Part shown: piece by piece, positions 1-64,000 of the stretch
Numbering within the stretch: the stretch's first letter is position 1
Layout of the letters: every line of letters begins with the position of its first letter
From: Blastocatellia bacterium
GTDB taxonomy: Bacteria; Acidobacteriota; Blastocatellia; UBA7656
Direction: 5' to 3'
DNA length: 64,000 nucleotides
Assembly: GCA_963765495.1 (NCBI GenBank)
Contig: CAVXWP010000009.1
Location: 809,240 to 873,239, forward strand
Translations under genes and position numbers: made by a program
Notes under the pieces: generated by a model
Seen by the model: only the letters and a program-made list of their open reading frames with translations
Told to the model about the DNA's origin: nothing
The model's database searches: none

Positions 1-882
1 CGCGAGCGCGTCACCGACACGCATCTTGCGCATATCCTCGAACTGCCCCGGGTGTTGCCGGAAATATTCGCAGCCGCAGCCCTCCGCGCTCGCCTCGCCG
101 GGTTCGACGGCGTAGAACTTCATTACGCGCACGCCTATACGATGGCCTCATTTTTAAGCGCGAAGAACAACCGCGAAGACGGTTACGGCGGGCCGCGCGA
201 AAACCGCGTGCGATTGCCTCTGGAAGTTTATCGAAAGGTGCGCGAGCGGGTGGGGGCCGACTACACCGTAGGCGTTCGCTTTCTCGGCGATGAGGTGATC
301 GAAGGCGGGAGCGATCTGGATGACGCCATCTATTTCGGTCTGGAATTTGCCCGCGCAGGATTCGACTATCTATCGGTCTCAAAAGGAGGGAAATTCGACG
401 ACGCGAAACAGCCTAAAGTCGGAAACGCGGTTTATCCTTACACGGGGCGAAGCGGGTATGAGTGCATGCCCACGGTGCTGTCGGACGAACGCGGGCCGTT
501 TGGCCGCAACGTCCCGCTCGCGGCGGCGATCAAACAGACGGTGAACGCGGCTGATTTTTCTACGCCTATAGTCACCTCAGGCGGGATAGCCACTTTCGAT
601 CAATCCGAAGCGATACTGCGCCGGGGAGAGGCCGACATCATAGCTGCCGCGCGACAGTCGCTTGCCGATCCTGACTGGTTTCTGAAGATGCGACAGGGGC
701 GCGGAGGCGAAATCCGCCGTTGCGAATTCACTAATTATTGCGAGGGCCTGGATCAGATGCACAAACAGGTGACCTGCAAGCTGTGGGACCGCGTGCAGAT
801 TGATGAACCGGGCATCACAAAAAGCGATGACGGTCGTCGCCGACTGGTCGCGCCCGCGTGGAAGGGCGAACAGGAAACTTAA
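1..882 (+). CDS. NADH:flavin oxidoreductase, Old Yellow Enzyme family (5' partial, continues upstream of window)
   Basis: Open frame from position 1; motifs GFDGVELHYAHAYTMASFLS and a C-terminal Cys cluster are typical of OYE/2,4-dienoyl-CoA-reductase-like flavoenzymes. Confidence 0.75.
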   Translation, partial: RERVTDTHLAHILELPRVLPEIFAAAALRARLAGFDGVELHYAHAYTMASFLSAKNNREDGYGGPRENRVRLPLEVYRKVRERVGADYTVGVRFLGDEVIEGGSDLDDAIYFGLEFARAGFDYLSVSKGGKFDDAKQPKVGNAVYPYTGRSGYECMPTVLSDERGPFGRNVPLAAAIKQTVNAADFSTPIVTSGGIATFDQSEAILRRGEADIIAAARQSLADPDWFLKMRQGRGGEIRRCEFTNYCEGLDQMHKQVTCKLWDRVQIDEPGITKSDDGRRRLVAPAWKGEQET

Positions 883-885
883 AAT

Positions 886-1003
886 GTCACAAACTGAAAT
901 CGACGAAGCAGATTATAAAGACTTCGATCGGGTCAGAGAGCAGTTTCCCGCGCTTCGAGATAAAGTCTTTCTCGACGCGGCCTGCGTGATGCGTGAGATT
1001 TGA
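886..1003 (+). pseudogene. 39-aa remnant resembling the N-terminus of a class-V aminotransferase / cysteine desulfurase (MSQTEIDEADYKDFDRVREQFPALRDKVFLDAA...)
   Basis: FP.L....FLDAA resembles SufS/CsdA N-termini; the ORF stops inside the left arm of a heptamer-repeat hairpin and the rest of the gene is absent. Confidence 0.35.
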
Positions 1004-1064
1004 GATGTCCGGCTAATAAGGAATTTGCCTTTAAGGTCACGCATCACGCATCACGCATCACGAA
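984..1064. repeat. Heptamer-repeat hairpin element: arms (TGCGTGA)2 at 984-997 and (TCACGCA)3TCACGAA at 1037-1064
   Basis: Inverted tandem heptamers read directly; same family as 25024-25116 and 57908-58002. Confidence 0.7.
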
Positions 1065-1066
1065 TT

Positions 1067-1438
1067 CTAAACTTCGTAAGTCGCCGATGTCGAAGGAGTT
1101 TCCCATACGCGCACCTTGTAAACCTTCACCCGGTCGTCGTTGATCTGTTCGGCTATCTTGTGAAGTATGAAACCGGCCAGATGCTCGGATGAGGGGTTCA
1201 TCTCGATGTCGAAGGGCTTAAGCTCGTTAAGATTCTGATGATCGAGAAAGCGCATGACCTCCCGCGCAGCCGCTTTCAACTCTCTGAAATCAACCAGCAT
1301 GCCTATATCGTCCAGCCGTTCACCGCGCACATAAACTTCGACCTTCCAGTTGTGGCCATGCAGGTTTTCGCATTTTCCGCGATACCCGCGCAAGGCATGA
1401 GCGGCGGAAAACTCTTCTTCGATCATCACCTCGTACAT
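1067..1438 (-). CDS. queD: 6-carboxy-5,6,7,8-tetrahydropterin synthase (QueD / 6-pyruvoyl-tetrahydropterin synthase family)
   Basis: 123 aa with the CENLHGHNW motif (Cx3HGH) and the EFSAAH N-terminus characteristic of QueD/PTPS. Confidence 0.9.
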   Translation of the reverse strand: MYEVMIEEEFSAAHALRGYRGKCENLHGHNWKVEVYVRGERLDDIGMLVDFRELKAAAREVMRFLDHQNLNELKPFDIEMNPSSEHLAGFILHKIAEQINDDRVKVYKVRVWETPSTSATYEV

Positions 1439-1481
1439 TATTTAATCCTCTTCATCCAACAAGCTTGTGAGGCCGCCTGCC

Positions 1482-2306
1482 TTAACTCCGGCTGACCTCT
1501 TTCAGTTTTATGTCGACCGTCGTGCCTGCGGTCTTGATCTTTGCGCGAACCGGAATGCGGTCGGCGTCCTCTGATACCCATATGGTCATCTCTCCGCTGT
1601 GGCGAACGTAGCGACCATCAAAGGCCTTCACATCCAGCCGCATGGTCTTGAATTTCCCCGCATCCACTTTTATTTCTTCCTGCTGGTCGGCTACGACTTC
1701 GATGGTATAAGTCTTAGCGCCGTCGCTCAAGGGCAACGATATCGTTTCACCCGGCTTCATCTGCTGGGTTCGTACGAAATAGATAGCCGAAAGCACATCC
1801 AGTACCCAGGAGGGCGACGCTCCTTCTTCAACAGTCGGCTCGCTCGATTCATCTGCAATGTTTCTGTCAATGTAAGTCACGCGCCCGGTTTCCCGGTTTA
1901 CGATGGATTTCTGCAATCGCCTGCGGTTTCCCTCCTCGATTTTAGTCGTGGAGGTGTAAAGCCCTATGTCTTTGGGAAAGACAACCGATGTATAACTGTT
2001 GTCGAGTTTGACGCCGAAGAGTTTAGGAAAGAACCCCCTGGAAACGGCTCTGGCATTGAGTTCCAGAAACCCGGGTTTTTGAGCCTCAGTGGGTTTCGCC
2101 ACTCTAAGCGTGATTTCGCCTATCGTGCCTGAAAATATGAGCTTTGAAAAACTGGCGTCATAAACAAGCGTCTCGCCCGGCTGGAAGGGAAGCGGCTCAA
2201 TTACCGCAGGCCCCTTCGCATCCTTTTCGACATCGGCCTGAGCGCCGATAAGAGTTGCTGCTTGAATGAATACTAGTATTAAGGCTAAAAACATCTTTTC
2301 TCGCAT
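1482..2306 (-). CDS. Secreted hypothetical protein (signal peptide; DUF3108-like?)
   Basis: 274-aa ORF with N-terminal hydrophobic signal MREKMFLALILVFIQAATLIGAQA and no internal stops; family assignment is tentative. Confidence 0.55.
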   Translation of the reverse strand: MREKMFLALILVFIQAATLIGAQADVEKDAKGPAVIEPLPFQPGETLVYDASFSKLIFSGTIGEITLRVAKPTEAQKPGFLELNARAVSRGFFPKLFGVKLDNSYTSVVFPKDIGLYTSTTKIEEGNRRRLQKSIVNRETGRVTYIDRNIADESSEPTVEEGASPSWVLDVLSAIYFVRTQQMKPGETISLPLSDGAKTYTIEVVADQQEEIKVDAGKFKTMRLDVKAFDGRYVRHSGEMTIWVSEDADRIPVRAKIKTAGTTVDIKLKEVSRS

Positions 2307-2342
2307 AATACTTATTATACCCGTTCTGCCTGTGCGGGTGCA

Positions 2343-2951
2343 TCAACCGCCGGTAGACAGAAAAAATTTGACCAGAAGCAGCGCGTAGACGATCACAAAT
2401 CCGAGCCCTGCTCGATACTCGCGATGATGCAGATAGCGCTTGAGATCAAAGCCCTTGCGAGCGCCGGGTATAGACTTGATTCCCTCTGAGGAGGAAGCCT
2501 GATAGGGTGTAATCCGAGGCAGAAAAAGCGGCACATTCCGGCTATAGTGCTCATATTCGCCCGGAAACAGTTCTCGTACGGTATCGGCTTCGGCAAACAT
2601 CACAGGCACGTAAATCAGCAGATATAGCGCGATGAAAAGGGCTACGAACCATAGCGCCCCCGTGCCGACCGCTACCCCCGCGCCCAGCAAAAGAGTGCCG
2701 AAATAAAGCGGATTGCGGGTGTGCGCGTAAGGCCCCCGAGTGGCCAGTTCCTGATTCTTTTTCAAATGCCCCGAAGCCCATGCGCGCAGGGCGAGGCCGG
2801 TAAGGGCGATGACGGCTCCGGCTATGAGTGTAAGGCTGGTCGGTCGGGCCGCTATCACAAAAAGAGGGGCCATTGCGAATCCGGCGGGCACCCTGATTCT
2901 TTGCGCCAGGGCACGGAGATGGATCATCTTTTCTTCACTTGCCTCAAACAT
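2343..2951 (-). CDS. Isoprenylcysteine carboxyl methyltransferase (ICMT) family membrane protein
   Basis: RGPYAHTRNPLYFG motif and multiple TM helices; start moved to the internal Met (MFEASEEK) to avoid overlap with the upstream gene. Confidence 0.75.
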   Translation of the reverse strand: MFEASEEKMIHLRALAQRIRVPAGFAMAPLFVIAARPTSLTLIAGAVIALTGLALRAWASGHLKKNQELATRGPYAHTRNPLYFGTLLLGAGVAVGTGALWFVALFIALYLLIYVPVMFAEADTVRELFPGEYEHYSRNVPLFLPRITPYQASSSEGIKSIPGARKGFDLKRYLHHREYRAGLGFVIVYALLLVKFFLSTGG

Positions 2952-2965
2952 AGATTTGGCTGATG

Positions 2966-4081
2966 TCAGATTCGAATTGCAGGTTCGGCGAGTCGCGCCG
3001 AGACAGCCTCTGTGACGGCGCTGACCGGGATGTCCATACATTGCCAGTGCCAGCATTTACGGCGATGGCACTCGTCGCGGCACCAGAGGTCGCGGCCTAC
3101 CGTCAGATCGCGTTTGTCGAAAGGGCCGTTGCGCTCGGGAGATGTCGGGCCGTAAATGCCGACTATGGGAGTGCGGCAGGCAGCCGCCAGATGTAGCGGC
3201 CCTGTGTCGCCGCCTACGAATAGCTCCGCCCGCCGGGCAAGAGCCGCGAATTGCTTTAGCGATGAGCGAAAGGGGCGGGCCGCGCCTGTCCGCGAACTGG
3301 CCGCTACAGCTTCGGCCAGCGCCTCCTCGCCCGGCCCGTAGGTTACAAACGATACGATCTGGCGCTCCGTCCACAACCAGTCCGCCACCTGTCCGTAACT
3401 CGAAACCGGCCAGAGCTTTGTCGGCCAGCCGCCGCCCGGGTTGAGTATGGCAAACCGTCTGCCTCGCTCGTTGATGGTTTCCATGACATAGCCTTCGTCT
3501 TCGCTGGGGATGACGATGGGAAATTCGTAGGCGGGCTGGCCAGACCGGGGATGAGTTATTCCTGACGCGCACGCGACATTCGGAGAATTTACGGCGAGGG
3601 AATCAAGGGCCGCACGGGCCAGCGCAAGATTCTTGTCAATAACATGTTTAATCTCTGCCGTCTTTACTTGATTGTTTAGAAAAAGACGACTTGCCTTTTC
3701 GCGCAGCTCGCCTGTTTCAAACCCCATCCGGCTCGCCGCCCTTGAGGCAGCCACGACCAGCCCGGATTTAATAAGCCCCTGAAAATCTATGGCAACATCT
3801 ATTGAGGATCGGGATTCATTTTTTAAGCCTCCCCGAACACGCCCGATCTGCTCACGGATGTCCGCAATAGTTGCATCGTTTAGCGGGCGCTTGCGCCAGG
3901 CGCGGGTGTCAACCTCTATCAATTCATCTATGGCGGGACAGTCTTTAAGAATGGCGCTCGCACGCCGCTCTACCACCCACGAGATGTGAGCGTCAGACAA
4001 ATTTCGCCTGATCTCAGCCGCCGCCGGCAGCGTATGAACCACGTCGCCTATCGAACTGAGCTTGACTATCAATATTTGCAT
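2966..4081 (-). CDS. Glycosyltransferase family 9 (ADP-heptose:LPS heptosyltransferase-like)
   Basis: N-terminus MQILIVKLSSIGDVVHTLPA is the canonical GT9 start; C-terminal GGDTGPLHLAAA motif. Confidence 0.85.
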   Translation of the reverse strand: MQILIVKLSSIGDVVHTLPAAAEIRRNLSDAHISWVVERRASAILKDCPAIDELIEVDTRAWRKRPLNDATIADIREQIGRVRGGLKNESRSSIDVAIDFQGLIKSGLVVAASRAASRMGFETGELREKASRLFLNNQVKTAEIKHVIDKNLALARAALDSLAVNSPNVACASGITHPRSGQPAYEFPIVIPSEDEGYVMETINERGRRFAILNPGGGWPTKLWPVSSYGQVADWLWTERQIVSFVTYGPGEEALAEAVAASSRTGAARPFRSSLKQFAALARRAELFVGGDTGPLHLAAACRTPIVGIYGPTSPERNGPFDKRDLTVGRDLWCRDECHRRKCWHWQCMDIPVSAVTEAVSARLAEPAIRI

Positions 4082-4222
4082 CGTATCCGGGTAAATAGAG
4101 ACTTTCGAAAAATCGCAAAGAGAGATTATACCACCTACCTCCCTCCTTAATTCATTACCCGAGTCGGCACAAGTACTGAAAGCGGCAACTGCTTCCGCCC
4201 GGATTTCTCTAATCCTCAATTC

Positions 4223-4420
4223 CAAAAATTGGTAACACTTTTGGCCACTCATCTGAAATGATCCGGCAGATACATTACTCCGTTTCCATATGTTTTGTAA
4301 TATATAAATCATTCAAATTTGGCAATTTATCTTACTTAAGTCTTCTTTTACAGATGTTTTCCGGATGTGGCAGTGGTTGTTGGTTATCCAAATATTTGGA
4401 ATTTAATTCAAATATTTGGA
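4223..4420. promoter_or_regulatory. Three copies of palindrome TCCAAA-(A/T)n-TTTGGA (4223-4236, 4387-4400, 4407-4420) in the divergent region upstream of the TonB-dependent receptor gene
   Basis: TCCAAATATTTGGA is a perfect 14-bp palindrome; related TTCCAAAATTTTGGAA recurs upstream of the paralogous receptor at 10697-10712. Confidence 0.45.
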
Positions 4421-4720
4421 TAAATTCAATAAAATTGATCTTCATTGAGGAACAAGAGAAAGCGAGCTAAATAGAGTTATAGCTAAGTTAAGCTCCCAAA
4501 CGGGTTTTCAGGTATAGGAATTGCCTGTATTGAACCGACTCAGGGGACATCCAGAGAGATTATGGGGCAATGCAACAAAGGTACTCACCGACTTTAGATA
4601 CGAGTGTATTTGGTCAAGCACAGGCTCCATTTTTATCAGTATTTCAAGGATAAGCTACTCCCCAAACTCTGTCGGTGAGCAAGACCAAACAATTCAACTA
4701 TTTATGAAGGAGGAGAATCC

Positions 4721-7700
4721 GTGAATAGAATCCTATCGATAAAAGGTTCTTTCCGTAAGGTGAGCAGCTTTCTCATGCTCATCGCTCTCCTGATCGGCCC
4801 CGGCTCTGCATTTTCAGCCCTGGCCTCTTCTCAGGAGATTTCCGGTAGCATTCAGGGGACGGTCAAGGACCCGGCCGGAGCAGTCATCCCCGATGCTTCC
4901 ATCACTGCTACGAGTGATAGACAAACCTTTAAGACCACATCCGACTCTGCTGGCAACTACACCATCTCGGCCCTCCCGCCGGGCAATTATGTAGTTACGG
5001 CATCGGGCTCCGGCTTCAAGTCGGTCAAGCGCGAGAATGTGCCTGTCGTACTTGGAAAGACCTTGCAGGTAAACTTCGACATGGAAGTTGCTGTAAGTGG
5101 AGAAGAAGTGACGATCACGGCAGCCGACGAGCCGCTGGTGGACGTGACCTCTACAAAGACGGCTACAAACGTGACCCAGCAAGAGATCAACGTCATACCG
5201 AAATCACTCAACTTCTCTTCGCTGATTCAGGTAGCCCCCGGAACCCGCGCTGAATCGAAATCAGGTGGATTCCAGATTGATGGAGCATCCGGCTCAGAGA
5301 ACGTCTTTATCGTAGACGGCGTGGAAGTTACCAGAATTGACGATGGAACTCTTGGCCGAACCAAGAACATTCCGAACGATTTCGTAAAGGAACTTCAGAT
5401 CAAGAGCGGCGGATATGAAGCAGAGTACGGCGGAGCGACAGGCGGAGTTGTAAACGTAGTGACCAGAGGTGGGACGAATGATTTCCACGGGGAACTGCGA
5501 TTCGAGTACACGTCTGACACGTTCCGAGCCGAAGACAACCCGACCTTGAGGCTTGCTCCGCAAGATACAGACACATTCGAGTACTTCCATAACCGGGACG
5601 GGAAGGACAAGACACGATTTTTCAGCCCGATCATCAACATCGGCGGGCCGATAGTCAAGGATCACGTATGGTTCTACACGAGCTATGCGCCACAGTACAC
5701 AAGGACGACACAACGGACCGATCTAATCCGTGTCAACCCGGGCGTGGGAGTAGATTCGCTCGACACTCGCTTTATCACGACGCGAGAAAAAATCGACTAC
5801 TTCCTGGGACGGCTTGACTGGGCCGCAAGCGACAGGCTTTCGGTATACGGCAACTTTATCAACAGCCCGATCAAATCCGAAGGTCAGCAACTGGGCGCTG
5901 AAGTCACAGGCTCTACGGCCTTCAATGACATTCGACTCGGCGAAAAAGGCGGCTACGTCCCGGCGTGGCAGGCAGCATTCGGAGTGAACTATTCGGCGAC
6001 GGATCACCTGATCCTGAGCTTCCGAGGCGGCCACACCTATCTCAACGATAAGGGCGGTTCCTACGACATTCCCGTAGGCATCCCGCTCTACACGATATCG
6101 GCTGCCTGCGCTCCTCCGCTCAACGGATGCGCTGCCGGTTCAACAGCTACGGGCACGCCGATCATACAGACCAACTTTGCAACGGCCTTCAACATCACTC
6201 GCCGTACGAACCTCAACTTTGATGCGACCTACATCACGAGGTTCCTCGGCCAGCAGCACACCTTCAAGGGTGGCTATCAGGTCAACCGCCTCAGCAACAA
6301 GGTCAACGAAGGCTATCAGGGCGGGATCATCAACTTCTACTTCAATCGTTCATATCTGGGCGAGCGAGGAACCTATGGTTATTATCGAACGACCGACTTC
6401 GGAACCGTAGGCGATGTCAACAGCAAAAACCAGGGTTTCTTCGTTCAGGATCAGTGGCAGATTCATCCTCGCTTGACCGCAAACATCGGTCTCCGCATTG
6501 AGAATGAGTTCCTGCCCGCATTCCCGATTGACACAACCTTCCACCCGACCATTCCAGCCGACGCGCAGATTTCGACCAAGCCGATTGATTTTGGCTGGGG
6601 CGACAAGATCGCGCCGAGAGTCGGATTGGCCTGGGATGTATTCGGAACCGGAAAGCTGAAAGTCTACGGCAGCTTCTCAATATTCTATGACACGATGAAG
6701 TATGAGCTTCCACGCGGCTCGTTCGGCGGCGATCACTTCATCAGAACATGGTACACGCTCGATACACCGAACTTCACGAGCATCAATCTCGGCAACACGC
6801 CGGGCAACATCATCGACGGACCGCTTGATTTCCGCGTACCGTCAAACGTAGTGCTTGCCGGTGAGCGGCCCACGATTGACCCGAACCTCAAGCCCACTAA
6901 AGAGCGAGAGTACACCTTTGGCGGCGACTATGCGCTGGGCACAAATCTTGTTGCAAGCGCACGATTCACCCGCAAGAGGCTTGACCGAACGATAGAAGAC
7001 ATCGGTGGGCTCGACGCGGCGGGCAACGAAGTGTACACGATAGGCAACCCGGGATTTGGAGTATCGATAACGGACTTCAATCCGCCGACGCCGAAGGCGG
7101 TACGCGAGTACACAGGGTTGGAATTGAGGCTCGACAAGAGGTTCACAAACAACTGGTACGCGAATCTGTCGTACACCTACAGCAAGCTGTATGGAAACTA
7201 CTCCGGGCTGGCCAGTTCGGATGAGAATGGACGAACAAGCCCGAACGTAAACCGCTACTTCGATTTACCGGAGCTTGTGTATGACACACATGGACAGCAG
7301 GTACTCGGCCGGTTGGCAACGGATCGACCGAACACGTTCAAGGCATTTGCCAGCTATCAGTTCCACTACTGGGGAATGAGTACGGACATCGGCGGTACGC
7401 AGTTGATCTACCAGGGCATACCGATCTCGACGATCCTATCGGAGCACGTCGGAGGGGGCGGAGCGGAAATCTATCCCGAAGGCCGAGGCGATCTGGGGAG
7501 AACAGAGGCGTTCACACAGACTGATCTGGTGATCAATCACCTGATCAAGCTGACGGAGAATGTGAAGCTGCGTTTCTCGATGAACGTATTCAATCTGTTC
7601 GACGAGAGAAACCAGACCAACATCTTCGCCAACTATCTTGCGGCGGGCCAGGTAGTGCAGTACGGAAATGCAAATGATTCGTTTGATGTAGCATTTCCGA

Positions 7701-7834
7701 TCTTCATCAACTCGAACGGAGATTGGCAGCAGAGAATCGCGAATCAGGGTCTGGTTGTTGACCCCCGGTTTGGCCAGGCCAACACCTTCCAGGCACCGCG
7801 CGAAGCTCGCTTCGCAGTCGGCGTCCAGTGGTAA
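4721..7834 (+). CDS. TonB-dependent outer-membrane receptor with N-terminal carboxypeptidase-regulatory-like domain (GTG start, RBS GGAGG)
   Basis: 1037 aa; signal peptide, CarbopepD_reg-like domain (GNYTISALPPGNYVVTASGSGF), plug-like region and long beta-barrel; GAAGGAGGAGAATCCGTG start context. Confidence 0.85.
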   Translation: MNRILSIKGSFRKVSSFLMLIALLIGPGSAFSALASSQEISGSIQGTVKDPAGAVIPDASITATSDRQTFKTTSDSAGNYTISALPPGNYVVTASGSGFKSVKRENVPVVLGKTLQVNFDMEVAVSGEEVTITAADEPLVDVTSTKTATNVTQQEINVIPKSLNFSSLIQVAPGTRAESKSGGFQIDGASGSENVFIVDGVEVTRIDDGTLGRTKNIPNDFVKELQIKSGGYEAEYGGATGGVVNVVTRGGTNDFHGELRFEYTSDTFRAEDNPTLRLAPQDTDTFEYFHNRDGKDKTRFFSPIINIGGPIVKDHVWFYTSYAPQYTRTTQRTDLIRVNPGVGVDSLDTRFITTREKIDYFLGRLDWAASDRLSVYGNFINSPIKSEGQQLGAEVTGSTAFNDIRLGEKGGYVPAWQAAFGVNYSATDHLILSFRGGHTYLNDKGGSYDIPVGIPLYTISAACAPPLNGCAAGSTATGTPIIQTNFATAFNITRRTNLNFDATYITRFLGQQHTFKGGYQVNRLSNKVNEGYQGGIINFYFNRSYLGERGTYGYYRTTDFGTVGDVNSKNQGFFVQDQWQIHPRLTANIGLRIENEFLPAFPIDTTFHPTIPADAQISTKPIDFGWGDKIAPRVGLAWDVFGTGKLKVYGSFSIFYDTMKYELPRGSFGGDHFIRTWYTLDTPNFTSINLGNTPGNIIDGPLDFRVPSNVVLAGERPTIDPNLKPTKEREYTFGGDYALGTNLVASARFTRKRLDRTIEDIGGLDAAGNEVYTIGNPGFGVSITDFNPPTPKAVREYTGLELRLDKRFTNNWYANLSYTYSKLYGNYSGLASSDENGRTSPNVNRYFDLPELVYDTHGQQVLGRLATDRPNTFKAFASYQFHYWGMSTDIGGTQLIYQGIPISTILSEHVGGGGAEIYPEGRGDLGRTEAFTQTDLVINHLIKLTENVKLRFSMNVFNLFDERNQTNIFANYLAAGQVVQYGNANDSFDVAFPIFINSNGDWQQRIANQGLVVDPRFGQANTFQAPREARFAVGVQW

Positions 7835-7869
7835 GAGAGTAGTCTTATTAAGTGAAATTCTTTTCACTT

Positions 7870-7903
7870 GCCCGCCCTCTCAGTGAGGGCGGGCAATTTT
7901 ATT
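7870..7903 (+). terminator. Rho-independent terminator (GCCCGCCCTC-tcagt-GAGGGCGGGC followed by AATTTTATT)
   Basis: Perfect 10-bp GC stem plus T-rich tail immediately after the receptor stop. Confidence 0.8.
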
Positions 7904-8165
7904 GAGTGCCCGCCTTATTACGAGCCTCGATTATTCTCGCTTCGCAGCAATAGCGTTTTATATGAATGGTTGGGAATGGGAGTCAGAGGCGGGGTCGCAT
8001 CGACCTGTTGAAATATCGGGCAGGTAGTCGGTAATGACCGGCAGAGAGCGAGATAACCTCGCCGATTATGCTTTTGTGGATGAGCGAAAGTGACCCTTCT
8101 TTTAGCGATCACTTTCCATGTCGCTCGCTACTTTCTCAGCCGCTACTTTCTCAGTCGCGGGGCGG

Positions 8166-9185
8166 TCAATTCTTTTGATTTGCTTTCTCGCGCAACTGCA
8201 CGATCAGGCTTTCGTATTTCTGACGCTGAGCCGTCTGATGCTCAGTCGGCGGGATGGTCTTCAAATAAGCATCCAGGACATCGGCCGCTTCTTTATACTG
8301 CTTGTTGTCGCTATAGAGAGTGGCGAGATAGAGGTAGGCATCTTTTACATCTTCCCCGCCGATTTCAATAGCTTTTTTCAAAAACTGCATAGCTTCCATT
8401 TTTGTATCCTTTGCCTGAGCCAGGACTATTCCCAGTTGCATATTTGTATAAGCCGAATCGGACTTGAGTTCCACTGTGCGCCTGAGCATCTCTATCGCAC
8501 GGTCTCGCTCGTTCAAACTGAAGAGAGTATAACCGAGCAGGTAACAGCTCTGCCAGCTGTCCTTATTTACTTCGACTGCGTGTTCAAGAATCGGCCTTGC
8601 CGCCTCGAACTGATTGCGCTTTACATATTCGAGTCCCATCACCTCAAGCGCGTCATAGTAATCGGGAAAGATTTTGACCGAACTCTTAAAAGCCGCAATC
8701 GCCTCATCGAAAGAGCCCTGTTCCAGGCTTTTCACGCCTTTAAGGTATTCATCTTTGGCTTTAGCCGGGACATCCTGATAAAAGACCAGACCGGGCGACG
8801 CACCCGCTTTTTCGTCTCGTTTTGCCTCTTTTACTCTCAGCACGAAATCAACGCGGAAGACCTCGCCGCCCCGATTGCTGACGGTAAAGGGGTTGACCTC
8901 GACTCTCTCGGTTTGCCGCTCGAAATCCGATCCCGCAGGCTCGACCCTCACATAGAAGGTCCCCGCAGTCAGGTTGTTAAACCTGTAGCGCCCGGCGCTG
9001 TCGGTATAGACCATTCTGAGTTCCGAATAGCCTTCGTTGAGAAGCGATACGCGGGCATTTTGATAGGGTTGATTCTTGGTCGTAGTGACCCGCCCGTCTA
9101 TGGTATTGCGCCCCTGAAAAGCAGAACTGCCGATCAGAGGTTGCCAAAACGTGAGTGCTAGCGCGATGAAAAAAACTGCTGGCAT
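8166..9185 (-). CDS. Secreted protein: carboxypeptidase-regulatory-like domain + TPR repeats (paralog 1 of 3)
   Basis: Signal peptide MPAVFFIALALTFW; GRVTTTKNQPYQNARVSLL...GTFYVRVEPAG domain, then TPR-like repeats; paralogous to 9387-10436 and 14285-15346. Confidence 0.75.
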   Translation of the reverse strand: MPAVFFIALALTFWQPLIGSSAFQGRNTIDGRVTTTKNQPYQNARVSLLNEGYSELRMVYTDSAGRYRFNNLTAGTFYVRVEPAGSDFERQTERVEVNPFTVSNRGGEVFRVDFVLRVKEAKRDEKAGASPGLVFYQDVPAKAKDEYLKGVKSLEQGSFDEAIAAFKSSVKIFPDYYDALEVMGLEYVKRNQFEAARPILEHAVEVNKDSWQSCYLLGYTLFSLNERDRAIEMLRRTVELKSDSAYTNMQLGIVLAQAKDTKMEAMQFLKKAIEIGGEDVKDAYLYLATLYSDNKQYKEAADVLDAYLKTIPPTEHQTAQRQKYESLIVQLREKANQKN

Positions 9186-9304
9186 AACTTTAATTCTCCA
9201 GGTTCCGTCGTCCACAAAATATGATGAGTGATTGGTTGAACACATTCTATCAGAAAAGCTCTTGCGGTTCTATTTATGATTGAGAGAGAAAGCGGGTGGG
9301 CAAA

Positions 9305-9349
9305 GAATAAAAATGGTTCGAGTCGGCAAAAACTTCGCCGACTCGAACC
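9305..9349 (-). terminator. Rho-independent terminator for the 9387-10436 gene (13-bp stem GGTTCGAGTCGGC/GCCGACTCGAACC with T-run on minus strand)
   Basis: Perfect inverted repeat preceded on the plus strand by AAAAA. Confidence 0.7.
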
Positions 9350-9386
9350 TGTTACTGTCGAGGCCGCAGGCGCTGCTGTATTCAGA

Positions 9387-10436
9387 TCACTTCTTTGTCG
9401 CAGCCGCTTTCTCTCTCAGTTTTTCTACAATCTTTTTGAACTGTTCGATCTGGGCTTGAACTTTCTGGTCGCCGTTTTTCGGGAGGGTTTTAATATAAGC
9501 CTCAAGCGCGTCGGCCGATTCGCTATATTGCTGATTCAGATTATACAGCTTGGCAAGTTCGAAATAGGAATCGGGCACCTGGCTGCCCGCCGCATCGGCG
9601 ACCTTCTTCAGTCTCTGAATCGCCTCTTCCCGTGTTGTCTTGTCTTCGGCCAGCGTCATCCCGAGCCGCATGTTGGCGTTTATCGAATCGGGGTTTAGTT
9701 CAAGCGCCTTTCTGAGCGCGCCTATGCCCTCCTCTCGTTGTTTCAATTCAAGCAGGGTGACGCCGAGCGAGTAAAAGGCCCTGTAGGCATCTTTATTTAT
9801 CTCAACTGCGTGAGCCAAAAGCGGGCGCGCAGCCTCATATTCTTGTCGTTTGAGATACTCTGTGCCGAGCATTTCAAGAGCGTAAAAGTAATCCGGGAAA
9901 AGCTCTATGGCCTTCTTCAGCGAGGCCGCCGCCGAATCGAAATCATTCTTATCGAGGCTCTTCATACCTTTCATAAACTCTTCCCTGGCAGGGTCCGGGA
10001 TTTCCTGATGAAAGGTTGTGGCGTCTGCGCCCGTTGGACCTTTGGCGGCGTTCGTGGTTTTTGGCTGGAATCTGAACTCGACCCTGAATATCTCACCGCC
10101 GCCCGTGGTGCTCATGCCGATAGGGTTGACTTCGACCCTTTCGGTCTGCTGATCGTATTCGCCTCCGATTGGTTCTACCCTGACGTAAAACGTTCCGCGC
10201 GGCACGCCCTGCAATCGGAAGCGCCCGGCTCCGTCCGTGTAGGCCAGCCTGAGTTGGCCGTAGCCGTCATCCAAAAGAAAGACGCGGGCATTTTCAAGAC
10301 CCTGATTGTTACCGACCGTCACCCGACCTTCGATAGTGTTAGACGAAGGCCGAATACTTGTATCCTGAAGGATTGGATTGATCGTTCCGCCAAAACCGAC
10401 AAAGACCGATAAGCTGAAGAGAAAGACTAGAAACAC
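9387..10436 (-). CDS. Secreted protein: carboxypeptidase-regulatory-like domain + TPR repeats (paralog 2 of 3)
   Basis: Same architecture and conserved blocks (FPDYYDALE, INANMRLGM, YLYLAKLY) as 8166-9185. Confidence 0.75.
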   Translation of the reverse strand: MFLVFLFSLSVFVGFGGTINPILQDTSIRPSSNTIEGRVTVGNNQGLENARVFLLDDGYGQLRLAYTDGAGRFRLQGVPRGTFYVRVEPIGGEYDQQTERVEVNPIGMSTTGGGEIFRVEFRFQPKTTNAAKGPTGADATTFHQEIPDPAREEFMKGMKSLDKNDFDSAAASLKKAIELFPDYFYALEMLGTEYLKRQEYEAARPLLAHAVEINKDAYRAFYSLGVTLLELKQREEGIGALRKALELNPDSINANMRLGMTLAEDKTTREEAIQRLKKVADAAGSQVPDSYFELAKLYNLNQQYSESADALEAYIKTLPKNGDQKVQAQIEQFKKIVEKLREKAAATKK

Positions 10437-10676
10437 GGTGAAATCCTCCTAAAGAAATGTATTTGCGGATGCGAAGAAACTGCTAAACGGCGCGCCTATT
10501 CTAGCAGATATGTCGATACCAATCTATCAGGGTCAGGGCAAAATCAGCGCCGTCGAGCCATCTGCGGCAAATCTCGCTCCACGAAGGGAGAAGGACTTCA
10601 AGTCGCAAGGGATTTGTCATTTTCATTGAGCCTGGCTCAAAGCCGCCACCTACTGGCGGCAATAGATAAAAGATCA

Positions 10677-10712
10677 TCCAAAATTTTGAATGAAATTCCA
10701 AAATTTTGGAAA
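10677..10712. promoter_or_regulatory. Palindromes TCCAAAATTTTGAA / TTCCAAAATTTTGGAA upstream of the second (pseudogenised) TonB-dependent receptor
   Basis: 16-bp perfect palindrome; same half-site as the sites at 4223-4420. Confidence 0.45.
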
Positions 10713-10968
10713 GCCTACGAACTTTACAAACGAATGGAAAGAGGCTGAAAAGAGCTAAGTAAAAGATATTACTATCTTAACCTGAAACGCTGAATCTTGG
10801 GTATCAAAGTTGCCAGGAAGGGCGGCTACGGGGAATTCCTATAATATTGCGAATGAACAAAACCGAGGCTCCGAACTTCGCAGTAGGATAGGAAAGCTAC
10901 TTCCCAATCTTAGCTAGAGATCAAAGACCTAAAATTTAGGATATCTGTATTTAGAAGGAGGAGAATCT

Positions 10969-13900
10969 GTGAAAAGAGTTTCATCACTAAGAGGTTATTA
11001 CCGTAAGGTGAGCAGCTTCTTTTTGCTCTTGGCTCTCTTGATCGGCCCCGGCTCTGCATTCACAGTGCTGGCGTCGCAGGAGGTAAGCGGCAATATCGAA
11101 GGTACATTGAAAGACTCAAGTGGAGCGGTCATCCCCAATGCAGCCGTCTCTGCAACGAGCCCGCAGCGCACCTATAACGCAACCACCAATGACGAGGGCT
11201 ATTACAGGTTTAACAACCTGCTGCCGGGCGTCTATACGGTCACGGCCAGCGGTACCGGCTTTGGCACGGTCAAGCGAGATGAAGTAACGGTCGAGCTTGG
11301 GCGCACGCTGCAAGTAAACTTTGAATTGAAGCCTGTTGCTTCGGGTGAGTCGGTCACTGTAACCGCGTCAGACGAGCCAATCGTTGACATTACCTCGAGC
11401 AAAACGGCCACCAACATCAGCAAAGAGAAGATTGACATCCTGCCGAAAGCCAGCCTCAACTTCTCATCCGTGATTGATGTCGCTCCCGGCGCTCGCAACG
11501 AGCCTCGTTCGGGGCAGTTCCAGATTGACGGCGCGTCAGGCTCCGAGAACGTCTTTGTTATCGACGGCGTCGAAGTCACTCGCGTCATCGGTGGTACGCT
11601 TGGCTCGACCAAGAACATACCCGTTGATTTCGTTCAGGAAGTTCAGATCAAGAGCGCCGGTTATGAAGCGGAATTCGGCGGCGCGACAGGCGGCGTTATC
11701 AACGTCGTGACAAAAGGCGGAACCAACGAGTTCCACGGCGAGGGTCGTCTTGGAGTACAGCTCCGACACCTTCCGCGCCGAAGACAACCCGACTCTGAGG
11801 ATCGTTCCGTCCGACCCGACGGCGCAGACCTTTGAGTATTTCAATAATCCGAGCGGCAAGGATGATACACGGTTCCTGAATCCGACCTTCCTGCTCAACG
11901 GACCGATCATCAAGGACAAGCTCTGGTTTTCAATCGGAGCCGCGCCCGAATACACCAAGACGACCCGACTGGTTCGCCAACTCACTCCCGTCATCTCGGG
12001 TGATCCCACAAGAACTCTGATCAATTCACGCCCGATTACCCAGAGAGTGCGCAACGATTACAACATCGTTCGTCTTGACTGCCTCGCCGTCGAGCAAGCT
12101 GTCGGTTTACGGCAACTTCATTCACACTCCTTTGAAGACCGAAGGGATCTTGAACTTCGGCTCTTTCACTTCCGGGTTCGATACAACAAGCGCTACTACG
12201 CTTACCGAATCCGCGTTATGATTTCCAGGGCGGTTACACCCCTGCATGGCAGGCTTCTTTTGGCGCGAACTATAGCGTCACCCCGCACCTGATCGTCGCT
12301 TTCCGAGGCGGCCACACATACTTTAATGACAAGGGCGGCAGCTATGACATCCCGGTCAATACGCCGAACCTGATCATCAGCGTTCCGTGCACTTCGACCA
12401 GCAACAATGCCGGCCCGTCCAACTGCACGCCGTTTACGACCTGCAACCGGTGCGAGCATCGTCACAAACCAGACGACCTCGTTCGACATCACTCGTCGTA
12501 CGAACCTCAACTTTGACGCCACCTACATCGGTCGCTTGCTCAATCAGCAGCACACGATCAAGGGCGGCTACCAGACAAACAGGATCAGCAATGATGTTTT
12601 GTTCGGTTTTTCAGGTGGCAGATTCCAGTTCGTCTTCGGACGAGCCAGACCCAGCGGACCGAGGTACCTACGGATATTACGTTGCTGACGAGTTTGCGCG
12701 TTCAGGGTAAGGTCAGCAGCAGCAACCAGGGCTTCTTTATTCAGGACTCCTGGCAGGTTCATCCGCGTCTAACTCTGAACCTCGGTCTGCGCGTCGAGAG
12801 TGAATTCCTTCCTTCGTTCCCGATTGACCGCGCCGGTCACCCGGATATTCCCGAAGGTCATCGAAGCCTCAACCAAGCCGATTGATTTCGGATGGGGCGA
12901 CAAGATTGCTCCGCGTATCGGCGGCGCGCTTGACGTTTTCGGCGATGGCCGATTGAAGATTTCCGGCAGCTACTCGGTATTCTTTGACACGATGAAGTAC
13001 AACCTGCCGCGCGGTTCGTTCGGCGGCGAAATCTTCCTCCGCACTTTCCGCGAACTGAATACGGCTGATGTCTCGGGAATCAGTCTCACGAATCAGCCCG
13101 GCAGAATCATTTCGAAGGTCCGGCAGACCTTCGCTTCCCGGCCAACGTCAATCTGCCCGGCGAGCGTCCCGGCATCGACCCGGACCTCAAACCGTATCGC
13201 GAGCACGAGTTCTCTTTTGCCGGCGATTACACTTTCGGTCGCGACCTCGTTGTCGGCGCGCATTTCACCCGCAAGGTGCTTGATCGCGCAATCGAAGACA
13301 TAGGCGGCGTCGACCCGGTAACGGGAACCGAATTCTTCACAATCGGCAACCCCGGTCGCGGGATTGCCGTGGATGCATTCGATCCTCCGACACCGGATGC
13401 GATTCGTGAATACACCGGATTAGAGCTTCGCGTTGACAAACGCTTCTCGAATCACTACTACTTCAATGGTTCTTACCTGCACAGCAAGCTGTATGGTAAC
13501 TACTCCGGTCTTGCAAGCTCGGACGAAAATGGTCGTACGGACCCGAACGTCAACCGCTACTTCGATCTGCCGTTCCTGAACTTCAACACGGATGGCTCGG
13601 TGCAAAAGGGTCGCCTGGCGACAGACCGCCCGAACACCTTCAAGTTCTTTGGTGGCTACCGTGGAGATTTCAACCTGTTCGGTAAAGGCATGAGCTTTGA
13701 CGTAGGCATTGGCGAGCGCATTTATCAGGGTATCCCGCTCTCGACAGAAGTTCCGACATGGTTGAAGCCGGAAGCGGCGCGGCGGCATTTCTTGCCGGAC
13801 GTGGCGATGTCGGTCGGACCCCCTGGTTTACGCAGACCGACGTGCTCTATACCCACTATATAAACGTGAGCGAAAATGTGAAGCTTCTGTTCCGCATCAA

Positions 13901-14123
13901 CGTGAACAACCTGTGGGATGAGCGCAATGCGACGGATCAGTTCCGCACCCTGCTCGGACCCGGCCAATCGCTGTTCTACCCGGATCTTGCGACCTTTACA
14001 TCGGGTCAGGATTTCCGGCAGCGGATTGCCGACCAGCATCTGGTCACAGACCCGCGCTTCCTCCAGCCGAACGTCTTCCAGACACCGCGTGAGGCGAGGA
14101 TCGCTTTCGGAGTCAAGTTCTAG
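10969..14123 (+). pseudogene. TonB-dependent receptor paralog disrupted by at least 6 frameshifts (fragments 10969-11835, 11750-12292, 12407-12688, 12682-12885, 12800-13303, 13276-13863, 13758-14123)
   Basis: Successive ORF fragments in different frames each align to consecutive parts of the intact receptor at 4721-7834 (for example NVFVIDGVEVTR, TDRPNTFK and the FGVKF C-terminus); same GTG/RBS start context. Confidence 0.8.
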
Positions 14124-14155
14124 TACTGAATCTCAGCACAAGAACTCTTCTTGTC

Positions 14156-14187
14156 GGCCCGTCCTCGAAAGGGGACGGGCTTTTTTG
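14156..14187 (+). terminator. Rho-independent terminator (GGCCCGTCC-tcgaaagg-GGACGGGC + TTTTTT)
   Basis: GC stem plus T-run directly after the receptor pseudogene. Confidence 0.75.
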
Positions 14188-14284
14188 GGTCTGTAGTAGA
14201 CCTCAATCAAGTAGACAGGGGATTTCAGGCGAGGCTTTCACTGTCTGAAGGTGTTTATGCTGAAGAATTACTGTGTGGAAAGGT

Positions 14285-15346
14285 TTATGATCTGGCCTTC
14301 TGTCTCATTTGATCGAGGACTTTTTTATACCGTTCGCGTAACTGCGTTTCGGCTTCGGGATTGAGCTTGATATAGGTTTCCAAGGCGCTGACCGCTTCCT
14401 TATATCGTTCCTTCTCGGCATAAAGCTTTGCCAGATAGAGATAAGCGTCTGGAACCTGCTTTCCGGCCAATGCTGCCACTTTCTCGAAAGATTTTAGGGC
14501 TTCTGCATAGGTCTCCTTGTTATTGACTAAAATCATCCCCAATCGCATATTGGCATTGATCGAATTGGGATTTATTTCAATCGCCCGGCGCAGCGCCTTG
14601 ACCCCCTCATCCGCCTGTTTAAGCTCAACACGCGCAACCCCAAGATAGTAATAGCTGGGCCAGGCATTTTTGTTGATTTCTGTAGCGTGCTCAAGTATCG
14701 GCACTGCCGAGTTGAAATCGTGTCGTCTCACGTATTCTGAACCGAGTTGCTCAAGAGCGTCATAGTAATCCGGGAACAACTCAAGGGCCTGTTTCAGCGA
14801 TTCAATCCCCCTATCGGCATCGTTCTCTTCTATGCTTTTTATGCCGGCGGCATATGCTCTCCTTGCCGCCTCGGGCACTTCCTGATAAAAGACGGCTTCG
14901 CTTGATCTCGCAGTAGCGCCACTCTTTTCATCGCCCGGCAGTCTTCTCGGCTTCAGTATAAAATCCGTGCGGAATATCTCTCCGCCTCTCCCGCCGCTCC
15001 GGCCATTTATGGCCACGGCTTCGATTCGTTGTGATTGTCGCTCGTACATGCCATCGGTCGGGTCTACCAGGATATTGTAAGTGCCTGATGCGACTCCCCT
15101 GAAGGTGAAGCGCCCGGAACCATCCGTATAAACAGTGGCGATTTCAGAGTATGCATCGTTTTGGAGAAAGACGCGCGCGTTGACTATCGGGCGGCGTTCA
15201 GGCGTCATGACCTGCCCGTCAATTGTGTTTCGCGCTTGAGCGATTGCGCCCACGGAAAAGAACTGTCCGCCCGCAAATACCATAGCGATAAACAATGATG
15301 TAATCACGTGCTGTACCTCCCGCAAAGCGATTGATTTGAACGGCAT
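14285..15346 (-). CDS. Secreted protein: carboxypeptidase-regulatory-like domain + TPR repeats (paralog 3 of 3)
   Basis: Same architecture as 8166-9185 and 9387-10436. Confidence 0.75.
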   Translation of the reverse strand: MPFKSIALREVQHVITSLFIAMVFAGGQFFSVGAIAQARNTIDGQVMTPERRPIVNARVFLQNDAYSEIATVYTDGSGRFTFRGVASGTYNILVDPTDGMYERQSQRIEAVAINGRSGGRGGEIFRTDFILKPRRLPGDEKSGATARSSEAVFYQEVPEAARRAYAAGIKSIEENDADRGIESLKQALELFPDYYDALEQLGSEYVRRHDFNSAVPILEHATEINKNAWPSYYYLGVARVELKQADEGVKALRRAIEINPNSINANMRLGMILVNNKETYAEALKSFEKVAALAGKQVPDAYLYLAKLYAEKERYKEAVSALETYIKLNPEAETQLRERYKKVLDQMRQKARS

Positions 15347-15563
15347 CTGATCTGTGCGACGGGCGGCCTGATCCTCAAGACCGGCTTTATCTCGTCATCT
15401 ATGTCGGATTTCAAAGATAAGGCAAGACCTGTTTTTGCCGCGAACTCAGTATTGGAAGAAAGATCATTCTAGCAGAAAAGGAAGCAATCACTCTACACTG
15501 TATTGCGCAAACCGCACGGTCATCACTCTCCTGCTTTTTAATTCGTATCGGCGCGGGTGAAAC

Positions 15564-17519
15564 TCAACCTTGAGAAGATTCTCCCTTGAGCCGGGCGCGC
15601 AGTGTTTCAAGATGCTGGGTCTCTCTTGCCGCGTCCGGCGCGTTCGGTTGTAGTTGCAAGTACCGGCTCAATTGCTCTACGGCTTCCTGCACTCGCCCCC
15701 TATCGGAATAAGCATAGGCCAGAAACTTATAGGTCTCGGCGTATTCGGGCTCTTGCTGCCGCGCGATTTCGAGAAAACGTATGCCGTTTTGCGCGTCGCC
15801 CTCCTTGATATAGGTCGCGCCCATGTGAAAGTTGCTTATGAACAGGTCGGGCTGAATCGCCAGCGCGCGCGCGAAAAAAGCGCGTGCGCGTGCATAGTTC
15901 TTCAATTCGGTATCGAAGGTATAGACGTGTCCGAGCGTATCCCACAGCGCCGGAGATCTATCATTCAGGCTCAGGCCCTTCTCAGCCAACTCGATGGCCC
16001 GGTCGAGATGCGAGCGATCTTTCGTTTGCGTGTACACCTCGATATGCGCCGGGGGCAGATTGGTCAAAACTATATAGTTGCTTGGATCAATCTCCAGACA
16101 TTTTTCAAGTTCTTCAACGGCTTTGTCATATCGTTTCTCTTTTATGTATTTGTGGCCGAGTATGTAGTGAGGCATTAGCTGTTCGTCCGCCACCTCCAGA
16201 CCGTGGGTATAAAGCGCCATATCATCCTTCCATACAGGATTCTGGGCGAGGGATTTCCCGGTCATTAAGAGGCAGATGATTGCTACGATTCCCGCCTGTG
16301 CAACCTTGCGATTGCCGATGGAAAACCATTCTTCAAACGGCACTTTCACAAGCGCCAGAGCTATCAGTAAAGAAAACCCGATTGAAGGCAAATAGACGTA
16401 ACGCTCCTGCACCATGAAGGCTTCGGCGAAGGCGCGAAGATTCAACACAGGCAGCAGGTGGATTGCAAACCACAGCAGGCCGAATCGAGCGATCTGTGAT
16501 CTTCGCAAAGGCCACATCCCGAGCGTGAGTGCGATCAGCCCGACGGCGGGCAAAATGAAACGCGCGCTCAACGCGCTTTGAACCATAGGCGTTTCATGGA
16601 ATAAAGAAAGATCAACAGGCCAGAACAAAAGCCCCAGATACTTGCAGATTACCAGAGGAATTGTCAGCACAACTTCCAGGTTAGTGCCGTGCGTAAATGA
16701 ACCGTCATTGAGCCAGAACCCTAAAGCGTTGCGCCTACAGACGAGGTAGAATGCTATGGGCACTATGAATATCGCCGCATTGATCGCCGACTGTTTTATC
16801 CGCTCCAGAAGAGGCTTTTCCAGATTGATGACGAATATTTCGTAGGCCGCGATGAAGATCGGAAGAGAGATGGCCGACTCTTTTGTGAAGGCCGCCAGCA
16901 GGAAAAAACCAAACGCTCCCGCCAGATATTTCGATCCCCCTTTTTCGCGATAGATCATGTAGAGATAAAATGCCGCCAGCATAAATACAGCGAGCAGAGG
17001 ATCGCTGATGCCGCAAAGCCAGGCTATTGATTCGCTCCGCAAAGGGTGAACTGCGAACAAGACCGCCGCAATCGCCGTCATCTTCAGGTCGCCCGTGATT
17101 CTTTCAAGTATCAGGAATGCCAGATAAACGACCAGCAGATGGACGAGTATATTGGCTACGTGCCAGCCGAACGGGTGGTCTTCAAACATCCACCAGCAGA
17201 CCATCTGGTAAACCGCAAACACCGGGCGGTAATATGCCGAAGTGGGGCCTGTGTCTTTGTTCGGATCCTTGTCCTGAAGCACACGGTAAAACCATAGCTC
17301 TTTTGTGAATACCGTGGGTATATTGGAAAAGTTGCGAACGAGTTTATTTTCAAGGATAAAAGTATTGTCGTCGTAGGCGAATTGATTAAAGACCGAGTTT
17401 GAGAATGCCAGAAACGTGATGCCAAGTATTATCCCTATCACCCATCGCCGTGTAGTATGTGACTCTGAAACGGCGTGCCGACGTTCCTTCTTTGTGCGCA
17501 CGCGACTCTTCTTGCCCAT
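15564..17519 (-). CDS. Polytopic membrane protein with C-terminal TPR repeats (TMTC/PMT-like GT-C glycosyltransferase candidate)
   Basis: 651 aa; N-terminal about 400 aa with many TM helices and an early DD motif (FAYDDNTF), C-terminal TPR repeats. Confidence 0.6.
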   Translation of the reverse strand: MGKKSRVRTKKERRHAVSESHTTRRWVIGIILGITFLAFSNSVFNQFAYDDNTFILENKLVRNFSNIPTVFTKELWFYRVLQDKDPNKDTGPTSAYYRPVFAVYQMVCWWMFEDHPFGWHVANILVHLLVVYLAFLILERITGDLKMTAIAAVLFAVHPLRSESIAWLCGISDPLLAVFMLAAFYLYMIYREKGGSKYLAGAFGFFLLAAFTKESAISLPIFIAAYEIFVINLEKPLLERIKQSAINAAIFIVPIAFYLVCRRNALGFWLNDGSFTHGTNLEVVLTIPLVICKYLGLLFWPVDLSLFHETPMVQSALSARFILPAVGLIALTLGMWPLRRSQIARFGLLWFAIHLLPVLNLRAFAEAFMVQERYVYLPSIGFSLLIALALVKVPFEEWFSIGNRKVAQAGIVAIICLLMTGKSLAQNPVWKDDMALYTHGLEVADEQLMPHYILGHKYIKEKRYDKAVEELEKCLEIDPSNYIVLTNLPPAHIEVYTQTKDRSHLDRAIELAEKGLSLNDRSPALWDTLGHVYTFDTELKNYARARAFFARALAIQPDLFISNFHMGATYIKEGDAQNGIRFLEIARQQEPEYAETYKFLAYAYSDRGRVQEAVEQLSRYLQLQPNAPDAARETQHLETLRARLKGESSQG

Positions 17520-17977
17520 TTGATACCTGTATTTGAAGTGATGTTAATTAATTCCCTAAATTCACTTGCCCTGGTAATTTATTGTGCGGGAAATGTTATC
17601 GCAGCCTATGAGGGGTGTCAAATGGGTGGAATACGTATGCCTCGCGTTTATGGTTGAATGAAATTTCCTCAACGATCTTGCCGGGAGCTGAGCTTTGGAT
17701 GGGACGCTACTTGACGAAACTGCTCCCGGCTAAGTAGAGTAAGGCGCACAGCAGGAATAGGACTGATAGAGCCTGTTTCATAATTCTGAGCGTCCTTTCG
17801 AATGCTAAAACCGAGAGTCGTTATGGACAGTTTTTAGAAACGAATGCATTGCTCCTCATCGGGCAGTGGAATTCCTGATCTGAAAATGCAAGAGTCTGTG
17901 GCAGGGCTCGCCGAGAAAACAGACCCGTTGCATCGGTGAAGTATGATCAATCGGGGTAATCAAGGGGTAGTTCCTTA

Positions 17978-18727
17978 ATGAACATCAATGAGTATGAAGA
18001 GATGTACAGGCTTGAGAATTTTTACTGGTGGTTTGTCGCCCGCCGAAAGTTGCTCAGACAATTAATCACGGAGATTGTCGGCAAACTCGATAAACCCGCT
18101 ATTTTGGATGTAGGTTGTGGGACCGGCATGAATTTTTCGATCCTCTCACAATTTGGAAATACCTTCAGCAGCGACGCATCGGAAGAGGCGCTTAAATTCT
18201 GCAAGTCGCGATCCATGAACGGCCTTGTTTGTTCCCGATCCGAAGCGCTTCCTTTTTCCTCAGAGAGCTTCGATATAATAACCGCGCTCGATGTGCTGGA
18301 GCATATTGATGACGATCTGAAGGCGATGGGAGAGTTGCGGCGCATCATGAAGAGCGAAGGGAGGCTGGTCATTACGGTTCCCGCTCACGGGTTTCTCTGG
18401 AGCGAACACGACGAAGCGCTGCATCACAGACGCCGCTACTCGGCTTCCGAACTCAGAAACAAACTGGTTGCTTCGGGCTTTAAGGTAGAGCAGATGAGCT
18501 ACTACATAACGATTCTCTTTTTCCCGATTCTCGTCATGCGTTTCCTTCAAAGCCTGCGAAAGAATTCAATCTATCCTAAGACATCTCACATCATCTTGCC
18601 GGGCTGGCTAAATTCTTTTCTGATAGGTCTGCTCGATTTCGAACGGATATTGCTCAAGTGGATTCGCCTTCCAATCGGCGTCTCGATAGTCTGCCTCGCA
18701 AGAAAAAGCGACGACCATTCTTCCTGA
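17978..18727 (+). CDS. Class I SAM-dependent methyltransferase
   Basis: LDVGCGTGMN motif I and DIITALDVLEHIDD motif. Confidence 0.8.
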   Translation: MNINEYEEMYRLENFYWWFVARRKLLRQLITEIVGKLDKPAILDVGCGTGMNFSILSQFGNTFSSDASEEALKFCKSRSMNGLVCSRSEALPFSSESFDIITALDVLEHIDDDLKAMGELRRIMKSEGRLVITVPAHGFLWSEHDEALHHRRRYSASELRNKLVASGFKVEQMSYYITILFFPILVMRFLQSLRKNSIYPKTSHIILPGWLNSFLIGLLDFERILLKWIRLPIGVSIVCLARKSDDHSS

Positions 18728-18972
18728 ATCCAACCGAGGACAATTTTGAGCCGCTATTGGCCCCTCCTGCCGCCTTATCGCCCTGCCTTCGACCAGCAAA
18801 AGGCGGGGAGAGAAGCCTCCTGCATTTGATTTGAAAAGCCGCCTTTTTGGGATTAAAGTGGCCTTATATTGCTTACTTGAGCGAAGCGGACTGCTTGTGA
18901 AGGTTCCAGAGCATTGTTTATCAGAGCATTGTTTAAACGGTCTGGCGTGCCGGACCCCACGAAAGGCCAACG

Positions 18973-20469
18973 ATGAATATCTTACTTTTATCAATGCCCG
19001 ACTCATTCGAGCACATGCCGACAGTCGCCATAAGAATGCCCAACGGAGCGCTCGCCTCACTTGCCGGCAACATAGACGCGCATCATAGAGTCGCAATCGC
19101 AGACCTCGTGCTTGCCCAACGAAATGTGCGCGAGACCGTCGAGCGGCTTGTGCGCGAGACCCGACCCGACCTCCTCGGGCTTTCGATCATGTCGTTTCAG
19201 CGCAAGACCGCCAAAAAGATCATAGATTTTGTGCGCTCGATCAGTCCCGGTCTGCGCGTAGTCGTGGGCGGGTATGATCCGAGCCTTGCCGCCGAAGCCT
19301 ATACCGATCAGGGTTCCGGCGAGGTCGATTTTATAGTGCGCGGCGAAGGCGAGATCACCTTTCGCGAGCTTTTGCGCGCTGTGGAAAATGAAAGCGGGTT
19401 TGATCATATTCAGGGTCTCTCATACAGAAGCGGCGACCGCTTTTATCACAACCCGGAACGCGCGGTAAGTTCACTTGAAGGCGCGGAGATTCGCCTGCCC
19501 AACCGCGCATCTCGCGTGCTTCATGGCTACACTATGCTTGGCCGACAGGTCGATGTGATAGAGACCTCGCGTGGCTGCACCTTTGATTGCAGTTTCTGTT
19601 CGATCATCGAGATGCACGGACGTAATTTTCACACCTATTCTTTTGATCGCGTAATCGCCGACATACGCGATGCCTGTGCGCACGGCGCGCGCTCGATCTT
19701 TATCGTGGACGACAACATAACGCTCAACGTGCGGAGGTTCGAAGCCCTTTGCGAGGCGATCATCGAAGCCGGGCTGAATCACATCGATTACATCGTGCAG
19801 GGGATGACTTCGGCAATCGCCAACCACGGCGAAACACTCGCCCCGTTGATGCGAAAAGCAGGATTTCGATATGTCTTTCTCGGCATCGAAAACATACTCG
19901 AAGATGATCTTCAGTTCCTGCGCGCAAGCTCGAAAAACAGCAAACGCGAGCAGGGGCACAGGACGGGCAACGCGACCTTGCAGGCCATAGAGTATCTCCA
20001 CCGGAACAAGATGTATGTCGTCGGCGGGTTGATAGTGGGAAACCCGGACGACACCCGCCAGTCCATCGAAGCCAATCTGAAATTCGCCCGGCGCTATATT
20101 GACTGGCCTTACATCCAGCACCCGACGCCTTATCCCCGCACTCCTATGACGAAAGAGTTTCGAGACCGTGGATTGATAATCAATGAAAACCTTGAAGAGT
20201 ACGACGGGACCACGGCAGTTGTAAAAAGCGAGCACCTGTCGGCCGAAGAGATCGAATTCATGCGGTGGAAAGAGGATCGCTGGATGAAGGTGCGCCACAT
20301 GCCCGTAGCGCTCTTTCACGACCCGGTCTTTGTCTTAAAGAACGCGCCGCAGATGTTTGCGCATACTTTCCGTGGCAGTACGATCAAGACCGTGATCGGG
20401 CTTGAAGACGAGCGCAAGGCATTCGAGCGATACCGCGCCCTCAGAAAAGCCGAGAGAGCCTATATCTGA
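18973..20469 (+). CDS. B12-binding domain radical SAM protein (class B radical SAM methyltransferase-like)
   Basis: N-terminal cobalamin-binding-like region, CTFDCSFCS (Cx3Cx2C) radical SAM motif, about 500 aa. Confidence 0.75.
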   Translation: MNILLLSMPDSFEHMPTVAIRMPNGALASLAGNIDAHHRVAIADLVLAQRNVRETVERLVRETRPDLLGLSIMSFQRKTAKKIIDFVRSISPGLRVVVGGYDPSLAAEAYTDQGSGEVDFIVRGEGEITFRELLRAVENESGFDHIQGLSYRSGDRFYHNPERAVSSLEGAEIRLPNRASRVLHGYTMLGRQVDVIETSRGCTFDCSFCSIIEMHGRNFHTYSFDRVIADIRDACAHGARSIFIVDDNITLNVRRFEALCEAIIEAGLNHIDYIVQGMTSAIANHGETLAPLMRKAGFRYVFLGIENILEDDLQFLRASSKNSKREQGHRTGNATLQAIEYLHRNKMYVVGGLIVGNPDDTRQSIEANLKFARRYIDWPYIQHPTPYPRTPMTKEFRDRGLIINENLEEYDGTTAVVKSEHLSAEEIEFMRWKEDRWMKVRHMPVALFHDPVFVLKNAPQMFAHTFRGSTIKTVIGLEDERKAFERYRALRKAERAYI

Positions 20470-20485
20470 CAGAGATCAAACCGGG

Positions 20486-21754
20486 CTATTTTATCTTGAT
20501 TACCGAGATTGTGAGGTCGTCTTCGGGGCCGCCCGCCTCCGATGAGAATTCCCGCACCGCGTTTACGACAGCCTGGCAGATTTCGTGTGCGCGGAGGCTG
20601 GCTGTTTCACGCACGACCCGTTCCAGCCCCTCGATCTCGAATGCCTCGTCGCGTTCGTTTGCGGCTTCGGTCACGCCGTCGGTGTAGAGCACGAGTATGT
20701 CGCCCGACTGGAAGTCTACGACCGATTCCGAGTAATGGGAGTCTTCAAATATGCCGAGCGGGAGGCCCCCGTCTTTAAGCAGCTTGCTTGTCGAGTCGGC
20801 GCGCAGGAGCAGGGGCGGATTGTGACCCGCGTTGATGTAGAGCAGTCGTCTGTTGTCCGGGTCTATCAACCCATAAAAAGTAGTGATATAGCGATCACCT
20901 GCCGTAGTCTCGTAGATCAGGCGATTCACCCGCGCCATCACAACTCGCATGGCCAGTTCGTTCATCACAGTGGCGTGAATGTATGCCCGGAAAGTGACCA
21001 TTATGAGCGCCGCCGCAAGCCCCTTGCCCGAAACATCCGATATCAATATGCCGAGTCTCTCCGAGACCGAATCTATAAAATCGAAATAATCGCCCCCGAC
21101 TTCGCGCACAGGAATCGTGGTGCCCGCGATGTCGAATCCTTTTATGAGTGGAAAGGCACGCGGCAGCAGGCTTTCGACCACCTTGCGCGCAAGCTCGATC
21201 TCGCTTTCGGCCCGCCTTTGCCGCATAACCTGACGATAAAGCATGGTGTGGTCGATTGCAGAAGCGGCCAGAGAAGCAAACATCGTGAGGAGTTCAAGGT
21301 CGCGCTCGTCATAGCAATTGATCCTGTCGGATTCCAGATTTATAGCGCCTATGACTTTACCGTCGGCCCGAATGATGGGGGCGGCGATCTCGGAAAGAGT
21401 TTCGGCGCGGGCCTTGACGTAGCGCTTGTCACGCTTTACATCGTTTACCACCTCTCCCGTGCCGTGCTCTATCACCCAGCGGATTATGCCGCTCGGAGAG
21501 GCGAGATAATCTTCGACTATGGCCGAGGGGGGATAGCCGCGAGCCTTCAATTCATAAACGGCCTCGGTCTTTGAATCCACGAGGCAGACGACCGCCGCCG
21601 AATACTCCATCAACTCTTCCAGAGAATCGAATATAGTTTCGGTCACTTCATCGATATCGGGCGAGGAACTGATTTTTCGCACCGCCTGAATGAGCGTTTC
21701 GATCCTCTTTTCGGTCACAGCCATCTGTGTAGTCTCAACTCTGCCTGCGGTCAT
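20486..21754 (-). CDS. GAF domain + PP2C-type serine phosphatase (RsbU/SpoIIE family)
   Basis: C-terminal PP2C motifs (GDYFDF, DVSGKG, LYTDGVTEA) and N-terminal GAF-like region. Confidence 0.8.
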   Translation of the reverse strand: MTAGRVETTQMAVTEKRIETLIQAVRKISSSPDIDEVTETIFDSLEELMEYSAAVVCLVDSKTEAVYELKARGYPPSAIVEDYLASPSGIIRWVIEHGTGEVVNDVKRDKRYVKARAETLSEIAAPIIRADGKVIGAINLESDRINCYDERDLELLTMFASLAASAIDHTMLYRQVMRQRRAESEIELARKVVESLLPRAFPLIKGFDIAGTTIPVREVGGDYFDFIDSVSERLGILISDVSGKGLAAALIMVTFRAYIHATVMNELAMRVVMARVNRLIYETTAGDRYITTFYGLIDPDNRRLLYINAGHNPPLLLRADSTSKLLKDGGLPLGIFEDSHYSESVVDFQSGDILVLYTDGVTEAANERDEAFEIEGLERVVRETASLRAHEICQAVVNAVREFSSEAGGPEDDLTISVIKIK

Positions 21755-21972
21755 AATCGCAAAACAAATATGCTAGATGCTTGCGCCCGTAATAGCAAGA
21801 GAAGACCTGCATGATTTTTGTCGGTGGTAATCTAATTTGCCTCTCGCTTGAAAAGGAGTATAATCGCCCTGAACGGGGTGTTAATTTTAAGAATAAAGTT
21901 TTAACCGTCTCAGCCCTGCTGATGTTGGAGACACAAGAGAAAATCCCGGCGGGCTTTGCAAGAGGAGGGCGT

Positions 21973-23058
21973 ATGAAATTCTATAGAATCAACCTGGCAG
22001 CACTGGCCATTCTCTTCGTGTTCTCGACCGCCTTCGGACAATCGCGCAAGCCAATCTCGCCCGAAGAGCAGAGCCAATACCTTGTCTCGATCAAGGCCGG
22101 CGCTATCAATTTTGCCGAAGGCGATGTCTCTTTCAAACGCGACGAAACCGGCTGGGGCACTCTGATTATGGGCGATGATCTGCGCGACGGCGATGTGGTG
22201 AAGACCGGCGCGGACGGCCACGTAGAGATATTGCTCAATCCCGGTTCTTATCTGAGGTTGAGCGAAAACACCGAACTCGTCTTCACAGACACGGCCCTTG
22301 ACGCCCTGAACCTTAAACTCGTCAGGGGCGCGGCCATCGTAGAGGCATCCGTGGTCGAAGAACCTATAGCGGTTGTGACCTCCGGCGCGGAATATTCCAT
22401 ACAGGAAAAAGGGCTTTATCGGATCAATGTGAATCAGGACGGAAGCTCCGAAATCTTTGTTCGCAATGGCAAGGTTATGGTGGCGGGCACAAAGGTCAAA
22501 AAAGGCAAGAAGGCTTTGATCGCCGGTTCCACGCCGGTCGTTACAAAGTTTGATAAGAAGGAAGAGACCACTTTTGACCTCTGGAGCAAGGACCGCGCCA
22601 GGACTCTGATAGCGGCAAACAAGCAGTTGTCGAATCGAAGGCTGAAATCGACTCTCGCAAACTCCAATGTCTTAGGCATGTGGCTGTACGATCCAGTGAT
22701 GGGTTTTTGCACATTCCTGCCCGGGTATGGTGGTTTTTCTTCACCATACGGATGGGGTTATTCCAGATATAATCCTTACTGGTACAACTACGGCTGGGGA
22801 TACAGCGGCGGATATTATAACGGCGGAAGCTCAAGCGGCGGACAAAATACTGGAACGGGCGGCGGAACCGCAAGCAATCCCGGAACCGGAACGGGCGGCG
22901 GACACAAAGGCGGACACAAAGGCGGCGGCGCGGCTGGCCCTCCGCGTCTGCCAAACCCCGGAAGAGGCAGAGATTTCGGCGGCGCTCCAAGCATTCCAAG
23001 AACCGAGATGCCTGCGCCAAGCTCGGGCGGCGGGAAAGGCCACAGACACGGTAACTGA
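21973..23058 (+). CDS. Secreted FecR-domain protein with Gly/Tyr/Trp-rich low-complexity C-terminal tail
   Basis: Signal peptide MKFYRINLAALAILFVFSTAFGQ; FecR-like block GDVVKTGADGHVEILLNPGSYLRLSENTELVF; tail with GWGY/GGHKGG repeats; RBS AGGAGGG. Confidence 0.65.
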   Translation: MKFYRINLAALAILFVFSTAFGQSRKPISPEEQSQYLVSIKAGAINFAEGDVSFKRDETGWGTLIMGDDLRDGDVVKTGADGHVEILLNPGSYLRLSENTELVFTDTALDALNLKLVRGAAIVEASVVEEPIAVVTSGAEYSIQEKGLYRINVNQDGSSEIFVRNGKVMVAGTKVKKGKKALIAGSTPVVTKFDKKEETTFDLWSKDRARTLIAANKQLSNRRLKSTLANSNVLGMWLYDPVMGFCTFLPGYGGFSSPYGWGYSRYNPYWYNYGWGYSGGYYNGGSSSGGQNTGTGGGTASNPGTGTGGGHKGGHKGGGAAGPPRLPNPGRGRDFGGAPSIPRTEMPAPSSGGGKGHRHGN

Positions 23059-23099
23059 GGCCGGTTGATACGGGATCGAATACAAGTTCGAATAAGATT

Positions 23100-23131
23100 A
23101 GGCGCTCTTCAAGGGGCGCCTTTCTTTTTTT
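23100..23131 (+). terminator. Rho-independent terminator (AGGCGC-tcttcaaggg-GCGCCT + TTCTTTTTTT)
   Basis: Hairpin plus long T-run just after the FecR-like gene. Confidence 0.75.
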
Positions 23132-23139
23132 CTGTCCGG

Positions 23140-24543
23140 CTCACCTGCTTTTAACCATCCGTAGCGAGAAGTCCCCTGCTCTTTAGGCGGGGGATGAATC
23201 GCGGCGGTACTAACTGAGATTTGGTACTGCTATGAACGTGTTTCGTGCTATAATGATGACGGCTCAAATCAGCACTTGCGATGCCAATCTGAGCCTCACC
23301 GATGCCGACTATAGGAGAGTCAACATGGCTGATGGAATCATAACACAAAGAGCCTACCGCTACAGAATCTATCCCTCTCACGCTCAAATCACACGACTTG
23401 AACAGACGCTTTCCTACTGTGCGGAGTTGTATAATGCGGGCCTTCAAGAAAGAAGAGACGCTTACCGGATAGCTCGAAAGTGTATCTCTTACAAAGAGCA
23501 GCAAAACCAGCTTCCAGAAATCAAAGCTGTTCGACCTGAGTGGAACACGGTGCATTCTCAGGTATTGCAGGATGTTCTCAAGCGACTTGATAAGGCTTTC
23601 GATGCGTTCTTTCGCAGAGTCAGAAGCAAGCAAGGCAAAGCCGGATTTCCGAGATTCCGCGCCCGCTCTCGCTATAATAGCTTCACCTATCCTCAGTCTG
23701 GATTTGCAATAGAGAATGGCAAGCTTAGACTTTCTAAAATCGGCCGCATCAAAATCAAACTCCATCGCCCGATTGAGGGTGCTATCAAAGGATTGACTAT
23801 CACGCGCAGTTCCACGGGCAAATGGTTTGCCTGCTTCACAGTAGAACAGGTAATCAATCCAGAGCCGCATAAGGGCAAGGCTGTAGGCGTGGATGTAGGT
23901 ATAAAGACCTACTGCACATTGTCTGACGGAACTGAGATTGATAACCCGAAGTTCTTTAGAGTGGAGGAAAAGAACCTTGCCAAAGCACAGCGCAAACTCT
24001 CTACCTTCAATAAAGGTTCTGATGAGTATCGGAAGCAGCGCAAGGTAGTAGCTCGCATTCATGAGCGAATCACAAATAAGCGAAAAGACTTCGCGCATCA
24101 ACTCTCTCATTACTTCGCTATTACTTATGCACTGATAATCTTTGAGAAGTTGAATATCAGAGGCATGGTGAAAAACCATTGCCTCGCCAAATCCATTCAG
24201 GATGCCAGTTGGAATCAGACTATTCAGTATACGACCTACAAGGCAGCATGGGCCGGGGGTATGTCGCTGAGAGTCAATCCAGCAGGCACAAGTAATACGA
24301 CTCACTGCTGCAAGGCGAAGGTTGATATTACGTTGGCAGATCGTGTAATCCATTGTCCTCAGTGTCATCGAACTATAGGCAGAGATGAAAATGCATCTCT
24401 GAATATTTTGAGTCTGGGATTACAGACTCTTGGCCTTAGCGCCATAGAAGCCGCTTCCTTTGGGTAGCGGAATAGTCACTCAACCGCAAATAGGGATAAA
24501 ATTGGCCTCGGAATGGAAACCGGAAGGCGGGTCCGGAACCTTT
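23140..24543 (+). mobile_element. IS200/IS605-family element of the single-ORF (IS1341-like, tnpB only) type; ends approximate
   Basis: Contains tnpB only, no tnpA; bounded by an upstream terminator and the start of the next gene; exact LE/RE not determined. Confidence 0.55.
23325..24467 (+). CDS. tnpB: TnpB (OrfB) RNA-guided endonuclease-like transposon protein, IS605 family
   Basis: N-terminus RAYRYRIYPSHAQITRLEQTLSYCAELYN (OrfB_IS605), RuvC-I GVDVGIKTYCTLSDG, C-terminal zinc ribbon CPQCHRTIGRDENASLNI; RBS AGGAGAG. Confidence 0.9.
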   Translation: MADGIITQRAYRYRIYPSHAQITRLEQTLSYCAELYNAGLQERRDAYRIARKCISYKEQQNQLPEIKAVRPEWNTVHSQVLQDVLKRLDKAFDAFFRRVRSKQGKAGFPRFRARSRYNSFTYPQSGFAIENGKLRLSKIGRIKIKLHRPIEGAIKGLTITRSSTGKWFACFTVEQVINPEPHKGKAVGVDVGIKTYCTLSDGTEIDNPKFFRVEEKNLAKAQRKLSTFNKGSDEYRKQRKVVARIHERITNKRKDFAHQLSHYFAITYALIIFEKLNIRGMVKNHCLAKSIQDASWNQTIQYTTYKAAWAGGMSLRVNPAGTSNTTHCCKAKVDITLADRVIHCPQCHRTIGRDENASLNILSLGLQTLGLSAIEAASFG

Positions 24544-25020
24544 ATGGCCTACATCGTAGACGGCAACAACGTAATGGGTCAAACGCCGGGCTGGCATCGC
24601 GACAAATCCGGGGCGCGCCGAGGGCTGCTTGAGCAACTGGCCGCTTTCGCGCATGTCAAAAAGGCTCGCGTAACGGCCGTATTTGACGGCGCTCCTGACG
24701 AGGGCGTGCCGGAGGGGTCTGCCTATCACGGCGTCAAAGTGCTTTACGCTAAGAGGGGATCGGATGCCGACACTCGAATCGAACAACTCGTAGAGTCGGC
24801 CCGTGATCGGCGCGGGCTGATCGTCGTCACATCGGATCGACGGCTTGCGCACGCGATTCGCTCGCTCGGCGCATCCGTCCTGCGGTCGGGAGAGTTCAGG
24901 AATTTGATCGAAGAGGTGATTGCCGGTCGCCCGCTCGCCGAAGACGGAGAGCAGTTCGATCTCGGAGATATGAATGAGTGGCTCAGATATTTCGGCGCTT
25001 CGCCCGAAGACGATGTGTGA
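24544..25020 (+). CDS. NYN/PIN-like domain protein, YacP (Rae1)-like
   Basis: MAYIVDGNNVMGQ N-terminus and about 158 aa length match YacP-like NYN proteins. Confidence 0.65.
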   Translation: MAYIVDGNNVMGQTPGWHRDKSGARRGLLEQLAAFAHVKKARVTAVFDGAPDEGVPEGSAYHGVKVLYAKRGSDADTRIEQLVESARDRRGLIVVTSDRRLAHAIRSLGASVLRSGEFRNLIEEVIAGRPLAEDGEQFDLGDMNEWLRYFGASPEDDV

Positions 25021-25023
25021 TGG

Positions 25024-25116
25024 GTGATATGTGATACGTGATACGTGATTCGTTGTCTTGATTGCCATCTCCGGTCACGCATCACGAATCACGTATCACT
25101 TACCCTGTATCACGAA
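25024..25116. repeat. Heptamer-repeat hairpin element: arms (GTGATAY)4 and TCACGCA-TCACGAA-TCACGTA-TCAC
   Basis: Inverted tandem heptamers starting at the stop codon of the NYN gene. Confidence 0.7.
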
Positions 25117-25129
25117 GGAGGTAATAGGC

Positions 25130-26791
25130 ATGGCTTACGAACGGCCTCGAGCTTACCGCGATGTAAGGGTAGGCGAATTGCTCACGCTGCTTGCGCGAGA
25201 CTACCCGCAGAACGAGGCGCTGATTTATCCCGACCGCGAGCTTAGATACGATTTCAGTCAGCTTGAATGGTTCGCCCGCCAGATAGCCAGAGGGCTGTTG
25301 AGCATCGGTGTAGAGCGGGGCGACCGCGTGGCCCTGTGGGCGCATAACATCCCGGAATGGGTCGTCTTGCAATTCGCCCTCGCAAAGATCGGAGCCATAC
25401 TCGTTACCGTAAATACCAGCCTCCGCGCTGCGGAAATCGAATACCTGCTCAGGCAATCGGAGACCAGCACGCTCATCACCGTGGCGGGCTTTCGCGATCT
25501 TGATTATGTAAAGACCATCTACGAGATCATCCCCGAATTGCGCGGGGCGAAAGAGGGCGCGCTCCATTCAATGAAGTTCCCCTATCTTCGCAACATAATT
25601 TATATCGGCGATGAGCATCCGGGTGGGATGCTCCGTTACGACTCTTTGCTCGACCGTTCGGGGCGGGTGAGCGATGATCAGCTAAACGCCCACTCGGATA
25701 TGCAGGACCTCGACGACGTGATAAACATGCAGTACACCTCGGGCACAACGGGCTTTCCAAAAGGGGTTATGCTGACGCATCGCAACATAGTAAACAACGG
25801 CTACTGGCTGGCCGAAGGGCTTGCGCTCACTTCAAGCGACAGGTTGTGCGTGCCCGTGCCTTTCTTTCATTGCTTCGGCTGTGTGATCGGAGTGCTGGGT
25901 GCTTACACTCACGCGGCTGCGATGATTCCGCTTGAATACTTCGACCCGTTGCGAGTGCTTCAATACGTGGAACGCGAAAGATGTACAGCCCTTTACGGGG
26001 TGCCGACCATGTTCATAGCCGAGCTTGAACAACTCGATTATCACTGTTTCGATATGTCGAGTTTGAGGACGGGCATAATGGCGGGCTCGCTGTGTCCCGA
26101 ATCGCTCATGCGAAAAGTGATGGAAAAGATGAACCTGACCGAGATGACCATCGCCTATGGATTGACCGAAGCCTCGCCCGGAATAACGCACACGCCGCGA
26201 GATGACAGCATCGAGTTGCGTACGCAGACCGTAGGCCGCGTGATGCCCGAAATGGAAGTCAAAATCATCGACCCGGCCACGGGCGAAGAATGCCTGCCCG
26301 GCAAATCCGGTGAGTTGTGCTGTCGCGGTTACAACGTGATGAAGGGGTATTACAACAACAAACAGGCCACAAGTGAGGCGATTGATGAAGAAGGATGGCT
26401 GCACACGGGCGATCAGGCCAGTATGGATGAGCGGGGGTATGTCAGGATCACCGGGCGTATAAAAGACCTGATAATTCGCGGCGGCGAAAACATCGCGCCA
26501 AAAGAGATTGAAGACCTGTTGCGCACGCATCCGAAGATCGCCGATGCCTATGTTTATGGTGTGCCCGATGAACGCTACGGCGAAGAGGTCGCCGTGGCTG
26601 TCCGCCTAAAGCCCGGCGAGACGGCAACCCCGGATGAAATCCGCGCATATTGCGAAGGCCGCATAGCCAAATTCAAATATCCGCGCCACATCCGTTTCGT
26701 CGAATCATTCCCCATGACGGCTTCTGGCAAGGTGCAGAAGTTCAAGCTGAGAGAAATGCATGCTCGGGGGCCGGGGGCCGGGGACCAGTAG
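25130..26791 (+). CDS. AMP-dependent synthetase/ligase (acyl-CoA synthetase family)
   Basis: [15 protein letters not shown]-binding motif, [13 protein letters not shown], and C-terminal lysine motif [10 protein letters not shown]; RBS GAAGGAGG. Confidence 0.9.
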
Positions 26792-26947
26792 GTGGGGGCC
26801 GGGAAGCATAAGATTACTTTTCGCTTGCTAACTCCAATAGCAAATCAGCAAGCGACATTATAAAGTACGCTTAGCCTTGATTGGTAAACCGGCCCCTGAT
26901 CCCCGGCCCCCGGCCCCTACCTTATGGCCCCTGACCCCCGGCCCCCA
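26766..26947. repeat. GGGGCC/GGCCCC-rich palindromic element: left arm GGGGGCCGGGGGCCGGGGA inside the 3' end of the synthetase ORF; right arms GGCCCCTGATCCCCGGCCCCCGGCCCC and GGCCCCTGACCCCCGGCCCCC; nested 8-bp hairpin CGCTTGCT/AGCAAGCG in the loop
   Basis: Read directly; same repeat family occurs in-frame at 47736-47902. Confidence 0.7.
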
Positions 26948-26949
26948 GT

Positions 26950-28488
26950 TCAGTGCTTGATCTTTTCCCAGTATGTCTGCAAATCGAAAGCGGGACTGGT
27001 CTCCGGCGTGTGGCACGCCGCACACGTGGATTTCATGTCGCTTATGTGGCCGTACCCTTTGGCAGGTTTTGCTATGTGCTCGCCTGCCGGGCCGTGGCAC
27101 GCCTCGCATTGTACGTGTTGAAGTTGAGGCAGATTGTTCTCGCTTATCAAAGTTCCTTTTTGCAGCCCGCTCGCGTGACAGTTCAGGCAACTCGGTTCAA
27201 ACTCCGCAGGCTTGAAGACGACAGGCCCCGTCGCCCGCGCGTGCAAAGTGTTTGCCCACTTTACATATTCCTGGGTGTGACACTGAGAACACGCCGAGGC
27301 TGAGGCATAGACATCTCCGTGCTCTGCGCTTTGGGGCGAATCCGCGGAATGTCTGCTTCGCTGCATTCTGGTGCTCGCCTGCCAGTCGAGCAATATCTTT
27401 TTTGATGTCTTTCTGAAATTGATTTCCGCCTCATTAGCCTGATTGATAGGCCCGACCGCGCCCGGCGCATCGGGTACCAGATCGTCGAGCACGATCTGAC
27501 GGTCTTTGATTGAAAATCTGCCCCGCTCGTCTCGGTAAAATCTAAGCTCGCCGAGCGCCCTGGTTTCATAAGGCGTAAAGGCTACGAGGGTCTGCCCCGC
27601 GTCATAGGAACGAGTGATTATATCGCCGTTGCCCGCTATGATGACATCGATGTCGGGGACCTGCCGGGCTATGTTGAGCGCCTCGGTCGTCGAGACGTGC
27701 GCGAGCGCCACAAGGAAATCAGATTTCTGTTTTGCCTCTGCTACAGACTTGCGGGCGGCTTCTACGGGGTCGATGATCTTGAGACCGCGCGGCGGTGCGG
27801 GCTGCGCGCCTGTAAGACCCAGAAAGGCCACCCGCAGAGGTTTCGTCAAAGATGATTCCTGGCTCTGGCGGACGGGGATTTCTCGAACGACGAACGGCTG
27901 AAGAAGGGCGCGGTCACCCGAATCGCTTGCGATGTTGGCCGACACGAGGCGGTTGAATATCGAATAAGTGTCGCTTGGATGAGCGGCATCTGTTTGTTTG
28001 AGCGCATCGGCTATATAGGCCAGGTCTTTCGCCGCTATGTTTACGGCGTCGAACCCGACCTGTTCATAGGCCTTGAGTATCATCTCGTTCATCACGGCAG
28101 CATCGGCCCGGAGATAGCCGTGAGTGTTGCGTCTGTCGGAGAGGAAGTTGCCGGTATCAACGACGAGCGCCGGTATCTTATCGAATTTTTCTCGGAATAC
28201 CTTAGTATAGCCGACACGCCGTGCCAGCCCCCCTACGCGGGGCCCCTTTCAACCACAGGTTCCGAGTTCGCCGTGAGTATCGCCTCCGAAATGAATGACG
28301 AAGGCGGCCCCGTCGTCCGCCCCGAGCCTTTCGGCAAGCGGCACACCCGTGGCGACGAGTTCGGTCTTACGCTCGGCAGGTTCCTGCGAGGCGCTTGTCT
28401 GCTGGAAGGGCAGGTAAGAGCATAAAAAGGCAGCGATCAGCGTGATAGCCGATAACTTGATGCGTTTGATTAGAGTTTTATGATGCAT
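26950..28488 (-). CDS. Secreted metallophosphatase/5'-nucleotidase-like domain fused to a tetraheme cytochrome c domain; reading frame contains one in-frame TGA (28249-28251)
   Basis: The two ORFs 28249-28575 and 26950-28095 are in the same frame, separated only by the TGA. Upstream part has a signal peptide and GDTHG motif; downstream part has four CxxCH motifs (CSQCH, CLNCH, CEACH, CAACH). Confidence 0.6.
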
Positions 28489-28780
28489 TGAGTTCAACCC
28501 GTTCGGTAAAAATCCTTTTGTTACGGTGAAAAAAGTCGAGTAAAAGACTCTAATTGATCCGGCATCGCTCCGCAAGCATTCGCGCCCGTCCCGGCCTGTT
28601 CCAATTTCTCTTGCTTACATTTTGGGAAACAGAACTATCCTGAGATGCTCTCAGTTTGTTTGCAACAACCCTGGAATTTGTATTGATCGGTTTGTTCTTT
28701 TGTAGTACGCTCCCGACAGATTTGGTGAAAGCCCCCGCTCGGCCCATTGGCCGGGTGGGGTTTTCTTTTTGGGGGAACGC

Positions 28781-29815
28781 ATGAATCAGGAAATTCTAAA
28801 TCAGTTCCTTGCTGTGGCCGTCAAGAATCGCGCCTCAGATGTGCACCTCCAGGTAGGCGAACATCCACTGCTGCGCATAAACGGTCTTTTGACCCAGGTA
28901 AAGTACCACCCGCTCACGTCCGATGATATGCGTTCCATAGTCTCTGCGCTCGCCGGGCGTGAGAGATTCGAAAGCGACTTTCACAGAAGGAATGAATTCG
29001 ACACCTCCTACGAAATCGCGGAAATCGGACGCTTTCGCGCAAATATCTTCAGACAGCGAGGCCATTACGGCGCGGTGCTGCGCGTAGTCCCGCTCGAAAT
29101 AAAGACTTGTGAAGAACTCCACCTGCCGCGCGTCTATGAAAAGATCGCGCACCTCAGTCGCGGGCTTGTGCTGGTTTCGGGCGCTACCGGGAACGGCAAA
29201 TCCACCAGCGTAGCCGCCATCGTCGAACACATAAATCGCTCGCGAAAGGCTCACATCGTGACCATCGAAGAGCCTATAGAATTTCTCTTCAAGAATAAGA
29301 AATCTGTCATCTCGCAAAGAGAAATAGGCACAGACACCGACAGCTTTGCAGACGCGCTGCGCTCGGCAATGCGCCAGGACCCGGATGTGATCTATGTAGG
29401 CGAAATCCGCGACCGGGAAACCATCGACATCGCGCTCAAGGCCGCTGAAATAGGGCATCTCGTGATCTCTACGATTCACACGCCCGACGCGCAACGGACC
29501 ATAGGGCGTTTGATCAGTTTCTTTCCCGCCGAAGAGCATATGGCCGTGCGCGAGCGGCTGGCTCAAAACCTGATGGCCATTACAAGCCTGCGGTTGCTGG
29601 CAAGCTGCAACGGCAGCGGGCGACTCCCCGCCGTAGAAGTCATGCTTGTCACGCGCAGCATCGAAGAGTGTATTCGCAACCCTGAAAAGACCGGAGAGAT
29701 TCAGCAGTATATTCAGAAAGGAACCGAGCTTGGCATGCAGAGCTTTGATCAACATCTGGTCGAGTTGTTGCAGCAAGGCAAGATTTCTATAGATACGGCT
29801 AAACTCGCCGGGTAG
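28781..29815 (+). CDS. pilT: Type IV pilus retraction ATPase PilT/PilU family
   Basis: Walker A GATGNGKSTS, Asp box and His box, about 345 aa. Confidence 0.85.
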   Translation: MNQEILNQFLAVAVKNRASDVHLQVGEHPLLRINGLLTQVKYHPLTSDDMRSIVSALAGRERFESDFHRRNEFDTSYEIAEIGRFRANIFRQRGHYGAVLRVVPLEIKTCEELHLPRVYEKIAHLSRGLVLVSGATGNGKSTSVAAIVEHINRSRKAHIVTIEEPIEFLFKNKKSVISQREIGTDTDSFADALRSAMRQDPDVIYVGEIRDRETIDIALKAAEIGHLVISTIHTPDAQRTIGRLISFFPAEEHMAVRERLAQNLMAITSLRLLASCNGSGRLPAVEVMLVTRSIEECIRNPEKTGEIQQYIQKGTELGMQSFDQHLVELLQQGKISIDTAKLAG

Positions 29816-29871
29816 TGCTAAGAAAGTAATGCTGGTGAAGACTAGCTCAAGGAACACTTTCCATCCAACCT

Positions 29872-29955
29872 GGCCTAACTCGTCATTCCAGCGGACGCGC
29901 ATGCCAACCGCTCGCGTTCCATCAGCTACCGGCGCGCCGCTGAACTCGTCGTTAG
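29872..29955 (+). repeat. attC-like recombination site 1 (R'' GCCTAAC ... R' GTTAGGC, 84 bp imperfect palindrome)
   Basis: Integron core / inverse-core consensus RYYYAAC...GTTRRRY; internal L boxes TTCCAGCGG / CCGCTGAA with unpaired spacer. Confidence 0.6.
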
Positions 29956-30014
29956 GCTTCCCTTGCCAAAGCAGGCACCAGACATTCAATTTCAAATAGG
30001 CTATTATACTAACG

Positions 30015-30488
30015 ATGGGAAAGACGGCTATCTATATCGAAACGAGTGTTGTCAGCTACCTTGTGGCAAGGCCAAGCCGCGACCTTATTGTTGCGGCACA
30101 CCAACAAATTACCTCTGACTGGTGGCATAGCCATAGCCATCAATATGATCTTTTTATTTCACAAATCGTCCTTGATGAATCAAGAGCAGGCGATAAAGAG
30201 ATGTCGAACAAGAGACTTGCTGCTATACAAGACTTGTCGCTTCTGGATATTAATGAAGATGTTATTCAACTCGCTGAACATCTTGTGAATTCTAATGCTG
30301 TTCCTCAGAAAGCAGCACAGGATGCTCTACACATTTCTACAGCATGTGTAAGTGGCATGGATTATCTTCTCACCTGGAATTGCAAACACATCGCAAATGC
30401 AAAAATGCGAAATCAAATTGAAAAAGTGTGCCGAGAAGCGGGTTACTTGCCGCCAATCATATGCACTCCTGAGGAACTGGAGGGTTAA
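30015..30488 (+). CDS. PIN-like domain protein (DUF3368-type?), putative toxin
   Basis: MGKTAIYIETSVVSYLVARPS N-terminus and LTWNCKHIAN C-terminal motif typical of a PIN-like family. Confidence 0.6.
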   Translation: MGKTAIYIETSVVSYLVARPSRDLIVAAHQQITSDWWHSHSHQYDLFISQIVLDESRAGDKEMSNKRLAAIQDLSLLDINEDVIQLAEHLVNSNAVPQKAAQDALHISTACVSGMDYLLTWNCKHIANAKMRNQIEKVCREAGYLPPIICTPEELEG

Positions 30489-30490
30489 GT

Positions 30491-30682
30491 ATGTGGAATG
30501 ACCCCATAGTAGAAGAAACCCGTAGAGTACGAGAAGTCTTAGCATCAAAGTTTGACTATGATGTTAGACTACTGGGCCAATACTATAGATCTCAACAGAT
30601 AAACGAAGGGCGGACTATCGTACGCAGGCAACCAAAGGATCGAGCACAAAGAGTGGAAGAAAGTCCTGTGGTTATGGACCAA

Positions 30683-30688
<6 letters not shown>
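30491..30688 (+). CDS. Small hypothetical protein, translationally coupled partner of the PIN-like gene
   Basis: 65-aa ORF starting 2 nt after the PIN stop; its TAA stop lies within attC 2. Confidence 0.5.
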
Positions 30689-31379
<691 letters not shown>

Positions 31380-31592
31380 ATACACGAATAATTCTTCTAT
31401 TTCGTGTGCTTCGTGTATTTCGTGGTTCACTTTTTGTTAAGACAGAATTTCTAAACCGAGAATTGCTGACAAGACAAGCCCTTTGTTATCAGTGTCATCA
31501 AGAAGGTGATTGAAATGCTTAATTACGAACCGATAAAGAATCGGCTTTGGGTTGTTGAGGAGACTCGAATAAGAATTCGCGGGGAGAAAGAA

Positions 31593-32602
31593 TAGATGAT
31601 CCGAGGAATAAGAAGGACTTTGGTAAACTATTCGCATGACAATCGAACAAATCAACAATCTCAAACCTGCAAGACTCCGCGCCTTGACCCGCATGACGAC
31701 AAACGCCCTTCAACAATTGTTGTCTACTACCGTGCCGGTCTTGGTTCATCTCCGTCAACAGGCCAAACTTCTTCGCCCTGATCGCAAACGCGCTCTCGGT
31801 GGCGGTAGAAAACCCAAACTCACTCCTTCTCAGGAGGTCTTGCTCGTTCTCATCTACCTGCGTCACAACCTCGCTCACGCGCGTTGTCGCAGCCTTGTTT
31901 GGTGTTAGCGCCGACACCTCCGAGAATCTCTTTCACGAGATTGTCCCCTTGCTCAGAGAACTCTTTCCCTCCAATCGCTTTGAGGCACAGAAGAGGTTTC
32001 GAGGTCAGGAACCGAGCCTCAAAATCCAAGAGATTGACCGAATTCTCATCGACAGTTTTGAGACGCCAATACCCCGCCCCTCCAATTATGAACGTCAAAA
32101 ACGGGTATATTCTGGTAAAAAGAAATGCCACACGCTCAAGAGCCAAGTAGAGAGTGATCGAAAGGGAGAAGTGCTGGGTATCAGAGGAGGGCATCGCGGG
32201 CCAGCATCGGATAAGCGAGTATATGAAGCCAGTGGAGTGGGGGAGAAATATCGAGAAGCGAGCAAGCAAGGGGATTTGGGATATCAGGGCACAGAGGGAA
32301 TCGAAGTACCACACAAGAAGCCGAAAGGAGGTGAGCTAAGTGATGATGAGCGAGAGGAGAATCGAGCGAAGGCGAGTGTGAGGGTACAGGTAGAACACGG
32401 CATAAGAAGAGTGAAAGGATTCAAGATCATGAGAGAGAAGTATCGGCTGGCAATGGGGTTGTTCCCGATGGTAGCGTCGGCAGTAGTCGGATTGGTACAT
32501 CTCAACCGAATCCTTATGTAAGCAGACTGCAAAGGGTGAAGTGTGCCCATCTGACGGTGGGTCGCCCAAGCACGCTTCATTTTTTATTTATCGGATCATC
32601 TA
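31593..32602 (+). mobile_element. IS5-family (DDE_Tnp_4 / PIF-Harbinger-like) insertion sequence with 12-bp terminal inverted repeats TAGATGATCCGA
   Basis: IRs at 31593-31604 and 32591-32602; internal transposase ORFs. Confidence 0.65.
31636..32521 (+). pseudogene. IS5-family DDE_Tnp_4 transposase split by a +1 frameshift near 31880 (HTH part 31636-31908, DDE part 31799-32521)
   Basis: N-terminal HTH_Tnp_4-like LGGGRKPKLTPSQEVLLVLIYLRHNL and C-terminal DDE_Tnp_4-like YSGKKKCHTLKSQVESD are in different frames. Confidence 0.6.
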
Positions 32603-32703
32603 ATGAGAGTGTCGACTTGGATGTGGCCTGGCGATTGCACATAATTTGAAGATAGATTGTTTCCTATAAGTATGGGATTACAATCAAGAGACGGCACGCG
32701 GCA

Positions 32704-33474
32704 GTGGAGGAAAGGAGAAAAAGATTGAAGACCGTTGCCCAAAGATCGAGAAAACGACTGACGGTGATGGTTCTTTCCTGTCTGTTTGTTATCTTTGCGT
32801 CGGTCTTCTTGATGAATCTCGAATCGCCGGGCAGCACCGATACGGGCGAGCCGACGCCTATCTACAAACCTGTTCTCGCCCCGTCTCCTCCAGAAAGCGC
32901 GCCTCATCCGAGCCGGGCCGACAATATGCAATCTGAGCAGAAGCCCAGAGAGCCTCAACCTGCCACGGGGTCCGAGGTCGGTGTGCAACCTTTGTCTGCG
33001 GCGGCGAGCAGTGTCGGCAATGCTGATCTCACTTACCTTGGCACAAGGAATCTGCTCATACCCGTTCAGGGCGTAGCCGCAAATCAGCTACACGACTCTT
33101 TTTACGAAGGGCGCTCGGAAGGAAGAACGCACGAAGCGCTCGACATCATGGCCCCCAAAGACACGCCCGTTCTCGCAACGACTGACGGGGTTATAAGAAA
33201 ACTGCACGAGAGCGTGAGGGGCGGCATTATGATTTACGAGATGGACCCTTCGGGGCTTTATGTATATTACTACGGCCACCTGTCGCGCTATGCAGACGGC
33301 CTGAGCGAAAACAAACAGGTAAAACGCGGAGAGATAATAGGCTACGTGGGCGACACCGGAAATGCGGGTGCGGGAAACTATCACCTGCACTTTGGCATTT
33401 CGAAATGCAGCGCGCCGGGCAAGTGGTACGGTGGCGACCCGATCAATCCTTTTCCTTTGCTCGGTGGAAGGTGA
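32704..33474 (+). CDS. M23 family metallopeptidase (LytM domain), membrane anchored
   Basis: HEALDIM...YYGHLSRY...GYVGDTGNAGAGNYHLHFGI motifs. Confidence 0.85.
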   Translation: MEERRKRLKTVAQRSRKRLTVMVLSCLFVIFASVFLMNLESPGSTDTGEPTPIYKPVLAPSPPESAPHPSRADNMQSEQKPREPQPATGSEVGVQPLSAAASSVGNADLTYLGTRNLLIPVQGVAANQLHDSFYEGRSEGRTHEALDIMAPKDTPVLATTDGVIRKLHESVRGGIMIYEMDPSGLYVYYYGHLSRYADGLSENKQVKRGEIIGYVGDTGNAGAGNYHLHFGISKCSAPGKWYGGDPINPFPLLGGR

Positions 33475-33597
33475 TTCTTCCCACCCCCTCGGCCCGATTC
33501 AATACACCAACGTACTCAATAAGAACGACAGCGCAAACAACGGGGCCGACGCTTTCAAGAGCGCCGGCCCGATTAAAAATTGAGCTTTTATGGATTC

Positions 33598-34107
33598 TTA
33601 CCAATCGTTGTTCTTGATGCGTTTTTTGATCTTGCGTTTGACCAGGTCTCGCTTCAACGGGCTTAAGTATTCAATGAACAGATCGCCATCCAGGTGATCC
33701 GTTTCGTGTGCCACACACCGCGCTTCAAGGTCCATCAGGTCGAGCGTGAAAGGGCTGCCGTTAAAATCCTGAGCGCGAACCACGAGGCGTTGGGGGCGTT
33801 TCACCTGAAAGAAGATACCCGGGAAACTCAGGCACCCTTCTTCGCCTACCTGCTCCCCTTCTTCGGTTTCGATCACAGGGTTTATCAACGCCAATTTCTG
33901 CGGTCTATTCTTGCCACTGCTGCAATCCATAACGAACAACCGCTTGAGCACGCCTACCTGAGGAGCCGCAAGCCCTACGCCCGGCGCTCCATACATAGTC
34001 TCAAACATATTGTCTATGAGCCGATGCAGGTCTTCATTAAATTCCGTAACCTCTTCAGCGCGTTTTGTGAGCACCGGGTCGCCGTATTTAACAATATCTA
34101 AAATCAT
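33598..34107 (-). CDS. def: Peptide deformylase
   Basis: [18 protein letters not shown] and HETDHLDG motifs. Confidence 0.95.
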
Positions 34108-34445
34108 CTCTCTATTTCGAACTCCTTCTGTCTCTCTTCGAGCTGTCGCCGCTCGGCAAGTTTCTCGCTGAGCAGATGCTTGATAACAGCGGTTCTGGCC
34201 CTGAATCCGGTCACTTCTCGCCAGGCTACGAGGGCCAAACCTATCAATATTATAACAGCACCTACAATGGTATGCGTAGCATGTCCTATGGCGAATCCAA
34301 TGAAAATTATGGTCACAAGCAAAAGATAATAAAATATACCGTGGGTCCGCGTAGAGTTGATAGACTGGCGAAGTTCATCCACCTCGTGGTCTATCTCTTC
34401 CAACCTTTTCGTCGGCCCATGCTGATCGCGGCTCGTGCTTATCAT
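34104..34445 (-). CDS. Small membrane protein, hypothetical
   Basis: 113-aa ORF with two predicted TM helices, 4-nt overlap with def. Confidence 0.5.
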
Positions 34446-34467
34446 ATATTCACCCCTCGCACAGGTC

Positions 34468-35643
34468 TCAGTATCGTTTGAGTTGTTCGAGATAGCTCTC
34501 GAAGTTTCGCTTCATCTCTCCTGTGCTGTCGCCGCCAAATTTCTCTCGCGCGGCATCGGCAAGCACAACAGCCACCATCGCCTCGCCGATCACGCCCGCC
34601 GCCGGAACCGCCACTATGTCGGAACGCTCAAAAGCCGCGACTGACTCTTGCTTGCTCACTACGTCAACGCTTGAGAGCGGCTGTCTCAGAGTCGAGATAG
34701 GCTTCAGATGGCCGAGCACTCGCACCTCTTCGCCGTTCGTGATGCCGCCTTCGATACCGCCCGCGCGATTCGTGGGCCGCGTAAATGTGCGTTCCGTATG
34801 ATTATACCCGATCTCGTCATGTATCTGCGAGCCTGTAGCCCGGCTGACCTCCACGCCCGCGCCTATCTCGACCGCCTTCACGGCAGGCACGCACATAATA
34901 GCCTGGGCCAGCCGCCCGTCAATCTTGCGGTTCCACTGCACGTGCGAGCCGAGTCCGGCAACTACGCCACGCGCCACGACTTCGAATATCCCTCCGAGCG
35001 TATCCTTCGCTTCTTTGGTCGAATCAATCAAGGCGATCATCCGTTGCTCGACTTCTTTATCCACACAGCGCAGTTGAGCGTCATCCGCGATGGCTACGAT
35101 CTGGTCCCAGTCAGCCGTTAATGGGATTTCGGGCACGCCGCCGATCATAGCCGTGTGGCTTGCTATCTCGATGCCGATCTCTTTGAGGAGCAGTTTAGCG
35201 AAGGCCCCTACGGCAACGCGAGCGGTTGTTTCCCTTGCGCTCGCTCGTTCGAGTATGTCGCGCAGGTCGTGCGTATCGTATTTGAGCCCGCCCGCAAGAT
35301 CAGTGTGGCCGGGCCGGGGCCGCGTCACCCTGCGCGCTCGCTTCTCTTCGGCAAAATCTGTCGGAGTGACGGCCATCACATCCTGCCAGTTCTGAAAATC
35401 CCTGTTGTGAACCAGAAAAGAGACGGGTGAGCCGAGAGTGCGCCCGTGACGCACGCCCGAAAGGATTTCAACTTCATCGCTTTCGATCTTCATGCGCCCG
35501 CCGCGACCGTAGCCTTGCTGTCGCCGCCATAACTGATGGTTGATGAACTCTACATCAACCGCCAGCCCTGCGGGCAGCCCTTCTATTATGGCTACAAGCC
35601 CTTTGCCGTGTGATTCTCCCGCTGTGATGAAGTTGAATTCCAT
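34468..35643 (-). CDS. aroC: Chorismate synthase
   Basis: [14 protein letters not shown]-terminus and conserved GGxSxGxR-type motifs throughout. Confidence 0.95.
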
Positions 35644-35866
35644 AACTCCTGTTCCCAACCATTCATATCAAATGCGGGGATTCTATCAATCGAGCCGCTC
35701 GCATCACAAGGAGCGCATAAGTGGCGCACCGAATCAGAACCGCCGGATATTGATTACAAGTAAATTTGAACGGACCGTAAAGCCTAATAGTCCGGGACGG
35801 ACGCGGATTCGACGGATTAGCGCGGCTCAGATCATATTCCGCCGGGTCCTGATCGAGTAGTGATTT

Positions 35867-37852
35867 TCATGACATTTCGATCTCGCGGTTTCGCAGGTAC
35901 TTGAGCTTGTCACGCAATTCGGCGGCGCGCTCAAACTCCAGACGTCCGGCGGCGGCGCGCATCTCGTGTTCCAGGCGCTCGATAGTCTCGCCGAGTTTGT
36001 CGGGCGAATATTCTTCGATCTCATCGAGATTTAATGGCACTTTGAAATAGTCGGCTTCGACTATGGAAACGAGCGTAGAATCGATCGCCTTCACGATTGA
36101 TTGAGGCGTGATGCCGTTTTCGCGGTTGTAAATCGCCTGCTTCTCGCGGCGGCGCTGAGTCTCGCCAATTGCGCGCCGCATGGAATCGGTTACGCGATCC
36201 GCGTAGAGTATGGCTTTGCCGTTTATGTTGCGAGCGGCGCGGCCTATCGTCTGAATGAGCGACATCTCCGAGCGCAGGAACCCTTCTTTGTCGGCGTCAA
36301 GTATCGCGACAAGCGAGACCTCGGGCAAATCCAAACCCTCGCGCAGAAGGTTTATCCCTACCAGCACATCGAAATCGCCCGCGCGCAAATCTCGCAGTAT
36401 CCTTATGCGATCAAGTGTAACGATCTCCGAATGCAGATAGCGCACGCGCACGCCCAGTTCGGCGTAGTATTCGGTGAGGTTTTCGGCCATCTTCTTGGTA
36501 AGCGTTGTGACGAGCACGCGCTCGTTTCTCGACACCCGTTCGCGTATCTCGTTCAGCAAATCGTCTATCTGCCCTCGCACGGGACGCACGTCTATCTCAG
36601 GGTCTATCAACCCCGTAGGCCGTATAACCTGCTCGACCACCTCGCCGCCCGTTCGGGTCATCTCGTAAGGGCCGGGCGTGGCGGAAACAAAGATTACCTG
36701 ATCGATTCTGCGCTCCCACTCTTCAAAGTTGAGCGGGCGGTTGTCCATGGCCGAAGGCAGGCGAAACCCGTACTCTACAAGCGTTCGTTTGCGCGACTGA
36801 TCGCCCGCGTACATGCCCCGGACCTGAGGAACCGTCTGGTGGCTTTCATCCACAAGCACGATAGCATCGCGCGGCAGGTAATCGAGCAAGGTCGGCGGCG
36901 GCTCGCCCGGCTGTCGCCCCGTCAGGTGGCGTGAATAGTTCTCGATTCCGTGACAATAGCCAAGTTCCTTGAGCATCTCAAGGTCATAAAGCGTTCGCTG
37001 ATGAAGGCGCTGGGCTTCCAGTACGCTGCCTCGCTCGATCAACTGCGGCTCCCACTCTTCCAGTTCCTGCTTTATGGTCTTTATCGCCCGTCTGATAGTG
37101 TCCTGCGACATTACGTAGTGAGTCTTCGGATAGATCGGCAACCTGTCGTGACGCTCTATCACCTCGCCCAGCAGCGGGTCTATCGTGGAAATCGAATCGA
37201 TTTCATCGCCCCAGAATTCTATGCGTATCGCCTTGTCCTGATAGACCGGATAGATCTCGACCACGTCGCCGCGCGCGCGGAAACTGCCGCGCTCAAACGC
37301 CACATCGTTGCGCTGGTATTGAATCTCCACGAGCCTTTTCAATAGCGCCGTGCGTGACAACTGCTGGCCTCGCTCTACGAAAACCACCATGCCGTAATAG
37401 GCATCCGGGTCCCCCAGACCGTATATGCAAGAGACGCTGGCTACGATCACGCAGTCACGCCGTTCAAACAGGCTCCGCGTGGCCGACAGCCTCAGCCGGT
37501 CGATCTCTTCATTGATCGTAGCCTCTTTCTCGATGAATGTGTCGGTAGAGGGAATGTAAGCTTCGGGCTGATAGTAGTCATAATAACTAACAAAATACTC
37601 TATGGCGTTATGAGGAAAAAAAGATTTGAACTCCTGATAAAGCTGCGCGGCAAGTGTCTTGTTATGAGCCATGACAAGCACAGGCCGGTTGATATGCTCG
37701 ATGACGGCGGCAAGCGAAAACGTCTTTCCGCTCCCGGTCACGCCGAGCAGCACCTGATGCTCGGCCCCTTCCCGGATGCCGCGTACGAGTTGCTCTATTG
37801 CCTGGGGCTGATCTCCCTGGGGCACATAATCCGATACGAGTTTGAAATCCAT
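35867..37852 (-). CDS. uvrB: Excinuclease ABC subunit B
   Basis: GVTGSGKT Walker A, full-length UvrB homology, C-terminal UVR domain. Confidence 0.95.
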
Positions 37853-38028
37853 TGATCGCCTTTCTCTGTCTGTCTGTCGCGCCGCTTCAAATCTGAGCGC
37901 CAGCGACGACGCATACGGTAACACCCGTTTGAGAGATTATACAGGCAGTCGAAAAGGGCAAGCAATCGAGGTAAAACAGACCGCGATGAGAAAAAAAATT
38001 GCCTGAATATAGATGGTTCGGCGATGTT

Positions 38029-38057
38029 CTCTTGACATTAAAACTCACGATGTCGAT
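38029..38057 (+). promoter_or_regulatory. Sigma-70-like promoter candidate (TTGACA-17 nt-GATAAT) upstream of purC
   Basis: Near-consensus -35/-10 with 17-bp spacing. Confidence 0.4.
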
Positions 38058-38205
38058 AATGCGACTTGCCATCACAAAACCAAAAAAATCGATAGCATAT
38101 ATCCTCGCAAATTGACAGTTTTACTCTGATAGAAAGGACAAAACAATTAGTAAAGTAATCACTCAAACCGACATCCCCGGCGTAGAGCTTTTCCGGCGCG
38201 GCAAG

Positions 38206-39033
38206 GTGCGTGATGTTTATGCCGTTGAAGACAAGCTGCTCATTATTGCGACCGACCGCATCTCGGCCTTCGACGTAGTGCTTCCGAGTGCCATCCCGCG
38301 CAAAGGCGAAGTGTTAACAAAGCTTTCGCTCTTCTGGTTCGATTTCTTCAAAGACAGGGTAGCCAATCACCTGATCACGACCGATGTTGATTCGTATCCG
38401 TCTCCGCTTGCCGATTACCGCGATCAGATCGAATCTCGCTCGATGCTTGTCACGCGCGCTGATGTGTTCCCTATAGAATGCGTGGCGCGTGGCTATTTGA
38501 GCGGGTCGGGCTGGAAGGAGTATCAAAAGACGGGCGAGGTCTGCGGCATAAAATTGCCCTCCGGGCTCACCGAATCCGACAAGCTCTCCGAGCCTATTTT
38601 CACCCCGGCTACTAAGGAAGAGACCGGACACGATATAAACATCAGCGAGCGCGAGATGGCAAACCGCATTGGCGAAGAAGCGACCCGAAAGCTCAAAGAG
38701 TTGACGCTTACCATCTACTCCGAAGCCGCCCGATATGCCTTGAGCCGGGATATAATCATCGCCGATACCAAGTTTGAGTTCGGCGAAAAAGACGGGAAAA
38801 TTCTTCTGGTAGACGAAGTGCTGACTCCGGATTCATCGCGATTCTGGCCAAACGAAACATACGCGCCGGGTCGCGCCCAGCAATCTTTTGATAAGCAGTA
38901 CGTGCGCGATTATCTGGAGACTCTCGATTGGAACAAACAACCTCCGGGGCCAAACCTCCCCGATACGGTGGCAGAGAAGACCAGCGAAAAATACCTTGAG
39001 GCATACAGCCTGCTGACGGGCCGGGAAATTTGA
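38206..39033 (+). CDS. purC: Phosphoribosylaminoimidazole-succinocarboxamide synthase (SAICAR synthetase); true start may lie about 45-60 nt upstream at a non-canonical codon
   Basis: PurC motifs throughout; conserved GKVRDVY block is encoded upstream of the first GTG with no in-frame ATG/GTG/TTG. Confidence 0.85.
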   Translation: MRDVYAVEDKLLIIATDRISAFDVVLPSAIPRKGEVLTKLSLFWFDFFKDRVANHLITTDVDSYPSPLADYRDQIESRSMLVTRADVFPIECVARGYLSGSGWKEYQKTGEVCGIKLPSGLTESDKLSEPIFTPATKEETGHDINISEREMANRIGEEATRKLKELTLTIYSEAARYALSRDIIIADTKFEFGEKDGKILLVDEVLTPDSSRFWPNETYAPGRAQQSFDKQYVRDYLETLDWNKQPPGPNLPDTVAEKTSEKYLEAYSLLTGREI

Positions 39034-39042
39034 GAGATATTA

Positions 39043-39108
39043 GGTTTTGGATTTTGGATTGGCCGGACACAATCGGGCCCGGTTTTTCAAGTCCAAAATC
39101 CAAAACCT
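39043..39108 (+). terminator. Compound hairpin after the purC stop: AT-rich 19-bp outer stem (AGGTTTTGGATTTTGGA... / ...TCCAAAATCCAAAACCT) with inner GC hairpin and TTTTT
   Basis: Inverted repeat read directly; inner GGGCCCGG followed by TTTTTC. Confidence 0.45.
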
Positions 39109-39124
39109 AATGTCGGGAACGGTA

Positions 39125-39649
39125 ATGACGGTTCTCGATTACTTCGTTCTGATTGTCGTCCTGGCATCTGTAGTCTCAGGAGTCACAAAAGGTATTCTCA
39201 AAGGCATTATTTCGATAATCTCTGCGCTGGCCGGGCTGGTTGCAGCCGCCTATCTGTATACGTATGCGGCAACCCTGTTTAGCCGTTTTACCGAGACGGC
39301 GCGGGCGGCAAATCTTCTGGGGTTTGTGGCAATCTTTTTGCTTGTGCTCATTGCCGGGAGCCTTTTAGCAAGACGGCTGCGCGGCTTGCTAAAGCGTGCC
39401 AGGCTCAATTGGATAGATCGCGCTCTGGGAGCCGTTTTCGGGCTCTTGAGGGGCTGGCTCATCTGCTCGGCTATATACCTGGCGTTGACTGCTTTCCCGG
39501 TACGGCTCGACGCAGTCGAGCGAGCCATGTTTGCGCCCGCGCTCCTGGAAGGGACGCGAGTAATCGCCTATTTGACTTCACGCGAGTTGAGAGATCGGTT
39601 TCTGGATGGTTACAGGTCTGTACAGAATTTGTGGGAGCAAAAAACTTAG
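39125..39649 (+). CDS. cvpA: CvpA family (colicin V production) membrane protein
   Basis: Four TM helices and CvpA-like sequence. Confidence 0.7.
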   Translation: MTVLDYFVLIVVLASVVSGVTKGILKGIISIISALAGLVAAAYLYTYAATLFSRFTETARAANLLGFVAIFLLVLIAGSLLARRLRGLLKRARLNWIDRALGAVFGLLRGWLICSAIYLALTAFPVRLDAVERAMFAPALLEGTRVIAYLTSRELRDRFLDGYRSVQNLWEQKT

Positions 39650-39688
39650 AAAACAAAAAACTGTGCCCCCGCGATTACAGGAGATGCT

Positions 39689-39988
39689 ATGACGATGAAG
39701 GCCCGGTTAGAAACGCTTGTGACTGAGATGGTTGAGAGGGGAATTCTTTTTGAGGATGCGGTTGCGGAATTCGAAAAACATTTCATTCTTTCTGTGCTTG
39801 ATCGGACTAATGGCAATATGTCAAAGGCCGCCGAAGAGCTTCGCATTCACCGCAACACATTATCCAAGCGCATAGAAAAATATTATCAGAACGGTAATAT
39901 GACGGACGGCCATCGCCGCCTGCCTCGCACGCGAAAAAAATCTCAAACCAGGCGAGTGGCAAGCGCCCCCACGCGTAAAAGAAGATGA
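39689..39988 (+). CDS. Small Fis-type HTH DNA-binding protein
   Basis: GNMSKAAEELRIHRNTLSKRIEKY helix-turn-helix (HTH_8-like). Confidence 0.6.
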   Translation: MTMKARLETLVTEMVERGILFEDAVAEFEKHFILSVLDRTNGNMSKAAEELRIHRNTLSKRIEKYYQNGNMTDGHRRLPRTRKKSQTRRVASAPTRKRR

Positions 39989-40080
39989 GAAACCGGCAGA
40001 TAAGACGTGGCAAGCAGAAGCCGCTTAACCGGATCGCTCTTTCAAATGAGAACGACTTTTGATGGCACCCCGGCCCGGCT

Positions 40081-41130
40081 TCACAGGATTAAGTTCAAAT
40101 CGCCAAACTCGTGCCATAAATAACCTTCTCTTACCGCCTCTTCGTATGATTGCCTTATCTCTTCCGCAGGCAAAAACGCCGTCAATAGATCGAGGTGGCT
40201 GGCCTCGGGCTCGTGCAAACCTGTGAGCAGGCCATCCACACCCCTCAGAATGTGATCGGATGTTATCCGTAGTCGCGTGTATCCGTGACCTGATTGCACG
40301 AATCCCTCTTTATCGGCGGTTGACTCTATGGCTCTCACAACCGTTGTGCCCACAGCGATGACGCGCTTGCCCTCGGCGCGAGCGCGGTTTATCTTGTCGG
40401 CCGCCGTTTCGCTTATCATGTACTCCTCTTCCGAAGCCGGATGCTGCGCGTCAAGATCGTCATCCATATAAGATGACAACCCCGTGTGCAACAATATGTA
40501 AGCCGTCTCGACGCCCCGGCGTTTCAGATCAAAAAGCAGTTTCCAGGTAAAAGCCCGCCCCGCCGACGGCATCTCGGCAGAACCCGGCTCCTGCGCGTAT
40601 ACGGTTTGATAATAATCCAGGTCCCACGGCGCCGATACGTATTCGTAGCGAACAGGCCGTCCGAGTCTGTAGATCGAATCTACAAGCTCGGTTCCGCTTT
40701 TTGAGAAGCGTAACCTCCAAAGTCTGGGAATGTTTTCGTCGCGGTCATAAACCGATCCCGCCAGCCCTTCGCCGAAGTCTATCTCCATTCCGCCCCTTAA
40801 CCCGCACGAGAACGGGTCTCCGTCCTCACACAACAGCAGCGCAAGCCACGAATCATCAGGCAAATGCTCGGCCAGCCGGACCTCAATGCAAGGCCCGCCC
40901 AGCACGCGGCAACCCTTTAAGGAGGCGGGAAGCGTGCGGCTGGTGTTGAAAACCAGGAGATCACCCGAGCCTATGAATTCCCCTAGATGATCGAAGCGAG
41001 TGTGAACAACTCGCCCCGTTTTGCGATCATTGACCATCAGCCGGACTCTATCGCGTGCAATGCCTCGGCGCTCAGGCGGCTCTTTCGCCTGAAGCTCAAG
41101 TGGGAGTGTGAAATGAAATGGAGTAGCCAT
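40081..41130 (-). CDS. queA: S-adenosylmethionine:tRNA ribosyltransferase-isomerase
   Basis: 349 aa; GTTVVRAIES and LLTGLHEPEASHLDLL motifs. Confidence 0.9.
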   Translation of the reverse strand: MATPFHFTLPLELQAKEPPERRGIARDRVRLMVNDRKTGRVVHTRFDHLGEFIGSGDLLVFNTSRTLPASLKGCRVLGGPCIEVRLAEHLPDDSWLALLLCEDGDPFSCGLRGGMEIDFGEGLAGSVYDRDENIPRLWRLRFSKSGTELVDSIYRLGRPVRYEYVSAPWDLDYYQTVYAQEPGSAEMPSAGRAFTWKLLFDLKRRGVETAYILLHTGLSSYMDDDLDAQHPASEEEYMISETAADKINRARAEGKRVIAVGTTVVRAIESTADKEGFVQSGHGYTRLRITSDHILRGVDGLLTGLHEPEASHLDLLTAFLPAEEIRQSYEEAVREGYLWHEFGDLNLIL

Positions 41131-41161
41131 ATTCGCTCCTGCATCAAATTAACCTGCGAAA

Positions 41162-41932
41162 TTAACCTGCATCGGCCGACAGCTTCTTATCCGAGCGCCC
41201 CCAGTCTTCCTCCTGCGCCTGGAATCTTTGCCCGTTCACTTCCCGGCTTTCATCCGAGGCCAGATAGATAAATACATCGGTCACATCGGCGGGATCGGCC
41301 CACTGAGTCGGGTCTTCCTCCGGTTCGGCGGCCCTATGCATATCAGTGTTCATCTCGCCGGGGTCCACCCAGTTGATGCGCACACCCGATTCGTCGAGTT
41401 CCGCAGCCCAGGTCTCGGTCATTCCCTCAATACCGAATTTAGATATACCGTAAGCGCCCCATCCGGGATAACCTACACGCCCCGCGTCACTCGTCACGTT
41501 TATAATTGATCCGCCGTGTTCGAGCATGGCCGGCAACGCCTTTTTGATTATCAGGTACGGAGCGATCAGATTTACATCTATTACCCGGCGGAAGTCTTCG
41601 AGCGGATAATCGAGCAGATAAGGCATCGGTGTGGGGCCGAGGTCAGAGGCATTGTTTACGAGCACATCAAGGCGGCCTCCGAATTCGGCAAGCGTAGTCG
41701 CAACGACACGCTCGACATCTTCCTGACGGCTGAGATCCGCTTCTATCGCTACGACCTTCGCGTCGGGCGCAATCTGCTTGATTCTGTCCCGGACGCCTTT
41801 TAAGGCTTCAAGGTTACGCGCTGAGATGGATATGCCGCTTGCGCCCTGTCGGGCGAAATCAATGGCGAGTTGCTCTCCCAGCCCCTTTGAAGCCCCCGTA
41901 ATCATTATGTGTTTGCCCTTAACTCTATCCAT
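41162..41932 (-). CDS. SDR family oxidoreductase
   Basis: ITGASKGLG cofactor motif and YGISK catalytic motif. Confidence 0.85.
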   Translation of the reverse strand: MDRVKGKHIMITGASKGLGEQLAIDFARQGASGISISARNLEALKGVRDRIKQIAPDAKVVAIEADLSRQEDVERVVATTLAEFGGRLDVLVNNASDLGPTPMPYLLDYPLEDFRRVIDVNLIAPYLIIKKALPAMLEHGGSIINVTSDAGRVGYPGWGAYGISKFGIEGMTETWAAELDESGVRINWVDPGEMNTDMHRAAEPEEDPTQWADPADVTDVFIYLASDESREVNGQRFQAQEEDWGRSDKKLSADAG

Positions 41933-42030
41933 AATTTCCTCCTGGCCTGACAGAGGGCCTTGGCCCTCTGTCAACTCTTCTCACGAAAATCCCGGCACGA
42001 ACGCCCCCCGGCACAATCTAGCTTGCGCTT

Positions 42031-42059
42031 CATTGCCCCTCATTGCCCTTCATTGCCCT
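42031..42059. repeat. Tandem 10-bp repeat CATTGCCC(C/T)T x3 immediately downstream of trxA
   Basis: Read directly. Confidence 0.8.
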
Positions 42060-42389
42060 TTACTGGATGTGTCTTTCGAGAACTTCCGAGAGCACATCCT
42101 TGCTGACTGCGCCGACTACGCGATCCTCTTCTTTGCCGCCCTTAAACAGTATCAGCGTAGGAATCCCTCGCACGCCGTAGCGCCCCGCCGTTTCATGATT
42201 TTCGTCCACGTTCAGCTTTACGACCTTCGCCTTGCCCTGATACTTCTCCGCAAGCGCTTCAACGGTCGGAGCTATCATTCGACACGGTCCGCACCATGTC
42301 GCCCAGAAATCCACAAGTACCGGCTGCTCCGATTGAAGCACATCCGTTTCAAAACTGTTGTCGCTCGTGTCATTAACGTAATTGCTCAT
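42060..42389 (-). CDS. trxA: Thioredoxin
   Basis: WCGPC active site, about 109 aa. Confidence 0.9.
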   Translation of the reverse strand: MSNYVNDTSDNSFETDVLQSEQPVLVDFWATWCGPCRMIAPTVEALAEKYQGKAKVVKLNVDENHETAGRYGVRGIPTLILFKGGKEEDRVVGAVSKDVLSEVLERHIQ

Positions 42390-42457
42390 GCTTTGTCTCC
42401 TTACCAAATATTTGTAACTGCTTCTGCTACAGATCGGATCAAAAAAATTTCAGACCA

Positions 42458-42892
42458 TCATTTCTTTGACTTCGACTGCTTCCTGACGGATTCGAGTATT
42501 TCCTCAACCGTAATCTCTGATAAAACCTGTTCCATAGCCGTTTCGACTCTGCTTAACACATCACCGAGCACCGGCGCGATGTTTGCGCCTATGCGGCAGC
42601 CGGGGTCAGGCGGCTGCCGATGCAGAGAGAATATCTCTCCTCCTTCGACCGCCCTATACACATCGAGAAGGCTTATCTGGTTCGGAGCGCGGGTTAGCTT
42701 CGAGCCGCCGTATGCGCCCGTCTGCGATGTGATAAGCGAGGCTTTTGAAAGTGCCGACATAATCCGTCTTATTACAACCGGATTCGTGTTAACGCTACAG
42801 GCCATGTCTTCCGACTTTAATTGCTCATCGTCGTAATAAGCCATCAGCGCCAACATATGTACGGCCACCGCAAAACGACTGCTTCCTGACAT
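42458..42892 (-). CDS. Rrf2 family transcriptional regulator
   Basis: N-terminal wHTH AVAVHMLALMAY...VNTNPVVIRRIMSAL typical of Rrf2/BadM. Confidence 0.8.
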   Translation of the reverse strand: MSGSSRFAVAVHMLALMAYYDDEQLKSEDMACSVNTNPVVIRRIMSALSKASLITSQTGAYGGSKLTRAPNQISLLDVYRAVEGGEIFSLHRQPPDPGCRIGANIAPVLGDVLSRVETAMEQVLSEITVEEILESVRKQSKSKK

Positions 42893-42907
42893 ATCATCCC
42901 TCTTTAC

Positions 42908-42938
42908 TGTAACAAGTATAGTTACAAATCAAAATTTG
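42908..42938. promoter_or_regulatory. Putative Rrf2 operator: palindromes TGTAAC-N7-GTTACA and ACAAAT-CAAA-ATTTGT immediately upstream of the Rrf2 gene
   Basis: Two overlapping perfect inverted repeats within 50 bp of the regulator start. Confidence 0.4.
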
Positions 42939-43254
42939 TCAAGGCCCAATTTTAGGCGATCCAATTTTTTGACTCTTCGAGCAATGGACAGAAAAAGAGT
43001 AATAAGGTTTATTTGAGCGAATGGAGGAGGGGAACAGGCCACGGATGCCGCGGATCAGGCGGATTTATGCGGGGCCGATCATATGATGACTAATCCGCGA
43101 AAACACGTCTGATCCGCGTTTATCCGTGGCCTATTTCTATTTTGCCTTTCAAAATTTTGGAAATCTGAATGAGTTTGCCCTACTGCTAACTGTTGCACCG
43201 AGTCCAGGTTGCCAGCTTGCGCTACCCGAGCGGCGCAAGATAAACTCTTGCCTT

Positions 43255-44307
43255 ATGGCGACAACCGAGAGTGCTCAACTGTACTTCAAGCAAGCCAAAA
43301 TGATCGGGCCGGTAGTATCGAATCCGCCGGTCTGTTTGTATCTGGAAACAACCAACCGATGTAATCTGCTCTGCCAGCACTGCCCTCGCACATTTGCTTC
43401 GGTCGAGCGCCCGGCCGATCTTTCATTCGAGCAGATGAAGCTGATCGTCGAACAGGTGCCCAACCTCAAGCAGGCAGTTCTACACGGCATCGGCGAGCCG
43501 TTAATCAACAAAGAATTGCCCGCTATGATCAGCTATCTGAAGGAGCGAGGCGTCTATGTTCTGTTCAATTCCAACGGCACGATGCTCTATCCGCACATTC
43601 AGAGACAGTTGATTGACAGCGGTTTGGACGAGTACCGCGTATCGCTCGACGCAGCGGACGCGAAAACATTCGCAAGGGTTAGGGGGCTTCCCCGTTTCGA
43701 TCTGATTGTCAAAAACGTGCGCGAGCTTGTTGCGCTGAAGAAGCAACTTGGCATAGAGCATCCGCGCCTGTCGCTCTGGCTTGTAGGGATGAAAGAGACG
43801 CTCGCCGAGCTTGTGGCCTTTGTCCAGCTTGCCCACGATATGGGCGTAGGCGAAGTCTATTTGCAGAGGCTGGTTTTCTTTGACGACCAGCAGAACGGGC
43901 AAGGGTTTGCCCGACCCGACCAGGCGCTTTTCGGCACGGTTGATGAGGAAGAGGCGCGATTGATTGCCGAAGCCCATATGATAGCCGATGAACTGGGGGT
44001 GACGTTTCACGCATCGGGGGCGACTACGCCAGAGCAAAGCCTGATGCCCCGCGACGATGATCAGCCGTGGAATCTGTGCCGACGCCCCTGGACGTTGATG
44101 TACATAACGGCTAACGGCAATGTGCTGCCGTGCTGCATTTCGCCCTTCGCCGAACGCGATTACGATTCGCTCATTTTAGGCAATGCGTTCGAGCAGCCTC
44201 TGATGGACATATGGAATGAACATCTCTATCAGAAATTCAGAAACGATCTTCAAAGCGATCACCCGCACAGCGCGTGCAAAAACTGTGGCGTGCGTTGGAG
44301 CCTGTAG
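43255..44307 (+). CDS. Radical SAM protein with C-terminal Cys-rich (SPASM-like) domain
   Basis: CNLLCQHC (Cx3Cx2C) near the N-terminus; C-terminal CRRPW...CCISP...CKNCG cysteine cluster. Confidence 0.8.
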   Translation: MATTESAQLYFKQAKMIGPVVSNPPVCLYLETTNRCNLLCQHCPRTFASVERPADLSFEQMKLIVEQVPNLKQAVLHGIGEPLINKELPAMISYLKERGVYVLFNSNGTMLYPHIQRQLIDSGLDEYRVSLDAADAKTFARVRGLPRFDLIVKNVRELVALKKQLGIEHPRLSLWLVGMKETLAELVAFVQLAHDMGVGEVYLQRLVFFDDQQNGQGFARPDQALFGTVDEEEARLIAEAHMIADELGVTFHASGATTPEQSLMPRDDDQPWNLCRRPWTLMYITANGNVLPCCISPFAERDYDSLILGNAFEQPLMDIWNEHLYQKFRNDLQSDHPHSACKNCGVRWSL

Positions 44308-44361
44308 TCGGTGAGCCCTTTAACACGCCGGGCACGACCCTGTAAAACAGGAGATGATTTG

Positions 44362-45189
44362 ATGAGACGAGTGTTTGTGATGGCAACGATGATTTTGGCG
44401 GCTTTGCCAATCGTTGCTTCGAGTCAGACAAAGACCAGACGCCCGCGCCGCAACGTGCGCCCCGGCCTGAGCCTGGAGCAGACCCTGAAGAAGATGGAAG
44501 GCGAATTGTTCGAAGCCTTCAAACAGCGCGACCGGGCGGCGCTTGATCGGTTGATGACCCCGGATTACATGGCCACAAATCAGGACGGGTCGACGAGCAA
44601 TAAGGCGGAGACTCTTGAGGCGTTCAAAAACGACGCGGTTTCAATCGAGTCATTCGAGACCGAAGATGTTTTGGTGCGCCCTTTGGGAAATACGGCCATC
44701 ATAACCGGCCACTCCAGGTGGAAAGGCCGCAGAGGCGGACAAGAAGCAAGCGGGCAGTTTCGCCATACAGGAGTGTGGGTCAAGCGTCAGGGGCGATGGC
44801 AGATCGTGTCGTGGCAAGAGACAGCGATAAAGGAACGAGCCGTGATCGGGAAGGAAATCACTACACCTACGGGGTTGAAATACATCGATCTGGTCGAAGG
44901 CACGGGAGAGAGCCCAAGACCCGGTCAGATGGTCACGGTAGATTATACGGGCACGCTCGAAAACGGAGAAAAATTTGATAGTTCGCTTGACAGAGGCCAG
45001 CCTTTGATTTTTCAGATCGGTGTCGGGCGCGTTATCAAAGGGTGGGATGAAGGCGTTATGAGCATGAAAGTAGGCGGCAAACGCAAGCTCATCATACCCG
45101 CGCAACTCGGCTATGGGGAGAGGGGCCGGGGCATGATTCCGCCAAACGCGACTTTGATCTTCGAGGTGGAATTGCACGGAGTGAAGTGA
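44362..45189 (+). CDS. Secreted DUF4440/SnoaL-like domain fused to FKBP-type peptidyl-prolyl cis-trans isomerase
   Basis: C-terminal FKBP motifs ([47 protein letters not shown]). Confidence 0.8.
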
Positions 45190-45237
45190 TTTGAGATTTG
45201 AAATCTCAGATCTGCTTACCCGGATTGAAGTTTTGCC

Positions 45238-46236
45238 ATGAGTGGGGAACATAAACACGAGCACAAACACTCTCACGGTTCAGCAAACAACCGGCGCAGA
45301 CTCTCTGTTGTGCTCGCGCTCACATTCCTTTACATGCTGGCGGAGGCAATCGGCGGGTATTTAACAAATTCGCTCGCGCTGTTGTCGGACGCGGGTCACA
45401 TGATGACCGACGTTGCCGCGCTCTCGCTGGCGCTGCTCGCGTTATGGTTCTCGACTCGGCCGATCACACCAAAGAAGACATACGGCTATTACCGTATGGA
45501 GATACTTGCGGCGCTCGCAAACGGCGTGGGTCTTGTAGTCATTTCGCTGCTGATTTTTTACGAAGCTCTGCATCGCATCAAACAGCCTCCGGCAGTCGAA
45601 GGTTTCGAAGTGACGCTGATCGCGATTGGAGGGCTGGCAATCAACGGAGTGAGCGTGTGGATGTTGCACGCGGCGTCTGCGGAAAACCTCAATATGCGCG
45701 GCGCGTTTCTGCACGTCATCAGCGATGCGCTCGGCTCGGTGGGTGCAATCACGGCGGGGCTTTTGATTTGGCTGAAGGGGTGGACGATCTCCGATCCGAT
45801 TATAAGCATCGCCATGTGCCTGCTTATAATCTACGGCGCGTGGCAACTCATACGCGAATCGGTAAACGTTCTGCTGGAAGGAACGCCGTCTCATATAAAC
45901 ATACTCGCGGTCATAGAGGCCATGCACGAAATCGAAGGCGTCACAAGCGTACACGACCTACACGTATGGACGATCAGTTCGGGCAACGAAGCGCTTTCGG
46001 TTCACGTTACGATTGAGCCGGGCGCATCGCACAAGGAAACCCTCGAAGCGCTTCAGTATAGGCTGCGATCAGGGTTCAAAATAGGACACCTGACCATACA
46101 GGTGGAATCGCCGGACGAGCCGGTTGTGGACAACGTCAAGCTTTACAAGATCAACCCAAGGAGCGAAACCTACACGGATGCGCCAAGCACTAGCGGTAGC
46201 CGCAAAAGCGCCGCAGCCCGGAACAGTAAAGACTAG
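45238..46236 (+). CDS. Cation diffusion facilitator family transporter (CzcD/ZitB-like)
   Basis: His-rich N-terminus, six TM helices, HMMTDVAALSL and HVISDALGS motifs. Confidence 0.85.
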   Translation: MSGEHKHEHKHSHGSANNRRRLSVVLALTFLYMLAEAIGGYLTNSLALLSDAGHMMTDVAALSLALLALWFSTRPITPKKTYGYYRMEILAALANGVGLVVISLLIFYEALHRIKQPPAVEGFEVTLIAIGGLAINGVSVWMLHAASAENLNMRGAFLHVISDALGSVGAITAGLLIWLKGWTISDPIISIAMCLLIIYGAWQLIRESVNVLLEGTPSHINILAVIEAMHEIEGVTSVHDLHVWTISSGNEALSVHVTIEPGASHKETLEALQYRLRSGFKIGHLTIQVESPDEPVVDNVKLYKINPRSETYTDAPSTSGSRKSAAARNSKD

Positions 46237-46885
46237 GCTGCACTCACTTCTTTCCATTGACGACGCGACCGAATTGTATCGCTGCTTTCTCAAAGATACT
46301 CTTGCGCTGATGGAAAGCGTCCCCGAAACCGAAACCGTGATATCTTACACGCCCGCCGGGGCCGAACACCATTTTGAAGGAATAGCCTCAGGCAACCATC
46401 GCCTCCTGCTGCAACGCGGCGAGAGTTTTGGAGACAAGCTCTATCACGCGCTCGCGGATTTGCTGAGAGAAGGGTTCCGAAGCGCCGCCATTATGGACGC
46501 CGACAGCCCGACTTTGCCTCCCCGGTATCTGGCGCAGGCATTTGAAGAACTGGCGCGACCGGGCGACCGCGTAGTCCTCGGCCCCGCCCTGGACGGAGGC
46601 TATTACCTTATAGGGATCAAGCAACCACACAGACAACTCTTCGAGCGAATAACATGGTCGACCGAGATGGTTCTCGCCCAGACCATCGAGCGCGCAAGAG
46701 AGATAAACCTCGAAGTGTCGCTGCTTCCCGAGTGGTATGATGTAGACAACGTCACCGAATACGAGCGACTGATGGAAGAGATAAAAACCGCCGCAAACGA
46801 AAGGACCGACTTGAACGGGTTTGCGGCAAATACCCGGCGTTTCATCCTGTCGCGCCGGTCGCAATATCAGGCAGACGGGAAGTAA
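46178..46885 (+). CDS. DUF2064 family transferase (TIGR04282-like, rSAM/selenodomain-associated transferase 1 family)
   Basis: N-terminus ALAVAAKAPQPGTVKTRL is the hallmark of DUF2064; overlaps the CDF 3' end by about 59 nt. Confidence 0.6.
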   Translation: MRQALAVAAKAPQPGTVKTRLHSLLSIDDATELYRCFLKDTLALMESVPETETVISYTPAGAEHHFEGIASGNHRLLLQRGESFGDKLYHALADLLREGFRSAAIMDADSPTLPPRYLAQAFEELARPGDRVVLGPALDGGYYLIGIKQPHRQLFERITWSTEMVLAQTIERAREINLEVSLLPEWYDVDNVTEYERLMEEIKTAANERTDLNGFAANTRRFILSRRSQYQADGK

Positions 46886-48456
46886 TGACAAGTCATTCGA
46901 AGCTCTTGCCAGGCGGTGTCGAGCGAGAAATGCTGACCTTCATAATATTCAAGGTCTCGCTTGTCGCTCTCGGCATTTTGAGCCTTGCGCTTTATCACAT
47001 CAGCGCGCCTCTTTACCGCTATTCGCCGGGCAACGTAACCTACATCGCCACCTTTATCGGCCAATTCGCGTTTTACCTTCTGGCCTGTTACGCGGTTACT
47101 CGCTTTCGCGCAACAGACGCGGCCCGCAATTTATCATCGGTCACGATTTTCACGCTGATGATAGTGCTGATGTTTGCGGCGGCTTTTCGCGCAAGGCTTG
47201 TGACCGAGCCGCCCTTCCTGTCGAGCGATGTTTACCGCTATATCTGGGACGGTCGCGTGCAGGCATCGGGCATCAACCCTTACCGTTACATTCCGGCAGA
47301 AGAGGAACTGGCTCCTCTGCGAGACGACCTGATCTATGCCAACATAAATCGCAAGGATTTCGCGCATACGATCTATCCACCCGTAGCGCAGGCGATATTT
47401 TTGGCCTCATACCTTGTACGGCCATCGAGCGTGACGACATTCAAAGTAACGATGAGTTTGTTTGACGCGCTTGCGGCGCTGGCCATAATGCTTGCGCTTG
47501 CGCGGGCAAGGATGGACCCCGCGCTTGTCATCTTTTTCGCATGGCATCCACTGGTAATCTGGGAAGGCGCGCACAGCGGTCATATCGAATCGGCAAGCAT
47601 GGCGTTTCTGGCGCTCGCGCTTCTCTGTTGGACCTATGAAAAACGCGCTCTTACCGGCGTAGCCCTCGCGCTCGCAACCCTGGTCAAACTCTATCCGATC
47701 ATGCTGCTGCCGGTGTTTGCCGCGGCGAAATTGCCGCAGGGGCCAGCTTCGCAGGGGCCAGCTTCGCAGGAGCCAGGGGCCGGGGGCCAGCTTCGCAGGG
47801 GCCGGGGGCCGGGGGCCGGGGGGCTGGGGGCTGGGGATGAGAAGAAAGCTACAGGCAAGAAAATTGACCTGATAAACCTACTGGCCCCCGGCCCCCGGCC
47901 CCTGCTCCATCTGGCAGCTGCATTTATCCTCACGATCATAATCGCGTATCTGCCTTATCTGAGCGTAGGCGCGAAAGTGATAGGATACCTGCCGGGATAT
48001 TTGAAAGAAGAAGGATATATGCACGCCGGGAATCGCTATTTTCTGCTGAGCCTCGTGCGATGGTTTGTCCCTTTGCCGACTGCCGCATACTCTGTTTTTT
48101 CGGCCCTCGCTCTACTGGGGTTCGGCGTGTGGCAGCTATTGAAACCGAAACGCAACGTTACGGATGTCGCTCGCGGAGCCGCTCAGTTGATAGGGCTTTT
48201 CATGATACTCAGCAGCCCTCGCTATAGCTGGTATGTAGCGTGGATAATTCCATTTCTCTGCTTTGCGCCACGGGCGGCCTGGCTATATCTGACCGGCGCT
48301 TCGGTCTTGCTTTATCTGCTCTGGTTCACGACCGATTATCCCAATATCCCTTTATGGCTGGGCGCGGCGATTTATGTGCCGGCCCTCGCGCTGTTTATCA
48401 GGGATAGGGTCAAGATAAAAGTTGTGAAAGAGAAGGCAAGCGCGTCACAGGCTTGA
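46885..48456 (+). CDS. Polytopic membrane protein, DUF2029 / GT87-like glycosyltransferase family, with a low-complexity loop insertion encoded by a GGGGCC-type repeat
   Basis: Many TM helices; loop PQGPASQGPASQEPGAGGQLRRGRGPGAGGLGAGD...LLAPGPRP is encoded by repeat DNA at 47736-47902. Confidence 0.6.
   Translation: MTSHSKLLPGGVEREMLTFIIFKVSLVALGILSLALYHISAPLYRYSPGNVTYIATFIGQFAFYLLACYAVTRFRATDAARNLSSVTIFTLMIVLMFAAAFRARLVTEPPFLSSDVYRYIWDGRVQASGINPYRYIPAEEELAPLRDDLIYANINRKDFAHTIYPPVAQAIFLASYLVRPSSVTTFKVTMSLFDALAALAIMLALARARMDPALVIFFAWHPLVIWEGAHSGHIESASMAFLALALLCWTYEKRALTGVALALATLVKLYPIMLLPVFAAAKLPQGPASQGPASQEPGAGGQLRRGRGPGAGGLGAGDEKKATGKKIDLINLLAPGPRPLLHLAAAFILTIIIAYLPYLSVGAKVIGYLPGYLKEEGYMHAGNRYFLLSLVRWFVPLPTAAYSVFSALALLGFGVWQLLKPKRNVTDVARGAAQLIGLFMILSSPRYSWYVAWIIPFLCFAPRAAWLYLTGASVLLYLLWFTTDYPNIPLWLGAAIYVPALALFIRDRVKIKVVKEKASASQA
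47736..47902. repeat. GGGGCC/GGCCCC palindromic element (15-bp tandem CAGGGGCCAGCTTCG x3, then GGGGCCGGGGGCCGGGGGCC... / GGCCCCCGGCCCCCGGCCCC arms) embedded in-frame in the DUF2029 gene
   Basis: Read directly; same family as 26766-26947. Confidence 0.7.
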
Positions 48457-48516
48457 TAACCGGGTGTGCTTGATAGAAACTTATTTTCCACATTTTTGCG
48501 AACCGGGGAGAATTGA

Positions 48517-49326
48517 ATGCCTACTTTAGATCAGGAATTTGACTTTGATTTCAACGAGCGATCCCTCGAAGGCCGGGTGATTTTAGTGGCGGGCGGAACA
48601 GGCGGTCTCGGAAGCGCCACGGTCGCATTGCTCGCGCGCGAAGGTGCTCAGCTCGTAGTCGGATATTGCAGCAACCGCGACCGGGCAAGGGCGCTCAAAC
48701 AGGTAGTCGAAGCCGCATACGATACTACTCTTCATCTGGTTGAAGGAGATATTTCCGATCCCGACCAGCGCAGGCGTTACATCGAAACAGCCGACCGGCT
48801 AGGAGATGGCCTCTATGGGCTGATCTGTTTCACAGGCGACCCGGCTCGCGTGAAATTCGAGGAGATGACCGATGAAGACATGCAGGCTTCGATGGAAGAG
48901 AATTACATCGCGCCCGTGTTGCTTGCGCGGCAGGCGGCTGAGAGCATGAAGCGCCGGGGCCAGCAGGGCGCAATAGTGTTGACTTCGACCATGCAGGCAG
49001 TGGCGGTCTTTGAATCGAGTGTAAATTACGCAGGGCCGAAAACGGCTCTGATACAGGCAGCACGCATAATGGCCAAGCAGGCGGGCGGGCCCGCCGACAT
49101 TCGTGTGAACGTGATAGCGCCCGGGGTCAATCGCGCAGGGATGGCGATGAAGTCAATCGAGTCGGGCAAATATGACTTCTTCATCGATCAGGAAGTCATT
49201 CCACGCTTCGGTCGCCCCGAAGATATTGCTCGCGTCGTGCGCTTGCTCGTCGAGCCTGATAATTACATAACCGGCCAGGTAATCACCGTAGACGGCGGGC
49301 TGACCCTGCGGCGAGATCGTGGATAA
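48517..49326 (+). CDS. SDR family oxidoreductase
   Basis: AGGTGGLGSA cofactor motif and SDR fold. Confidence 0.8.
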   Translation: MPTLDQEFDFDFNERSLEGRVILVAGGTGGLGSATVALLAREGAQLVVGYCSNRDRARALKQVVEAAYDTTLHLVEGDISDPDQRRRYIETADRLGDGLYGLICFTGDPARVKFEEMTDEDMQASMEENYIAPVLLARQAAESMKRRGQQGAIVLTSTMQAVAVFESSVNYAGPKTALIQAARIMAKQAGGPADIRVNVIAPGVNRAGMAMKSIESGKYDFFIDQEVIPRFGRPEDIARVVRLLVEPDNYITGQVITVDGGLTLRRDRG

Positions 49327-49379
49327 AGATAGCCCCTTGCCCGTACGGCGGTCTATAGACAAAAACCAGAAGGAGCAAA

Positions 49380-50957
49380 ATGCGAATTAATTTTCGGTTT
49401 TTCAACAAGAGTGTAATCACGAGCCTGATTCTGATTGTGGCCGTTTCCTGTATGGGGGCGCAGCAGAAGAGTGTCCGGCAATCGGCTCTGACCCGGAGCA
49501 GGCAGGCGACTCTTGATCATATCTCCGCTTCGTCGCTCGAAGGCCATCTGTCATTTATCGCCTCTGACATGCTCGAAGGGCGCAACACTCCATCAACGGG
49601 GCTCGATACTGCCGCTCTGTATATTGCCGCGCAGTTTCGCCGCGCAGGTCTCGAACCCGCGGGCGATGATGGTTATTTTCAAACGGCCAACTGGCTTGTT
49701 TCAGAGCGTACGCCTGATGGGTTTGAGCTAAAGTTTGATACCGGGAAAGAGACTATCAAGGTCGATAAGGATCGGGTGAGCATTTCTCTTAATCAGGCCC
49801 TCGATCTTTCGCGCGCTCCTTTGCTCAAGGTGAATTATGAAGATTCTGCGGCTATCTCGGCGCTTGGCGTTGATGCGCAGGGAAAGGCGATACTGACCGA
49901 GATACCCGATTTTCGCAAAGCAGACCGTTCTCGACGGGGCGAACTGTATCAGGCCAGAAGCCAGTTCATGAGGAAGATGGGAGAGGTTAAAGCGGCTGTG
50001 ATTATTTCGATTGACCGGAGCAGTCCGACCGGCACAGGCCCCGCGTCCAGCCGGTTGATAGACCCCGAAAACCGCCGAGATATCGCTTCAACCGCTTCAA
50101 CGCCTTTCATCACCGTTCACGATCCGGCAGTAGTAAAAATGTATGACTCGATGGCATCTGCATCGAATACGGGTACGGTCTCTATTCATCTTGCCGCGCC
50201 TGACGAGCACCCCGTCAAGCTGCGCAATGTCATAGGCATCCTGCGCGGATCGGACCCGCAGTTGAAAGATACTTATGTGCTGGTCACAGCGCATTACGAT
50301 CATATTGGCGTGGACCCGAGTCTTCCGGGCGACAAAATATTTAACGGCGCGAACGATGATGGGAGCGGCACGGTTTCGGTCATCGAGATAGCATCGGCCC
50401 TGGCCACGCTGAAGGCGCGACCAAAACGGACCCTTGTTTTTATGACCGTCTTTGGCGAAGAGAAAGGGCTGCTCGGCTCGCGTTATTACGGACGGCACCC
50501 GATCTTTCCAATCGAGAAGACTGTAGCCGACATCAATCTTGAACAGGTAGGCCGCACCGACAGCACCGAAGGGCCGCAAATCGCTAATGCCTCGCTGACG
50601 GGTTTTGATTATTCCGATGTAGGGGAGATTCTGAAACAAGCCGGCTCGCTTACAGGCATCACCGTCTATAAGCATGCCCAGAATAGCGATGCCTATTTTG
50701 GCCGCAGCGACAACCAGGCGCTTGCCGATCAAGGTGTCCCCGCTCATACGCTGTGCGTGGCTTTCGATTACGCCGACTATCACGGCGCGGGCGATCACTG
50801 GGAGAAAATAGACTATGCAAACATGGCTAAGGTAGACCGCATGGTAGCTCTCGCGCTCATAATGATTGCCGATAGCCGGGACGCGCCAAAGTGGAATGAA
50901 GCAAACCCAAAGACCGCCCGCTATGTGAAGGCATGGCAGGAGCACCACGGGAAGTAA
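49380..50957 (+). CDS. M28 family peptidase (secreted aminopeptidase)
   Basis: NVIGILRGSD, VLVTAHYDHIG, GANDDGSGTVSVIE and FGEEKGLLGSRYY motifs. Confidence 0.85.
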   Translation: MRINFRFFNKSVITSLILIVAVSCMGAQQKSVRQSALTRSRQATLDHISASSLEGHLSFIASDMLEGRNTPSTGLDTAALYIAAQFRRAGLEPAGDDGYFQTANWLVSERTPDGFELKFDTGKETIKVDKDRVSISLNQALDLSRAPLLKVNYEDSAAISALGVDAQGKAILTEIPDFRKADRSRRGELYQARSQFMRKMGEVKAAVIISIDRSSPTGTGPASSRLIDPENRRDIASTASTPFITVHDPAVVKMYDSMASASNTGTVSIHLAAPDEHPVKLRNVIGILRGSDPQLKDTYVLVTAHYDHIGVDPSLPGDKIFNGANDDGSGTVSVIEIASALATLKARPKRTLVFMTVFGEEKGLLGSRYYGRHPIFPIEKTVADINLEQVGRTDSTEGPQIANASLTGFDYSDVGEILKQAGSLTGITVYKHAQNSDAYFGRSDNQALADQGVPAHTLCVAFDYADYHGAGDHWEKIDYANMAKVDRMVALALIMIADSRDAPKWNEANPKTARYVKAWQEHHGK

Positions 50958-51146
50958 AACCGTGGCAACTGAATTTTAGTTTTCCTCAAACGGATTAGCT
51001 CATATTAGGTCAGATCCGCGTATATCCGCCGCATCCGCGTCCGTCCCGGCCTATTAACCCCGCCTTTCATTCAAATCCATCTGCACCGATCTCTCGGGGT
51101 ATGATTTAGAGGCTGTGACCGCAAATATGCAAAACTCGTCTAAGGG

Positions 51147-51322
51147 GGAGCATGCTCAGGGCTATTGCAAAGTAGCTTGACATGTATGGTAGGGGCAGGG
51201 CTTGTCCCTGCCCGGATCGCCCGAAGGGCGATGACTGTCATCGCGCTTACGCGCGATTCGGGCAGCCACAAGGGCTGCCCCTACATTTTTGCTCGACTTT
51301 GCAATAGCCCTGGGAGCATGCT
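51147..51322. repeat. Highly structured intergenic element: 27-bp terminal inverted repeats (GGAGCATGCTCAGGGCTATTGCAAAGT / ACTTTGCAATAGCCCTGGGAGCATGCT) enclosing four internal hairpins
   Basis: Read directly; internal hairpins GGGCAGGG/CCCTGCCC, ATCGCCC/GGGCGAT, ATCGCGC/GCGCGAT and GGGCAGCC/GGCTGCCC. Confidence 0.7.
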
Positions 51323-51404
51323 AAAGCAGATTTCCCCATGTCTGCTCGCTCCATTACAATACAAACAGGACGCTGTGAGCAGATGTCGGTAGCAATCGAG
51401 GATT

Positions 51405-52043
51405 ATGCAGCTATTGCTTGCAGTGCTCATAGAGTTCTGGAGTCTCCTCAGAAAACTCGGGGGGCTTGGCCTGATCCTTATGGGTTTTCTTGACAGTTCC
51501 GTCATTCCAACCCCGGGCGGGTTGGATTTGCTGACCATCGTGCTTGCGGCGGGGCAAAAAACCTGGTGGCCTTATTATGCCGCGATGGCTGTTGCCGGGT
51601 CGGTTATCGGCGGGTATCTGAGCTATGAACTTGGGCGCAAGGGCGGTGAAGAGGCCATTGAAAAAAGAATGTCCAAAAAGAAATTTGACCGCGTATGCCG
51701 AGCCTTCGAGAAATGGGGATTCGGAGCCGTCTTTGTACCCACGATCCTGCCTCCCCCTTTTCCGATAGGTCCGATTTTTATGGGCGCGGGGGCGCTTGAT
51801 TATCCGCTCAAAAAATTCCTGCTCGCGCTCACCGCAGGCCGCGTCATCAGATTCACTATAGTCGCTTACATGGCTTCAAGATATGGCCAGTACGTAATAA
51901 AGTTCTTCTCAGATAATTACGTGATGATACTCCTGATAATCGCGGGGCTGACGGCAGCAGGAGGCTTAGCCTTTTTTCTTTTCCGCTCACACGACAAACA
52001 AACCAAAAAGAAAGCGTCCGATGCCACGGCAAGCGGAGATTAA
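51405..52043 (+). CDS. DedA/YqaA family membrane protein
   Basis: GFLDSSVIPTPGGLDLL motif and 4-5 TM helices. Confidence 0.7.
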   Translation: MQLLLAVLIEFWSLLRKLGGLGLILMGFLDSSVIPTPGGLDLLTIVLAAGQKTWWPYYAAMAVAGSVIGGYLSYELGRKGGEEAIEKRMSKKKFDRVCRAFEKWGFGAVFVPTILPPPFPIGPIFMGAGALDYPLKKFLLALTAGRVIRFTIVAYMASRYGQYVIKFFSDNYVMILLIIAGLTAAGGLAFFLFRSHDKQTKKKASDATASGD

Positions 52044-54178
52044 ATGACCGGCACAGGGACGGCCATCTCTTCTCCGCCAACAGGCGCAAGTGGAATTATT
52101 AACCGGAACTCGGTTCCGTGGCCGTCGCGTGCGGGGCTCTTGAGTTCTATAATGCCGCCAAGCTCAACGATACGGCGCTGAACTATGGCAAGTCCCAATC
52201 CCGTGCCTCTGGACTTGGTGGTATAGAAAGGCTCGAACACCCGGCGCTGATCTTCTTCGGGAATGCCCGGCCCCGTGTCTGTGATCGTAAGCATCACGCT
52301 GGACGAAGACGGGGTGCCTCTCTCCGAGTGGGTCTTTTGCCTGTCGAATTCCACGCTCGCAACCACGGCGACCTCTCCCCCCTCGCCCGTTGCCTGAAGA
52401 CCGTTGAGCACAAGATTGCCGAGCGCCTCGCGCACCGCCGAGGCCTGCGCGCCTGTAAGCGTCACATCCTGATCAACCACAACGTTCAGCGCGACGCGCA
52501 GTTCGCGAGCCTCTTTGCCAATGAGTGCCATCGTGGAGTCGAGCAATTCCGACATCGACACGGGGCGGCTGTCTTGATGATTTGGGCGCGAGAAGGCGAG
52601 AAGTTGCGAAACAGTCCGGTTGAGGCGATCTATTTCGCTGACGATCAACTCCAGATCACGGTCGTATTCCTTGAGCGACTCTTCTTCGCGCATCACCTGG
52701 GCTATGGATTTGATCGAAGAGAGCGGGTTTTTGACTTCGTGCGCTACGGTAGCGGCCATCTGTCCAAGCGTAGCCAGTCGCTCGCGCGCGGCAAGCTCAC
52801 GTTCGAGTCGTATCTTTTCTTCTACAAGCAGGCAGCCTTCGACTTCGATGGCTACCTGCCCCGCCAGCACATCGAGAATAGATCGCTTCTCAGATGTCAA
52901 CGTCTGAGCTTCGGCCTCTATTATCATCAGCCCTATAACTTTGTTTTCGCGTCTGAGGCCGTAAGCGATGCTCGCGCCCAGTTCCGTCAAATCCTCGTCC
53001 GTCTCGATCATATCCGATTGCCAGAGGCGGAGCTTTTCAATCAGCCGCCGCTCGGGGCCTTCGGCGAGCGTAGCGATTGAAGGGACTACGCGAACCCGCG
53101 CCAGATCAAGCCCCCGGCGAATGATCTCTTCCGTGTACCGCACAACCGCGTCGAGTTCACCAAGCCCCGCAGTGCCTGCCGACACCTGTCGCACAACGTC
53201 GCGGTACAACCCGATCTCATGAGCAAACAGGCGATGCACCATTCTCTCGATCACCCGTATGACGGGACCGGCCAGCGCGACCATCCCGAGTATCAATATC
53301 GCTTCGATCACTCCGGGCCGCGACCCAAATCGCTCGACAAAAAATTGATCCAGTTGCCTCACGCCGTAAGTGTAAACCGCTATAAAGACGACCGCGAATC
53401 CCGCGTACATCAAGCTGTCTTTTATGATGATGTCCACTATCTTGTAGCGATAGACGTAGTAGGCCACAAAGAAAGTCGGCAAAAGCGACAGCAAAATGTA
53501 GGCTACCCAGAGAAAATCGTTCGGGCCTGAGCGACGCAACCCGACTATGGCGAATTCGAACCCGCCTATGATGAACAGGAAAATGGCGAGCAATTTGAAG
53601 AACGCTCGCTCGCGTGTGGCAGATATATTTAGGCGATCCTTGATCACCCAGTCAATTGCCGACGCCGACCAGAAGGCATACATCCACCATACGGAATAGG
53701 GAATAAGCAATCTTCTGAGCTTTACAAAAAACAACTGGTAATCGCCGGTATTGATCAGGTAGATCGCATAAGGCAGCACGATCATCGGCGCATAAAAAGC
53801 CAGCCCCGCGATTCGGGCCTGCCTCTCGCTTGCAGTCCGATTCTTATTAAATGAACTCCAGACGGCAAAGTGCGCGTGAAGTAGCGCGGAAGGGACCAGC
53901 GCTACGCCGATCATAGTAATGGTATCCCAGACTCTCAAAAGAGAGGTTAGCCGCTCGCTGCCAAGCAGCAGAAGGTGCAGCATAGTGAGCATATTTCCGA
54001 GAAACCACCCGCCCAGACAAAGACCCAGCAATACGAATGTGCGTTCGGCAAGCGTCATATGCTCGCGTGCGCCCAGCCGCCTCTTCCAGATCAACCAGGC
54101 GATGTAGAGGTGCAGCGCCGCCCCGGTGGCGAATCCTACGAGCTTTAATATTTCAAGCAGTGACATAACCGAAGACAA
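52040..54178 (-). CDS. Sensor histidine kinase with N-terminal multi-TM sensor region
   Basis: HisKA H-box ATVAHEVKNPLSSI and HATPase_c G-boxes (DTGPGIPE, GTGLGLAIV). Confidence 0.85.
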   Translation of the reverse strand: MSSVMSLLEILKLVGFATGAALHLYIAWLIWKRRLGAREHMTLAERTFVLLGLCLGGWFLGNMLTMLHLLLLGSERLTSLLRVWDTITMIGVALVPSALLHAHFAVWSSFNKNRTASERQARIAGLAFYAPMIVLPYAIYLINTGDYQLFFVKLRRLLIPYSVWWMYAFWSASAIDWVIKDRLNISATRERAFFKLLAIFLFIIGGFEFAIVGLRRSGPNDFLWVAYILLSLLPTFFVAYYVYRYKIVDIIIKDSLMYAGFAVVFIAVYTYGVRQLDQFFVERFGSRPGVIEAILILGMVALAGPVIRVIERMVHRLFAHEIGLYRDVVRQVSAGTAGLGELDAVVRYTEEIIRRGLDLARVRVVPSIATLAEGPERRLIEKLRLWQSDMIETDEDLTELGASIAYGLRRENKVIGLMIIEAEAQTLTSEKRSILDVLAGQVAIEVEGCLLVEEKIRLERELAARERLATLGQMAATVAHEVKNPLSSIKSIAQVMREEESLKEYDRDLELIVSEIDRLNRTVSQLLAFSRPNHQDSRPVSMSELLDSTMALIGKEARELRVALNVVVDQDVTLTGAQASAVREALGNLVLNGLQATGEGGEVAVVASVEFDRQKTHSERGTPSSSSVMLTITDTGPGIPEEDQRRVFEPFYTTKSRGTGLGLAIVQRRIVELGGIIELKSPARDGHGTEFRLIIPLAPVGGEEMAVPVPVI

Positions 54179-54337
54179 TAAACTTCAACTGGATGGCAAG
54201 TCAGGTCTAAACGCTACGGCTTACTGTAAACGTCGGCGGAAAGAAATGTCAAAGCCCTTTGAGGGCGAGCGAGAATCCGCGTGGCCTGATCTATGATATG
54301 TGGATACAATGTCAGGGCGGGAATCAAGGATCAGCAA

Positions 54338-55024
54338 ATGAAGGCCACCGACAAAGAAGAGACTCTCAAGGCTTATGAGCGCCACGCCTCATCGGTAGAC
54401 GCGGAGTTTCACCGTGTCTTCGAGCAGTTTGCCGACCGCATGCAGTGCGGTAAAGGCTGTTCGATGTGTTGCAGTCAGATGTTTTCGATCTCGCTAATCG
54501 AAGCCGCCTACATATCTCGCGCAGTAAAAGCTATGCCCGAAGAGCGCCGCCACCGCCTGCGCGCCTCGGCTCGCGATTACATCGCAAAGGCCAGAAAATT
54601 GACCTTAGACAACGATGAAGACGACGGCGAAGAAGCCATAACGCCGCGCCCCGGATTGAGACTTCCCTGCCCGGCGCTCATCGATGATGCCTGCTCGATC
54701 TATGATGCGAGGCCGCTCATCTGTCGCAAGTGGGGCATACCGCTTTTCAATCCAAAAAAGCCTGTGGAACTTCAAGCCTGCGAGCTGAATTTTCGCCCCG
54801 GCGAAGAGGTTGATATAACCGGATTGCTCGAACCCCAGGTGTCGCTGCTGGAAGAGTGGGTCGAACTCAAAGACCAGACAAGAAAAACTCTTCGCCATCC
54901 GAAGATGACAACTACCGTGGCTGAAGCGATAATGTATGACTTTGAAGATATCTTATTTAACGAAGAAGAAGGACAAAGAAAACATGGTTTTGAAGCTGCA
55001 AGAACTGAGACGATACGTGATTGA
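54338..55024 (+). CDS. YkgJ family cysteine-cluster protein (CxxCxxCC)
   Basis: CGKGCSMCC motif. Confidence 0.65.
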   Translation: MKATDKEETLKAYERHASSVDAEFHRVFEQFADRMQCGKGCSMCCSQMFSISLIEAAYISRAVKAMPEERRHRLRASARDYIAKARKLTLDNDEDDGEEAITPRPGLRLPCPALIDDACSIYDARPLICRKWGIPLFNPKKPVELQACELNFRPGEEVDITGLLEPQVSLLEEWVELKDQTRKTLRHPKMTTTVAEAIMYDFEDILFNEEEGQRKHGFEAARTETIRD

Positions 55025-55274
55025 TAATCGAGTTGAAATCAAATTCAGCGACCCCGATTCCAGCCACCAGTTCCTACTCAACAACAAGGGGCAGATAAAG
55101 ATTTTAAGCGAAGACAAGGATTCCCGCCTTGAGGATATTTTTGCCTCTGTTCAAACCTTTGAGGTAATCAATGAAGATAAGACGCAGCAGATGTCGCGGG
55201 CGGCTCTGGCCGAGGCAGTCGGCGAAGCGTTCAAGCGGCGCGGATTTGCCGCCTGGAAAGATGAGGAAGAGTAA
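54984..55274 (+). CDS. Hypothetical small acidic protein
   Basis: ORF only; overlaps the 3' end of the preceding ORF in a different frame. Confidence 0.3.
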   Translation: MVLKLQELRRYVIDNRVEIKFSDPDSSHQFLLNNKGQIKILSEDKDSRLEDIFASVQTFEVINEDKTQQMSRAALAEAVGEAFKRRGFAAWKDEEE

Positions 55275-55333
55275 TTCAAAAAGGCCACCGAGATATTTCG
55301 GTGGCCTTTGTTGTTTTCAAATCAGAGGTCAGG

Positions 55334-57460
55334 TTAGTCGCCAAAACCGGCTCTCTCCTCCTGCGCCTGCCCCTTCCCCTTGCTTCCCATCTGCACCAGC
55401 TTCCCTTCCACCTTCGGCCCTACTCCCAACTGTACCAACTTCGCCTCCGGCTCCCCGCTCTCTTTCAATACGTGCTGCCGGTACAACTTCGCCATCCTCA
55501 AGTTCTCCGCTTCGCTCAACTTCGCTGCCCTCGCCCTCTGCTTCTCTTCCCTCGCCGTCTTCGCTATCCCTAACTCGTCCAGGTCGTGTTGCACTTCCCT
55601 CGTGATTATCTCTTCCTTCAACACCAGATTGTGCTCTACACTGTTTAACTCTACTGCTCTCCCTCCCGCAAATATCTCGTGCCTCCCGTACTCCTCATAC
55701 CACTTCGTCAAACTCGCCGTCATGTGCATCTTCTCTACTATGTTCCTCCACCCTATCCCCGTGTTGTATGCGCAGAAACTTATCTCCCCTTCCTGCGTCG
55801 CATACGGGATTATGCACCTCTCCGTCCGCCGAAAATCATAGTTGAACAAATCCTGAAACCACATCCCCGCTATGAACAGGAAGTTCCACCTGTCTGCTCT
55901 CCTCTTCTCTATGTCTTCCTTCGTCCGGTCTCCTGAAACCTTCCCATAATTCTTCCCCGTCGCTCCCCACGTCTTGTCAAACTTCGTCAACAAATCCTTT
56001 AACTTGAAATGCGTCGGCGACTGGTACGGGTCGTAGTTCTTCATCAAGGCCAGGGCCATCCCCACTATCGACAGCCACTTCCCTCTCCCAGCATCGTTGA
56101 CCTTCATCACATCCTTCGCCAACTGCTCCCCGTCCAAAAACGCCGTCACTGGCACCGACTCCTTCGTCTCCTTGTCCACCATGATCGCCATACCTACTCC
56201 ACAATTCGGATGGCATCCACAACTCAACTGCCCCCAGTCCGCCTCTGGCCCGTGCACCAGATCCGACCAGTCTGAAAATGTGCTCATAAACGAGATCGGA
56301 AACCAGTCTCTCACTGGCTCTCCCAGCCCCGTCTGTTTCTTCACATCGTGCGCCAGGTGCGACAGCGTGTATCTCTGCGCCATTCTCCGCTCGTCCGTGA
56401 TCGCCTCATCTCGCCCCGTGAACGAAACGGGCTGGAACGACAAAAACGAGGTCTTCTTTGGATTATCTAGCGCAAACTGGATTATCCGCCCCACCTGCTC
56501 GTTGTTTATCCCGTTTATGATCGTTGTCACTGGCACAATCTCCACTCCCGCGCTGTGGAGGTTCTCGATTGCTCGCAACTTCACATCAAAGAGGTTCCCG
56601 ACTTTTCTGTGCTCGTTTGCAGCGTTGCCGATCCCATCGAATTGCAGATACGCATATCTCAGCCCCGCTTCTGCCGCTTGACGCGCAAACTCGGCGCTCT
56701 TTGCAAACTCTATCCCGTTTGTAGCCGCCTGCACGCTGTTGTAGCCAACCTTGCGTGAATACCTGACGGCATCCAAAAAGTAGGGCGAAAGCGTTGGCTC
56801 CCCGCCCGAAAACTGAACGCTCAACTGGCGGCGGGGCTTGATAGAAATCGCGTTGTCGAGCATGGTCTTGATGTCATCCCAGGTGAGTTCGTGAACAAAG
56901 CCAACCTGATTGGCATCCATAAAACAGGGGTCGCACATCATGTTGCAGCGATTTGTGAGATCTATCGTAAGGACAGAGCCGCGCCCGTATTTTATGGTAG
57001 AAGAGCCGTGATCGTGAAGGGTCTCGTCGTTGTGAGCGCGGATGTCAGAGCCAGGAAAGACCTGTTCAAGGTGTTTGAAGAAATCGGCGTCGATAGCCAT
57101 GATGTCTTCGAAGTGGCCGTGTTTAGGGCAATCCTTGACCATGAGGATATTGCCGTCGCGTTCGATGATCTGGGCCTTGATTTCGCCGATGCGTTCATTT
57201 TTGAGGATATCGACGGGAAGAATGCCGTCGAGGACCTGCTGGCGGATTTCGGGAACGCAGCGAGGGCAGAGGGAATCGGTAGTGCGAGGCCAGCCGAGAG
57301 GAGGCTTGACCTTCTGATAGGATTTCAAGAGAGGCTTATCGCTCCAGGCAGGAGTGAAGGAGGGATTCTGTTTGATGCGATTGAATCTCTCGAACAGGGC
57401 CCAGGAGCCGCGAGCGGCCAAGGTCAATCCTTTTTCAACATACTTTATTGGCTTGTGCAT
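55334..57460 (-). CDS. Large radical SAM protein (708 aa) with N-terminal Cys/His zinc-ribbon-like motif and long C-terminal extension; family not recognised
   Basis: TIDLTNRCNMMCDPCF (Cx3Cx2C), upstream CPRC...CPKHGH, additional CGCHPNCG cluster, Lys/Glu-rich tail. Confidence 0.75.
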   Translation of the reverse strand: MHKPIKYVEKGLTLAARGSWALFERFNRIKQNPSFTPAWSDKPLLKSYQKVKPPLGWPRTTDSLCPRCVPEIRQQVLDGILPVDILKNERIGEIKAQIIERDGNILMVKDCPKHGHFEDIMAIDADFFKHLEQVFPGSDIRAHNDETLHDHGSSTIKYGRGSVLTIDLTNRCNMMCDPCFMDANQVGFVHELTWDDIKTMLDNAISIKPRRQLSVQFSGGEPTLSPYFLDAVRYSRKVGYNSVQAATNGIEFAKSAEFARQAAEAGLRYAYLQFDGIGNAANEHRKVGNLFDVKLRAIENLHSAGVEIVPVTTIINGINNEQVGRIIQFALDNPKKTSFLSFQPVSFTGRDEAITDERRMAQRYTLSHLAHDVKKQTGLGEPVRDWFPISFMSTFSDWSDLVHGPEADWGQLSCGCHPNCGVGMAIMVDKETKESVPVTAFLDGEQLAKDVMKVNDAGRGKWLSIVGMALALMKNYDPYQSPTHFKLKDLLTKFDKTWGATGKNYGKVSGDRTKEDIEKRRADRWNFLFIAGMWFQDLFNYDFRRTERCIIPYATQEGEISFCAYNTGIGWRNIVEKMHMTASLTKWYEEYGRHEIFAGGRAVELNSVEHNLVLKEEIITREVQHDLDELGIAKTAREEKQRARAAKLSEAENLRMAKLYRQHVLKESGEPEAKLVQLGVGPKVEGKLVQMGSKGKGQAQEERAGFGD

Positions 57461-57622
57461 AACTATCTCCTAGTAATGTGCGAAGCCTCAAAAACATATT
57501 TCCAACTTCGCTGTTGCTGTCAGAATTTAAGCACAGCGGATCAACCGGATAACCGCTTCCCGATTGCGCCAGTGCCTGGCAAATACGTTCGTCCCCGAAT
57601 CGAAAAAAGCTCCGGCGAAAGC

Positions 57623-57904
57623 TCAAGCCAGATATTCGGCAAGCTCCCGCTCAAGTTCTTCCGGGCCGACCTGCTCACCCCGATTAAGCCGGTCCAGAGT
57701 GCGATCAATTACGGCCTTCGCTTCATCCTTGTGGTCCTCACTCAAGAACCCATCGAGGAAATGATCCCCCGCGAGGGCGTGGTTGATCTCCGATTCCTTG
57801 TTGTGCTCGTCCAACTCCGTGAAGTAGACAACCTTGTATTTGCGGTTGTAGCTGGCTTCACGATAAACCTCAAACATTATCTTTTCCGAATTTCGCATAC
57901 TCAA
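57623..57904 (-). CDS. Hypothetical small protein
   Basis: 93-aa ORF downstream of the activase operon. Confidence 0.4.
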   Translation of the reverse strand: MSMRNSEKIMFEVYREASYNRKYKVVYFTELDEHNKESEINHALAGDHFLDGFLSEDHKDEAKAVIDRTLDRLNRGEQVGPEELERELAEYLA

Positions 57905-57907
57905 AAC

Positions 57908-58002
57908 GTGACCAGTGACGCGTGATTCGTGAAAAGGGAATCAACTGATGACGATTCGGGTCCCTGAAAATCACGCATCACGCGTCACTGGTCACGAATC
58001 AC
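57908..58002. repeat. Heptamer-repeat hairpin element: arms GTGACCA-GTGACGC-GTGATTC-GTGA and TCACGCA-TCACGCG-TCACTGG-TCACGAA-TCAC
   Basis: Read directly; about 25-bp arms, about 38-nt loop. Confidence 0.7.
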
Positions 58003-58006
58003 TTTC

Positions 58007-61000
58007 CTAGTCTCCCGAAGCGCCTATCTGATACTGTGGCACATTGCCTGAAAGCACGGGCAGCGAAATAATTGAACCTCGCCGCGAACTGGCTTTCTCT
58101 TCTGCCTCGGCCTGCAATCGCAGAAGACGCTCGAATTCGGCAAGCTTCTCTTCCAGCGTCCTTACCTTGCCTTTGTTCTTGATCATGTCTTCACGATAGC
58201 GCTTGAGGAAATAACCTATCGTCTCGACTCTGATCTTGATAGAGCCGGTCGGTTTATTTTCGTCTATGTCCTTGAAGCAGAAGTAAGGCGTACCCGCATT
58301 CTGAACGGTCTCTTCGACCACGGTGTAAATCGGCGCGTCGTGGCCGCATTTGAACGACGAAAGCTCCAGCGCTACTAGATTCGGATGGCGCGCCGTGTAT
58401 TTCGCGGCCCAGATCTTGCGGCTGGTGTTTTCCGAATAGGAATTCTTCCACGCATCCTGAATGTCCATCGGATGCTTGATTATTCCCGCCCGCACTTCGT
58501 CGCCAAACAACCGCCACAGTATGTCGTCATCTATCGGCAGCGAGTCCATAGTAAAGACCGGGTATCCAAGCTTCTGGAACTCTTCAAGTATCTCGTGATT
58601 GATGCCCGGATCGTTATGATAAGGACGACCAAGCATCACGACTCCAAGCCCGTCTTCGGCTTCGAGTTTTTCGAGCACCTCGCGGCCCGCGCCGCGCAGC
58701 GTCACATTATAGAGAGTATCGAGCGCCTTGAATCCTTCTTCGATGGCCCGATGATTCTCCTCCTGCGTGAGACCTAGCAGGTCTTTGAATACTTCATACA
58801 TCTGCTTTTCAAGCAGTGGCGGCTCATCGAGATTCAGAATCGGGTCAAGGTATCTGGTGCCCAATTGCGCAAACAGATCGCCCTCTTTGATGAATGCCGC
58901 CTTGACCGCTTCGGGCGTTGCCGTGACGGTAGGGCATGCGCGGCTGCCCTGCGTGTTGACAAGATCGGTGGGCAGAGCGTCTATCATCGGGAAGAAGATA
59001 AAATCGAGCGGCTTCTTTTTGTGATGAACCTGGAGCAGGTTGTGAACGTGCGGTATGCCCACCTTTGACGGGAAGCACGGATCGATGGCCCCGCGTTTCG
59101 CGCCTTCTTTGTAAAGCTGCTCGGTTGTGTAATCGGAATAAACCAGATTCTGCGGTTTGACTCCGAGGCTTTCAAAGTAAGCCGAAACAAACGGATTGAT
59201 CGAATACTGATTAAGAACGCGCGGAATGCCTATGCGCAGGGACTCGCGTTTCTTGAGCAATTCGTTGCGCTGTTTCTGCGACTTTGTGAAAGCATATTTA
59301 TGAGCCGGGTCCGCCACCTTCTGCGGATTGTAGCTGCGCCATGCGGCTTTGGCCGCGATCTCGACAAAGTTCGGATTTGCGGACTTCATCGAATCGAGCC
59401 CCTTCTTGATGACCCGCATATCGGCCACGTCTTCGACCAGCCCCTTCTCGCAAGAGTTGCCTACGATAAGGCGCTGCACGCCCGGCAGGATCGGAATCTT
59501 CGATTTGCGCGGCGGTTCGGTGCTCTCTTTATCCGACACCTTCACGTCAATAAAGGTGCGCAGACATTTGTTCTTGCAGAAGTAACACCTGGTGTCCTCA
59601 TTGCGATGCGTGACATAGGTGATATCCTCGACGCTCTTCAATCCGATAAAGCTTGTCCGGCGACCGTTTTCCCAGAGTCTTACCGCTTCGATTGCAGCCC
59701 CAATCGCGCCCGATTCGCCGCAGTGCTCGTGGACTATGATTCGCGGCTGGATATCTTTGCCCTTAAAGCGCGACTCGATAAAATCAACCTGAGACTTGAC
59801 CGCCGCGAGGTTGTGCTGAGTGCCGCCCTGCAAGACGAAGTTTGTACCGAGCGCGGCGATGTTTGGTATCTGCGAAACATAGAGCCAGATGTTTTTCGGA
59901 AGCACGGCGGCAAGACCCGCCATGATCTCTTCGGGCTTCCAGCCCTGTCGCTGAAAGTCAACAATGTCGGATTGCATAAAGACCGCGCATCCGTAACCGA
60001 ACGTGGGCATCGCCTGCGCGCTGAAGGCTATGTCGGCGTACTGCTCTACCTGCATGCCAAAACCTTCGGCCGTCGATTGCAGGAAGTAGCCGTTTCCAGC
60101 CGAGCATTGCGTGTTCAATTTGAAGTCTTTGACCTGACGATTCTTCAGGATTATCAGCTTGATGTCCTGTCCGCCCACGTCAACGATCACATCCACATCT
60201 TTGTAAAACTGCAAAGCGGATTCGGTATGCGCGACCGTCTCGACTAAAGCGACATCGGCGTTGAGCGTGTCTCTCAAAATGTCTTTTGCGTATCCGGTAG
60301 TGCCTACGCCGAGTACGTTGAGAGTTGCGCCCTGATCGGTTACCTGCTTTTCGAGTTTGCCGAAGACTTCCATGGTGTCTTCTATCGGGTTGCCTTTTGA
60401 CAGTTGATAAGTCTTCACAAGAATCTTGCGGTCCTTATCGAGCAGCACGGCTTTCGTAGAAGTCGAGCCGCCGTCCAGACCTATGAAACCTTCAACGACC
60501 TGCCCCGGTTCAAAAGTGGCGGGCGTGAACTTCTTGCGCTTGTATCTCTCCTTGAATTCCAGCAGATCCTTTTCGTCTTCCGACAGTCCCTTTCCTCCGG
60601 CCTTCTTCTTCTCTTCGATGCGACCGTAGGTGATGTAATACTCAAGATCGGCAGTGCCGCGATAAACGCCTATACTATCGTCTTCGGACTTGCCGAATTC
60701 GACAGCGCCGAGTGCCGCGAAGTACTGCGCGTTTTCCGGCACTTTTATCAGGTCTTTCGGGTCAACCCCTTCGGGCAGCGGATAGTTGCGCTCTTCCCAC
60801 ACCTTCGGGATATTGGACTTCCAGCCTTCGACCATGCCCCGGATGTATGTATTGGGACCGCCAAGCAGCAAAACGTGCGGGCGCAGGGTGTTGCCTCGCG
60901 TAAGCACGGCGAGGTTCTGGCCTATGATCGCTTCAAACAGCGAGGCCATAAGCTCAGAAGGCGGCACGCCCATTTTCTGAAGCGAGTTGATGTCGGTTTC

Positions 61001-61543
61001 GGCAAACACGCCGCACTTGCCCGCTACCGGATGGAGCTTTATATCGTAGTAGCCCATGTCGCAGAGCTTGTCGGGCGGGATGCGGAGTTTGGCGTTGATC
61101 TTATCGATGACCGCGCCGGTTCCGCCCGCGCATTTGTCATTCATCGAAGGGATTTTTTTCTTCTTGCCGGTTTCCGGGTCTTCCTTGAATATGATGATCT
61201 TGGCGTCCTGACCGCCAAGTTCGATGACCGAACCGGCTTCGGGGTAAAGTTTTTCGACCGCAAGCGATACGGCGTTGACCTCCTGCACAAACTTGGCCCC
61301 GATCATGGTCGCAACGTTTCCGCCTCCCGACCCTGTGATGAATATCCTCACGTTTTCTTTGGGAATCGGGAAATCGGCTTCGATGCGCTTGAGGAATTCC
61401 AGGCATTTTTCGGGCTGTTTGGTATCGTGACGCTGATAATCCTGCCATAGGATTTCGTCTTTTACGGGGTCTACAACTACCGCCTTGACGGTCGTCGAAC
61501 CAACATCCAAACCTATGTATAGTTTTTCGTAGTCTTGACTCAT
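58007..61543 (-). CDS. Fused CoA-substrate-specific enzyme activase (two BcrAD/BadFG/HgdC-type ATPase domains) with C-terminal dehydratase-associated domain (YjiL/YjiM-like)
   Basis: Two acetate/sugar-kinase-fold ATPase domains (LDVGSTTVKAVVVD, GLDGGSTSTKAVLLD) and a long C-terminal domain; 1178 aa. Confidence 0.75.
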   Translation of the reverse strand: MSQDYEKLYIGLDVGSTTVKAVVVDPVKDEILWQDYQRHDTKQPEKCLEFLKRIEADFPIPKENVRIFITGSGGGNVATMIGAKFVQEVNAVSLAVEKLYPEAGSVIELGGQDAKIIIFKEDPETGKKKKIPSMNDKCAGGTGAVIDKINAKLRIPPDKLCDMGYYDIKLHPVAGKCGVFAETDINSLQKMGVPPSELMASLFEAIIGQNLAVLTRGNTLRPHVLLLGGPNTYIRGMVEGWKSNIPKVWEERNYPLPEGVDPKDLIKVPENAQYFAALGAVEFGKSEDDSIGVYRGTADLEYYITYGRIEEKKKAGGKGLSEDEKDLLEFKERYKRKKFTPATFEPGQVVEGFIGLDGGSTSTKAVLLDKDRKILVKTYQLSKGNPIEDTMEVFGKLEKQVTDQGATLNVLGVGTTGYAKDILRDTLNADVALVETVAHTESALQFYKDVDVIVDVGGQDIKLIILKNRQVKDFKLNTQCSAGNGYFLQSTAEGFGMQVEQYADIAFSAQAMPTFGYGCAVFMQSDIVDFQRQGWKPEEIMAGLAAVLPKNIWLYVSQIPNIAALGTNFVLQGGTQHNLAAVKSQVDFIESRFKGKDIQPRIIVHEHCGESGAIGAAIEAVRLWENGRRTSFIGLKSVEDITYVTHRNEDTRCYFCKNKCLRTFIDVKVSDKESTEPPRKSKIPILPGVQRLIVGNSCEKGLVEDVADMRVIKKGLDSMKSANPNFVEIAAKAAWRSYNPQKVADPAHKYAFTKSQKQRNELLKKRESLRIGIPRVLNQYSINPFVSAYFESLGVKPQNLVYSDYTTEQLYKEGAKRGAIDPCFPSKVGIPHVHNLLQVHHKKKPLDFIFFPMIDALPTDLVNTQGSRACPTVTATPEAVKAAFIKEGDLFAQLGTRYLDPILNLDEPPLLEKQMYEVFKDLLGLTQEENHRAIEEGFKALDTLYNVTLRGAGREVLEKLEAEDGLGVVMLGRPYHNDPGINHEILEEFQKLGYPVFTMDSLPIDDDILWRLFGDEVRAGIIKHPMDIQDAWKNSYSENTSRKIWAAKYTARHPNLVALELSSFKCGHDAPIYTVVEETVQNAGTPYFCFKDIDENKPTGSIKIRVETIGYFLKRYREDMIKNKGKVRTLEEKLAEFERLLRLQAEAEEKASSRRGSIISLPVLSGNVPQYQIGASGD

Positions 61544-61628
61544 CGTCTACTCCAACTCTTTCTTTTCGTCGTTCATTGGCCGGTGGCCAGTCGTTATTCA
61601 CAACCGGCCACCGAACACTGACCACTGC

Positions 61629-63431
61629 TTAATCGGCGGCGTAGCTGGATGCGCGTTTGCCTTTATCTTTCGCCATCAATTCGGAAACGTGCATGACAAA
61701 GTTGGCCGCCGAGCCGATCACACCCTTGTGGTGCGGCACATGGTAGAGGCCGCTTTGAAGCTCGGGGTGTTCATCAGCATAGGCGCGCACCTCGTCGAGC
61801 GTGAGGCCGGTCTGCTCAAGTATGCGGGCCATCTCCTGTTTGGCCTTCACCTTAGCTTCGCCCAGAGCCATCTGCACGCGGCTGTGCGCATTGATCTCGC
61901 CCTCGCCCGATGTCTCGATTGGCAGGTAGATCATGTCTTTATACTGATTGACGACCGCCGATTGAGCGCCGTCTGATTGCGTGGAAGGCATACAGCCGAA
62001 CGGCTTGAGCGACAGGACCATATGAGCGAGGTCTTTGTTGGAGTAGTAAATATTCTTTGCGACTTCGAGGTGTCCTTCGCCGCCCGCCGCCCGCGAATTG
62101 TAGTAAGGATGAGCCGCTCGCTGAAGTTCGTACTGATCTACAAGCTCGTGCGGCAGGTTATTGAGCGCCTCGCGCAGGCGATTCCACTCGCGTTTGAATA
62201 TCGCTTCGGCAAGCGTAAGCTGGGTTGTCGCCTTGCGGACCTTCATCTCGTTCTTGAGTCGCTTGTCGATTCTCCAGGCCGGCGGCATCGCTTCATCTTC
62301 GCTTACGCCCTTGCGGTCAACCTTCTGCTGCTTGGCCTGATGAATCAGGTACATAATCCACGTTCCGATTGGCTCGACTATGACCTGCGCGCCTTCGCGT
62401 TCGAGGAACTTGAACATGTTGAAGTTGCCGTCGCCTTCTGTGGTCTGAGCCCAGAATTCGCCCGTGACCTTGACGATGGGCTTGACGCGGGTGCGGTCTA
62501 CCTTGACGGTTGCAAGCCGGTCGCCCACGGCCTTGAAGGCCGAGGTGTATTCATCGCCGAACAACTGGTCTACGAATTTGCCAATGTACTCGGCCGTGCC
62601 GCCGACCTTTGGCAGGTTCTTGAGGAAGCCGCCCGCTTTGCCCTCAAGCGTAAACGAACGATGCTTGCGATAGACTTCGCGCAGAAGTTCGAGCGACTCT
62701 TCCATAGCGGTGTTGGTATCGCCCTCGCTCAACTCGTAGGGTCGGATTTGATAGCAGGCATCGCCGATCAGATCGCCCATGTTCAGCGCGTTCAGGATCG
62801 CGAGGAAGAAGTCTACGTTTAGCTCAAGCCCGGCTTCGGCCTCGGCCTGATTCAATCCGCCGGATTGCTGAAACAGCATTACGCGGAATCCCTCGAAGCC
62901 GGAATTGCGAAGCGCCAGCCGGTATTCGCTCTCATACATCCCAAAGCGGCACGGACCGCAAGCGCCCGCCGTGAAGAAGACATAGTTGTCTATAATATCC
63001 TGGCGAGACAGGCCCTGCTGTTCGAGCGATTGAAGATACTGCACAAGATTTCCGACCGTGAAATAGGTGGGATTGCACTGGCCGTTGTTGCCGTATTCTT
63101 TGCCCAACTGGAAAGCAGCTACGTTGGGAGTGGGCAGATACTGACATTTGTAGCCGAGCCCTTCGAGCGCACCCTGTATCAATCGCTCGTGCCTCCAGGT
63201 CAATCCGCCGAACAGGAGCGTCGTATAGGCTCGTTGCTCCTTCGTAAAAGTGCGCTCGACCGGCTTTGCGAAGTGTTCAACGCTCTTTTCCTCGATGCCC
63301 AGTTCCTGCAAAAGTCTCAATCTCTCCTGTGCCAGCTTCTTTTGAATCGTTTCTTCTTTGGACGAGATTTGAACCAGTGATTGCAAAGACTCCGGCTGCG
63401 CGCCAGACTGCCTTTCCGTACTTGCGCTCAT
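61629..63431 (-). CDS. 2-hydroxyacyl-CoA dehydratase family (HgdB/YjiM-like) protein
   Basis: 600 aa; Cys residues GACGPCRFG typical of the HgdB-like family; operonic with the activase gene. Confidence 0.65.
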   Translation of the reverse strand: MSASTERQSGAQPESLQSLVQISSKEETIQKKLAQERLRLLQELGIEEKSVEHFAKPVERTFTKEQRAYTTLLFGGLTWRHERLIQGALEGLGYKCQYLPTPNVAAFQLGKEYGNNGQCNPTYFTVGNLVQYLQSLEQQGLSRQDIIDNYVFFTAGACGPCRFGMYESEYRLALRNSGFEGFRVMLFQQSGGLNQAEAEAGLELNVDFFLAILNALNMGDLIGDACYQIRPYELSEGDTNTAMEESLELLREVYRKHRSFTLEGKAGGFLKNLPKVGGTAEYIGKFVDQLFGDEYTSAFKAVGDRLATVKVDRTRVKPIVKVTGEFWAQTTEGDGNFNMFKFLEREGAQVIVEPIGTWIMYLIHQAKQQKVDRKGVSEDEAMPPAWRIDKRLKNEMKVRKATTQLTLAEAIFKREWNRLREALNNLPHELVDQYELQRAAHPYYNSRAAGGEGHLEVAKNIYYSNKDLAHMVLSLKPFGCMPSTQSDGAQSAVVNQYKDMIYLPIETSGEGEINAHSRVQMALGEAKVKAKQEMARILEQTGLTLDEVRAYADEHPELQSGLYHVPHHKGVIGSAANFVMHVSELMAKDKGKRASSYAAD

Positions 63432-64000
63432 AGATTTCCTCCTTAACTTTCTAGGTGCCTTTCCTTAGCAATTAAAAAAACGTCTGCCAGTGTGATTTGG
63501 AGAGTGGCTATTACGAACGGCTCCGGCCAGCTCAATTGATGAGCGGTCGCGCTGCCAATGATTGCCGGACCCCCTGTCATATTCTTCTTGCTATCGTTTC
63601 TTACCATTCGCCGATCATACTAATCAGGCTTTGGGACGAACATTACTGCAAATAGCGTCCGTCAGGTGAAATGCTTGCGAATTATACAGATGTGAGAAAA
63701 AAATCCGTCGGTTTACAGTGGCAAGTTGCGCGCCACAATTCCTAAGAGAATATTCCTGTTGCCGACGATCATCCCTGAAAGGCGTTTCTCTAATTATTAC
63801 TGCAATTAGCCATCTGCAAAAGAGATTCACAAATAAAACGCCTGACCCGATCAGGGAACGCTGTGCCTCCAAATGACCCATGCGCTTTTAGAGCCCTCTT
63901 GAAGGCGTCAGTTTGACCCGACATCCTTTTAAGGTCTTTCGTGGCCTTAAAGCGGCGTGTCCTATTGACTCATAGCAAGCAATTACAGCATTTACGAGCT

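What the first reader, a model, noticed from the sequence alone, without database searches (positions are those of the whole stretch)
26950..28488. In-frame TGA inside a nucleotidase-like / tetraheme cytochrome c fusion gene: nonsense pseudogene or selenocysteine recoding?
The two minus-strand ORFs 28249-28575 (signal peptide, GDTHG metallophosphatase motif) and 26950-28095 (rest of a nucleotidase-like domain plus four CxxCH haem motifs) are in the same frame, separated by a single TGA at 28249-28251. The context is ...GELGTCG-TGA-KGPRVGGLARR... A Cys lies two residues upstream of the UGA (a C-x-U arrangement). A GC-rich hairpin (GGCCCC-GCGUAGG-GGGGCU) begins 4 nt downstream, loosely like a bacterial SECIS element. 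The nucleotidase-like domain has AAKD where the catalytic GNHE would be, so it may be non-catalytic. The combination of phosphoesterase fold and multihaem cytochrome is itself unusual.
Basis: partly seen in the sequence, partly recalled or inferred. Interest (0 to 1): 0.55.

Follow-up and report, generated by a model that had tools for sequence, protein, structure and literature searches.

The report
Selenocysteine codon in UshA-like cytochrome gene
The in-frame TGA is very probably a selenocysteine codon in a divergent soil-Acidobacteria member of an already catalogued selenoprotein family, which joins a nucleotidase-like domain to a four-haem cytochrome, so it is neither a broken gene nor a new kind of system.

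Summary
One minus-strand gene (28488..26950, 512 codons) is interrupted by a single TGA at 28251..28249, in the context GDTHGELGTCG-U-KGPRVGGLARR.

It is not a pseudogene. The same codon is TGA in 61 related loci, including all 53 soil-metagenome loci that hold the site, and TGC/TGT (Cys) in 10 others. The 32 codons upstream of the TGA are under purifying selection (pN/pS 0.37). An independent assembly also carries the TGA. TGA is also this gene's own stop codon, so the genome has not reassigned it.

Two conserved hairpins follow the UGA, and both show compensatory changes. The second one (GCUGGCAC-GGC-GUGUCGGC, loop 28 nt after the UGA) fits the published bacterial SECIS model.

The protein's best match is NCBIfam NF041198, "UshA-like (seleno)protein" (E 1e-66). 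That profile covers both the nucleotidase-like domain and the cytochrome domain, so the fusion is the known architecture of the family. The score (225.6 bits) is below the curated cutoff (275), and public annotation truncates the gene.

The phosphoesterase metal site is degenerate. I infer a periplasmic Cys-x-Sec redox function fed by four haems, but this is untested. Sec machinery in this genome could not be checked.

The parts
26950..28488 (-). Complete selenoprotein gene: 512 codons including U80, with its own TGA stop at 26950-26952.
   Evidence: The N-terminus aligns with full-length Cys orthologs. Public annotation (P0001, 380 aa, which matches the 26950..28095 ORF in length and query coverage) is truncated.
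28390..28488 (-). Predicted Sec-type signal peptide (MHHKTLIKRIKLSAITLIAAFLCSYLPFQQTSA|SQ), about residues 1-33.
   Evidence: Read from the sequence. Equivalent basic and hydrophobic N-termini occur in orthologs. The AF2 model of ortholog P0003 has a low-confidence N-terminal helix at residues 2-17. No signal-peptide predictor was available.
28249..28257 (-). C78-G79-U80 motif. The Sec codon is TGA at 28251..28249.
   Evidence: the aligned codon is TGA in 61 other loci and TGC/TGT in 10.
28229..28243 (-). Hairpin 1 (CCCC-GCGUA-GGGG and alternative registers). Its loop starts about 10 nt after the UGA.
   Evidence: Covariation at alignment columns 11-21 is CG 28 / GC 8 / AU 2.
28209..28229 (-). 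Hairpin 2 (GGCUGGCAC-GGC-GUGUCGGCU), the best bSECIS candidate. It has an 8-9 bp stem and a 3-nt loop GGC that starts 28 nt after the UGA. It overlaps the codons for GGLARRVG.
   Evidence: combined MFE of both hairpins -20.4 kcal/mol; core pairs are 94-100% paired; columns 30-36 are AU 43 / GC 4 / CG 3 at two wobble positions. The criteria come from PMC13188914.
27454..28314 (-). UshA / 5'-nucleotidase-like metallophosphoesterase-fold domain with degenerate metal-site motifs (about residues 59-345).
   Evidence: NF041198 profile positions 20-267. Foldseek top hits for the ortholog model are 5'-nucleotidases, CD73, CpdB and SoxB. hhalign against E. coli UshA.
26953..27312 (-). C-terminal tetrahaem cytochrome c554-like domain. 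CxxCH motifs lie at 27277-27291, 27175-27189, 27094-27108 and 27010-27024.
   Evidence: PF13435, E 5.7e-11. NF041198 profile positions 393-517. PDB cytochrome c554 1bvb, E 2.3e-5. Cys and His of all four motifs are invariant.

Best explanation
The TGA at 28251..28249 encodes selenocysteine (U80) in one 512-residue exported protein. That protein is a divergent member, from the soil Acidobacteriota (Blastocatellia-like) clade, of the known 'UshA-like (seleno)protein' family with a CxU motif.

How recoding works (inferred from the standard bacterial mechanism): the mRNA immediately 3' of the UGA folds into two conserved hairpins. The second has a 3-nt GGC loop 28 nt from the UGA and fits the bacterial SECIS consensus. 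It would recruit SelB-GTP-Sec-tRNASec to the ribosome.

What the protein is (shown): a signal peptide, then a 5'-nucleotidase-fold domain whose dimetal phosphoesterase ligands are largely lost, with the Cys-Gly-Sec triad in the loop just after vestigial motif I, then a four-haem cytochrome c554-like domain.

What it does (inferred, about 0.35 confidence): it is a periplasmic oxidoreductase rather than a nucleotidase. The Cys78/Sec80 pair would cycle through a selenenylsulfide or attack a chalcogen-type substrate such as polysulfide, thiosulfate-like or selenite-like species. The four c-type haems would carry electrons to or from it.
For: - Frame and motif.
- Sec/Cys pairing: nine full-length orthologs carry Cys at the aligned position. 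In DNA loci the codon is TGA in 61 and TGC/TGT in 10. All 53 soil-metagenome loci that hold the site have TGA.
- Upstream piece is translated: pN/pS is 0.37 for the 32 codons upstream of the TGA across 54 orthologs. Synonymous divergence is lower just downstream, pS 0.57 against 0.73.
- Not an assembly artefact: the Logan assembly L081 carries the same TGA.
- TGA is a normal stop here: the gene itself ends at TGA, where all homologs end with KIKH.
- Hairpins: 86% of cells are paired in the proposed register against 33-48% in slid registers. Compensatory changes occur at wobble positions.
- Cys-form controls: the older Cys forms L144 and L145 have lost the hairpins. L143 (TGT) keeps the same 45 nt downstream of the codon as L093, with both hairpins, so it looks like a recent Sec-to-Cys switch.
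- Hairpin 2 meets the bSECIS criteria quoted in PMC13188914.
- Family: NF041198, E 1e-66, with both domains matching the profile. The family is listed in PMC2398784, PMC9312934 and PMC13188914.
- Fold. Degenerate metal site: with motif I variants.
- Lineage: Acidobacteria are recorded as having selenoproteins (PMC1794560).
Against: - selA, selB, selC and selD were not found in the 64-kb window or in any fetched locus. The rest of the genome could not be searched, so Sec-decoding capacity of this organism is inferred only.
- The folding energy of the window sequence alone is not exceptional for its composition (z = -1.45; 17 of 200 shuffles fold as well).
- Hairpin 2 overlaps the conserved GGLARR codons, so part of its conservation is a coding constraint.
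- The NF041198 score (225.6 bits) is below the curated cutoff of 275.
- No experiment exists for any member of this family. No conserved operon partner points to a substrate.
Confidence: 0.88

Rival explanations
1. The gene is a nonsense pseudogene: a recent TGA mutation inactivated a Cys-containing gene.
For: Cys (TGC/TGT) orthologs exist, and TGA is one substitution away from them. Public annotation treats the gene as truncated.
Against: The TGA sits at the identical codon in 61 other loci from different genomes and metagenomes. Both sides of it are under purifying selection. The downstream hairpins are conserved with covariation.
Confidence: 0.02
2. The TGA is a sequencing or assembly error.
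For: None specific. The source appears to be a metagenome-assembled contig.
Against: A separate Logan assembly of run ERR11718635 has the same base. Dozens of orthologs share the TGA.
Confidence: 0.01
3. There are two separate genes, as currently annotated: a small upstream ORF, and a cytochrome gene that starts at an internal GTG or ATG after the TGA.
For: Gene callers predict products of 370-430 aa, several starting at 'MGGLARR'.
Against: The downstream product would lack a signal peptide, which a c-type cytochrome needs for periplasmic haem attachment (established knowledge). Cys-form orthologs are single continuous proteins of 478-534 aa. The NF041198 profile spans the junction. The called start codons differ between orthologs.
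Confidence: 0.03
4. The UGA is decoded as something other than Sec. Candidates are Cys delivered by a SelB-like factor with a tRNASec-like tRNACys(UCA), or suppression by an acidobacterial allo-tRNA, or a reassigned genetic code.
For: PMC5389517 describes selC* tRNACys(UCA) in anaerobes and possible suppressor allo-tRNAs in Acidobacteria.
Against: selC* was not reported in Acidobacteria in that paper. TGA is the gene's own terminator, so the code is not reassigned. The site is a classic Sec/Cys position in a catalogued selenoprotein family and has a SECIS-type hairpin.
Confidence: 0.04
5. Sec is inserted, but the protein is a working 5'-nucleotidase or phosphoesterase, or a SoxB-like thiosulfohydrolase, with an attached cytochrome. 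In this reading the CxU triad is a metal ligand rather than a redox couple.
For: The fold is that of UshA, CD73, CpdB and SoxB. The window protein itself retains D-x-H and the motif IV His. There are weak SoxB HMM hits in relatives.
Against: GNHE is AAKD here and SSHD in the clade consensus. The motif V GH is GN or GT. Motif I is GDTRG, GSVQG, GGVAG and so on in other members. No 5'-nucleotidase C-terminal substrate-binding domain is detected.
Confidence: 0.08

Closest known systems
UshA-like (seleno)protein family (NCBIfam NF041198 'UshA_like_PCGU'; 'COG0737 UshA-like, CxU' in Zhang & Gladyshev 2008, PMC2398784)
   Same: It is the best HMM hit (E 1e-66). Both share a Cys-Gly-Sec/Cys triad right after vestigial motif I, followed by GGLARR. 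The profile matches both the N-terminal nucleotidase-like domain (positions 20-267) and the C-terminal multihaem domain (positions 393-517). Both have mixed Sec and Cys forms.
   Different: The score of 225.6 bits is below the curated equivalog cutoff of 275, and the other four full-length relatives tested (two from the Blastocatellia-like clade, two from other phyla) score 202-270. The residue before Cys is T here (T, P, V, A, E or D in the clade) rather than the P of 'PCGU'. The middle of the profile (about positions 270-390) is poorly matched. This gene and its clade relatives are annotated truncated (about 370-430 aa); those that carry an NCBI name are called 'multiheme c-type cytochrome'.
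E. coli UshA, human CD73 and other 5'-nucleotidases (calcineurin-like metallophosphoesterase plus 5'-nucleotidase C domain)
   Same: The N-terminal fold is the same (Foldseek E about 1e-17 to 5e-19, 330-360 aligned columns). The order of motifs I-V is recognisable by hhalign.
   Different: Identity is only 15-22%. The metal and catalytic residues are largely replaced (GNHE to AAKD, GH to GN). The C-terminal nucleotide-binding domain is replaced by a tetrahaem cytochrome. UshA has nothing corresponding to the CGU insertion.
SoxB thiosulfohydrolase (TIGR04486; PDB 2wdc)
   Same: It belongs to the same superfamily and fold, is periplasmic, and acts on a sulfur substrate. Weak HMM hits occur in family members.
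   Different: SoxB keeps a dimanganese site and has no haems and no Sec. Here the similarity is only E 0.0036.
Cytochrome c554 (Nitrosomonas europaea, PF13435, PDB 1bvb)
   Same: It is a four-haem domain whose CxxCH spacing matches by sequence.
   Different: Here it is a C-terminal module of a larger selenoprotein, not a free electron carrier of the ammonia-oxidation chain.
MccSep / ExtKL multihaem cytochrome c selenoprotein (NF040886; PDB 9wt8; PMC13510729)
   Same: It is a periplasmic protein that combines c-type haems with one catalytic Sec. It was shown to reduce polysulfide and selenite. It is a functional analogy for a haem-fed Sec redox site.
   Different: It is a different family (E 0.0067 and 0.25, haem region only). 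It has five haems, no nucleotidase-fold domain, and its Sec is in a different context (DGUP).

Membership tests
Bacterial selenoprotein gene (Sec-UGA recoding) | An in-frame UGA with coding sequence conserved on both sides in one frame | tested here: met
   pN/pS is 0.37 upstream and 0.48 downstream across 54 orthologs.
Bacterial selenoprotein gene (Sec-UGA recoding) | Cys-containing homologs with Cys aligned to the UGA (a Sec/Cys pair) | tested here: met
   Nine full-length proteins have CGC at the site. Ten loci have TGC or TGT.
Bacterial selenoprotein gene (Sec-UGA recoding) | UGA-containing orthologs in other organisms | tested here: met
   61 other loci have TGA, including all 53 metagenome loci with the site, plus Eisenbacteria, a MAG labelled Deltaproteobacteria (L016) and an unclassified MAG (L009).
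Bacterial selenoprotein gene (Sec-UGA recoding) | A downstream bSECIS: loop of 3-9 nt, stem of 4-16 bp, G in the first two loop positions, 16-37 nt from the UGA, MFE <= -7.5 kcal/mol (PMC13188914) | tested here: met
   Hairpin 2 has loop GGC, an 8-9 bp stem and 28-nt spacing. It is conserved with compensatory changes. The MFE of hairpin 2 alone was not computed; the two hairpins together give -20.4 kcal/mol. bSECISearch itself was not available. Hairpin 1 fails the spacing rule (about 10 nt).
Bacterial selenoprotein gene (Sec-UGA recoding) | selA, selB, selC (tRNASec) and selD in the same genome | not testable with these tools
   None were found in the 64-kb window or the fetched loci. The rest of the 910-kb contig and genome could not be read. 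At the lineage level, Acidobacteria are reported to have selenoproteins (PMC1794560).
Bacterial selenoprotein gene (Sec-UGA recoding) | Selenium demonstrated in the protein | not testable with these tools
   This needs 75Se labelling or mass spectrometry.
NF041198 UshA-like (seleno)protein (PCGU) | HMM score at or above the curated cutoff (275 bits) | tested here: not met
   225.6 bits, E 1e-66. The other four full-length relatives tested (two clade members, two from other phyla) score 202-270. It is the best hit by a wide margin; the next family is at E 1e-9.
NF041198 UshA-like (seleno)protein (PCGU) | A Cys-Gly-Sec/Cys motif after vestigial motif I (family name PCGU; CxU in the reviews) | tested here: met
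   TCGU in this gene. C-G-[U/C] is invariant across all loci, while the preceding residue varies (P, T, V, A, E, D).
NF041198 UshA-like (seleno)protein (PCGU) | Architecture: an UshA-like N-domain plus a C-terminal multihaem domain | tested here: met
   Profile positions 20-267 and 393-517 of 519 are both matched.
5'-nucleotidase / UshA (catalytic metallophosphoesterase) | Conserved dimetal and catalytic motifs D-x-H, GD, GNHE, H and GH | tested here: not met
   hhalign against E. coli UshA: D-x-H and the motif IV His are kept in this protein, but GNHE is AAKD and GH is GN, and UshA's motif II Asp (D84) aligns to Asn here. Motif I is not conserved across the family.
5'-nucleotidase / UshA (catalytic metallophosphoesterase) | A C-terminal 5'-nucleotidase substrate-binding domain | tested here: not met
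   There is no Pfam hit other than cytochrome families. The C-terminus is a tetrahaem domain.
Cytochrome c554 family (PF13435) | A Pfam hit above the gathering score, with four CxxCH motifs | tested here: met
   43.6 bits against a gathering score of 20.8. The four CxxCH motifs are invariant in orthologs.

The most novel reading that the evidence does not exclude
The soil Acidobacteriota (Blastocatellia-like) clade is a distinct subfamily that is not curated and is systematically mis-annotated. Its members are almost always Sec forms (53 of 53 in soil metagenomes). The protein would be a new kind of periplasmic selenoenzyme in which a nucleotidase fold has lost its metal-dependent hydrolase chemistry and been repurposed as a Cys-x-Sec redox site wired to four haems, acting on a sulfur, selenium or other chalcogen substrate. 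It may use a two-hairpin SECIS. That would imply an unrecognised selenium-dependent redox process in mostly aerobic soil Acidobacteria.
Probability: 0.3. Interest if true: 0.5.

Novelty: new member of a known kind. Interest (0 to 1): 0.3.

Why it matters
The practical result is a corrected gene model. The public protein for this gene (380 aa) lacks about 130 N-terminal residues, including the signal peptide and the Cys-Gly-Sec centre. The same truncation affects dozens of related entries, some named 'multiheme c-type cytochrome'. The cause appears to be that this clade scores just under the NF041198 cutoff.

Biologically, it adds a large clade (813 clusters at 50% identity reach E <= 1e-30 with the clade profile) to a selenoprotein family for which I found no biochemical study. 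Its near-universal use of Sec in the sampled soil metagenomes suggests real selenium dependence there. It does not reveal a new mechanism of recoding or a new class of system.

Tried and rejected
- **Sec machinery.** I ran tblastn with E. coli SelA, SelB and SelD against the window and all fetched loci. The only hit was an unrelated SelD-like fragment in L037. ARAGORN found no tRNA in the window and no tRNASec in 41 related loci. This is uninformative for the genome as a whole.
- **A second selenoprotein in the window.** A scan for in-frame TGA read-through ORFs found no convincing candidate.
- **Rfam.** A scan of 27900-28700 gave nothing relevant.
- **Reaching the parent contig.** The look-up of encoding contigs returned only a 5.2-kb Logan contig, not the 910-kb contig. 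The listing of cluster members gave no accession or organism name.
- **Structure prediction of the window protein.** I modelled the Cys ortholog P0003 instead. Coordinates are not exposed, so I could not measure the distance from CGU to the haems.
- **First genome-contig scan.** The search patterns fell in the cytochrome domain, so most of the 80 loci were unrelated cytochromes. I repeated the scan on metagenomes with an alignment of the N-domain only.
- **Gene neighbourhood.** There is no conserved functional partner. An AMP-binding gene is shared with L145 only. Peptidase M1/TPR genes flank two Cys forms.
- **Folding energy alone.** It is not significant (z = -1.45), so the structural argument rests on covariation.

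Full report
**Observation.** The minus strand of 26950..28575 reads as one frame with a single internal TGA at 28251..28249. From the ATG at 28488 the product is 512 residues. It begins with a basic-then-hydrophobic N-terminus (MHHKTLIKRIKLSAITLIAAFL...TSA|SQ). The context around the TGA is ...FVIHFGGDTHGELGTCG-U80-KGPRVGGLARRVGY.... A nucleotidase-like region follows, and then four CxxCH motifs (C400, C434, C461, C489). The gene ends KIKH-TGA.

**It is not a pseudogene, an error or two genes.**
- A protein search found 231 relatives. The named ones are from Blastocatellia or Acidobacteriota.
- Most are called as proteins of 370-430 aa that cover only 73-84% of the query. Several begin at 'MGGLARR', just after the TGA position.
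- The minority called full-length (478-534 aa) carry Cys at the aligned position, in GDxHGSLxxCGCKG...GGLARR.
- At DNA level the homologous codon is TGA in 61 other loci and TGC/TGT in 10.
- All 53 soil-metagenome loci that contain the site have TGA. TGA also occurs in Eisenbacteria (L008) and in two MAGs labelled Deltaproteobacteria (L016) and uncultured bacterium (L009).
- The 32 codons upstream of the TGA have pN/pS of 0.37 against 54 orthologs, so they are translated in this frame.
- A separate Logan assembly of run ERR11718635 has the same TGA.
- TGA also terminates this very gene, where all homologs end. The genetic code is therefore standard, and the internal TGA needs a local signal.
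- A product starting after the TGA would lack the signal peptide that a c-type cytochrome needs.

**The recoding signal.** Two hairpins follow the UGA in every Sec form.
Its loop is about 10 nt from the UGA.
- Hairpin 2 is GCUGGCAC-GGC-GUGUCGGC. Its loop starts 28 nt from the UGA.
- On 51 distinct Sec-form sequences aligned without gaps, 86% of cells pair in the proposed register, against 33-48% when the partner is slid by 1-3 nt.
- Hairpin 1 has CG 28 / GC 8 / AU 2 at one pair.
- Hairpin 2 has AU 43 / GC 4 / CG 3 at a pair formed by the wobble bases of the Ala and second Arg codons of LARR. Another pair has GU 32 / AU 12 / GC 5.
- Synonymous divergence is lower downstream of the UGA than upstream (pS 0.57 against 0.73).
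- The diverged Cys forms L144 and L145 have lost both hairpins. L143 (TGT) matches the Sec form L093 over the 45 nt compared downstream of the codon, so it is a very recent Sec-to-Cys switch that still carries a fossil SECIS.
- The published bSECIS model requires a 3-9 nt loop, a 4-16 bp stem, G in the first two loop positions, 16-37 nt between UGA and loop, and MFE <= -7.5 kcal/mol (PMC13188914). Hairpin 2 meets the loop, stem, loop-G and spacing criteria (its own MFE was not computed; the two hairpins together give -20.4 kcal/mol), and hairpin 1 fails on spacing.
- The folding energy of the window sequence alone is unremarkable for such GC-rich sequence (z = -1.45), so the argument rests on covariation.
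- Rfam has no matching model.

**Which family.**
- NCBIfam's best hit is NF041198, 'UshA-like (seleno)protein' (UshA_like_PCGU), at E 1e-66 and 225.6 bits. The next family is at E 1e-9.
- Scanning the C-terminal 189 residues alone hits the same profile at positions 393-517 of 519, with 103 bits. The curated family already includes the cytochrome module, so the fusion is not a novelty of this gene.
- The family was reported as 'COG0737, UshA-like, CxU' in the GOS selenoproteome (PMC2398784). It is listed in the 2022 and 2026 reviews.
- This gene and the other four full-length relatives tested (two clade members, two from other phyla) score 202-270 bits, under the 275-bit equivalog cutoff. That probably explains why the NCBI-named clade entries are truncated products called 'multiheme c-type cytochrome'.
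- A profile of the clade finds 813 cluster representatives (50% identity) at E <= 1e-30.

**Fold and active site.**
- No solved structure is close in sequence. The best matches are an uncharacterized multihaem protein (6i5b, E 1e-5), cytochrome c554 (E 2.3e-5) and a Thermus 5'-nucleotidase at E 0.0025.
- An AF2 model of the Cys ortholog P0003 has mean pLDDT 86 and pTM 0.86. The CGC loop is the least confident part of the N-domain, with pLDDT about 74.
- The model matches the metallophosphoesterase domain of UshA, CD73, CpdB and SoxB at Foldseek E of 1e-15 to 5e-19.
- hhalign against E. coli UshA aligns GDTHG with NDHHG (motif I), AAKD with GNHE (the clade consensus is SSHD), LAHVS with ATHMG, and AGNG with GGHS.
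- The CGU triad lies in the loop right after motif I.
- Across the wider family motif I itself is not kept: GDTRG, GSVQG, GGVAG, GAIKG and GNTRG all occur.
- C-G-[U/C] is kept at every locus examined, and the GG[LIMV][AMT]R[RL] segment after it is nearly so (these two features were also part of the search pattern). In the 15-sequence clade alignment, G86, L88, R90, R91, D111, H123, N150, A184-N185 and the four haem motifs are invariant.
- In the cytochrome domain three further histidines (H416, H471, H512) are also invariant.
- The canonical dimetal hydrolase site is therefore degenerate, and the 5'-nucleotidase C-domain is absent.

**Most likely mechanism.**
- Shown: a Sec/Cys position, a conserved SECIS-type structure, an exported two-domain protein with four haem-binding motifs, and a vestigial phosphoesterase site.
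- Inferred for recoding: SelB-dependent insertion of Sec at U80, directed by hairpin 2, possibly helped by hairpin 1.
- Inferred for function: the Cys78-Gly-Sec80 triad is a redox or nucleophilic centre (a selenenylsulfide couple) that exchanges electrons with the four c-haems in the periplasm.
- The substrate is unknown. Two analogies make sulfur or selenium species the first things to test. One is superfamily kinship with SoxB. The other is MccSep, a haem-plus-Sec polysulfide/selenite reductase (PMC13510729).
- My confidence in the redox reading is about 0.35. My confidence in the Sec reading is about 0.9.

**What could not be tested.** selA, selB, selC and selD are absent from the 64-kb window and from all fetched loci. 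The remainder of the 910-kb contig could not be accessed. Acidobacteria are on record as having selenoproteins (PMC1794560). A minor rival is UGA suppression, or Cys insertion by tRNASec-like tRNAs, as described in PMC5389517. It cannot be excluded without the tRNA inventory. It is disfavoured because the selC* tRNACys genes were not reported in Acidobacteria and because this site behaves as a classic Sec/Cys position.

**Context.** The gene stands alone. A PilT/T2SSE-like ATPase gene lies divergently upstream (28769-29812). An AMP-binding acyl-CoA-synthetase-like gene lies convergently downstream (25058-26788); this neighbour is shared with the Cys-form locus L145. No neighbour is conserved across the family.

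**Verdict.** This is a real feature, correctly spotted. It is a selenocysteine codon in a divergent member of a known but biochemically uncharacterised selenoprotein family. It is a new member of a known kind and of modest interest. The main value is a corrected gene model, a documented annotation gap, and a well-supported two-hairpin region that contains the SECIS.

Noticed in passing
window 26766-26946 and 47766-47905: There is a G-rich palindromic element. Arms made of GGGGCCG-type heptad repeats (26766-26803 against 26909-26946, 84% complementary, about 105-nt spacer) fill the gap between the convergent AMP-binding gene and the selenoprotein gene. A second copy lies at 47766-47822 / 47881-47905. 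GGGGCCGGGG (up to 1 mismatch) occurs 21 times in the window against 4.7 expected. It could be a REP/MITE-like element or a bidirectional terminator.
   Followed up: partly
window 23232-24464 (+): A TnpB / IS605 OrfB-like gene (OrfB_IS605, Cas12f1-like TNB and HTH domains) lies between a FecR-domain gene and the AMP-binding gene. The related Cys-form locus L145 has FecR-NYN-AMP-binding-target without it, which suggests an insertion here.
   Followed up: no
window 31799-32518 (+): A DDE_Tnp_4 transposase gene, a second mobile-element gene within 5 kb of the selenoprotein gene.
   Followed up: no
L143 354-413 (protein P0003): This Cys-form ortholog has TGT at the Sec position, and the 45 nt compared downstream of the codon, including both hairpins, are identical to the Sec form L093. 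It is a one-nucleotide, very recent Sec-to-Cys conversion with a fossil SECIS.
   Followed up: yes
L008 4559-5746 and 5878-7260: An Eisenbacteria MAG carries two tandem paralogs, both with TGA at the CGU site. The upstream copy lacks the cytochrome domain and ends in an acidic, His-rich tail.
   Followed up: partly
L007 4513-7305; L025 4621-7044: Distant Cys-form homologs (Poribacteria and an Acidobacteriota MAG) are fused to an N-terminal extension of about 350-500 residues. In L007 it matches the Peptidase_M61 N-terminal domain. Peptidase M1/TPR genes also sit next to two Cys-form orthologs.
   Followed up: partly
protein P0002 (JGI, 500 aa): This full-length homolog lacks 13 residues, including the whole CGU loop (GDLH-GNLARR). 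It may be a real deletion variant or an assembly or gene-call artefact.
   Followed up: no
window 18973-21754: A B12-binding radical SAM gene (18973-20466) and a GAF-SpoIIE (PP2C) phosphatase gene (20489-21754) lie upstream of the FecR-domain gene. No link to the finding is apparent.
   Followed up: no

Follow-up and report, generated by a model that had tools for sequence, protein, structure and literature searches.

The locus considered here raises the question of whether three neighbouring genes of a Blastocatellia bacterium, encoding a radical SAM enzyme, a DUF2064 protein and a GT87/DUF2029-like membrane protein, act in one system and, if so, in which one. The first-pass annotation had linked them tentatively to the 'rSAM/selenodomain' system (TIGR04167, TIGR04282 and TIGR04283; ArsS plus two transferases), which NCBIfam at present labels as arsenosugar biosynthesis.

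Layout of the locus

The window, i.e., the whole analysed stretch of 64,000 nucleotides, was checked for open reading frames, and every gene described earlier was found in its place. The relevant features are as follows:

42060-42407, minus strand: thioredoxin, upstream of R and divergent
42458-42892, minus strand: Rrf2, upstream of R and divergent
43255-44307, plus strand: R, radical SAM enzyme, 350 aa, with Pfam Radical_SAM and SPASM domains
44311-45189, plus strand: DUF4440/SnoaL-like protein with FKBP peptidyl-prolyl isomerase (Pfam FKBP_C 122.9 bits, DUF4440 89 bits)
45238-46236, plus strand: CDF family metal-efflux transporter, ZitB-like (TIGR01297 297 bits; Cation_efflux and ZT_dimer domains)
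46178-46885, plus strand (likely start): D, DUF2064/TIGR04282 protein with a GT-A/nucleotidyltransferase-like fold
46885-48456, plus strand: C, GT87/DUF2029-like polytopic membrane glycosyltransferase, 523 aa, PF09594
48517-49326, plus strand: SDR-family oxidoreductase (adh_short_C2 130.6 bits)

The gene order is thus R-FKBP-CDF-D-C-SDR. Seven co-directional genes, from R through an M28 peptidase, either overlap or are separated by at most 60 nt; the promoter and terminator scans were themselves uninformative, with the best terminator-like hairpin lying only past the peptidase gene. The ATG of R at 43255 is backed by alignment, as 43 homologues begin within a few residues of the same point. 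The reading frame of D spans 46124-46885 and its start is likely at 46178 (MRQALAVAAKAPQPGTVKTRL), from where D and the 3' end of the CDF gene share 59 nt, an overlap of about the same length recurring in the related locus L001. The start of C, in turn, overlaps the D stop by 1 nt. The DUF4440/FKBP protein has a hydrophobic segment at its N-terminus, and the true start of its gene is probably near 44362. The Rrf2 and thioredoxin genes, previously pointed out as flanking R, are indeed present upstream in the window but are not conserved neighbours.

Gene order across genomes

Synteny was compared in 84 sources with an R homologue of 53-100% identity, a sample which is not phylogenetically independent and which comprises Acidobacteriota, many Alphaproteobacteria, Gammaproteobacteria, Verrucomicrobiota and others; at least 572 relatives occur among the GTDB species representatives. 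The canonical arrangement is an exact same-strand abutting operon D>C>R>G2> (63 of the 84 sources), in which G2 encodes a soluble GT2 glycosyltransferase. Counted singly, G2 was found in 78, C in 76 and D in 73 sources; most misses were truncated contigs, and four or five loci were without C. The median gaps between the HMM envelopes along D-C-R-G2 were 14, -10 and -14 nt, and the four proteins show correlated pairwise identities (r = 0.74-0.92). The cassette was present in Blastocatellia, Acidobacteriaceae, several alphaproteobacterial families, Steroidobacteraceae, Ca. Udaeobacter and others. Since three families are adjacent in 63-78 of the 84 sources and in several phyla, the grouping of R, D and C is far beyond chance. 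The functional link between R, the DUF2064 gene and the GT87-like gene that had been suggested for the window is therefore borne out by genes adjacent and co-oriented in almost every relative.

The R, D and C genes of the window are a rearranged copy of the D-C-R-G2 cassette. Its Blastocatellia form reads R-FKBP-CDF-D-C-(SDR), and the three genes stay together in six Blastocatellia contexts with differing flanks and through three gene orders within this lineage alone. The DUF4440/FKBP gene also lies between R and D in L001, L007 and L088, and the CDF gene occupies the same position in L001, L007, L087 and L088, while both are missing from the canonical operon. Hence, the two genes, which the first-pass annotation had held to weaken the link, are a lineage-specific insertion that does not break the system. 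No G2 gene and no G2 remnant was detected anywhere in the 64-kb window, so the step assigned to G2 below must have another source, unless the Blastocatellia form has a different way of working. The slot 3' of C is taken by the SDR gene in the window and by a GT2 gene in L007. In L001, C is followed by an SDR orthologue with 76% identity, the two genes overlapping by 20 nt, and in L087 an orthologue likewise comes after C. The canonical cassette does not include the SDR gene, whose product may serve as an accessory reductase in this sub-lineage.

Some genomes have further genes around the cassette. Nine of the 84 sources, nearly all of them Alphaproteobacteria, have a SelD gene at most 10 kb from R, either by itself or as a fusion with a pyridine-nucleotide-disulfide oxidoreductase (TIGR03169 465 bits; SelD 302 bits); in L025, SelD is the gene immediately after G2 and belongs to the same operon. 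Near the cassette, 13 sources had a methyltransferase gene paired with a radical SAM gene, 13 had a PhnD-type ABC transporter and 33 had a DoxD-like membrane protein; in 22 sources, a nucleoside-phosphorylase-like gene lay upstream of D. The SelD, methyltransferase and second radical SAM neighbours hint at heteroatom chemistry outside a model of envelope glycosylation. None of these accessory genes is present in the window.

Features of the encoded proteins

R exceeded the Pfam cutoffs for both Radical_SAM (PF04055, 60.7 bits) and SPASM (PF13186, 65.7 bits), in agreement with the SPASM-like C-terminal domain noticed earlier. The radical SAM cluster cysteines are C36, C40 and C43, and those of the auxiliary cluster are C275, C293, C341 and C344; C27 and C294 are likewise conserved, and a C-terminal CGxRWSL tail is invariant in the family alignments. 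The best solved relative of R by sequence is BtrN, a carbohydrate dehydrogenase, all four auxiliary-cluster cysteines of which align with those of R. R has a short BtrN-like C-terminal domain of the twitch/SPASM type with a single auxiliary [4Fe-4S] cluster. In the AF2 model (pLDDT 78.7), DesII and BlsE were among the top structural matches, with SuiB, SkfB and anSME also among the neighbours; these are generic SPASM/twitch matches with a TM of about 0.6, which do not fix the substrate class. BtrN, DesII and BlsE are radical SAM enzymes working on carbohydrates. R shares the radical SAM core with all three, at only 14-19% identity, and BtrN is its closest functionally characterised relative by sequence; unlike BtrN, R is about 100 residues longer, ends in the invariant tail and has many conserved arginines.

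No curated NCBIfam radical SAM model was passed by R. The highest-scoring ones were TIGR04317 (139.6 bits against a cutoff of 380) and TIGR04311 (118.6 against 400), and TrsS gave 41.7 bits against 490. TIGR04167, with a cutoff of 300, was not among the best 25 NCBIfam matches listed for R, all of which were below 140 bits and the weakest at 33.4, so that the proposed membership of R in the selenodomain-associated family did not hold. Two findings together had been taken as grounds to abandon that proposal: a score of R under the family cutoff, which was found, and a lack of synteny between DUF2064 and radical SAM genes, which clearly was not.

The identification of D proved correct, with 172.5 bits to TIGR04282 against a cutoff of 134 and 100.6 bits to DUF2064 (PF09837). 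It has the conserved motifs AKAPxPGxVKTRL, DSP, DGGYY and DxD, and its only solved relative, PDB 3cgx (100.7 bits), is an uncharacterised structural-genomics protein named 'putative nucleotide-diphospho-sugar transferase'. Automatic annotation would name D after the rSAM/selenodomain (arsenosugar) system.

The GT87-like nature of C was also confirmed (PF09594, 31.9 bits against 25), with 29.3 bits to the PIG-U model. Its AF2 model (pLDDT 84.2) had as top Foldseek matches the Dol-P-Man-bound GPI mannosyltransferase I, PIG-U, PimE, ALG3 and ArnT, and the predicted fold of C is thus GT-C, with polyprenol-phosphate-mannose-dependent transferases as the closest matches. The first loop has a conserved acidic motif, D115-x2-R-Y-x-W-D122-G, and a Gly/Pro-rich insert at about residues 285-330 is encoded by a tandem repeat. 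For G2, the best solved relatives were ArnC (74 bits), DPMS and GtrB, and the best NCBIfam match was AglJ. A GT2 partner resembling 'transferase 2' does follow R in 78 of 84 sources, but this protein is not TIGR04283 (33-54 bits in relatives against a cutoff of 182).

Candidate roles of the cassette

The reading that we prefer, at a probability of roughly one in two, is that the cassette, of which the window holds a rearranged copy, is a lipid-carrier-dependent extracytoplasmic glycosylation system in which R would alter the sugar or its donor. A sugar would be activated, with D as a nucleotidyl- or glycosyl-transferase, and loaded on polyprenyl phosphate by G2 or, for the window, by a synthase encoded elsewhere. 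R may then change the nucleotide- or lipid-linked sugar by radical chemistry, through oxidation, epimerisation or a comparable change, which the SDR may complete in the window's lineage, and C would finally pass the sugar on to an acceptor in the envelope, beyond the cytoplasmic membrane. To our knowledge, neither a radical SAM enzyme nor a DUF2064 protein is part of three-component periplasmic glycosylation systems, and these two are what the core of the cassette adds to them. A further difference is that a flippase was not recognised in the cassette, and that the GT2 is missing in the window. The pair of a Dpm1/ArnC-like GT2 and a GT-C transferase is shared with GtrA/B/C, ArnC/ArnT, Ppm1/PimE and polyprenyl-phosphoribose synthase-MATE-GT136 (PMC11127046). 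Systems with a lipid-linked donor synthase, a GT-C and auxiliary enzymes altering the lipid-linked sugar are established (PMC11127046). In concept, the R and SDR pair of the window could act analogously to mycobacterial DprE1/DprE2, although the proteins are not homologous and DprE1 belongs to the flavoenzymes rather than to the radical SAM enzymes. DprE1/DprE2 epimerise decaprenyl-phosphoribose by oxidising and then reducing the sugar on its polyprenyl-phosphate carrier, which feeds GT-C arabinosyltransferases.

Among the alternatives, an unlikely one holds that the cassette provides the glycosyl-handling half of a small-molecule or glycolipid pathway which depends on selenium (or another chalcogen or metalloid) and is a sister to the arsenosugar system. 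In this scheme, selenophosphate would come from SelD, the methyltransferases and second radical SAM enzyme would build a heteroatom group, and D, G2, R and C would be the proteins that link this group to a sugar and deliver it. The accessory neighbours, among them SelD next to G2 in L025, and the membership of D in the family partnering ArsS speak for it. However, in 75 of the 84 sources no SelD gene lies within 10 kb, the remaining nine may go back to few independent events given their nearly exclusive alphaproteobacterial origin, and the window has none of the accessory genes.

It is quite improbable that R is a maturase of a protein or metal cofactor, with D, C or another enzyme as the target and the glycosyltransferases as clients or bystanders. 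The two best NCBIfam models are named for such functions (TIGR04317, tungsten-cofactor oxidoreductase maturase; TIGR04311, putative metalloenzyme maturase), SuiB, SkfB and anSME are structural neighbours, and the window's lineage carries a metal transporter gene and a foldase gene as insertions in the operon. But R scores far below both cutoffs, the names of these models are computational only, and the gene context differs. Moreover, R has no N-terminal extension able to hold a peptide-recognition domain, the overlapping cassette genes leave no space for a small conserved ORF encoding a precursor peptide, BtrN, its closest relative by sequence with a solved structure, acts on a carbohydrate, and the CDF and FKBP genes are missing from the canonical operon.

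Identity with the rSAM/selenodomain system itself is very improbable and largely refuted by the HMM scores. The likeness is real: a radical SAM enzyme whose C-terminal domain is rich in cysteine, a DUF2064 protein passing TIGR04282 and, in relatives of the window, a small GT2. Yet R belongs to a different, SPASM/twitch family, the GT2 is under the TIGR04283 cutoff, and the GT-C membrane transferase is a core member of the cassette. The second radical SAM protein near some cassettes is not ArsS (26.3 bits), none of the methyltransferases scored reached the arsenite-methyltransferase cutoff, and no selenocysteine was seen in the cassette. Least credible of all is a coincidental proximity of R to D and C, genes of unrelated processes, as the two unrelated genes between R and D and the uninformative scans might suggest; it is refuted by the synteny counts, the usually overlapping reading frames and the persistence of the association through the Blastocatellia gene orders.

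Overall, the D-C-R-G2 cassette, on which no paper was found in the literature, is so far undescribed and is kept together in hundreds of soil bacteria, where it probably makes an unusual sugar and delivers it to the cell envelope.

The radical SAM cassette and its form in the window

The genes named in the first-pass annotation for this region were all recovered as ORFs with profile matches, together with two further genes downstream:

42060-42407, minus strand: thioredoxin, upstream of the radical SAM gene
42458-42892, minus strand: Rrf2 regulator, upstream of the radical SAM gene
43255-44307, plus strand: radical SAM protein (R), 350 aa; Pfam Radical_SAM PF04055 60.7 bits, SPASM PF13186 65.7 bits
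44311-45189, plus strand: DUF4440 + FKBP protein
45238-46236, plus strand: CDF transporter
46124-46885, plus strand: DUF2064 protein (D); likely start at 46178, with a 59-nt overlap at the CDF stop
46885-48456, plus strand: GT87/DUF2029-like polytopic membrane glycosyltransferase (C), 523 aa; GT87 31.9 bits (cutoff 25), PIG-U 29.3 bits
48517-49326, plus strand: SDR, downstream of C
49380-50957, plus strand: M28 peptidase, downstream of the SDR

The ATG of C and the stop codon of D share one base. Next come the SDR and M28 peptidase genes, in the same orientation and each at most 60 nt from its predecessor. The promoter and terminator scan of the window gave counts no better than chance, the top plus-strand terminator-like hairpin of this chance-level scan being located only 3' of the M28 gene. 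No Rfam families or tRNAs were found in the window.

When GTDB species were scanned with one genome each, at least 572 relatives of R came up, and the best 80 loci were kept. All neighbouring ORFs were subjected to unbiased clustering and then recounted with HMMs in 84 sources, including the window. An ArnC/DPMS-like family 2 glycosyltransferase (GT2) gene, G2, was found in 78 of the 84 sources, C in 76 and D in 73. The exact order D>C>R>G2> on one strand occurred in 63 of the 84, with median envelope gaps of 14, -10 and -14 nt, and most exceptions were contigs ending inside the cassette. The carriers were labelled as Blastocatellia, Acidobacteriaceae, Stellaceae, Hyphomicrobiaceae, Acetobacteraceae, Xanthobacteraceae, Beijerinckiaceae, Steroidobacteraceae, 'delta proteobacterium', Actinomycetes and Ca. 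Udaeobacter. Conservation was highest for R (67% mean pairwise identity vs 41-55% for the others), and the pairwise identities of the four cassette proteins were correlated with r = 0.74-0.92. In a Terriglobales genome whose R is 58% identical, DUF2064, GT87, R and GT2 are encoded by four overlapping genes. The best 120 database matches of R (56-100% identity) came from Blastocatellia, Terriglobales, Stellaceae and 'Deltaproteobacteria', and, judged by sequence, the R family is large and unusually well conserved. The functional link between the radical SAM gene and the DUF2064 and DUF2029/GT87 genes, proposed in the first-pass annotation, is strongly supported by this conserved synteny, and we put the probability of R, D and C acting as a single functional unit at about 0.9.

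Two candidates from the survey were rejected: an apparent D-C fusion in L054, an assembly ridden with frameshifts, and cluster c29, a supposed conserved neighbour that was a spurious antisense ORF. The few loci with D-R-G2 and no C have, after G2, a protein of 660-700 aa with 12-17 hydrophobic segments (L083:9661-11643, L081:12670-14763 and L034:16218-18194). Neither a Pfam family nor similarity to C was detected for it, and it is possibly an alternative membrane transferase.

Against the cassette HMMs, the window's R, D and C scored 580.5, 309.7 and 493.1 bits, all on the plus strand within 5.2 kb. The window D retains every family column conserved at 90% or more, the window C all but two of such columns, and the window R all the cluster cysteines listed below. 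The window has R, DUF2064 and the GT87-like gene on the same strand and lacks an adjacent GT2: neither a G2-type GT2 nor a remnant of one was detected in its 64 kb (HMM at E <= 10, tblastn). G2 is likewise missing in the related loci L001, L087 and L088, and kept in L007 and L089.

Rearranged forms of the cassette are found in Blastocatellia, the window's being an atypical copy that lacks G2. The order R-FKBP-CDF-D-C-SDR is shared by the window, L001 and L087, the last without a called FKBP gene in its 0.9-kb gap. L088 reads R-FKBP-CDF-D-C, L007 reads R-FKBP-CDF-D-C-G2 with a second C paralogue, and L089 reads G2-R-D; a Blastocatellia relative with R at 80% identity has the same gene order as the window. 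The FKBP and CDF genes, earlier taken to weaken the link, are an insertion specific to the lineage, and the genes on either side of it are not unrelated. The Rrf2 and thioredoxin genes do flank R; however, they are incidental to the system because the genes upstream of R vary among relatives, with YcaO/nitroreductase or BshC found elsewhere.

In L007, two C paralogues flank G2, at 13674-15146 (plus) and 16816-18240 (minus), and the window C is slightly closer to the opposite-strand one (54.8% vs 49.9%). Blastocatellia hold many GT87-like paralogues at about 50% identity. A DedA/VTT-domain membrane protein is encoded 3 kb downstream of C (51405-52043, plus; PF09335 61 bits, UptA 27 bits vs a cutoff of 250), and such a gene likewise lies downstream in L087. 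The DedA/VTT family has been implicated in polyprenyl-phosphate recycling; the window gene may be relevant to the cassette, or may be a mere sign of close relatedness.

Relation to the arsenosugar/selenodomain system

The genes had been tentatively linked to an rSAM/selenodomain-like system defined by TIGR04167 (ArsS, the radical SAM family of the arsenosugar context), TIGR04282 ('transferase 1') and TIGR04283 ('transferase 2'). Of the family memberships, only that of DUF2064 held. D scored 172.5 bits with TIGR04282 (cutoff 134) and 100.6 bits with PF09837, above the gathering score, and its orthologue in L005 scored 178.8 bits. The 25 best NCBIfam matches of R, down to 33.4 bits, do not include TIGR04167 (cutoff 300). 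Instead of the Cys/Sec-rich, family-specific C-terminal domain of ArsS, R carries a region that matches SPASM PF13186 at 65.7 bits and aligns with the twitch domain of BtrN. The cassette GT2s of L005, L004, L025 and L007 scored 53.6, 51.1, 42.0 and 32.8 bits, respectively, with TIGR04283, against a cutoff of 182. TrsS membership of R (41.7 bits vs a cutoff of 490) and ArsS identity of the second radical SAM gene near some cassettes (26.3 bits) were likewise ruled out. The best NCBIfam scores of R were 139.6 bits for TIGR04317 (cutoff 380) and 118.6 bits for TIGR04311 (cutoff 400); since R passes no curated model, its family is one without a curated NCBIfam model, and its homologues in public sources are named only 'radical SAM/SPASM protein'. 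The radical SAM family linked to DUF2064 here is therefore a different, unnamed one, so that the genomic link stands and the selenodomain identity does not.

NCBIfam at present names TIGR04282 'arsenosugar biosynthesis glycosyltransferase', a name that rests on genomic partnership with TIGR04167 and TIGR04283. That partnership was not found here, as the partner radical SAM proteins and GT2s fail both models in tests that covered representatives of the recurrent neighbour clusters in the sources analysed. Because ArsS is the radical SAM partner in none of the contexts examined, the automatic name 'TIGR04282 family arsenosugar biosynthesis glycosyltransferase' is probably wrong, or over-extended, for the D subgroup (window 46178-46885, L005 and other loci). 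The cassette is not the arsenosugar/selenodomain system; there are hints of a sister relationship with the ArsS system instead of membership.

A search of the accessible literature returned no paper on DUF2064, none on DUF2029 together with radical SAM, and none on arsenosugars with ArsS and a glycosyltransferase. The TIGR identifiers were found there only within lists, and the papers on SelD fusions, radical SAM and selenium traits make no mention of the cassette. The cassette is real, conserved and so far undescribed.

Properties of the cassette proteins

The CxxxCxxC motif of R (C36, C40, C43) is invariant in 44 sequences, and with the Radical_SAM and SPASM Pfam domains, both above cutoff, it places R in the SPASM/twitch subgroup. 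The C-terminal domain has only five conserved cysteines (C275, C293, C294, C341, C344), and the full seven-Cys SPASM motif for two auxiliary clusters was not found in it; the C-terminal tail CGxRWSL is invariant in the family alignments. Among solved structures, BtrN is closest to R in sequence (62.9 bits, over two stretches). In the second stretch, four BtrN cysteines, which we take to be the auxiliary-cluster ligands, align with C275, C293, C341 and C344 of R. By this alignment the C-terminus is of the twitch/SPASM type, with four cysteines matching the single-cluster ligands of BtrN. The AF2 model (pLDDT 78.7, pTM 0.84) matched SuiB, DesII, BlsE, SkfB, MoaA, PqqE, viperin and anSME at TM ~0.6, so that the predicted fold confirms the SPASM/twitch class through generic neighbours and picks out no substrate class. 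Since CxxxCxxC lies only about 25 residues from the N-terminus, R has no peptide-recognition domain; its absence and the overlap of the genes argue against a role as a peptide maturase.

The window has two further radical SAM genes. One, unrelated to the cassette, encodes a 498-aa B12-binding protein (18973-20469, plus). The other encodes a 708-aa protein with an N-terminal zinc ribbon (55334-57460, minus; Tes 318.9 bits vs a cutoff of 450, TrsS 208.9 vs 490), adjoining a 1178-aa BcrAD/BadFG + DUF2229 activase-like protein (58007-61543, minus) and, in the same neighbourhood, a 600-aa protein of no family (61629-63431, minus). Judging by these matches, 55334-63431 (minus) is possibly a locus for membrane-spanning lipids of the brGDGT type, with a protein like the tetraether lipid synthase Tes. 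At the other end of the window, three paralogues of about 350 aa (8166-9245, 9387-10436 and 14285-15346, all minus) combine an N-terminal CarboxypepD_reg-like domain with TPR repeats, near a TonB-dependent-receptor-like gene (4721-7834).

C belongs to GT87/DUF2029 by its PF09594 score, and its homologues bear both PF09594 and PF26314 (MptA_B_family). The sequence search of C against the PDB gave no match, and a predicted fold was therefore needed to find structural relatives. The AF2 model (pLDDT 84.2, pTM 0.86) returned as top Foldseek matches the Dol-P-Man-bound GPI mannosyltransferase I, PIG-U, PimE, ALG3, STT3 and ArnT. C has a predicted GT-C architecture, and its first extracytoplasmic loop bears a conserved acidic motif: D115-x2-RY-x-W-D122-G sits after the third transmembrane helix, and D115 and D122, conserved in at least 93% of 63 sequences, are putative catalytic residues. 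By analogy with the nearest structures and with the ArnC/DPMS-like partner gene of relatives, the donor would be polyprenyl-phosphate-mannose. Within the C gene (47735-47836), tandem repeats of 15-nt and 29-nt period code for an insert rich in Gly and Pro (PQGPASQGPASQEPGAGG...), which is disordered in the AF2 model (residues 289-323). Relatives of C are shorter by about the insert length, e.g., the L001 orthologue with 479 aa vs 523 aa.

D matches 3cgx, an uncharacterised structure described as a 'putative nucleotide-diphospho-sugar transferase' (100.7 bits), and, weakly, CofC; its conserved motifs AKAPxPGxVKTRL, DSP, DGGYY and DxD seem to resemble those of nucleotidyltransferases. G2 is soluble, with ArnC (74 bits), DPMS and GtrB as the closest solved relatives and AglJ as the top NCBIfam match. 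The ArnC/DPMS/GtrB clade loads sugars on polyprenyl phosphate. It is shown that the genes belong to the conserved cassette, and which fold or family each of its parts has.

Neighbouring genes and the proposed pathway

Several genes recur beside the cassette in other genomes: a DoxD-like membrane protein (33 sources), a nucleoside-phosphorylase-like gene immediately 5' of D (22 sources), a methyltransferase paired with a second radical SAM gene (13 sources) and a PhnD-type ABC transporter (13 sources). A PhnD-like binding protein with an Rv1681-family radical SAM gene (NF049973, 481 bits) was found in 6 sources, in three of which an acyl-CoA-dehydrogenase-like gene completes a trio (L021:3008-4048, L035:12539-15598, L084:11812-14988), presumably the same arrangement as Rv1679-Rv1681 of M. 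tuberculosis. In 9 of the 84 sources, a SelD gene occurs no more than 10 kb from the cassette, either by itself or as a fusion to a TIGR03169 pyridine-nucleotide-disulfide oxidoreductase:

L025: 2544-4829
L030: 12476-14836
L036: 12333-14684
L050: 12426-16190
L069: 12488-16216
L004: 5438-6304
L040: 17667-18716
L013
L049

SelD is often accompanied by the PhnD-type transporter, the methyltransferase and a second SPASM-type radical SAM gene, and in L025 the fusion is directly 3' of G2 on the same strand. These neighbours are hints of selenium or another heteroatom in some versions of the cassette. None of the recurrent neighbour genes, i.e., neither the DoxD-like gene, SelD, the second radical SAM genes nor the nucleoside phosphorylase, was found in the window.

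A GT2 paired with a GT-C enzyme marks extracytoplasmic glycosylation that proceeds by way of a polyprenyl-phosphate sugar. In such systems, enzymes altering the lipid-carried sugar are documented as auxiliary components (PMC11127046). Because of this pair and such enzymes, the cassette is read as a lipid-carrier glycosylation system extended by two unusual members, DUF2064 and a dedicated radical SAM enzyme; we give this mechanism an even chance at best. We infer from the parts the reaction order, the acceptor, R's substrate and D's activity: D would act as an activating nucleotidyl- or glycosyltransferase, and R as a radical enzyme oxidising, epimerising or otherwise altering a sugar linked to a nucleotide or lipid. 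The SDR might complete the sugar change in the lineage of the window, by analogy with the established DprE1/DprE2 pair. From the three-component set, the window has the GT-C enzyme, the polyprenyl-phosphate sugar synthase is present in relatives only, and no flippase was recognised; the candidates are the DoxD-like protein of the 33 sources and the DedA/VTT protein of the window.

A wider and rather doubtful possibility is that D-C-R-G2 is a previously unrecognised pathway of hundreds of soil bacterial species, in which a radical SAM-made non-standard sugar, possibly with selenium or another heteroatom in the SelD-linked genomes, would be made on a nucleotide or polyprenyl-phosphate carrier and installed on the envelope by the GT-C enzyme; the cassette would then be a sister of the ArsS system that annotation has conflated with it.

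Although no reaction is assigned to three of the four core proteins (DUF2064, the R family and the GT87-like clade), their operon ranks among the more strictly conserved ones measured here and is shared by Acidobacteriota, many Alphaproteobacteria and further groups dominant in soil. Its definition gives DUF2064 a second, testable context beside ArsS, and another use of selenium might come to light from the versions linked to SelD. The cassette points to an envelope modification in poorly studied soil bacteria, and a radical SAM enzyme inside a lipid-carrier glycosylation pathway, if true, would be a new combination of two well-known biochemistries.

What the first reader, a model, noticed from the sequence alone, without database searches (positions are those of the whole stretch)
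51147..51322. A 175-bp multi-hairpin element with 27-bp terminal inverted repeats between the M28 peptidase and a DedA-family gene
Near-perfect 27-bp terminal inverted repeats enclose four consecutive short GC-rich hairpins, each 7-8 bp. That is far more structure than a terminator needs. Candidates are a MITE, a structured small RNA or cis-regulatory RNA, or a recombination site.
Basis: seen in the sequence. Interest (0 to 1): 0.55.

Follow-up and report, generated by a model that had tools for sequence, protein, structure and literature searches.

The report
Miniature transposon carrying a REP doublet
The element is a 156-bp non-coding "jumping gene" remnant with the end sequences of an ISAs1-family insertion sequence, and its interior is a copy of a second, unrelated kind of mobile repeat (a REP doublet); this is an ordinary class of genomic parasite with an unusual nested build.

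Summary
The "27-bp terminal inverted repeat" is really two features. One is a perfect 17-nt inverted repeat, CAGGGCTATTGCAAAGT (51157-51173 / 51296-51312). The other is a perfect 10-bp direct repeat, GGAGCATGCT, abutting both ends, which also reads as inverted because AGCATGCT is a palindrome. That is the signature of a MITE with a target-site duplication.

The same 17-mer ends 1305-bp insertion sequences in a Blastocatellia genome. These have 10-bp duplications and encode an ISAs1-family transposase. It also differs at one position from the published ISArsp11 end.

The four-hairpin interior (51189-51284, GTAG...CTAC) is a separate repeat. In soil metagenomes it occurs mostly naked and without duplications, and inverted copies flank a REP-associated tyrosine transposase gene, so it is a REPIN-type REP doublet. 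Covariation supports the four local hairpins, not the single long hairpin.

Five copies from five contigs share the shell-plus-core build, each with a 9-10-bp duplication. The same core also sits inside a second, unrelated MITE shell.

There is no Rfam match and no promoter. One hairpin plus a T-run looks like a terminator. The window holds one copy and neither transposase. No empty site could be found. Overall: a known kind of element in a new nested variant.

The parts
51147..51156 (.). Left copy of the 10-bp target-site duplication, GGAGCATGCT
   Evidence: Perfect direct repeat of 51313-51322, abutting the TIR (D2). Family members and the full-length ISs have 10-bp duplications.
51157..51173 (+). 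Left terminal inverted repeat, CAGGGCTATTGCAAAGT (ISAs1-type end, starts CAGGG)
   Evidence: 100% complementary to 51296-51312 (I2). Identical to the left end of the 1305-bp ISAs1-family IS in Blastocatellia MFD09212. 16/17 identical to the IRR of ISArsp11 (PMC6305408, Table 3).
51174..51188 (+). Subterminal IS-derived segment AGCTTGACATGTATG (TTGACA at 51177-51182)
   Evidence: Window 51157-51184 matches the transposase-proximal end of a second ISAs1-type IS (L012:7380-7407) at 23/28 positions, including AGCTTGACA. nGnTTGACA is conserved at the same place in 4 of the 5 shell copies and decayed to TTGATA in L150.
51189..51284 (.). REP doublet (REPIN-type core), GTAG...CTAC, 96 nt, four hairpins
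   Evidence: Covariance model score 104.6 bits on + and 99.2 on -. The same core occurs in more than 120 metagenome contigs. Of 87 complete cores, 64 are naked and these lack duplications. Inverted copies flank a RAYT gene.
51193..51213 (.). Hairpin 1 (GGGCAGGG CTTGT CCCTGCCC), the conserved REP hairpin after the GTAG tag
   Evidence: I7. 99% of cells paired across 25 copies, but nearly invariant, and it was part of the search pattern.
51216..51232 (.). Hairpin 2 (ATCGCCC GAA GGGCGAT), variable sequence with a conserved stem
   Evidence: I12. 4 of 7 pairs show changes on both sides across copies.
51240..51257 (.). Hairpin 3 (ATCGCGC TTAC GCGCGAT), variable sequence with a conserved stem
   Evidence: I14. 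4 of 7 pairs show changes on both sides.
51260..51280 (.). Hairpin 4 (GGGCAGCC ACAAG GGCTGCCC), the inverted REP hairpin before CTAC. With the following CTACATTTTT it looks like an intrinsic terminator on the + strand.
   Evidence: I8. 3 pairs show changes on both sides (GG/CC swapped to CC/GG), which keep the local stem and break the long-range fold. Terminator-like hit.
51285..51295 (+). Linker ATTTTTGCTCG between the core and the right TIR (4 nt in the other shell copies; the T-run is specific to this copy)
   Evidence: Comparison of the five shell copies.
51296..51312 (-). Right terminal inverted repeat, ACTTTGCAATAGCCCTG
   Evidence: I2.
51313..51322 (.). Right copy of the 10-bp target-site duplication, GGAGCATGCT
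   Evidence: D2.
49380..50957 (+). Upstream neighbour: M28 family peptidase gene (context, not part of the element)
   Evidence: Pfam PF04389, E = 6.9e-39. The closest homologues (62-69% identity) are all from Blastocatellia.
51405..52043 (+). Downstream neighbour: DedA/VTT-domain membrane protein gene (context). Its start lies 82 nt after the right duplication.
   Evidence: Pfam PF09335, E = 2.1e-16.

Best explanation
The element is a nested, non-autonomous mobile element. Its shell is a MITE derived from an ISAs1-family insertion sequence. The shell keeps the two 17-nt terminal inverted repeats and about 15 nt of the transposase-proximal end, and has no gene. It was inserted into the peptidase-DedA spacer by an ISAs1-type DDE transposase supplied from elsewhere, which duplicated 10 bp of target (GGAGCATGCT). 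Its cargo is a REP doublet (REPIN type): GTAG, a conserved hairpin, two variable hairpins, the inverted conserved hairpin, then CTAC. Elsewhere this doublet is a free-standing repeat spread by a REP-associated tyrosine transposase (RAYT) acting on single-stranded DNA hairpins. Shown: the anatomy, the homology of the ends to ISAs1 ISs, the duplications, the RAYT association of the core, and the conservation of the four hairpins. Inferred: that shell and core transposed as one unit, that the transposase acted in trans, and that any present-day effect on the neighbouring genes (possible termination after the peptidase gene) is incidental.
For: (1) A perfect 17-nt TIR is flanked by a perfect 10-bp direct repeat. 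The chance of a 10-bp abutting repeat is about 1e-6 (own arithmetic). (2) The identical 17-mer starts a 1305-bp element present in at least 10 copies in Blastocatellia MFD09212, with 10-bp duplications. Its 395-aa ORF scores 224.7 bits on NCBIfam NF033564, ISAs1 family transposase (cutoff 70), and hits Pfam DDE_Tnp_1 and DDE_Tnp_1_assoc. (3) The published ISAs1 element ISArsp11 is 1306 bp, has IRR CAGGGCTAATGCAAAGTCG and a 10-bp DR (PMC6305408). (4) The window's left end matches the transposase-proximal end of a second ISAs1-type IS at 23/28 positions, beyond the TIR. (5) Among genome loci with the 17-mer, 36 have a second end plus a duplication matching at 8 or more of 10 positions: 23 short (44-288 bp), 12 of IS size and one of 454 bp. 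(6) Five shell-plus-core copies from five contigs have the same junctions and their own duplications: 10/10 in the window, L150, L159 and L182, and 9 bp with one mismatch in L107. (7) The core occurs in more than 120 metagenome contigs. 64 of 87 complete cores are naked, with no duplication in 55 of 64. (8) Inverted cores flank a 158-aa gene that scores 115.8 bits on NF047646, REP-associated tyrosine transposase (cutoff 80), matches PDB 4ER8 TnpA-REP at 5.7e-11, and shows HFH and Y motifs on direct reading. (9) For the four local hairpins, 95.5% of cells are paired, 11 pairs change on both sides, and the covariation score is 0.265 against 0.02-0.07 when slid, with 0/500 shuffles as high.
Against: The window holds only one copy and encodes neither an ISAs1 transposase nor a RAYT, so activity in this genome is not shown. 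No orthologous empty site was found, because relatives are only about 68% identical in the peptidase and the downstream gene differs in each. Only five shell-plus-core copies were recovered, each from a different contig, so amplification within one genome is not shown. The cores of the shell copies differ from one another as much as naked cores do, which a single capture does not readily explain. Hairpin 1 was part of the metagenome search pattern, so its invariance is partly due to ascertainment.
Confidence: 0.85

Rival explanations
1. The element is a structured small RNA or cis-regulatory RNA (in the 3' UTR of the peptidase gene or the 5' UTR of the DedA gene), and its four hairpins are conserved for an RNA function.
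For: There is strong covariation in three of the four hairpins, very stable folding, and an intergenic location between two genes on the same strand.
Against: No Rfam family matches at gathering score, and the permissive scan gives only noise. The same core lies in unrelated genomic contexts in more than 120 contigs and flanks a RAYT gene. It scores equally on both strands (104.6 and 99.2 bits). It is bounded by TIRs and a target duplication. Hairpin covariation is equally expected for single-stranded DNA substrates of HUH transposases (established knowledge of the IS200/IS605 and RAYT families).
Confidence: 0.04
2. Whatever its origin, the element now works as an intrinsic transcription terminator or mRNA-stabilising 3' structure for the peptidase gene, insulating the DedA gene, as has been reported for REP/SMAG and other MITEs.
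For: Hairpin 4 (51260-51280, 8 pairs, 7 of them G-C) followed by CTACATTTTT is the only terminator-like site in 50900-51500 on the + strand. REPs downstream of genes alter transcript stability in Stenotrophomonas (reviewed in PMC3184786).
Against: The T-run is specific to this copy; the other shell copies have a 4-nt linker, so it is not a family feature. A single consensus hit is close to the chance expectation (0.5 per shuffle). The site lies about 300 nt after the stop codon. No expression data are available.
Confidence: 0.15
3. The element is a site-specific recombination site (dif-like, attC-like, or an integrase attachment site).
For: It is an imperfect palindrome with local hairpins.
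Against: No recombinase or integrase gene is adjacent; the neighbours are a peptidase, a DedA protein and a histidine kinase. The ends match ISAs1 IS ends and carry a 10-bp duplication. The core is dispersed in hundreds of unrelated places.
Confidence: 0.01
4. Two independent events produced the structure rather than one composite element: a bare ISAs1-type MITE (two TIRs and little else, like the 44-bp element in L032) inserted here first, and a REP doublet was later inserted into it in place by a resident RAYT.
For: Minimal TIR-only elements exist (L032: 44 bp, perfect 10-bp duplication). The cores of the shell copies are as diverse as naked cores.
Against: All five shell copies have the core at the same junctions: TTGACA, 7 nt, then GTAG on one side, and CTAC, 4-11 nt, then the TIR on the other. 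Independent insertions would have to hit the same position five times. No RAYT or naked core is seen in the window.
Confidence: 0.1

Closest known systems
ISAs1-family insertion sequences (e.g. ISArsp11 of Arthrobacter, 1306 bp; the 1305-bp element found here in Blastocatellia MFD09212) and MITEs derived from IS elements in general
   Same: The ends begin with CAGGG. The 17-nt TIR is identical to the Blastocatellia IS end and 16/17 identical to the ISArsp11 IRR. The target duplication is 10 bp. The subterminal sequence is shared with the transposase-proximal IS end. The element is small, non-coding and intergenic.
   Different: It has no transposase gene, so it depends on one supplied in trans, and none is present in the window. 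Its interior is not a remnant of the IS but a repeat of another mobile-element class.
REP / REPIN elements with their RAYT (REP-associated tyrosine transposase), including the GTAG-tagged REPs and the 'double palindromic' inverted repeats flanking the tyrosine transposases of Acidobacteria described by Di Nocera et al. 2013 (PMC3733652)
   Same: The core has a GTAG tag, GC-rich hairpins and two units in inverted orientation forming a doublet of about 95 nt. It is a high-copy dispersed intergenic repeat in soil metagenomes, has no target duplication, and inverted units flank a RAYT gene (NF047646).
   Different: Each half carries two hairpins, one conserved and one hypervariable with compensatory changes, rather than one. 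The window copy is enclosed by DDE-transposon ends with a 10-bp duplication. No RAYT or other copy is seen in the 64-kb window.
IS elements that target REP sequences (IS1397, IS621, ISPpu9/ISPpu10; PMC3184786, PMC12288879)
   Same: These also involve physical association and nesting of IS-type elements with REP sequences.
   Different: The nesting is reversed. There the IS sits inside a split REP (REP-IS-REP). Here an intact REP doublet sits inside the IS-derived ends (TIR-REP doublet-TIR).
MITEs with structured or repetitive cargo (Neisseria Correia/NEMIS, ERIC, Bacillus bcr1, and the Porphyromonas MITE containing a minisatellite, PMC4596501)
   Same: These are TIR-bounded miniature elements whose interior folds into stable stem-loops and can affect neighbouring transcripts.
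   Different: In those, the interior is intrinsic to the MITE. The same holds for the Anaerolineae ISAs1-type MITEs seen here. In this element the interior is an independently mobile repeat.

Membership tests
[quoted passage not shown] | Terminal inverted repeats of about 15-30 bp | tested here: met
   Perfect 17-nt TIR at 51157-51173 / 51296-51312.
[quoted passage not shown] | Flanking target-site duplication of the length made by the cognate transposase | tested here: met
   Perfect 10-bp direct repeat GGAGCATGCT abutting both TIRs. The cognate ISs make 10-bp duplications.
[quoted passage not shown] | Small (under about 300 bp) with no coding capacity | tested here: met
   The element is 156 bp. 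Only mechanical ORFs cross it, and there is no tblastn match to either transposase.
[quoted passage not shown] | Several copies at different sites | tested here: inconclusive
   One copy in the 64-kb window. Four homologous copies with their own duplications were found in four other contigs (L107, L150, L159, L182). The copy number in the source genome cannot be determined from the window.
[quoted passage not shown] | Empty site in a related genome | tested here: inconclusive
   The nearest available relatives are about 68% identical in the peptidase and have a different downstream gene. No empty site could be compared.
ISAs1 family (derivative of) | Ends starting CAGGG, and a TIR matching known family members | tested here: met
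   The TIR CAGGGCTATTGCAAAGT is identical to the end of an IS whose ORF is an NF033564 ISAs1 transposase, and 16/17 identical to the ISArsp11 IRR. 'Ends CAGGG, DR 8-10 bp' for the family is from my own knowledge of the ISfinder family table.
ISAs1 family (derivative of) | Direct repeats of 8-10 bp | tested here: met
   10 bp here. 10 bp in the full-length copies and in ISArsp11.
ISAs1 family (derivative of) | A cognate ISAs1 transposase available in the same genome | not testable with these tools
   None in the window (tblastn).
REP / REPIN (RAYT-associated repeats) | GTAG tetranucleotide tag followed by a GC-rich palindrome | tested here: met
   GTAG at 51189-51192 is followed by GGGCAGGG..CCCTGCCC, and a mirrored CTAC lies at 51281-51284. 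The GTAG definition is from PMC3733652.
REP / REPIN (RAYT-associated repeats) | Two REP units in inverted orientation forming a doublet | tested here: met
   Hairpins 1+2 mirror hairpins 4+3. The REPIN definition is from PMC3337134 and PMC3116915.
REP / REPIN (RAYT-associated repeats) | The repeats flank a RAYT gene in inverted orientation | tested here: met
   In L117, cores at 4044+ and 4601- flank ORF 4101-4577, which scores 115.8 bits on NF047646 (cutoff 80). L162 has cores at 10891+ and 11427- around a 127-aa RAYT-like ORF that was read from its translation, not scored. L168 has the same spacing of matches, but its ORF was not examined.
REP / REPIN (RAYT-associated repeats) | High copy number in the host genome, with a resident RAYT | tested here: inconclusive
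   The core is abundant in soil metagenome contigs (more than 120), but the window has one copy and no RAYT. At the density seen in contigs, 1.7 further half-sites are expected in 64 kb, so P(0) = 0.18.
REP / REPIN (RAYT-associated repeats) | No target-site duplication (HUH-type mobilisation) | tested here: met
   Naked cores: 55 of 64 have no abutting direct repeat and the longest is 4 bp. The window copy's duplication belongs to the outer shell.
Curated structured RNA family (Rfam) | A match to a covariance model at gathering score | tested here: not met
   0 matches in the whole window. The permissive scan of 50900-51600 gives only hits with E of 0.69 or higher, far below the gathering scores.
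Intrinsic terminator | GC-rich hairpin followed by a T-run on the transcribed strand | tested here: inconclusive
   There is a pattern hit at 51260-51280 plus CTACATTTTT on the + strand. Chance expectation is 0.5 per region, and function was not tested.

The most novel reading that the evidence does not exclude
REP doublets, which are thought to depend on their own RAYT and to be inherited almost only vertically (Bertels and Rainey, bioRxiv 10.1101/2021.07.10.451892), can also travel as cargo inside DDE-transposon MITE shells. In Blastocatellia-type soil bacteria the same GTAG...CTAC doublet sits inside two unrelated shells: an ISAs1-type shell with 10-bp duplications and a TACATTGG-type shell with 5-bp duplications. 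Both shells have transposed with it. This gives the doublet a RAYT-independent and faster route of spread, possibly into genomes that lack the RAYT, such as (perhaps) the one in this window.
Probability: 0.3. Interest if true: 0.6.

Novelty: new variant of a known kind. Interest (0 to 1): 0.4.

Why it matters
For this locus it matters little. The element is a mobile-DNA remnant in an intergenic spacer, not a riboswitch, small RNA or recombination site, and annotators should mask it rather than model it as RNA.

The wider interest is the nesting. MITEs (DDE transposase, fast, parasitic) and REPINs (tyrosine HUH transposase, slow, vertically inherited) are treated as distinct classes with different dynamics. 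A REP doublet repeatedly found inside TIR shells that carry their own target duplications would mean the two systems can be coupled. It also gives a concrete pair of substrates for testing cross-mobilisation.

The work also documents a widespread clade of ISAs1-derived MITEs in Chloroflexota and Acidobacteriota. It shows a GTAG-tagged REP family in Blastocatellia-type soil bacteria whose inner hairpins are hypervariable yet always keep their stems.

Tried and rejected
1. Single long hairpin. This is the minimum-free-energy fold of this copy, but it has no covariation support across 25 copies: score 0.054 against 0.065 shuffled. The variable positions break it.

2. Rfam at gathering and permissive thresholds: nothing.

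3. Sigma-70-type promoter in or next to the element: none. The TTGACA at 51177 has no -10 partner.

4. Further copies in the window, by 17-mer with up to 3 mismatches, by blastn and by a covariance model with filters off: none.

5. Transposases in the window by tblastn: none.

6. Empty-site comparison through peptidase orthologues: upstream synteny is conserved, but the downstream gene differs in all four loci, so it was unusable. Exact-sequence look-up of the DedA protein found nothing. The only other contig with the identical peptidase stops 81 bp after the stop codon.

7. Test of whether the window genome lacks a REP population: no power, P(0) = 0.18.

8. Generalisation that ISAs1-type shells capture free local palindromes: rejected for the Anaerolineae MAGs, where the hairpin modules occur almost only inside shells (39 of 40 and 25 of 25).

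9. Literature search for a REP doublet nested in a MITE, or for ISAs1-derived MITEs: none found in the held library. That is weak evidence of novelty only.

Full report
OBSERVATION. The sequence at 51147-51322 is as described in outline. It lies between an M28 peptidase gene (49380-50957, +) and a DedA/VTT-domain gene (51405-52043, +). Four short GC-rich hairpins with stems of 8, 7, 7 and 8 bp are present (I7, I12, I14, I8). The region folds about ten standard deviations better than dinucleotide-preserving shuffles on either strand.

The '27-bp near-perfect terminal inverted repeat' needs correcting. The inverted repeat is 17 nt and perfect: CAGGGCTATTGCAAAGT at 51157-51173, with its complement at 51296-51312 (I2). 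It occurs nowhere else in the window even with three mismatches allowed, against 0.08 matches expected by chance. The 10 nt outside it, GGAGCATGCT, is a perfect direct repeat on both sides (51147-51156 and 51313-51322, D2). It reads as part of an inverted repeat only because its core AGCATGCT is itself a palindrome, and only with a 2-nt bulge. A TIR directly abutted by a direct repeat is the signature of transposition.

THE SHELL. The hits were strongly enriched in Chloroflexota and Blastocatellia, with many copies per genome in some MAGs.

In Blastocatellia MAG MFD09212 the 17-mer begins a 1305-bp element present in at least ten copies. Its second end is related (CAGGGTTCCTGCAAAGT), and it has 10-bp target duplications at nearly every copy. 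Its 395-aa ORF scores 224.7 bits on NCBIfam NF033564, ISAs1 family transposase (cutoff 70), and carries Pfam DDE_Tnp_1 and DDE_Tnp_1_assoc.

A published ISAs1 element, ISArsp11, is 1306 bp long. It has IRL CAGGGCTGATGCAAAGTCG, IRR CAGGGCTAATGCAAAGTCG and a 10-bp direct repeat (PMC6305408, Table 3). Its IRR differs from the window's terminus at one position.

Next to one MFD09212 copy lies the end of a second ISAs1-type IS. Its transposase is 63% identical over 175 aa (E = 1e-78). Its transposase-proximal end, CAGGGCTGTAACAAAGTAGCTTGACAAC, matches the window's left end at 23 of 28 positions, which extends beyond the TIR and includes the TTGACA.

Across the 115 loci, 36 have a recognisable second end plus a duplication matching at 8 or more of 10 positions. 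Of these, 23 are short (44-288 bp), 12 are of IS size (1305-1333 bp) and one is 454 bp. The ends of the window element are therefore those of a widespread ISAs1 clade that has produced many miniature derivatives. The element is one of them.

THE CORE. Only one genome locus, L107 (Blastocatellia SMAG_U8901), held a full homologue of the window element, at 76% identity. I used a motif conserved between the two interiors, GCAGGGCTYGTCCCTGCCCGRAT, for the single metagenome scan.

The raw sequences show that the interior is a repeat in its own right. Its form is GTAGGGGCAGGGCTYGTCCCTGCCC, a variable hairpin, a short spacer, a second variable hairpin, then GGGCAG..CTGCCCCTAC. Of 87 complete cores, 64 are naked, 14 lie inside a different TIR shell and 5 lie inside the ISAs1-type shell. 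Naked cores have no target duplication: 55 of 64 have none and the longest is 4 bp.

In L117, L162 and L168, two cores in inverted orientation lie about 500 bp apart. In L117 they bracket a 158-aa gene that scores 115.8 bits on NF047646, REP-associated tyrosine transposase (cutoff 80). The same protein hits Pfam Y1_Tnp and the solved E. coli TnpA-REP structure 4ER8 (5.7e-11), and shows the HFH and tyrosine motifs on direct reading. In L162 the bracketed 127-aa ORF looks RAYT-like from its translation but was not scored.

A GTAG tag, a GC-rich palindrome, inverted doublets, no duplication and a flanking RAYT are the defining features of REP/REPIN elements (PMC3733652, PMC3116915, PMC3337134). 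The core meets all of them. The 2013 survey had found tyrosine transposases with longer, partly 'double palindromic' flanking repeats in Acidobacteria. The two-hairpin half-unit here fits that picture.

STRUCTURE. I aligned 25 cores of 88-100 nt (A1). For the four local hairpins, 95.5% of cells are paired and 11 pairs change on both sides. The covariation score is 0.265, against 0.02-0.07 for every slid control, and 0 of 500 shuffles reach it.

Hairpins 2 and 3 are hypervariable in sequence with up to four pair types per position, yet almost always form perfect stems. Hairpin 4 alternates between GG..CC and CC..GG or AACC..GGTT forms. Hairpin 1 is invariant, but it was part of the search pattern, so that says little.

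The rival fold is one long hairpin pairing the left half with the right half. It is the minimum-free-energy structure of the window copy, but it has no covariation support (0.054 against 0.065 shuffled), and the variable positions break it.

Such conservation is expected for the single-stranded DNA substrates of HUH tyrosine transposases. It does not by itself argue for an RNA function.

THE COMPOSITE. The five ISAs1-shell copies (window, L107, L150, L159, L182) come from five different contigs and share one architecture. In order, this is: duplication, TIR, nGnTTGACA, 7 nt, the GTAG core ending in CTAC, 4-11 nt, TIR, duplication. The duplications are perfect at 10 bp in four copies and 9 bp with one mismatch in L107. 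L150 has a decayed left TIR but an intact duplication. Identical junctions at different insertion sites indicate that shell and core moved together as one unit after a single capture.

A second shell carries the same core. It is 118-203 bp long, has TACATTGGAAAGTAA ends and 5-bp duplications, and its copies have a median pairwise identity of 95%. The doublet has therefore entered TIR-bounded elements at least twice.

This is the reverse of the known association, in which ISs insert into REPs (PMC3184786, PMC12288879). I found no description of it in the held library, which is weak evidence of novelty only.

It is not a general property of the ISAs1 clade. In two Anaerolineae MAGs the stacked hairpins of the local 193-bp ISAs1-type MITE occur almost only inside shells.

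WHAT IS NOT SHOWN. The window has one copy and no ISAs1 transposase or RAYT. The organism is a Blastocatellia bacterium whose nearest available relatives are 62-69% identical in the peptidase. Their downstream gene differs in each case, so no empty site could be compared.

Whether the genome hosts a population of naked cores cannot be decided from 64 kb (P(0) = 0.18). A further 200 kb of other Acidobacteria loci holds none apart from the shell-borne copy in L107.

Effects on the neighbouring genes are conjecture. No sigma-70-type promoter was found. One terminator-like site was found: hairpin 4 plus a T-run that only this copy has.

VERDICT. The element is real and well above chance, and it is a mobile-DNA remnant. 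It is an ISAs1-derived MITE with a 10-bp target duplication, and its interior is a RAYT-type REP doublet. Both components are known kinds. The nested build, seen in two unrelated shells, is a new variant and of moderate interest to people who study bacterial repeats.

Noticed in passing
window 31325-31468: A 144-bp element with perfect 19-nt terminal inverted repeats (CAGCAATTCTCGGTTTAGA) and an abutting 9-bp direct repeat, ACAAGACAA, on both sides. It is probably another, unrelated MITE.
   Followed up: partly
window 26766-26946 and 47766-47905: Inverted arrays of short GGGGCC-type repeats (GGGGCCGGGGGCC...) facing each other across 60-105 nt of less GC-rich spacer. This is a different palindromic repeat family in intergenic DNA.
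   Followed up: no
window 969-1064, 25017-25113, 57907-57996: Three intergenic palindromes built from arrays of CGTGATN heptamers on one arm and TCACGNA on the other. [quoted passage not shown]
   Followed up: no
window 39036-39114: A palindrome built from GGATTTT heptamer repeats (23-nt arms, 96% complementary, 33 nt apart).
   Followed up: no
L124:1695-1851, L135:106-253, L137:849-996, L146, L167, L184, L185, L207, L233: A second miniature element family: TACATTGGAAAGTAA terminal repeats, 5-bp target duplications, 118-203 bp, median pairwise identity 95%. It carries the same GTAG...CTAC REP doublet. Its parent IS family was not identified.
   Followed up: partly
L005, L010, L011, L028, L040, L041, L044, L060, L071, L072, L104, L111, L115 (Anaerolineae MAGs F17_39 and F14_30): A high-copy ISAs1-type MITE of about 193 bp with the same 17-nt end, 10-bp duplications and four to five stacked short hairpins. 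Its hairpin modules occur almost only inside the shells.
   Followed up: partly
L032 (uncultured Chloroflexia MAG), 44-bp element starting at the 17-mer: A minimal element made of just two ISAs1-type terminal repeats with about 10 nt between them, flanked by a perfect 10-bp duplication, CGTCAGAGGC. This may be close to the smallest mobilisable unit.
   Followed up: no
alignment A1 (cores from window, L107 and metagenome loci), columns 28-44 and 53-70: Hairpins 2 and 3 of the REP doublet are hypervariable in sequence but almost always form perfect stems, with up to four pair types per position. Hairpin 1 is invariant. It is unexplained whether this reflects selection for shape or correction within the palindrome.
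   Followed up: partly
L127, L144, L163 (metagenome contigs): Tandem partial duplications of the left REP hairpin (GTAGGGGCAGGGCTTGTCCCTGCCCG repeated two or three times about 45 nt apart), resembling REP clusters (BIME-like).
   Followed up: no
naked cores in L117-L236: The base before GTAG is T in 43 of 64 naked cores, and the base after CTAC is A in 51 of 64. The conserved unit may therefore be TGTAG...CTACA, or the insertion site may be biased.
   Followed up: no
L001 (Logan contig of run ERR11718635), end of contig = window about 51038: The only other assembly with the identical peptidase stops 81 bp after the stop codon, about 119 bp before the element. This could be an assembly break near a repeat or simply low coverage.
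   Followed up: no
L054 (Streptomyces sp. NPDC057743) and L053 (Anaerolineae HKST-UBA12): Full-length elements of 1333 bp and 1320 bp start with the identical 17-mer and have 9-10-bp duplications. The same ISAs1 end sequence therefore spans at least three phyla.
   Followed up: no
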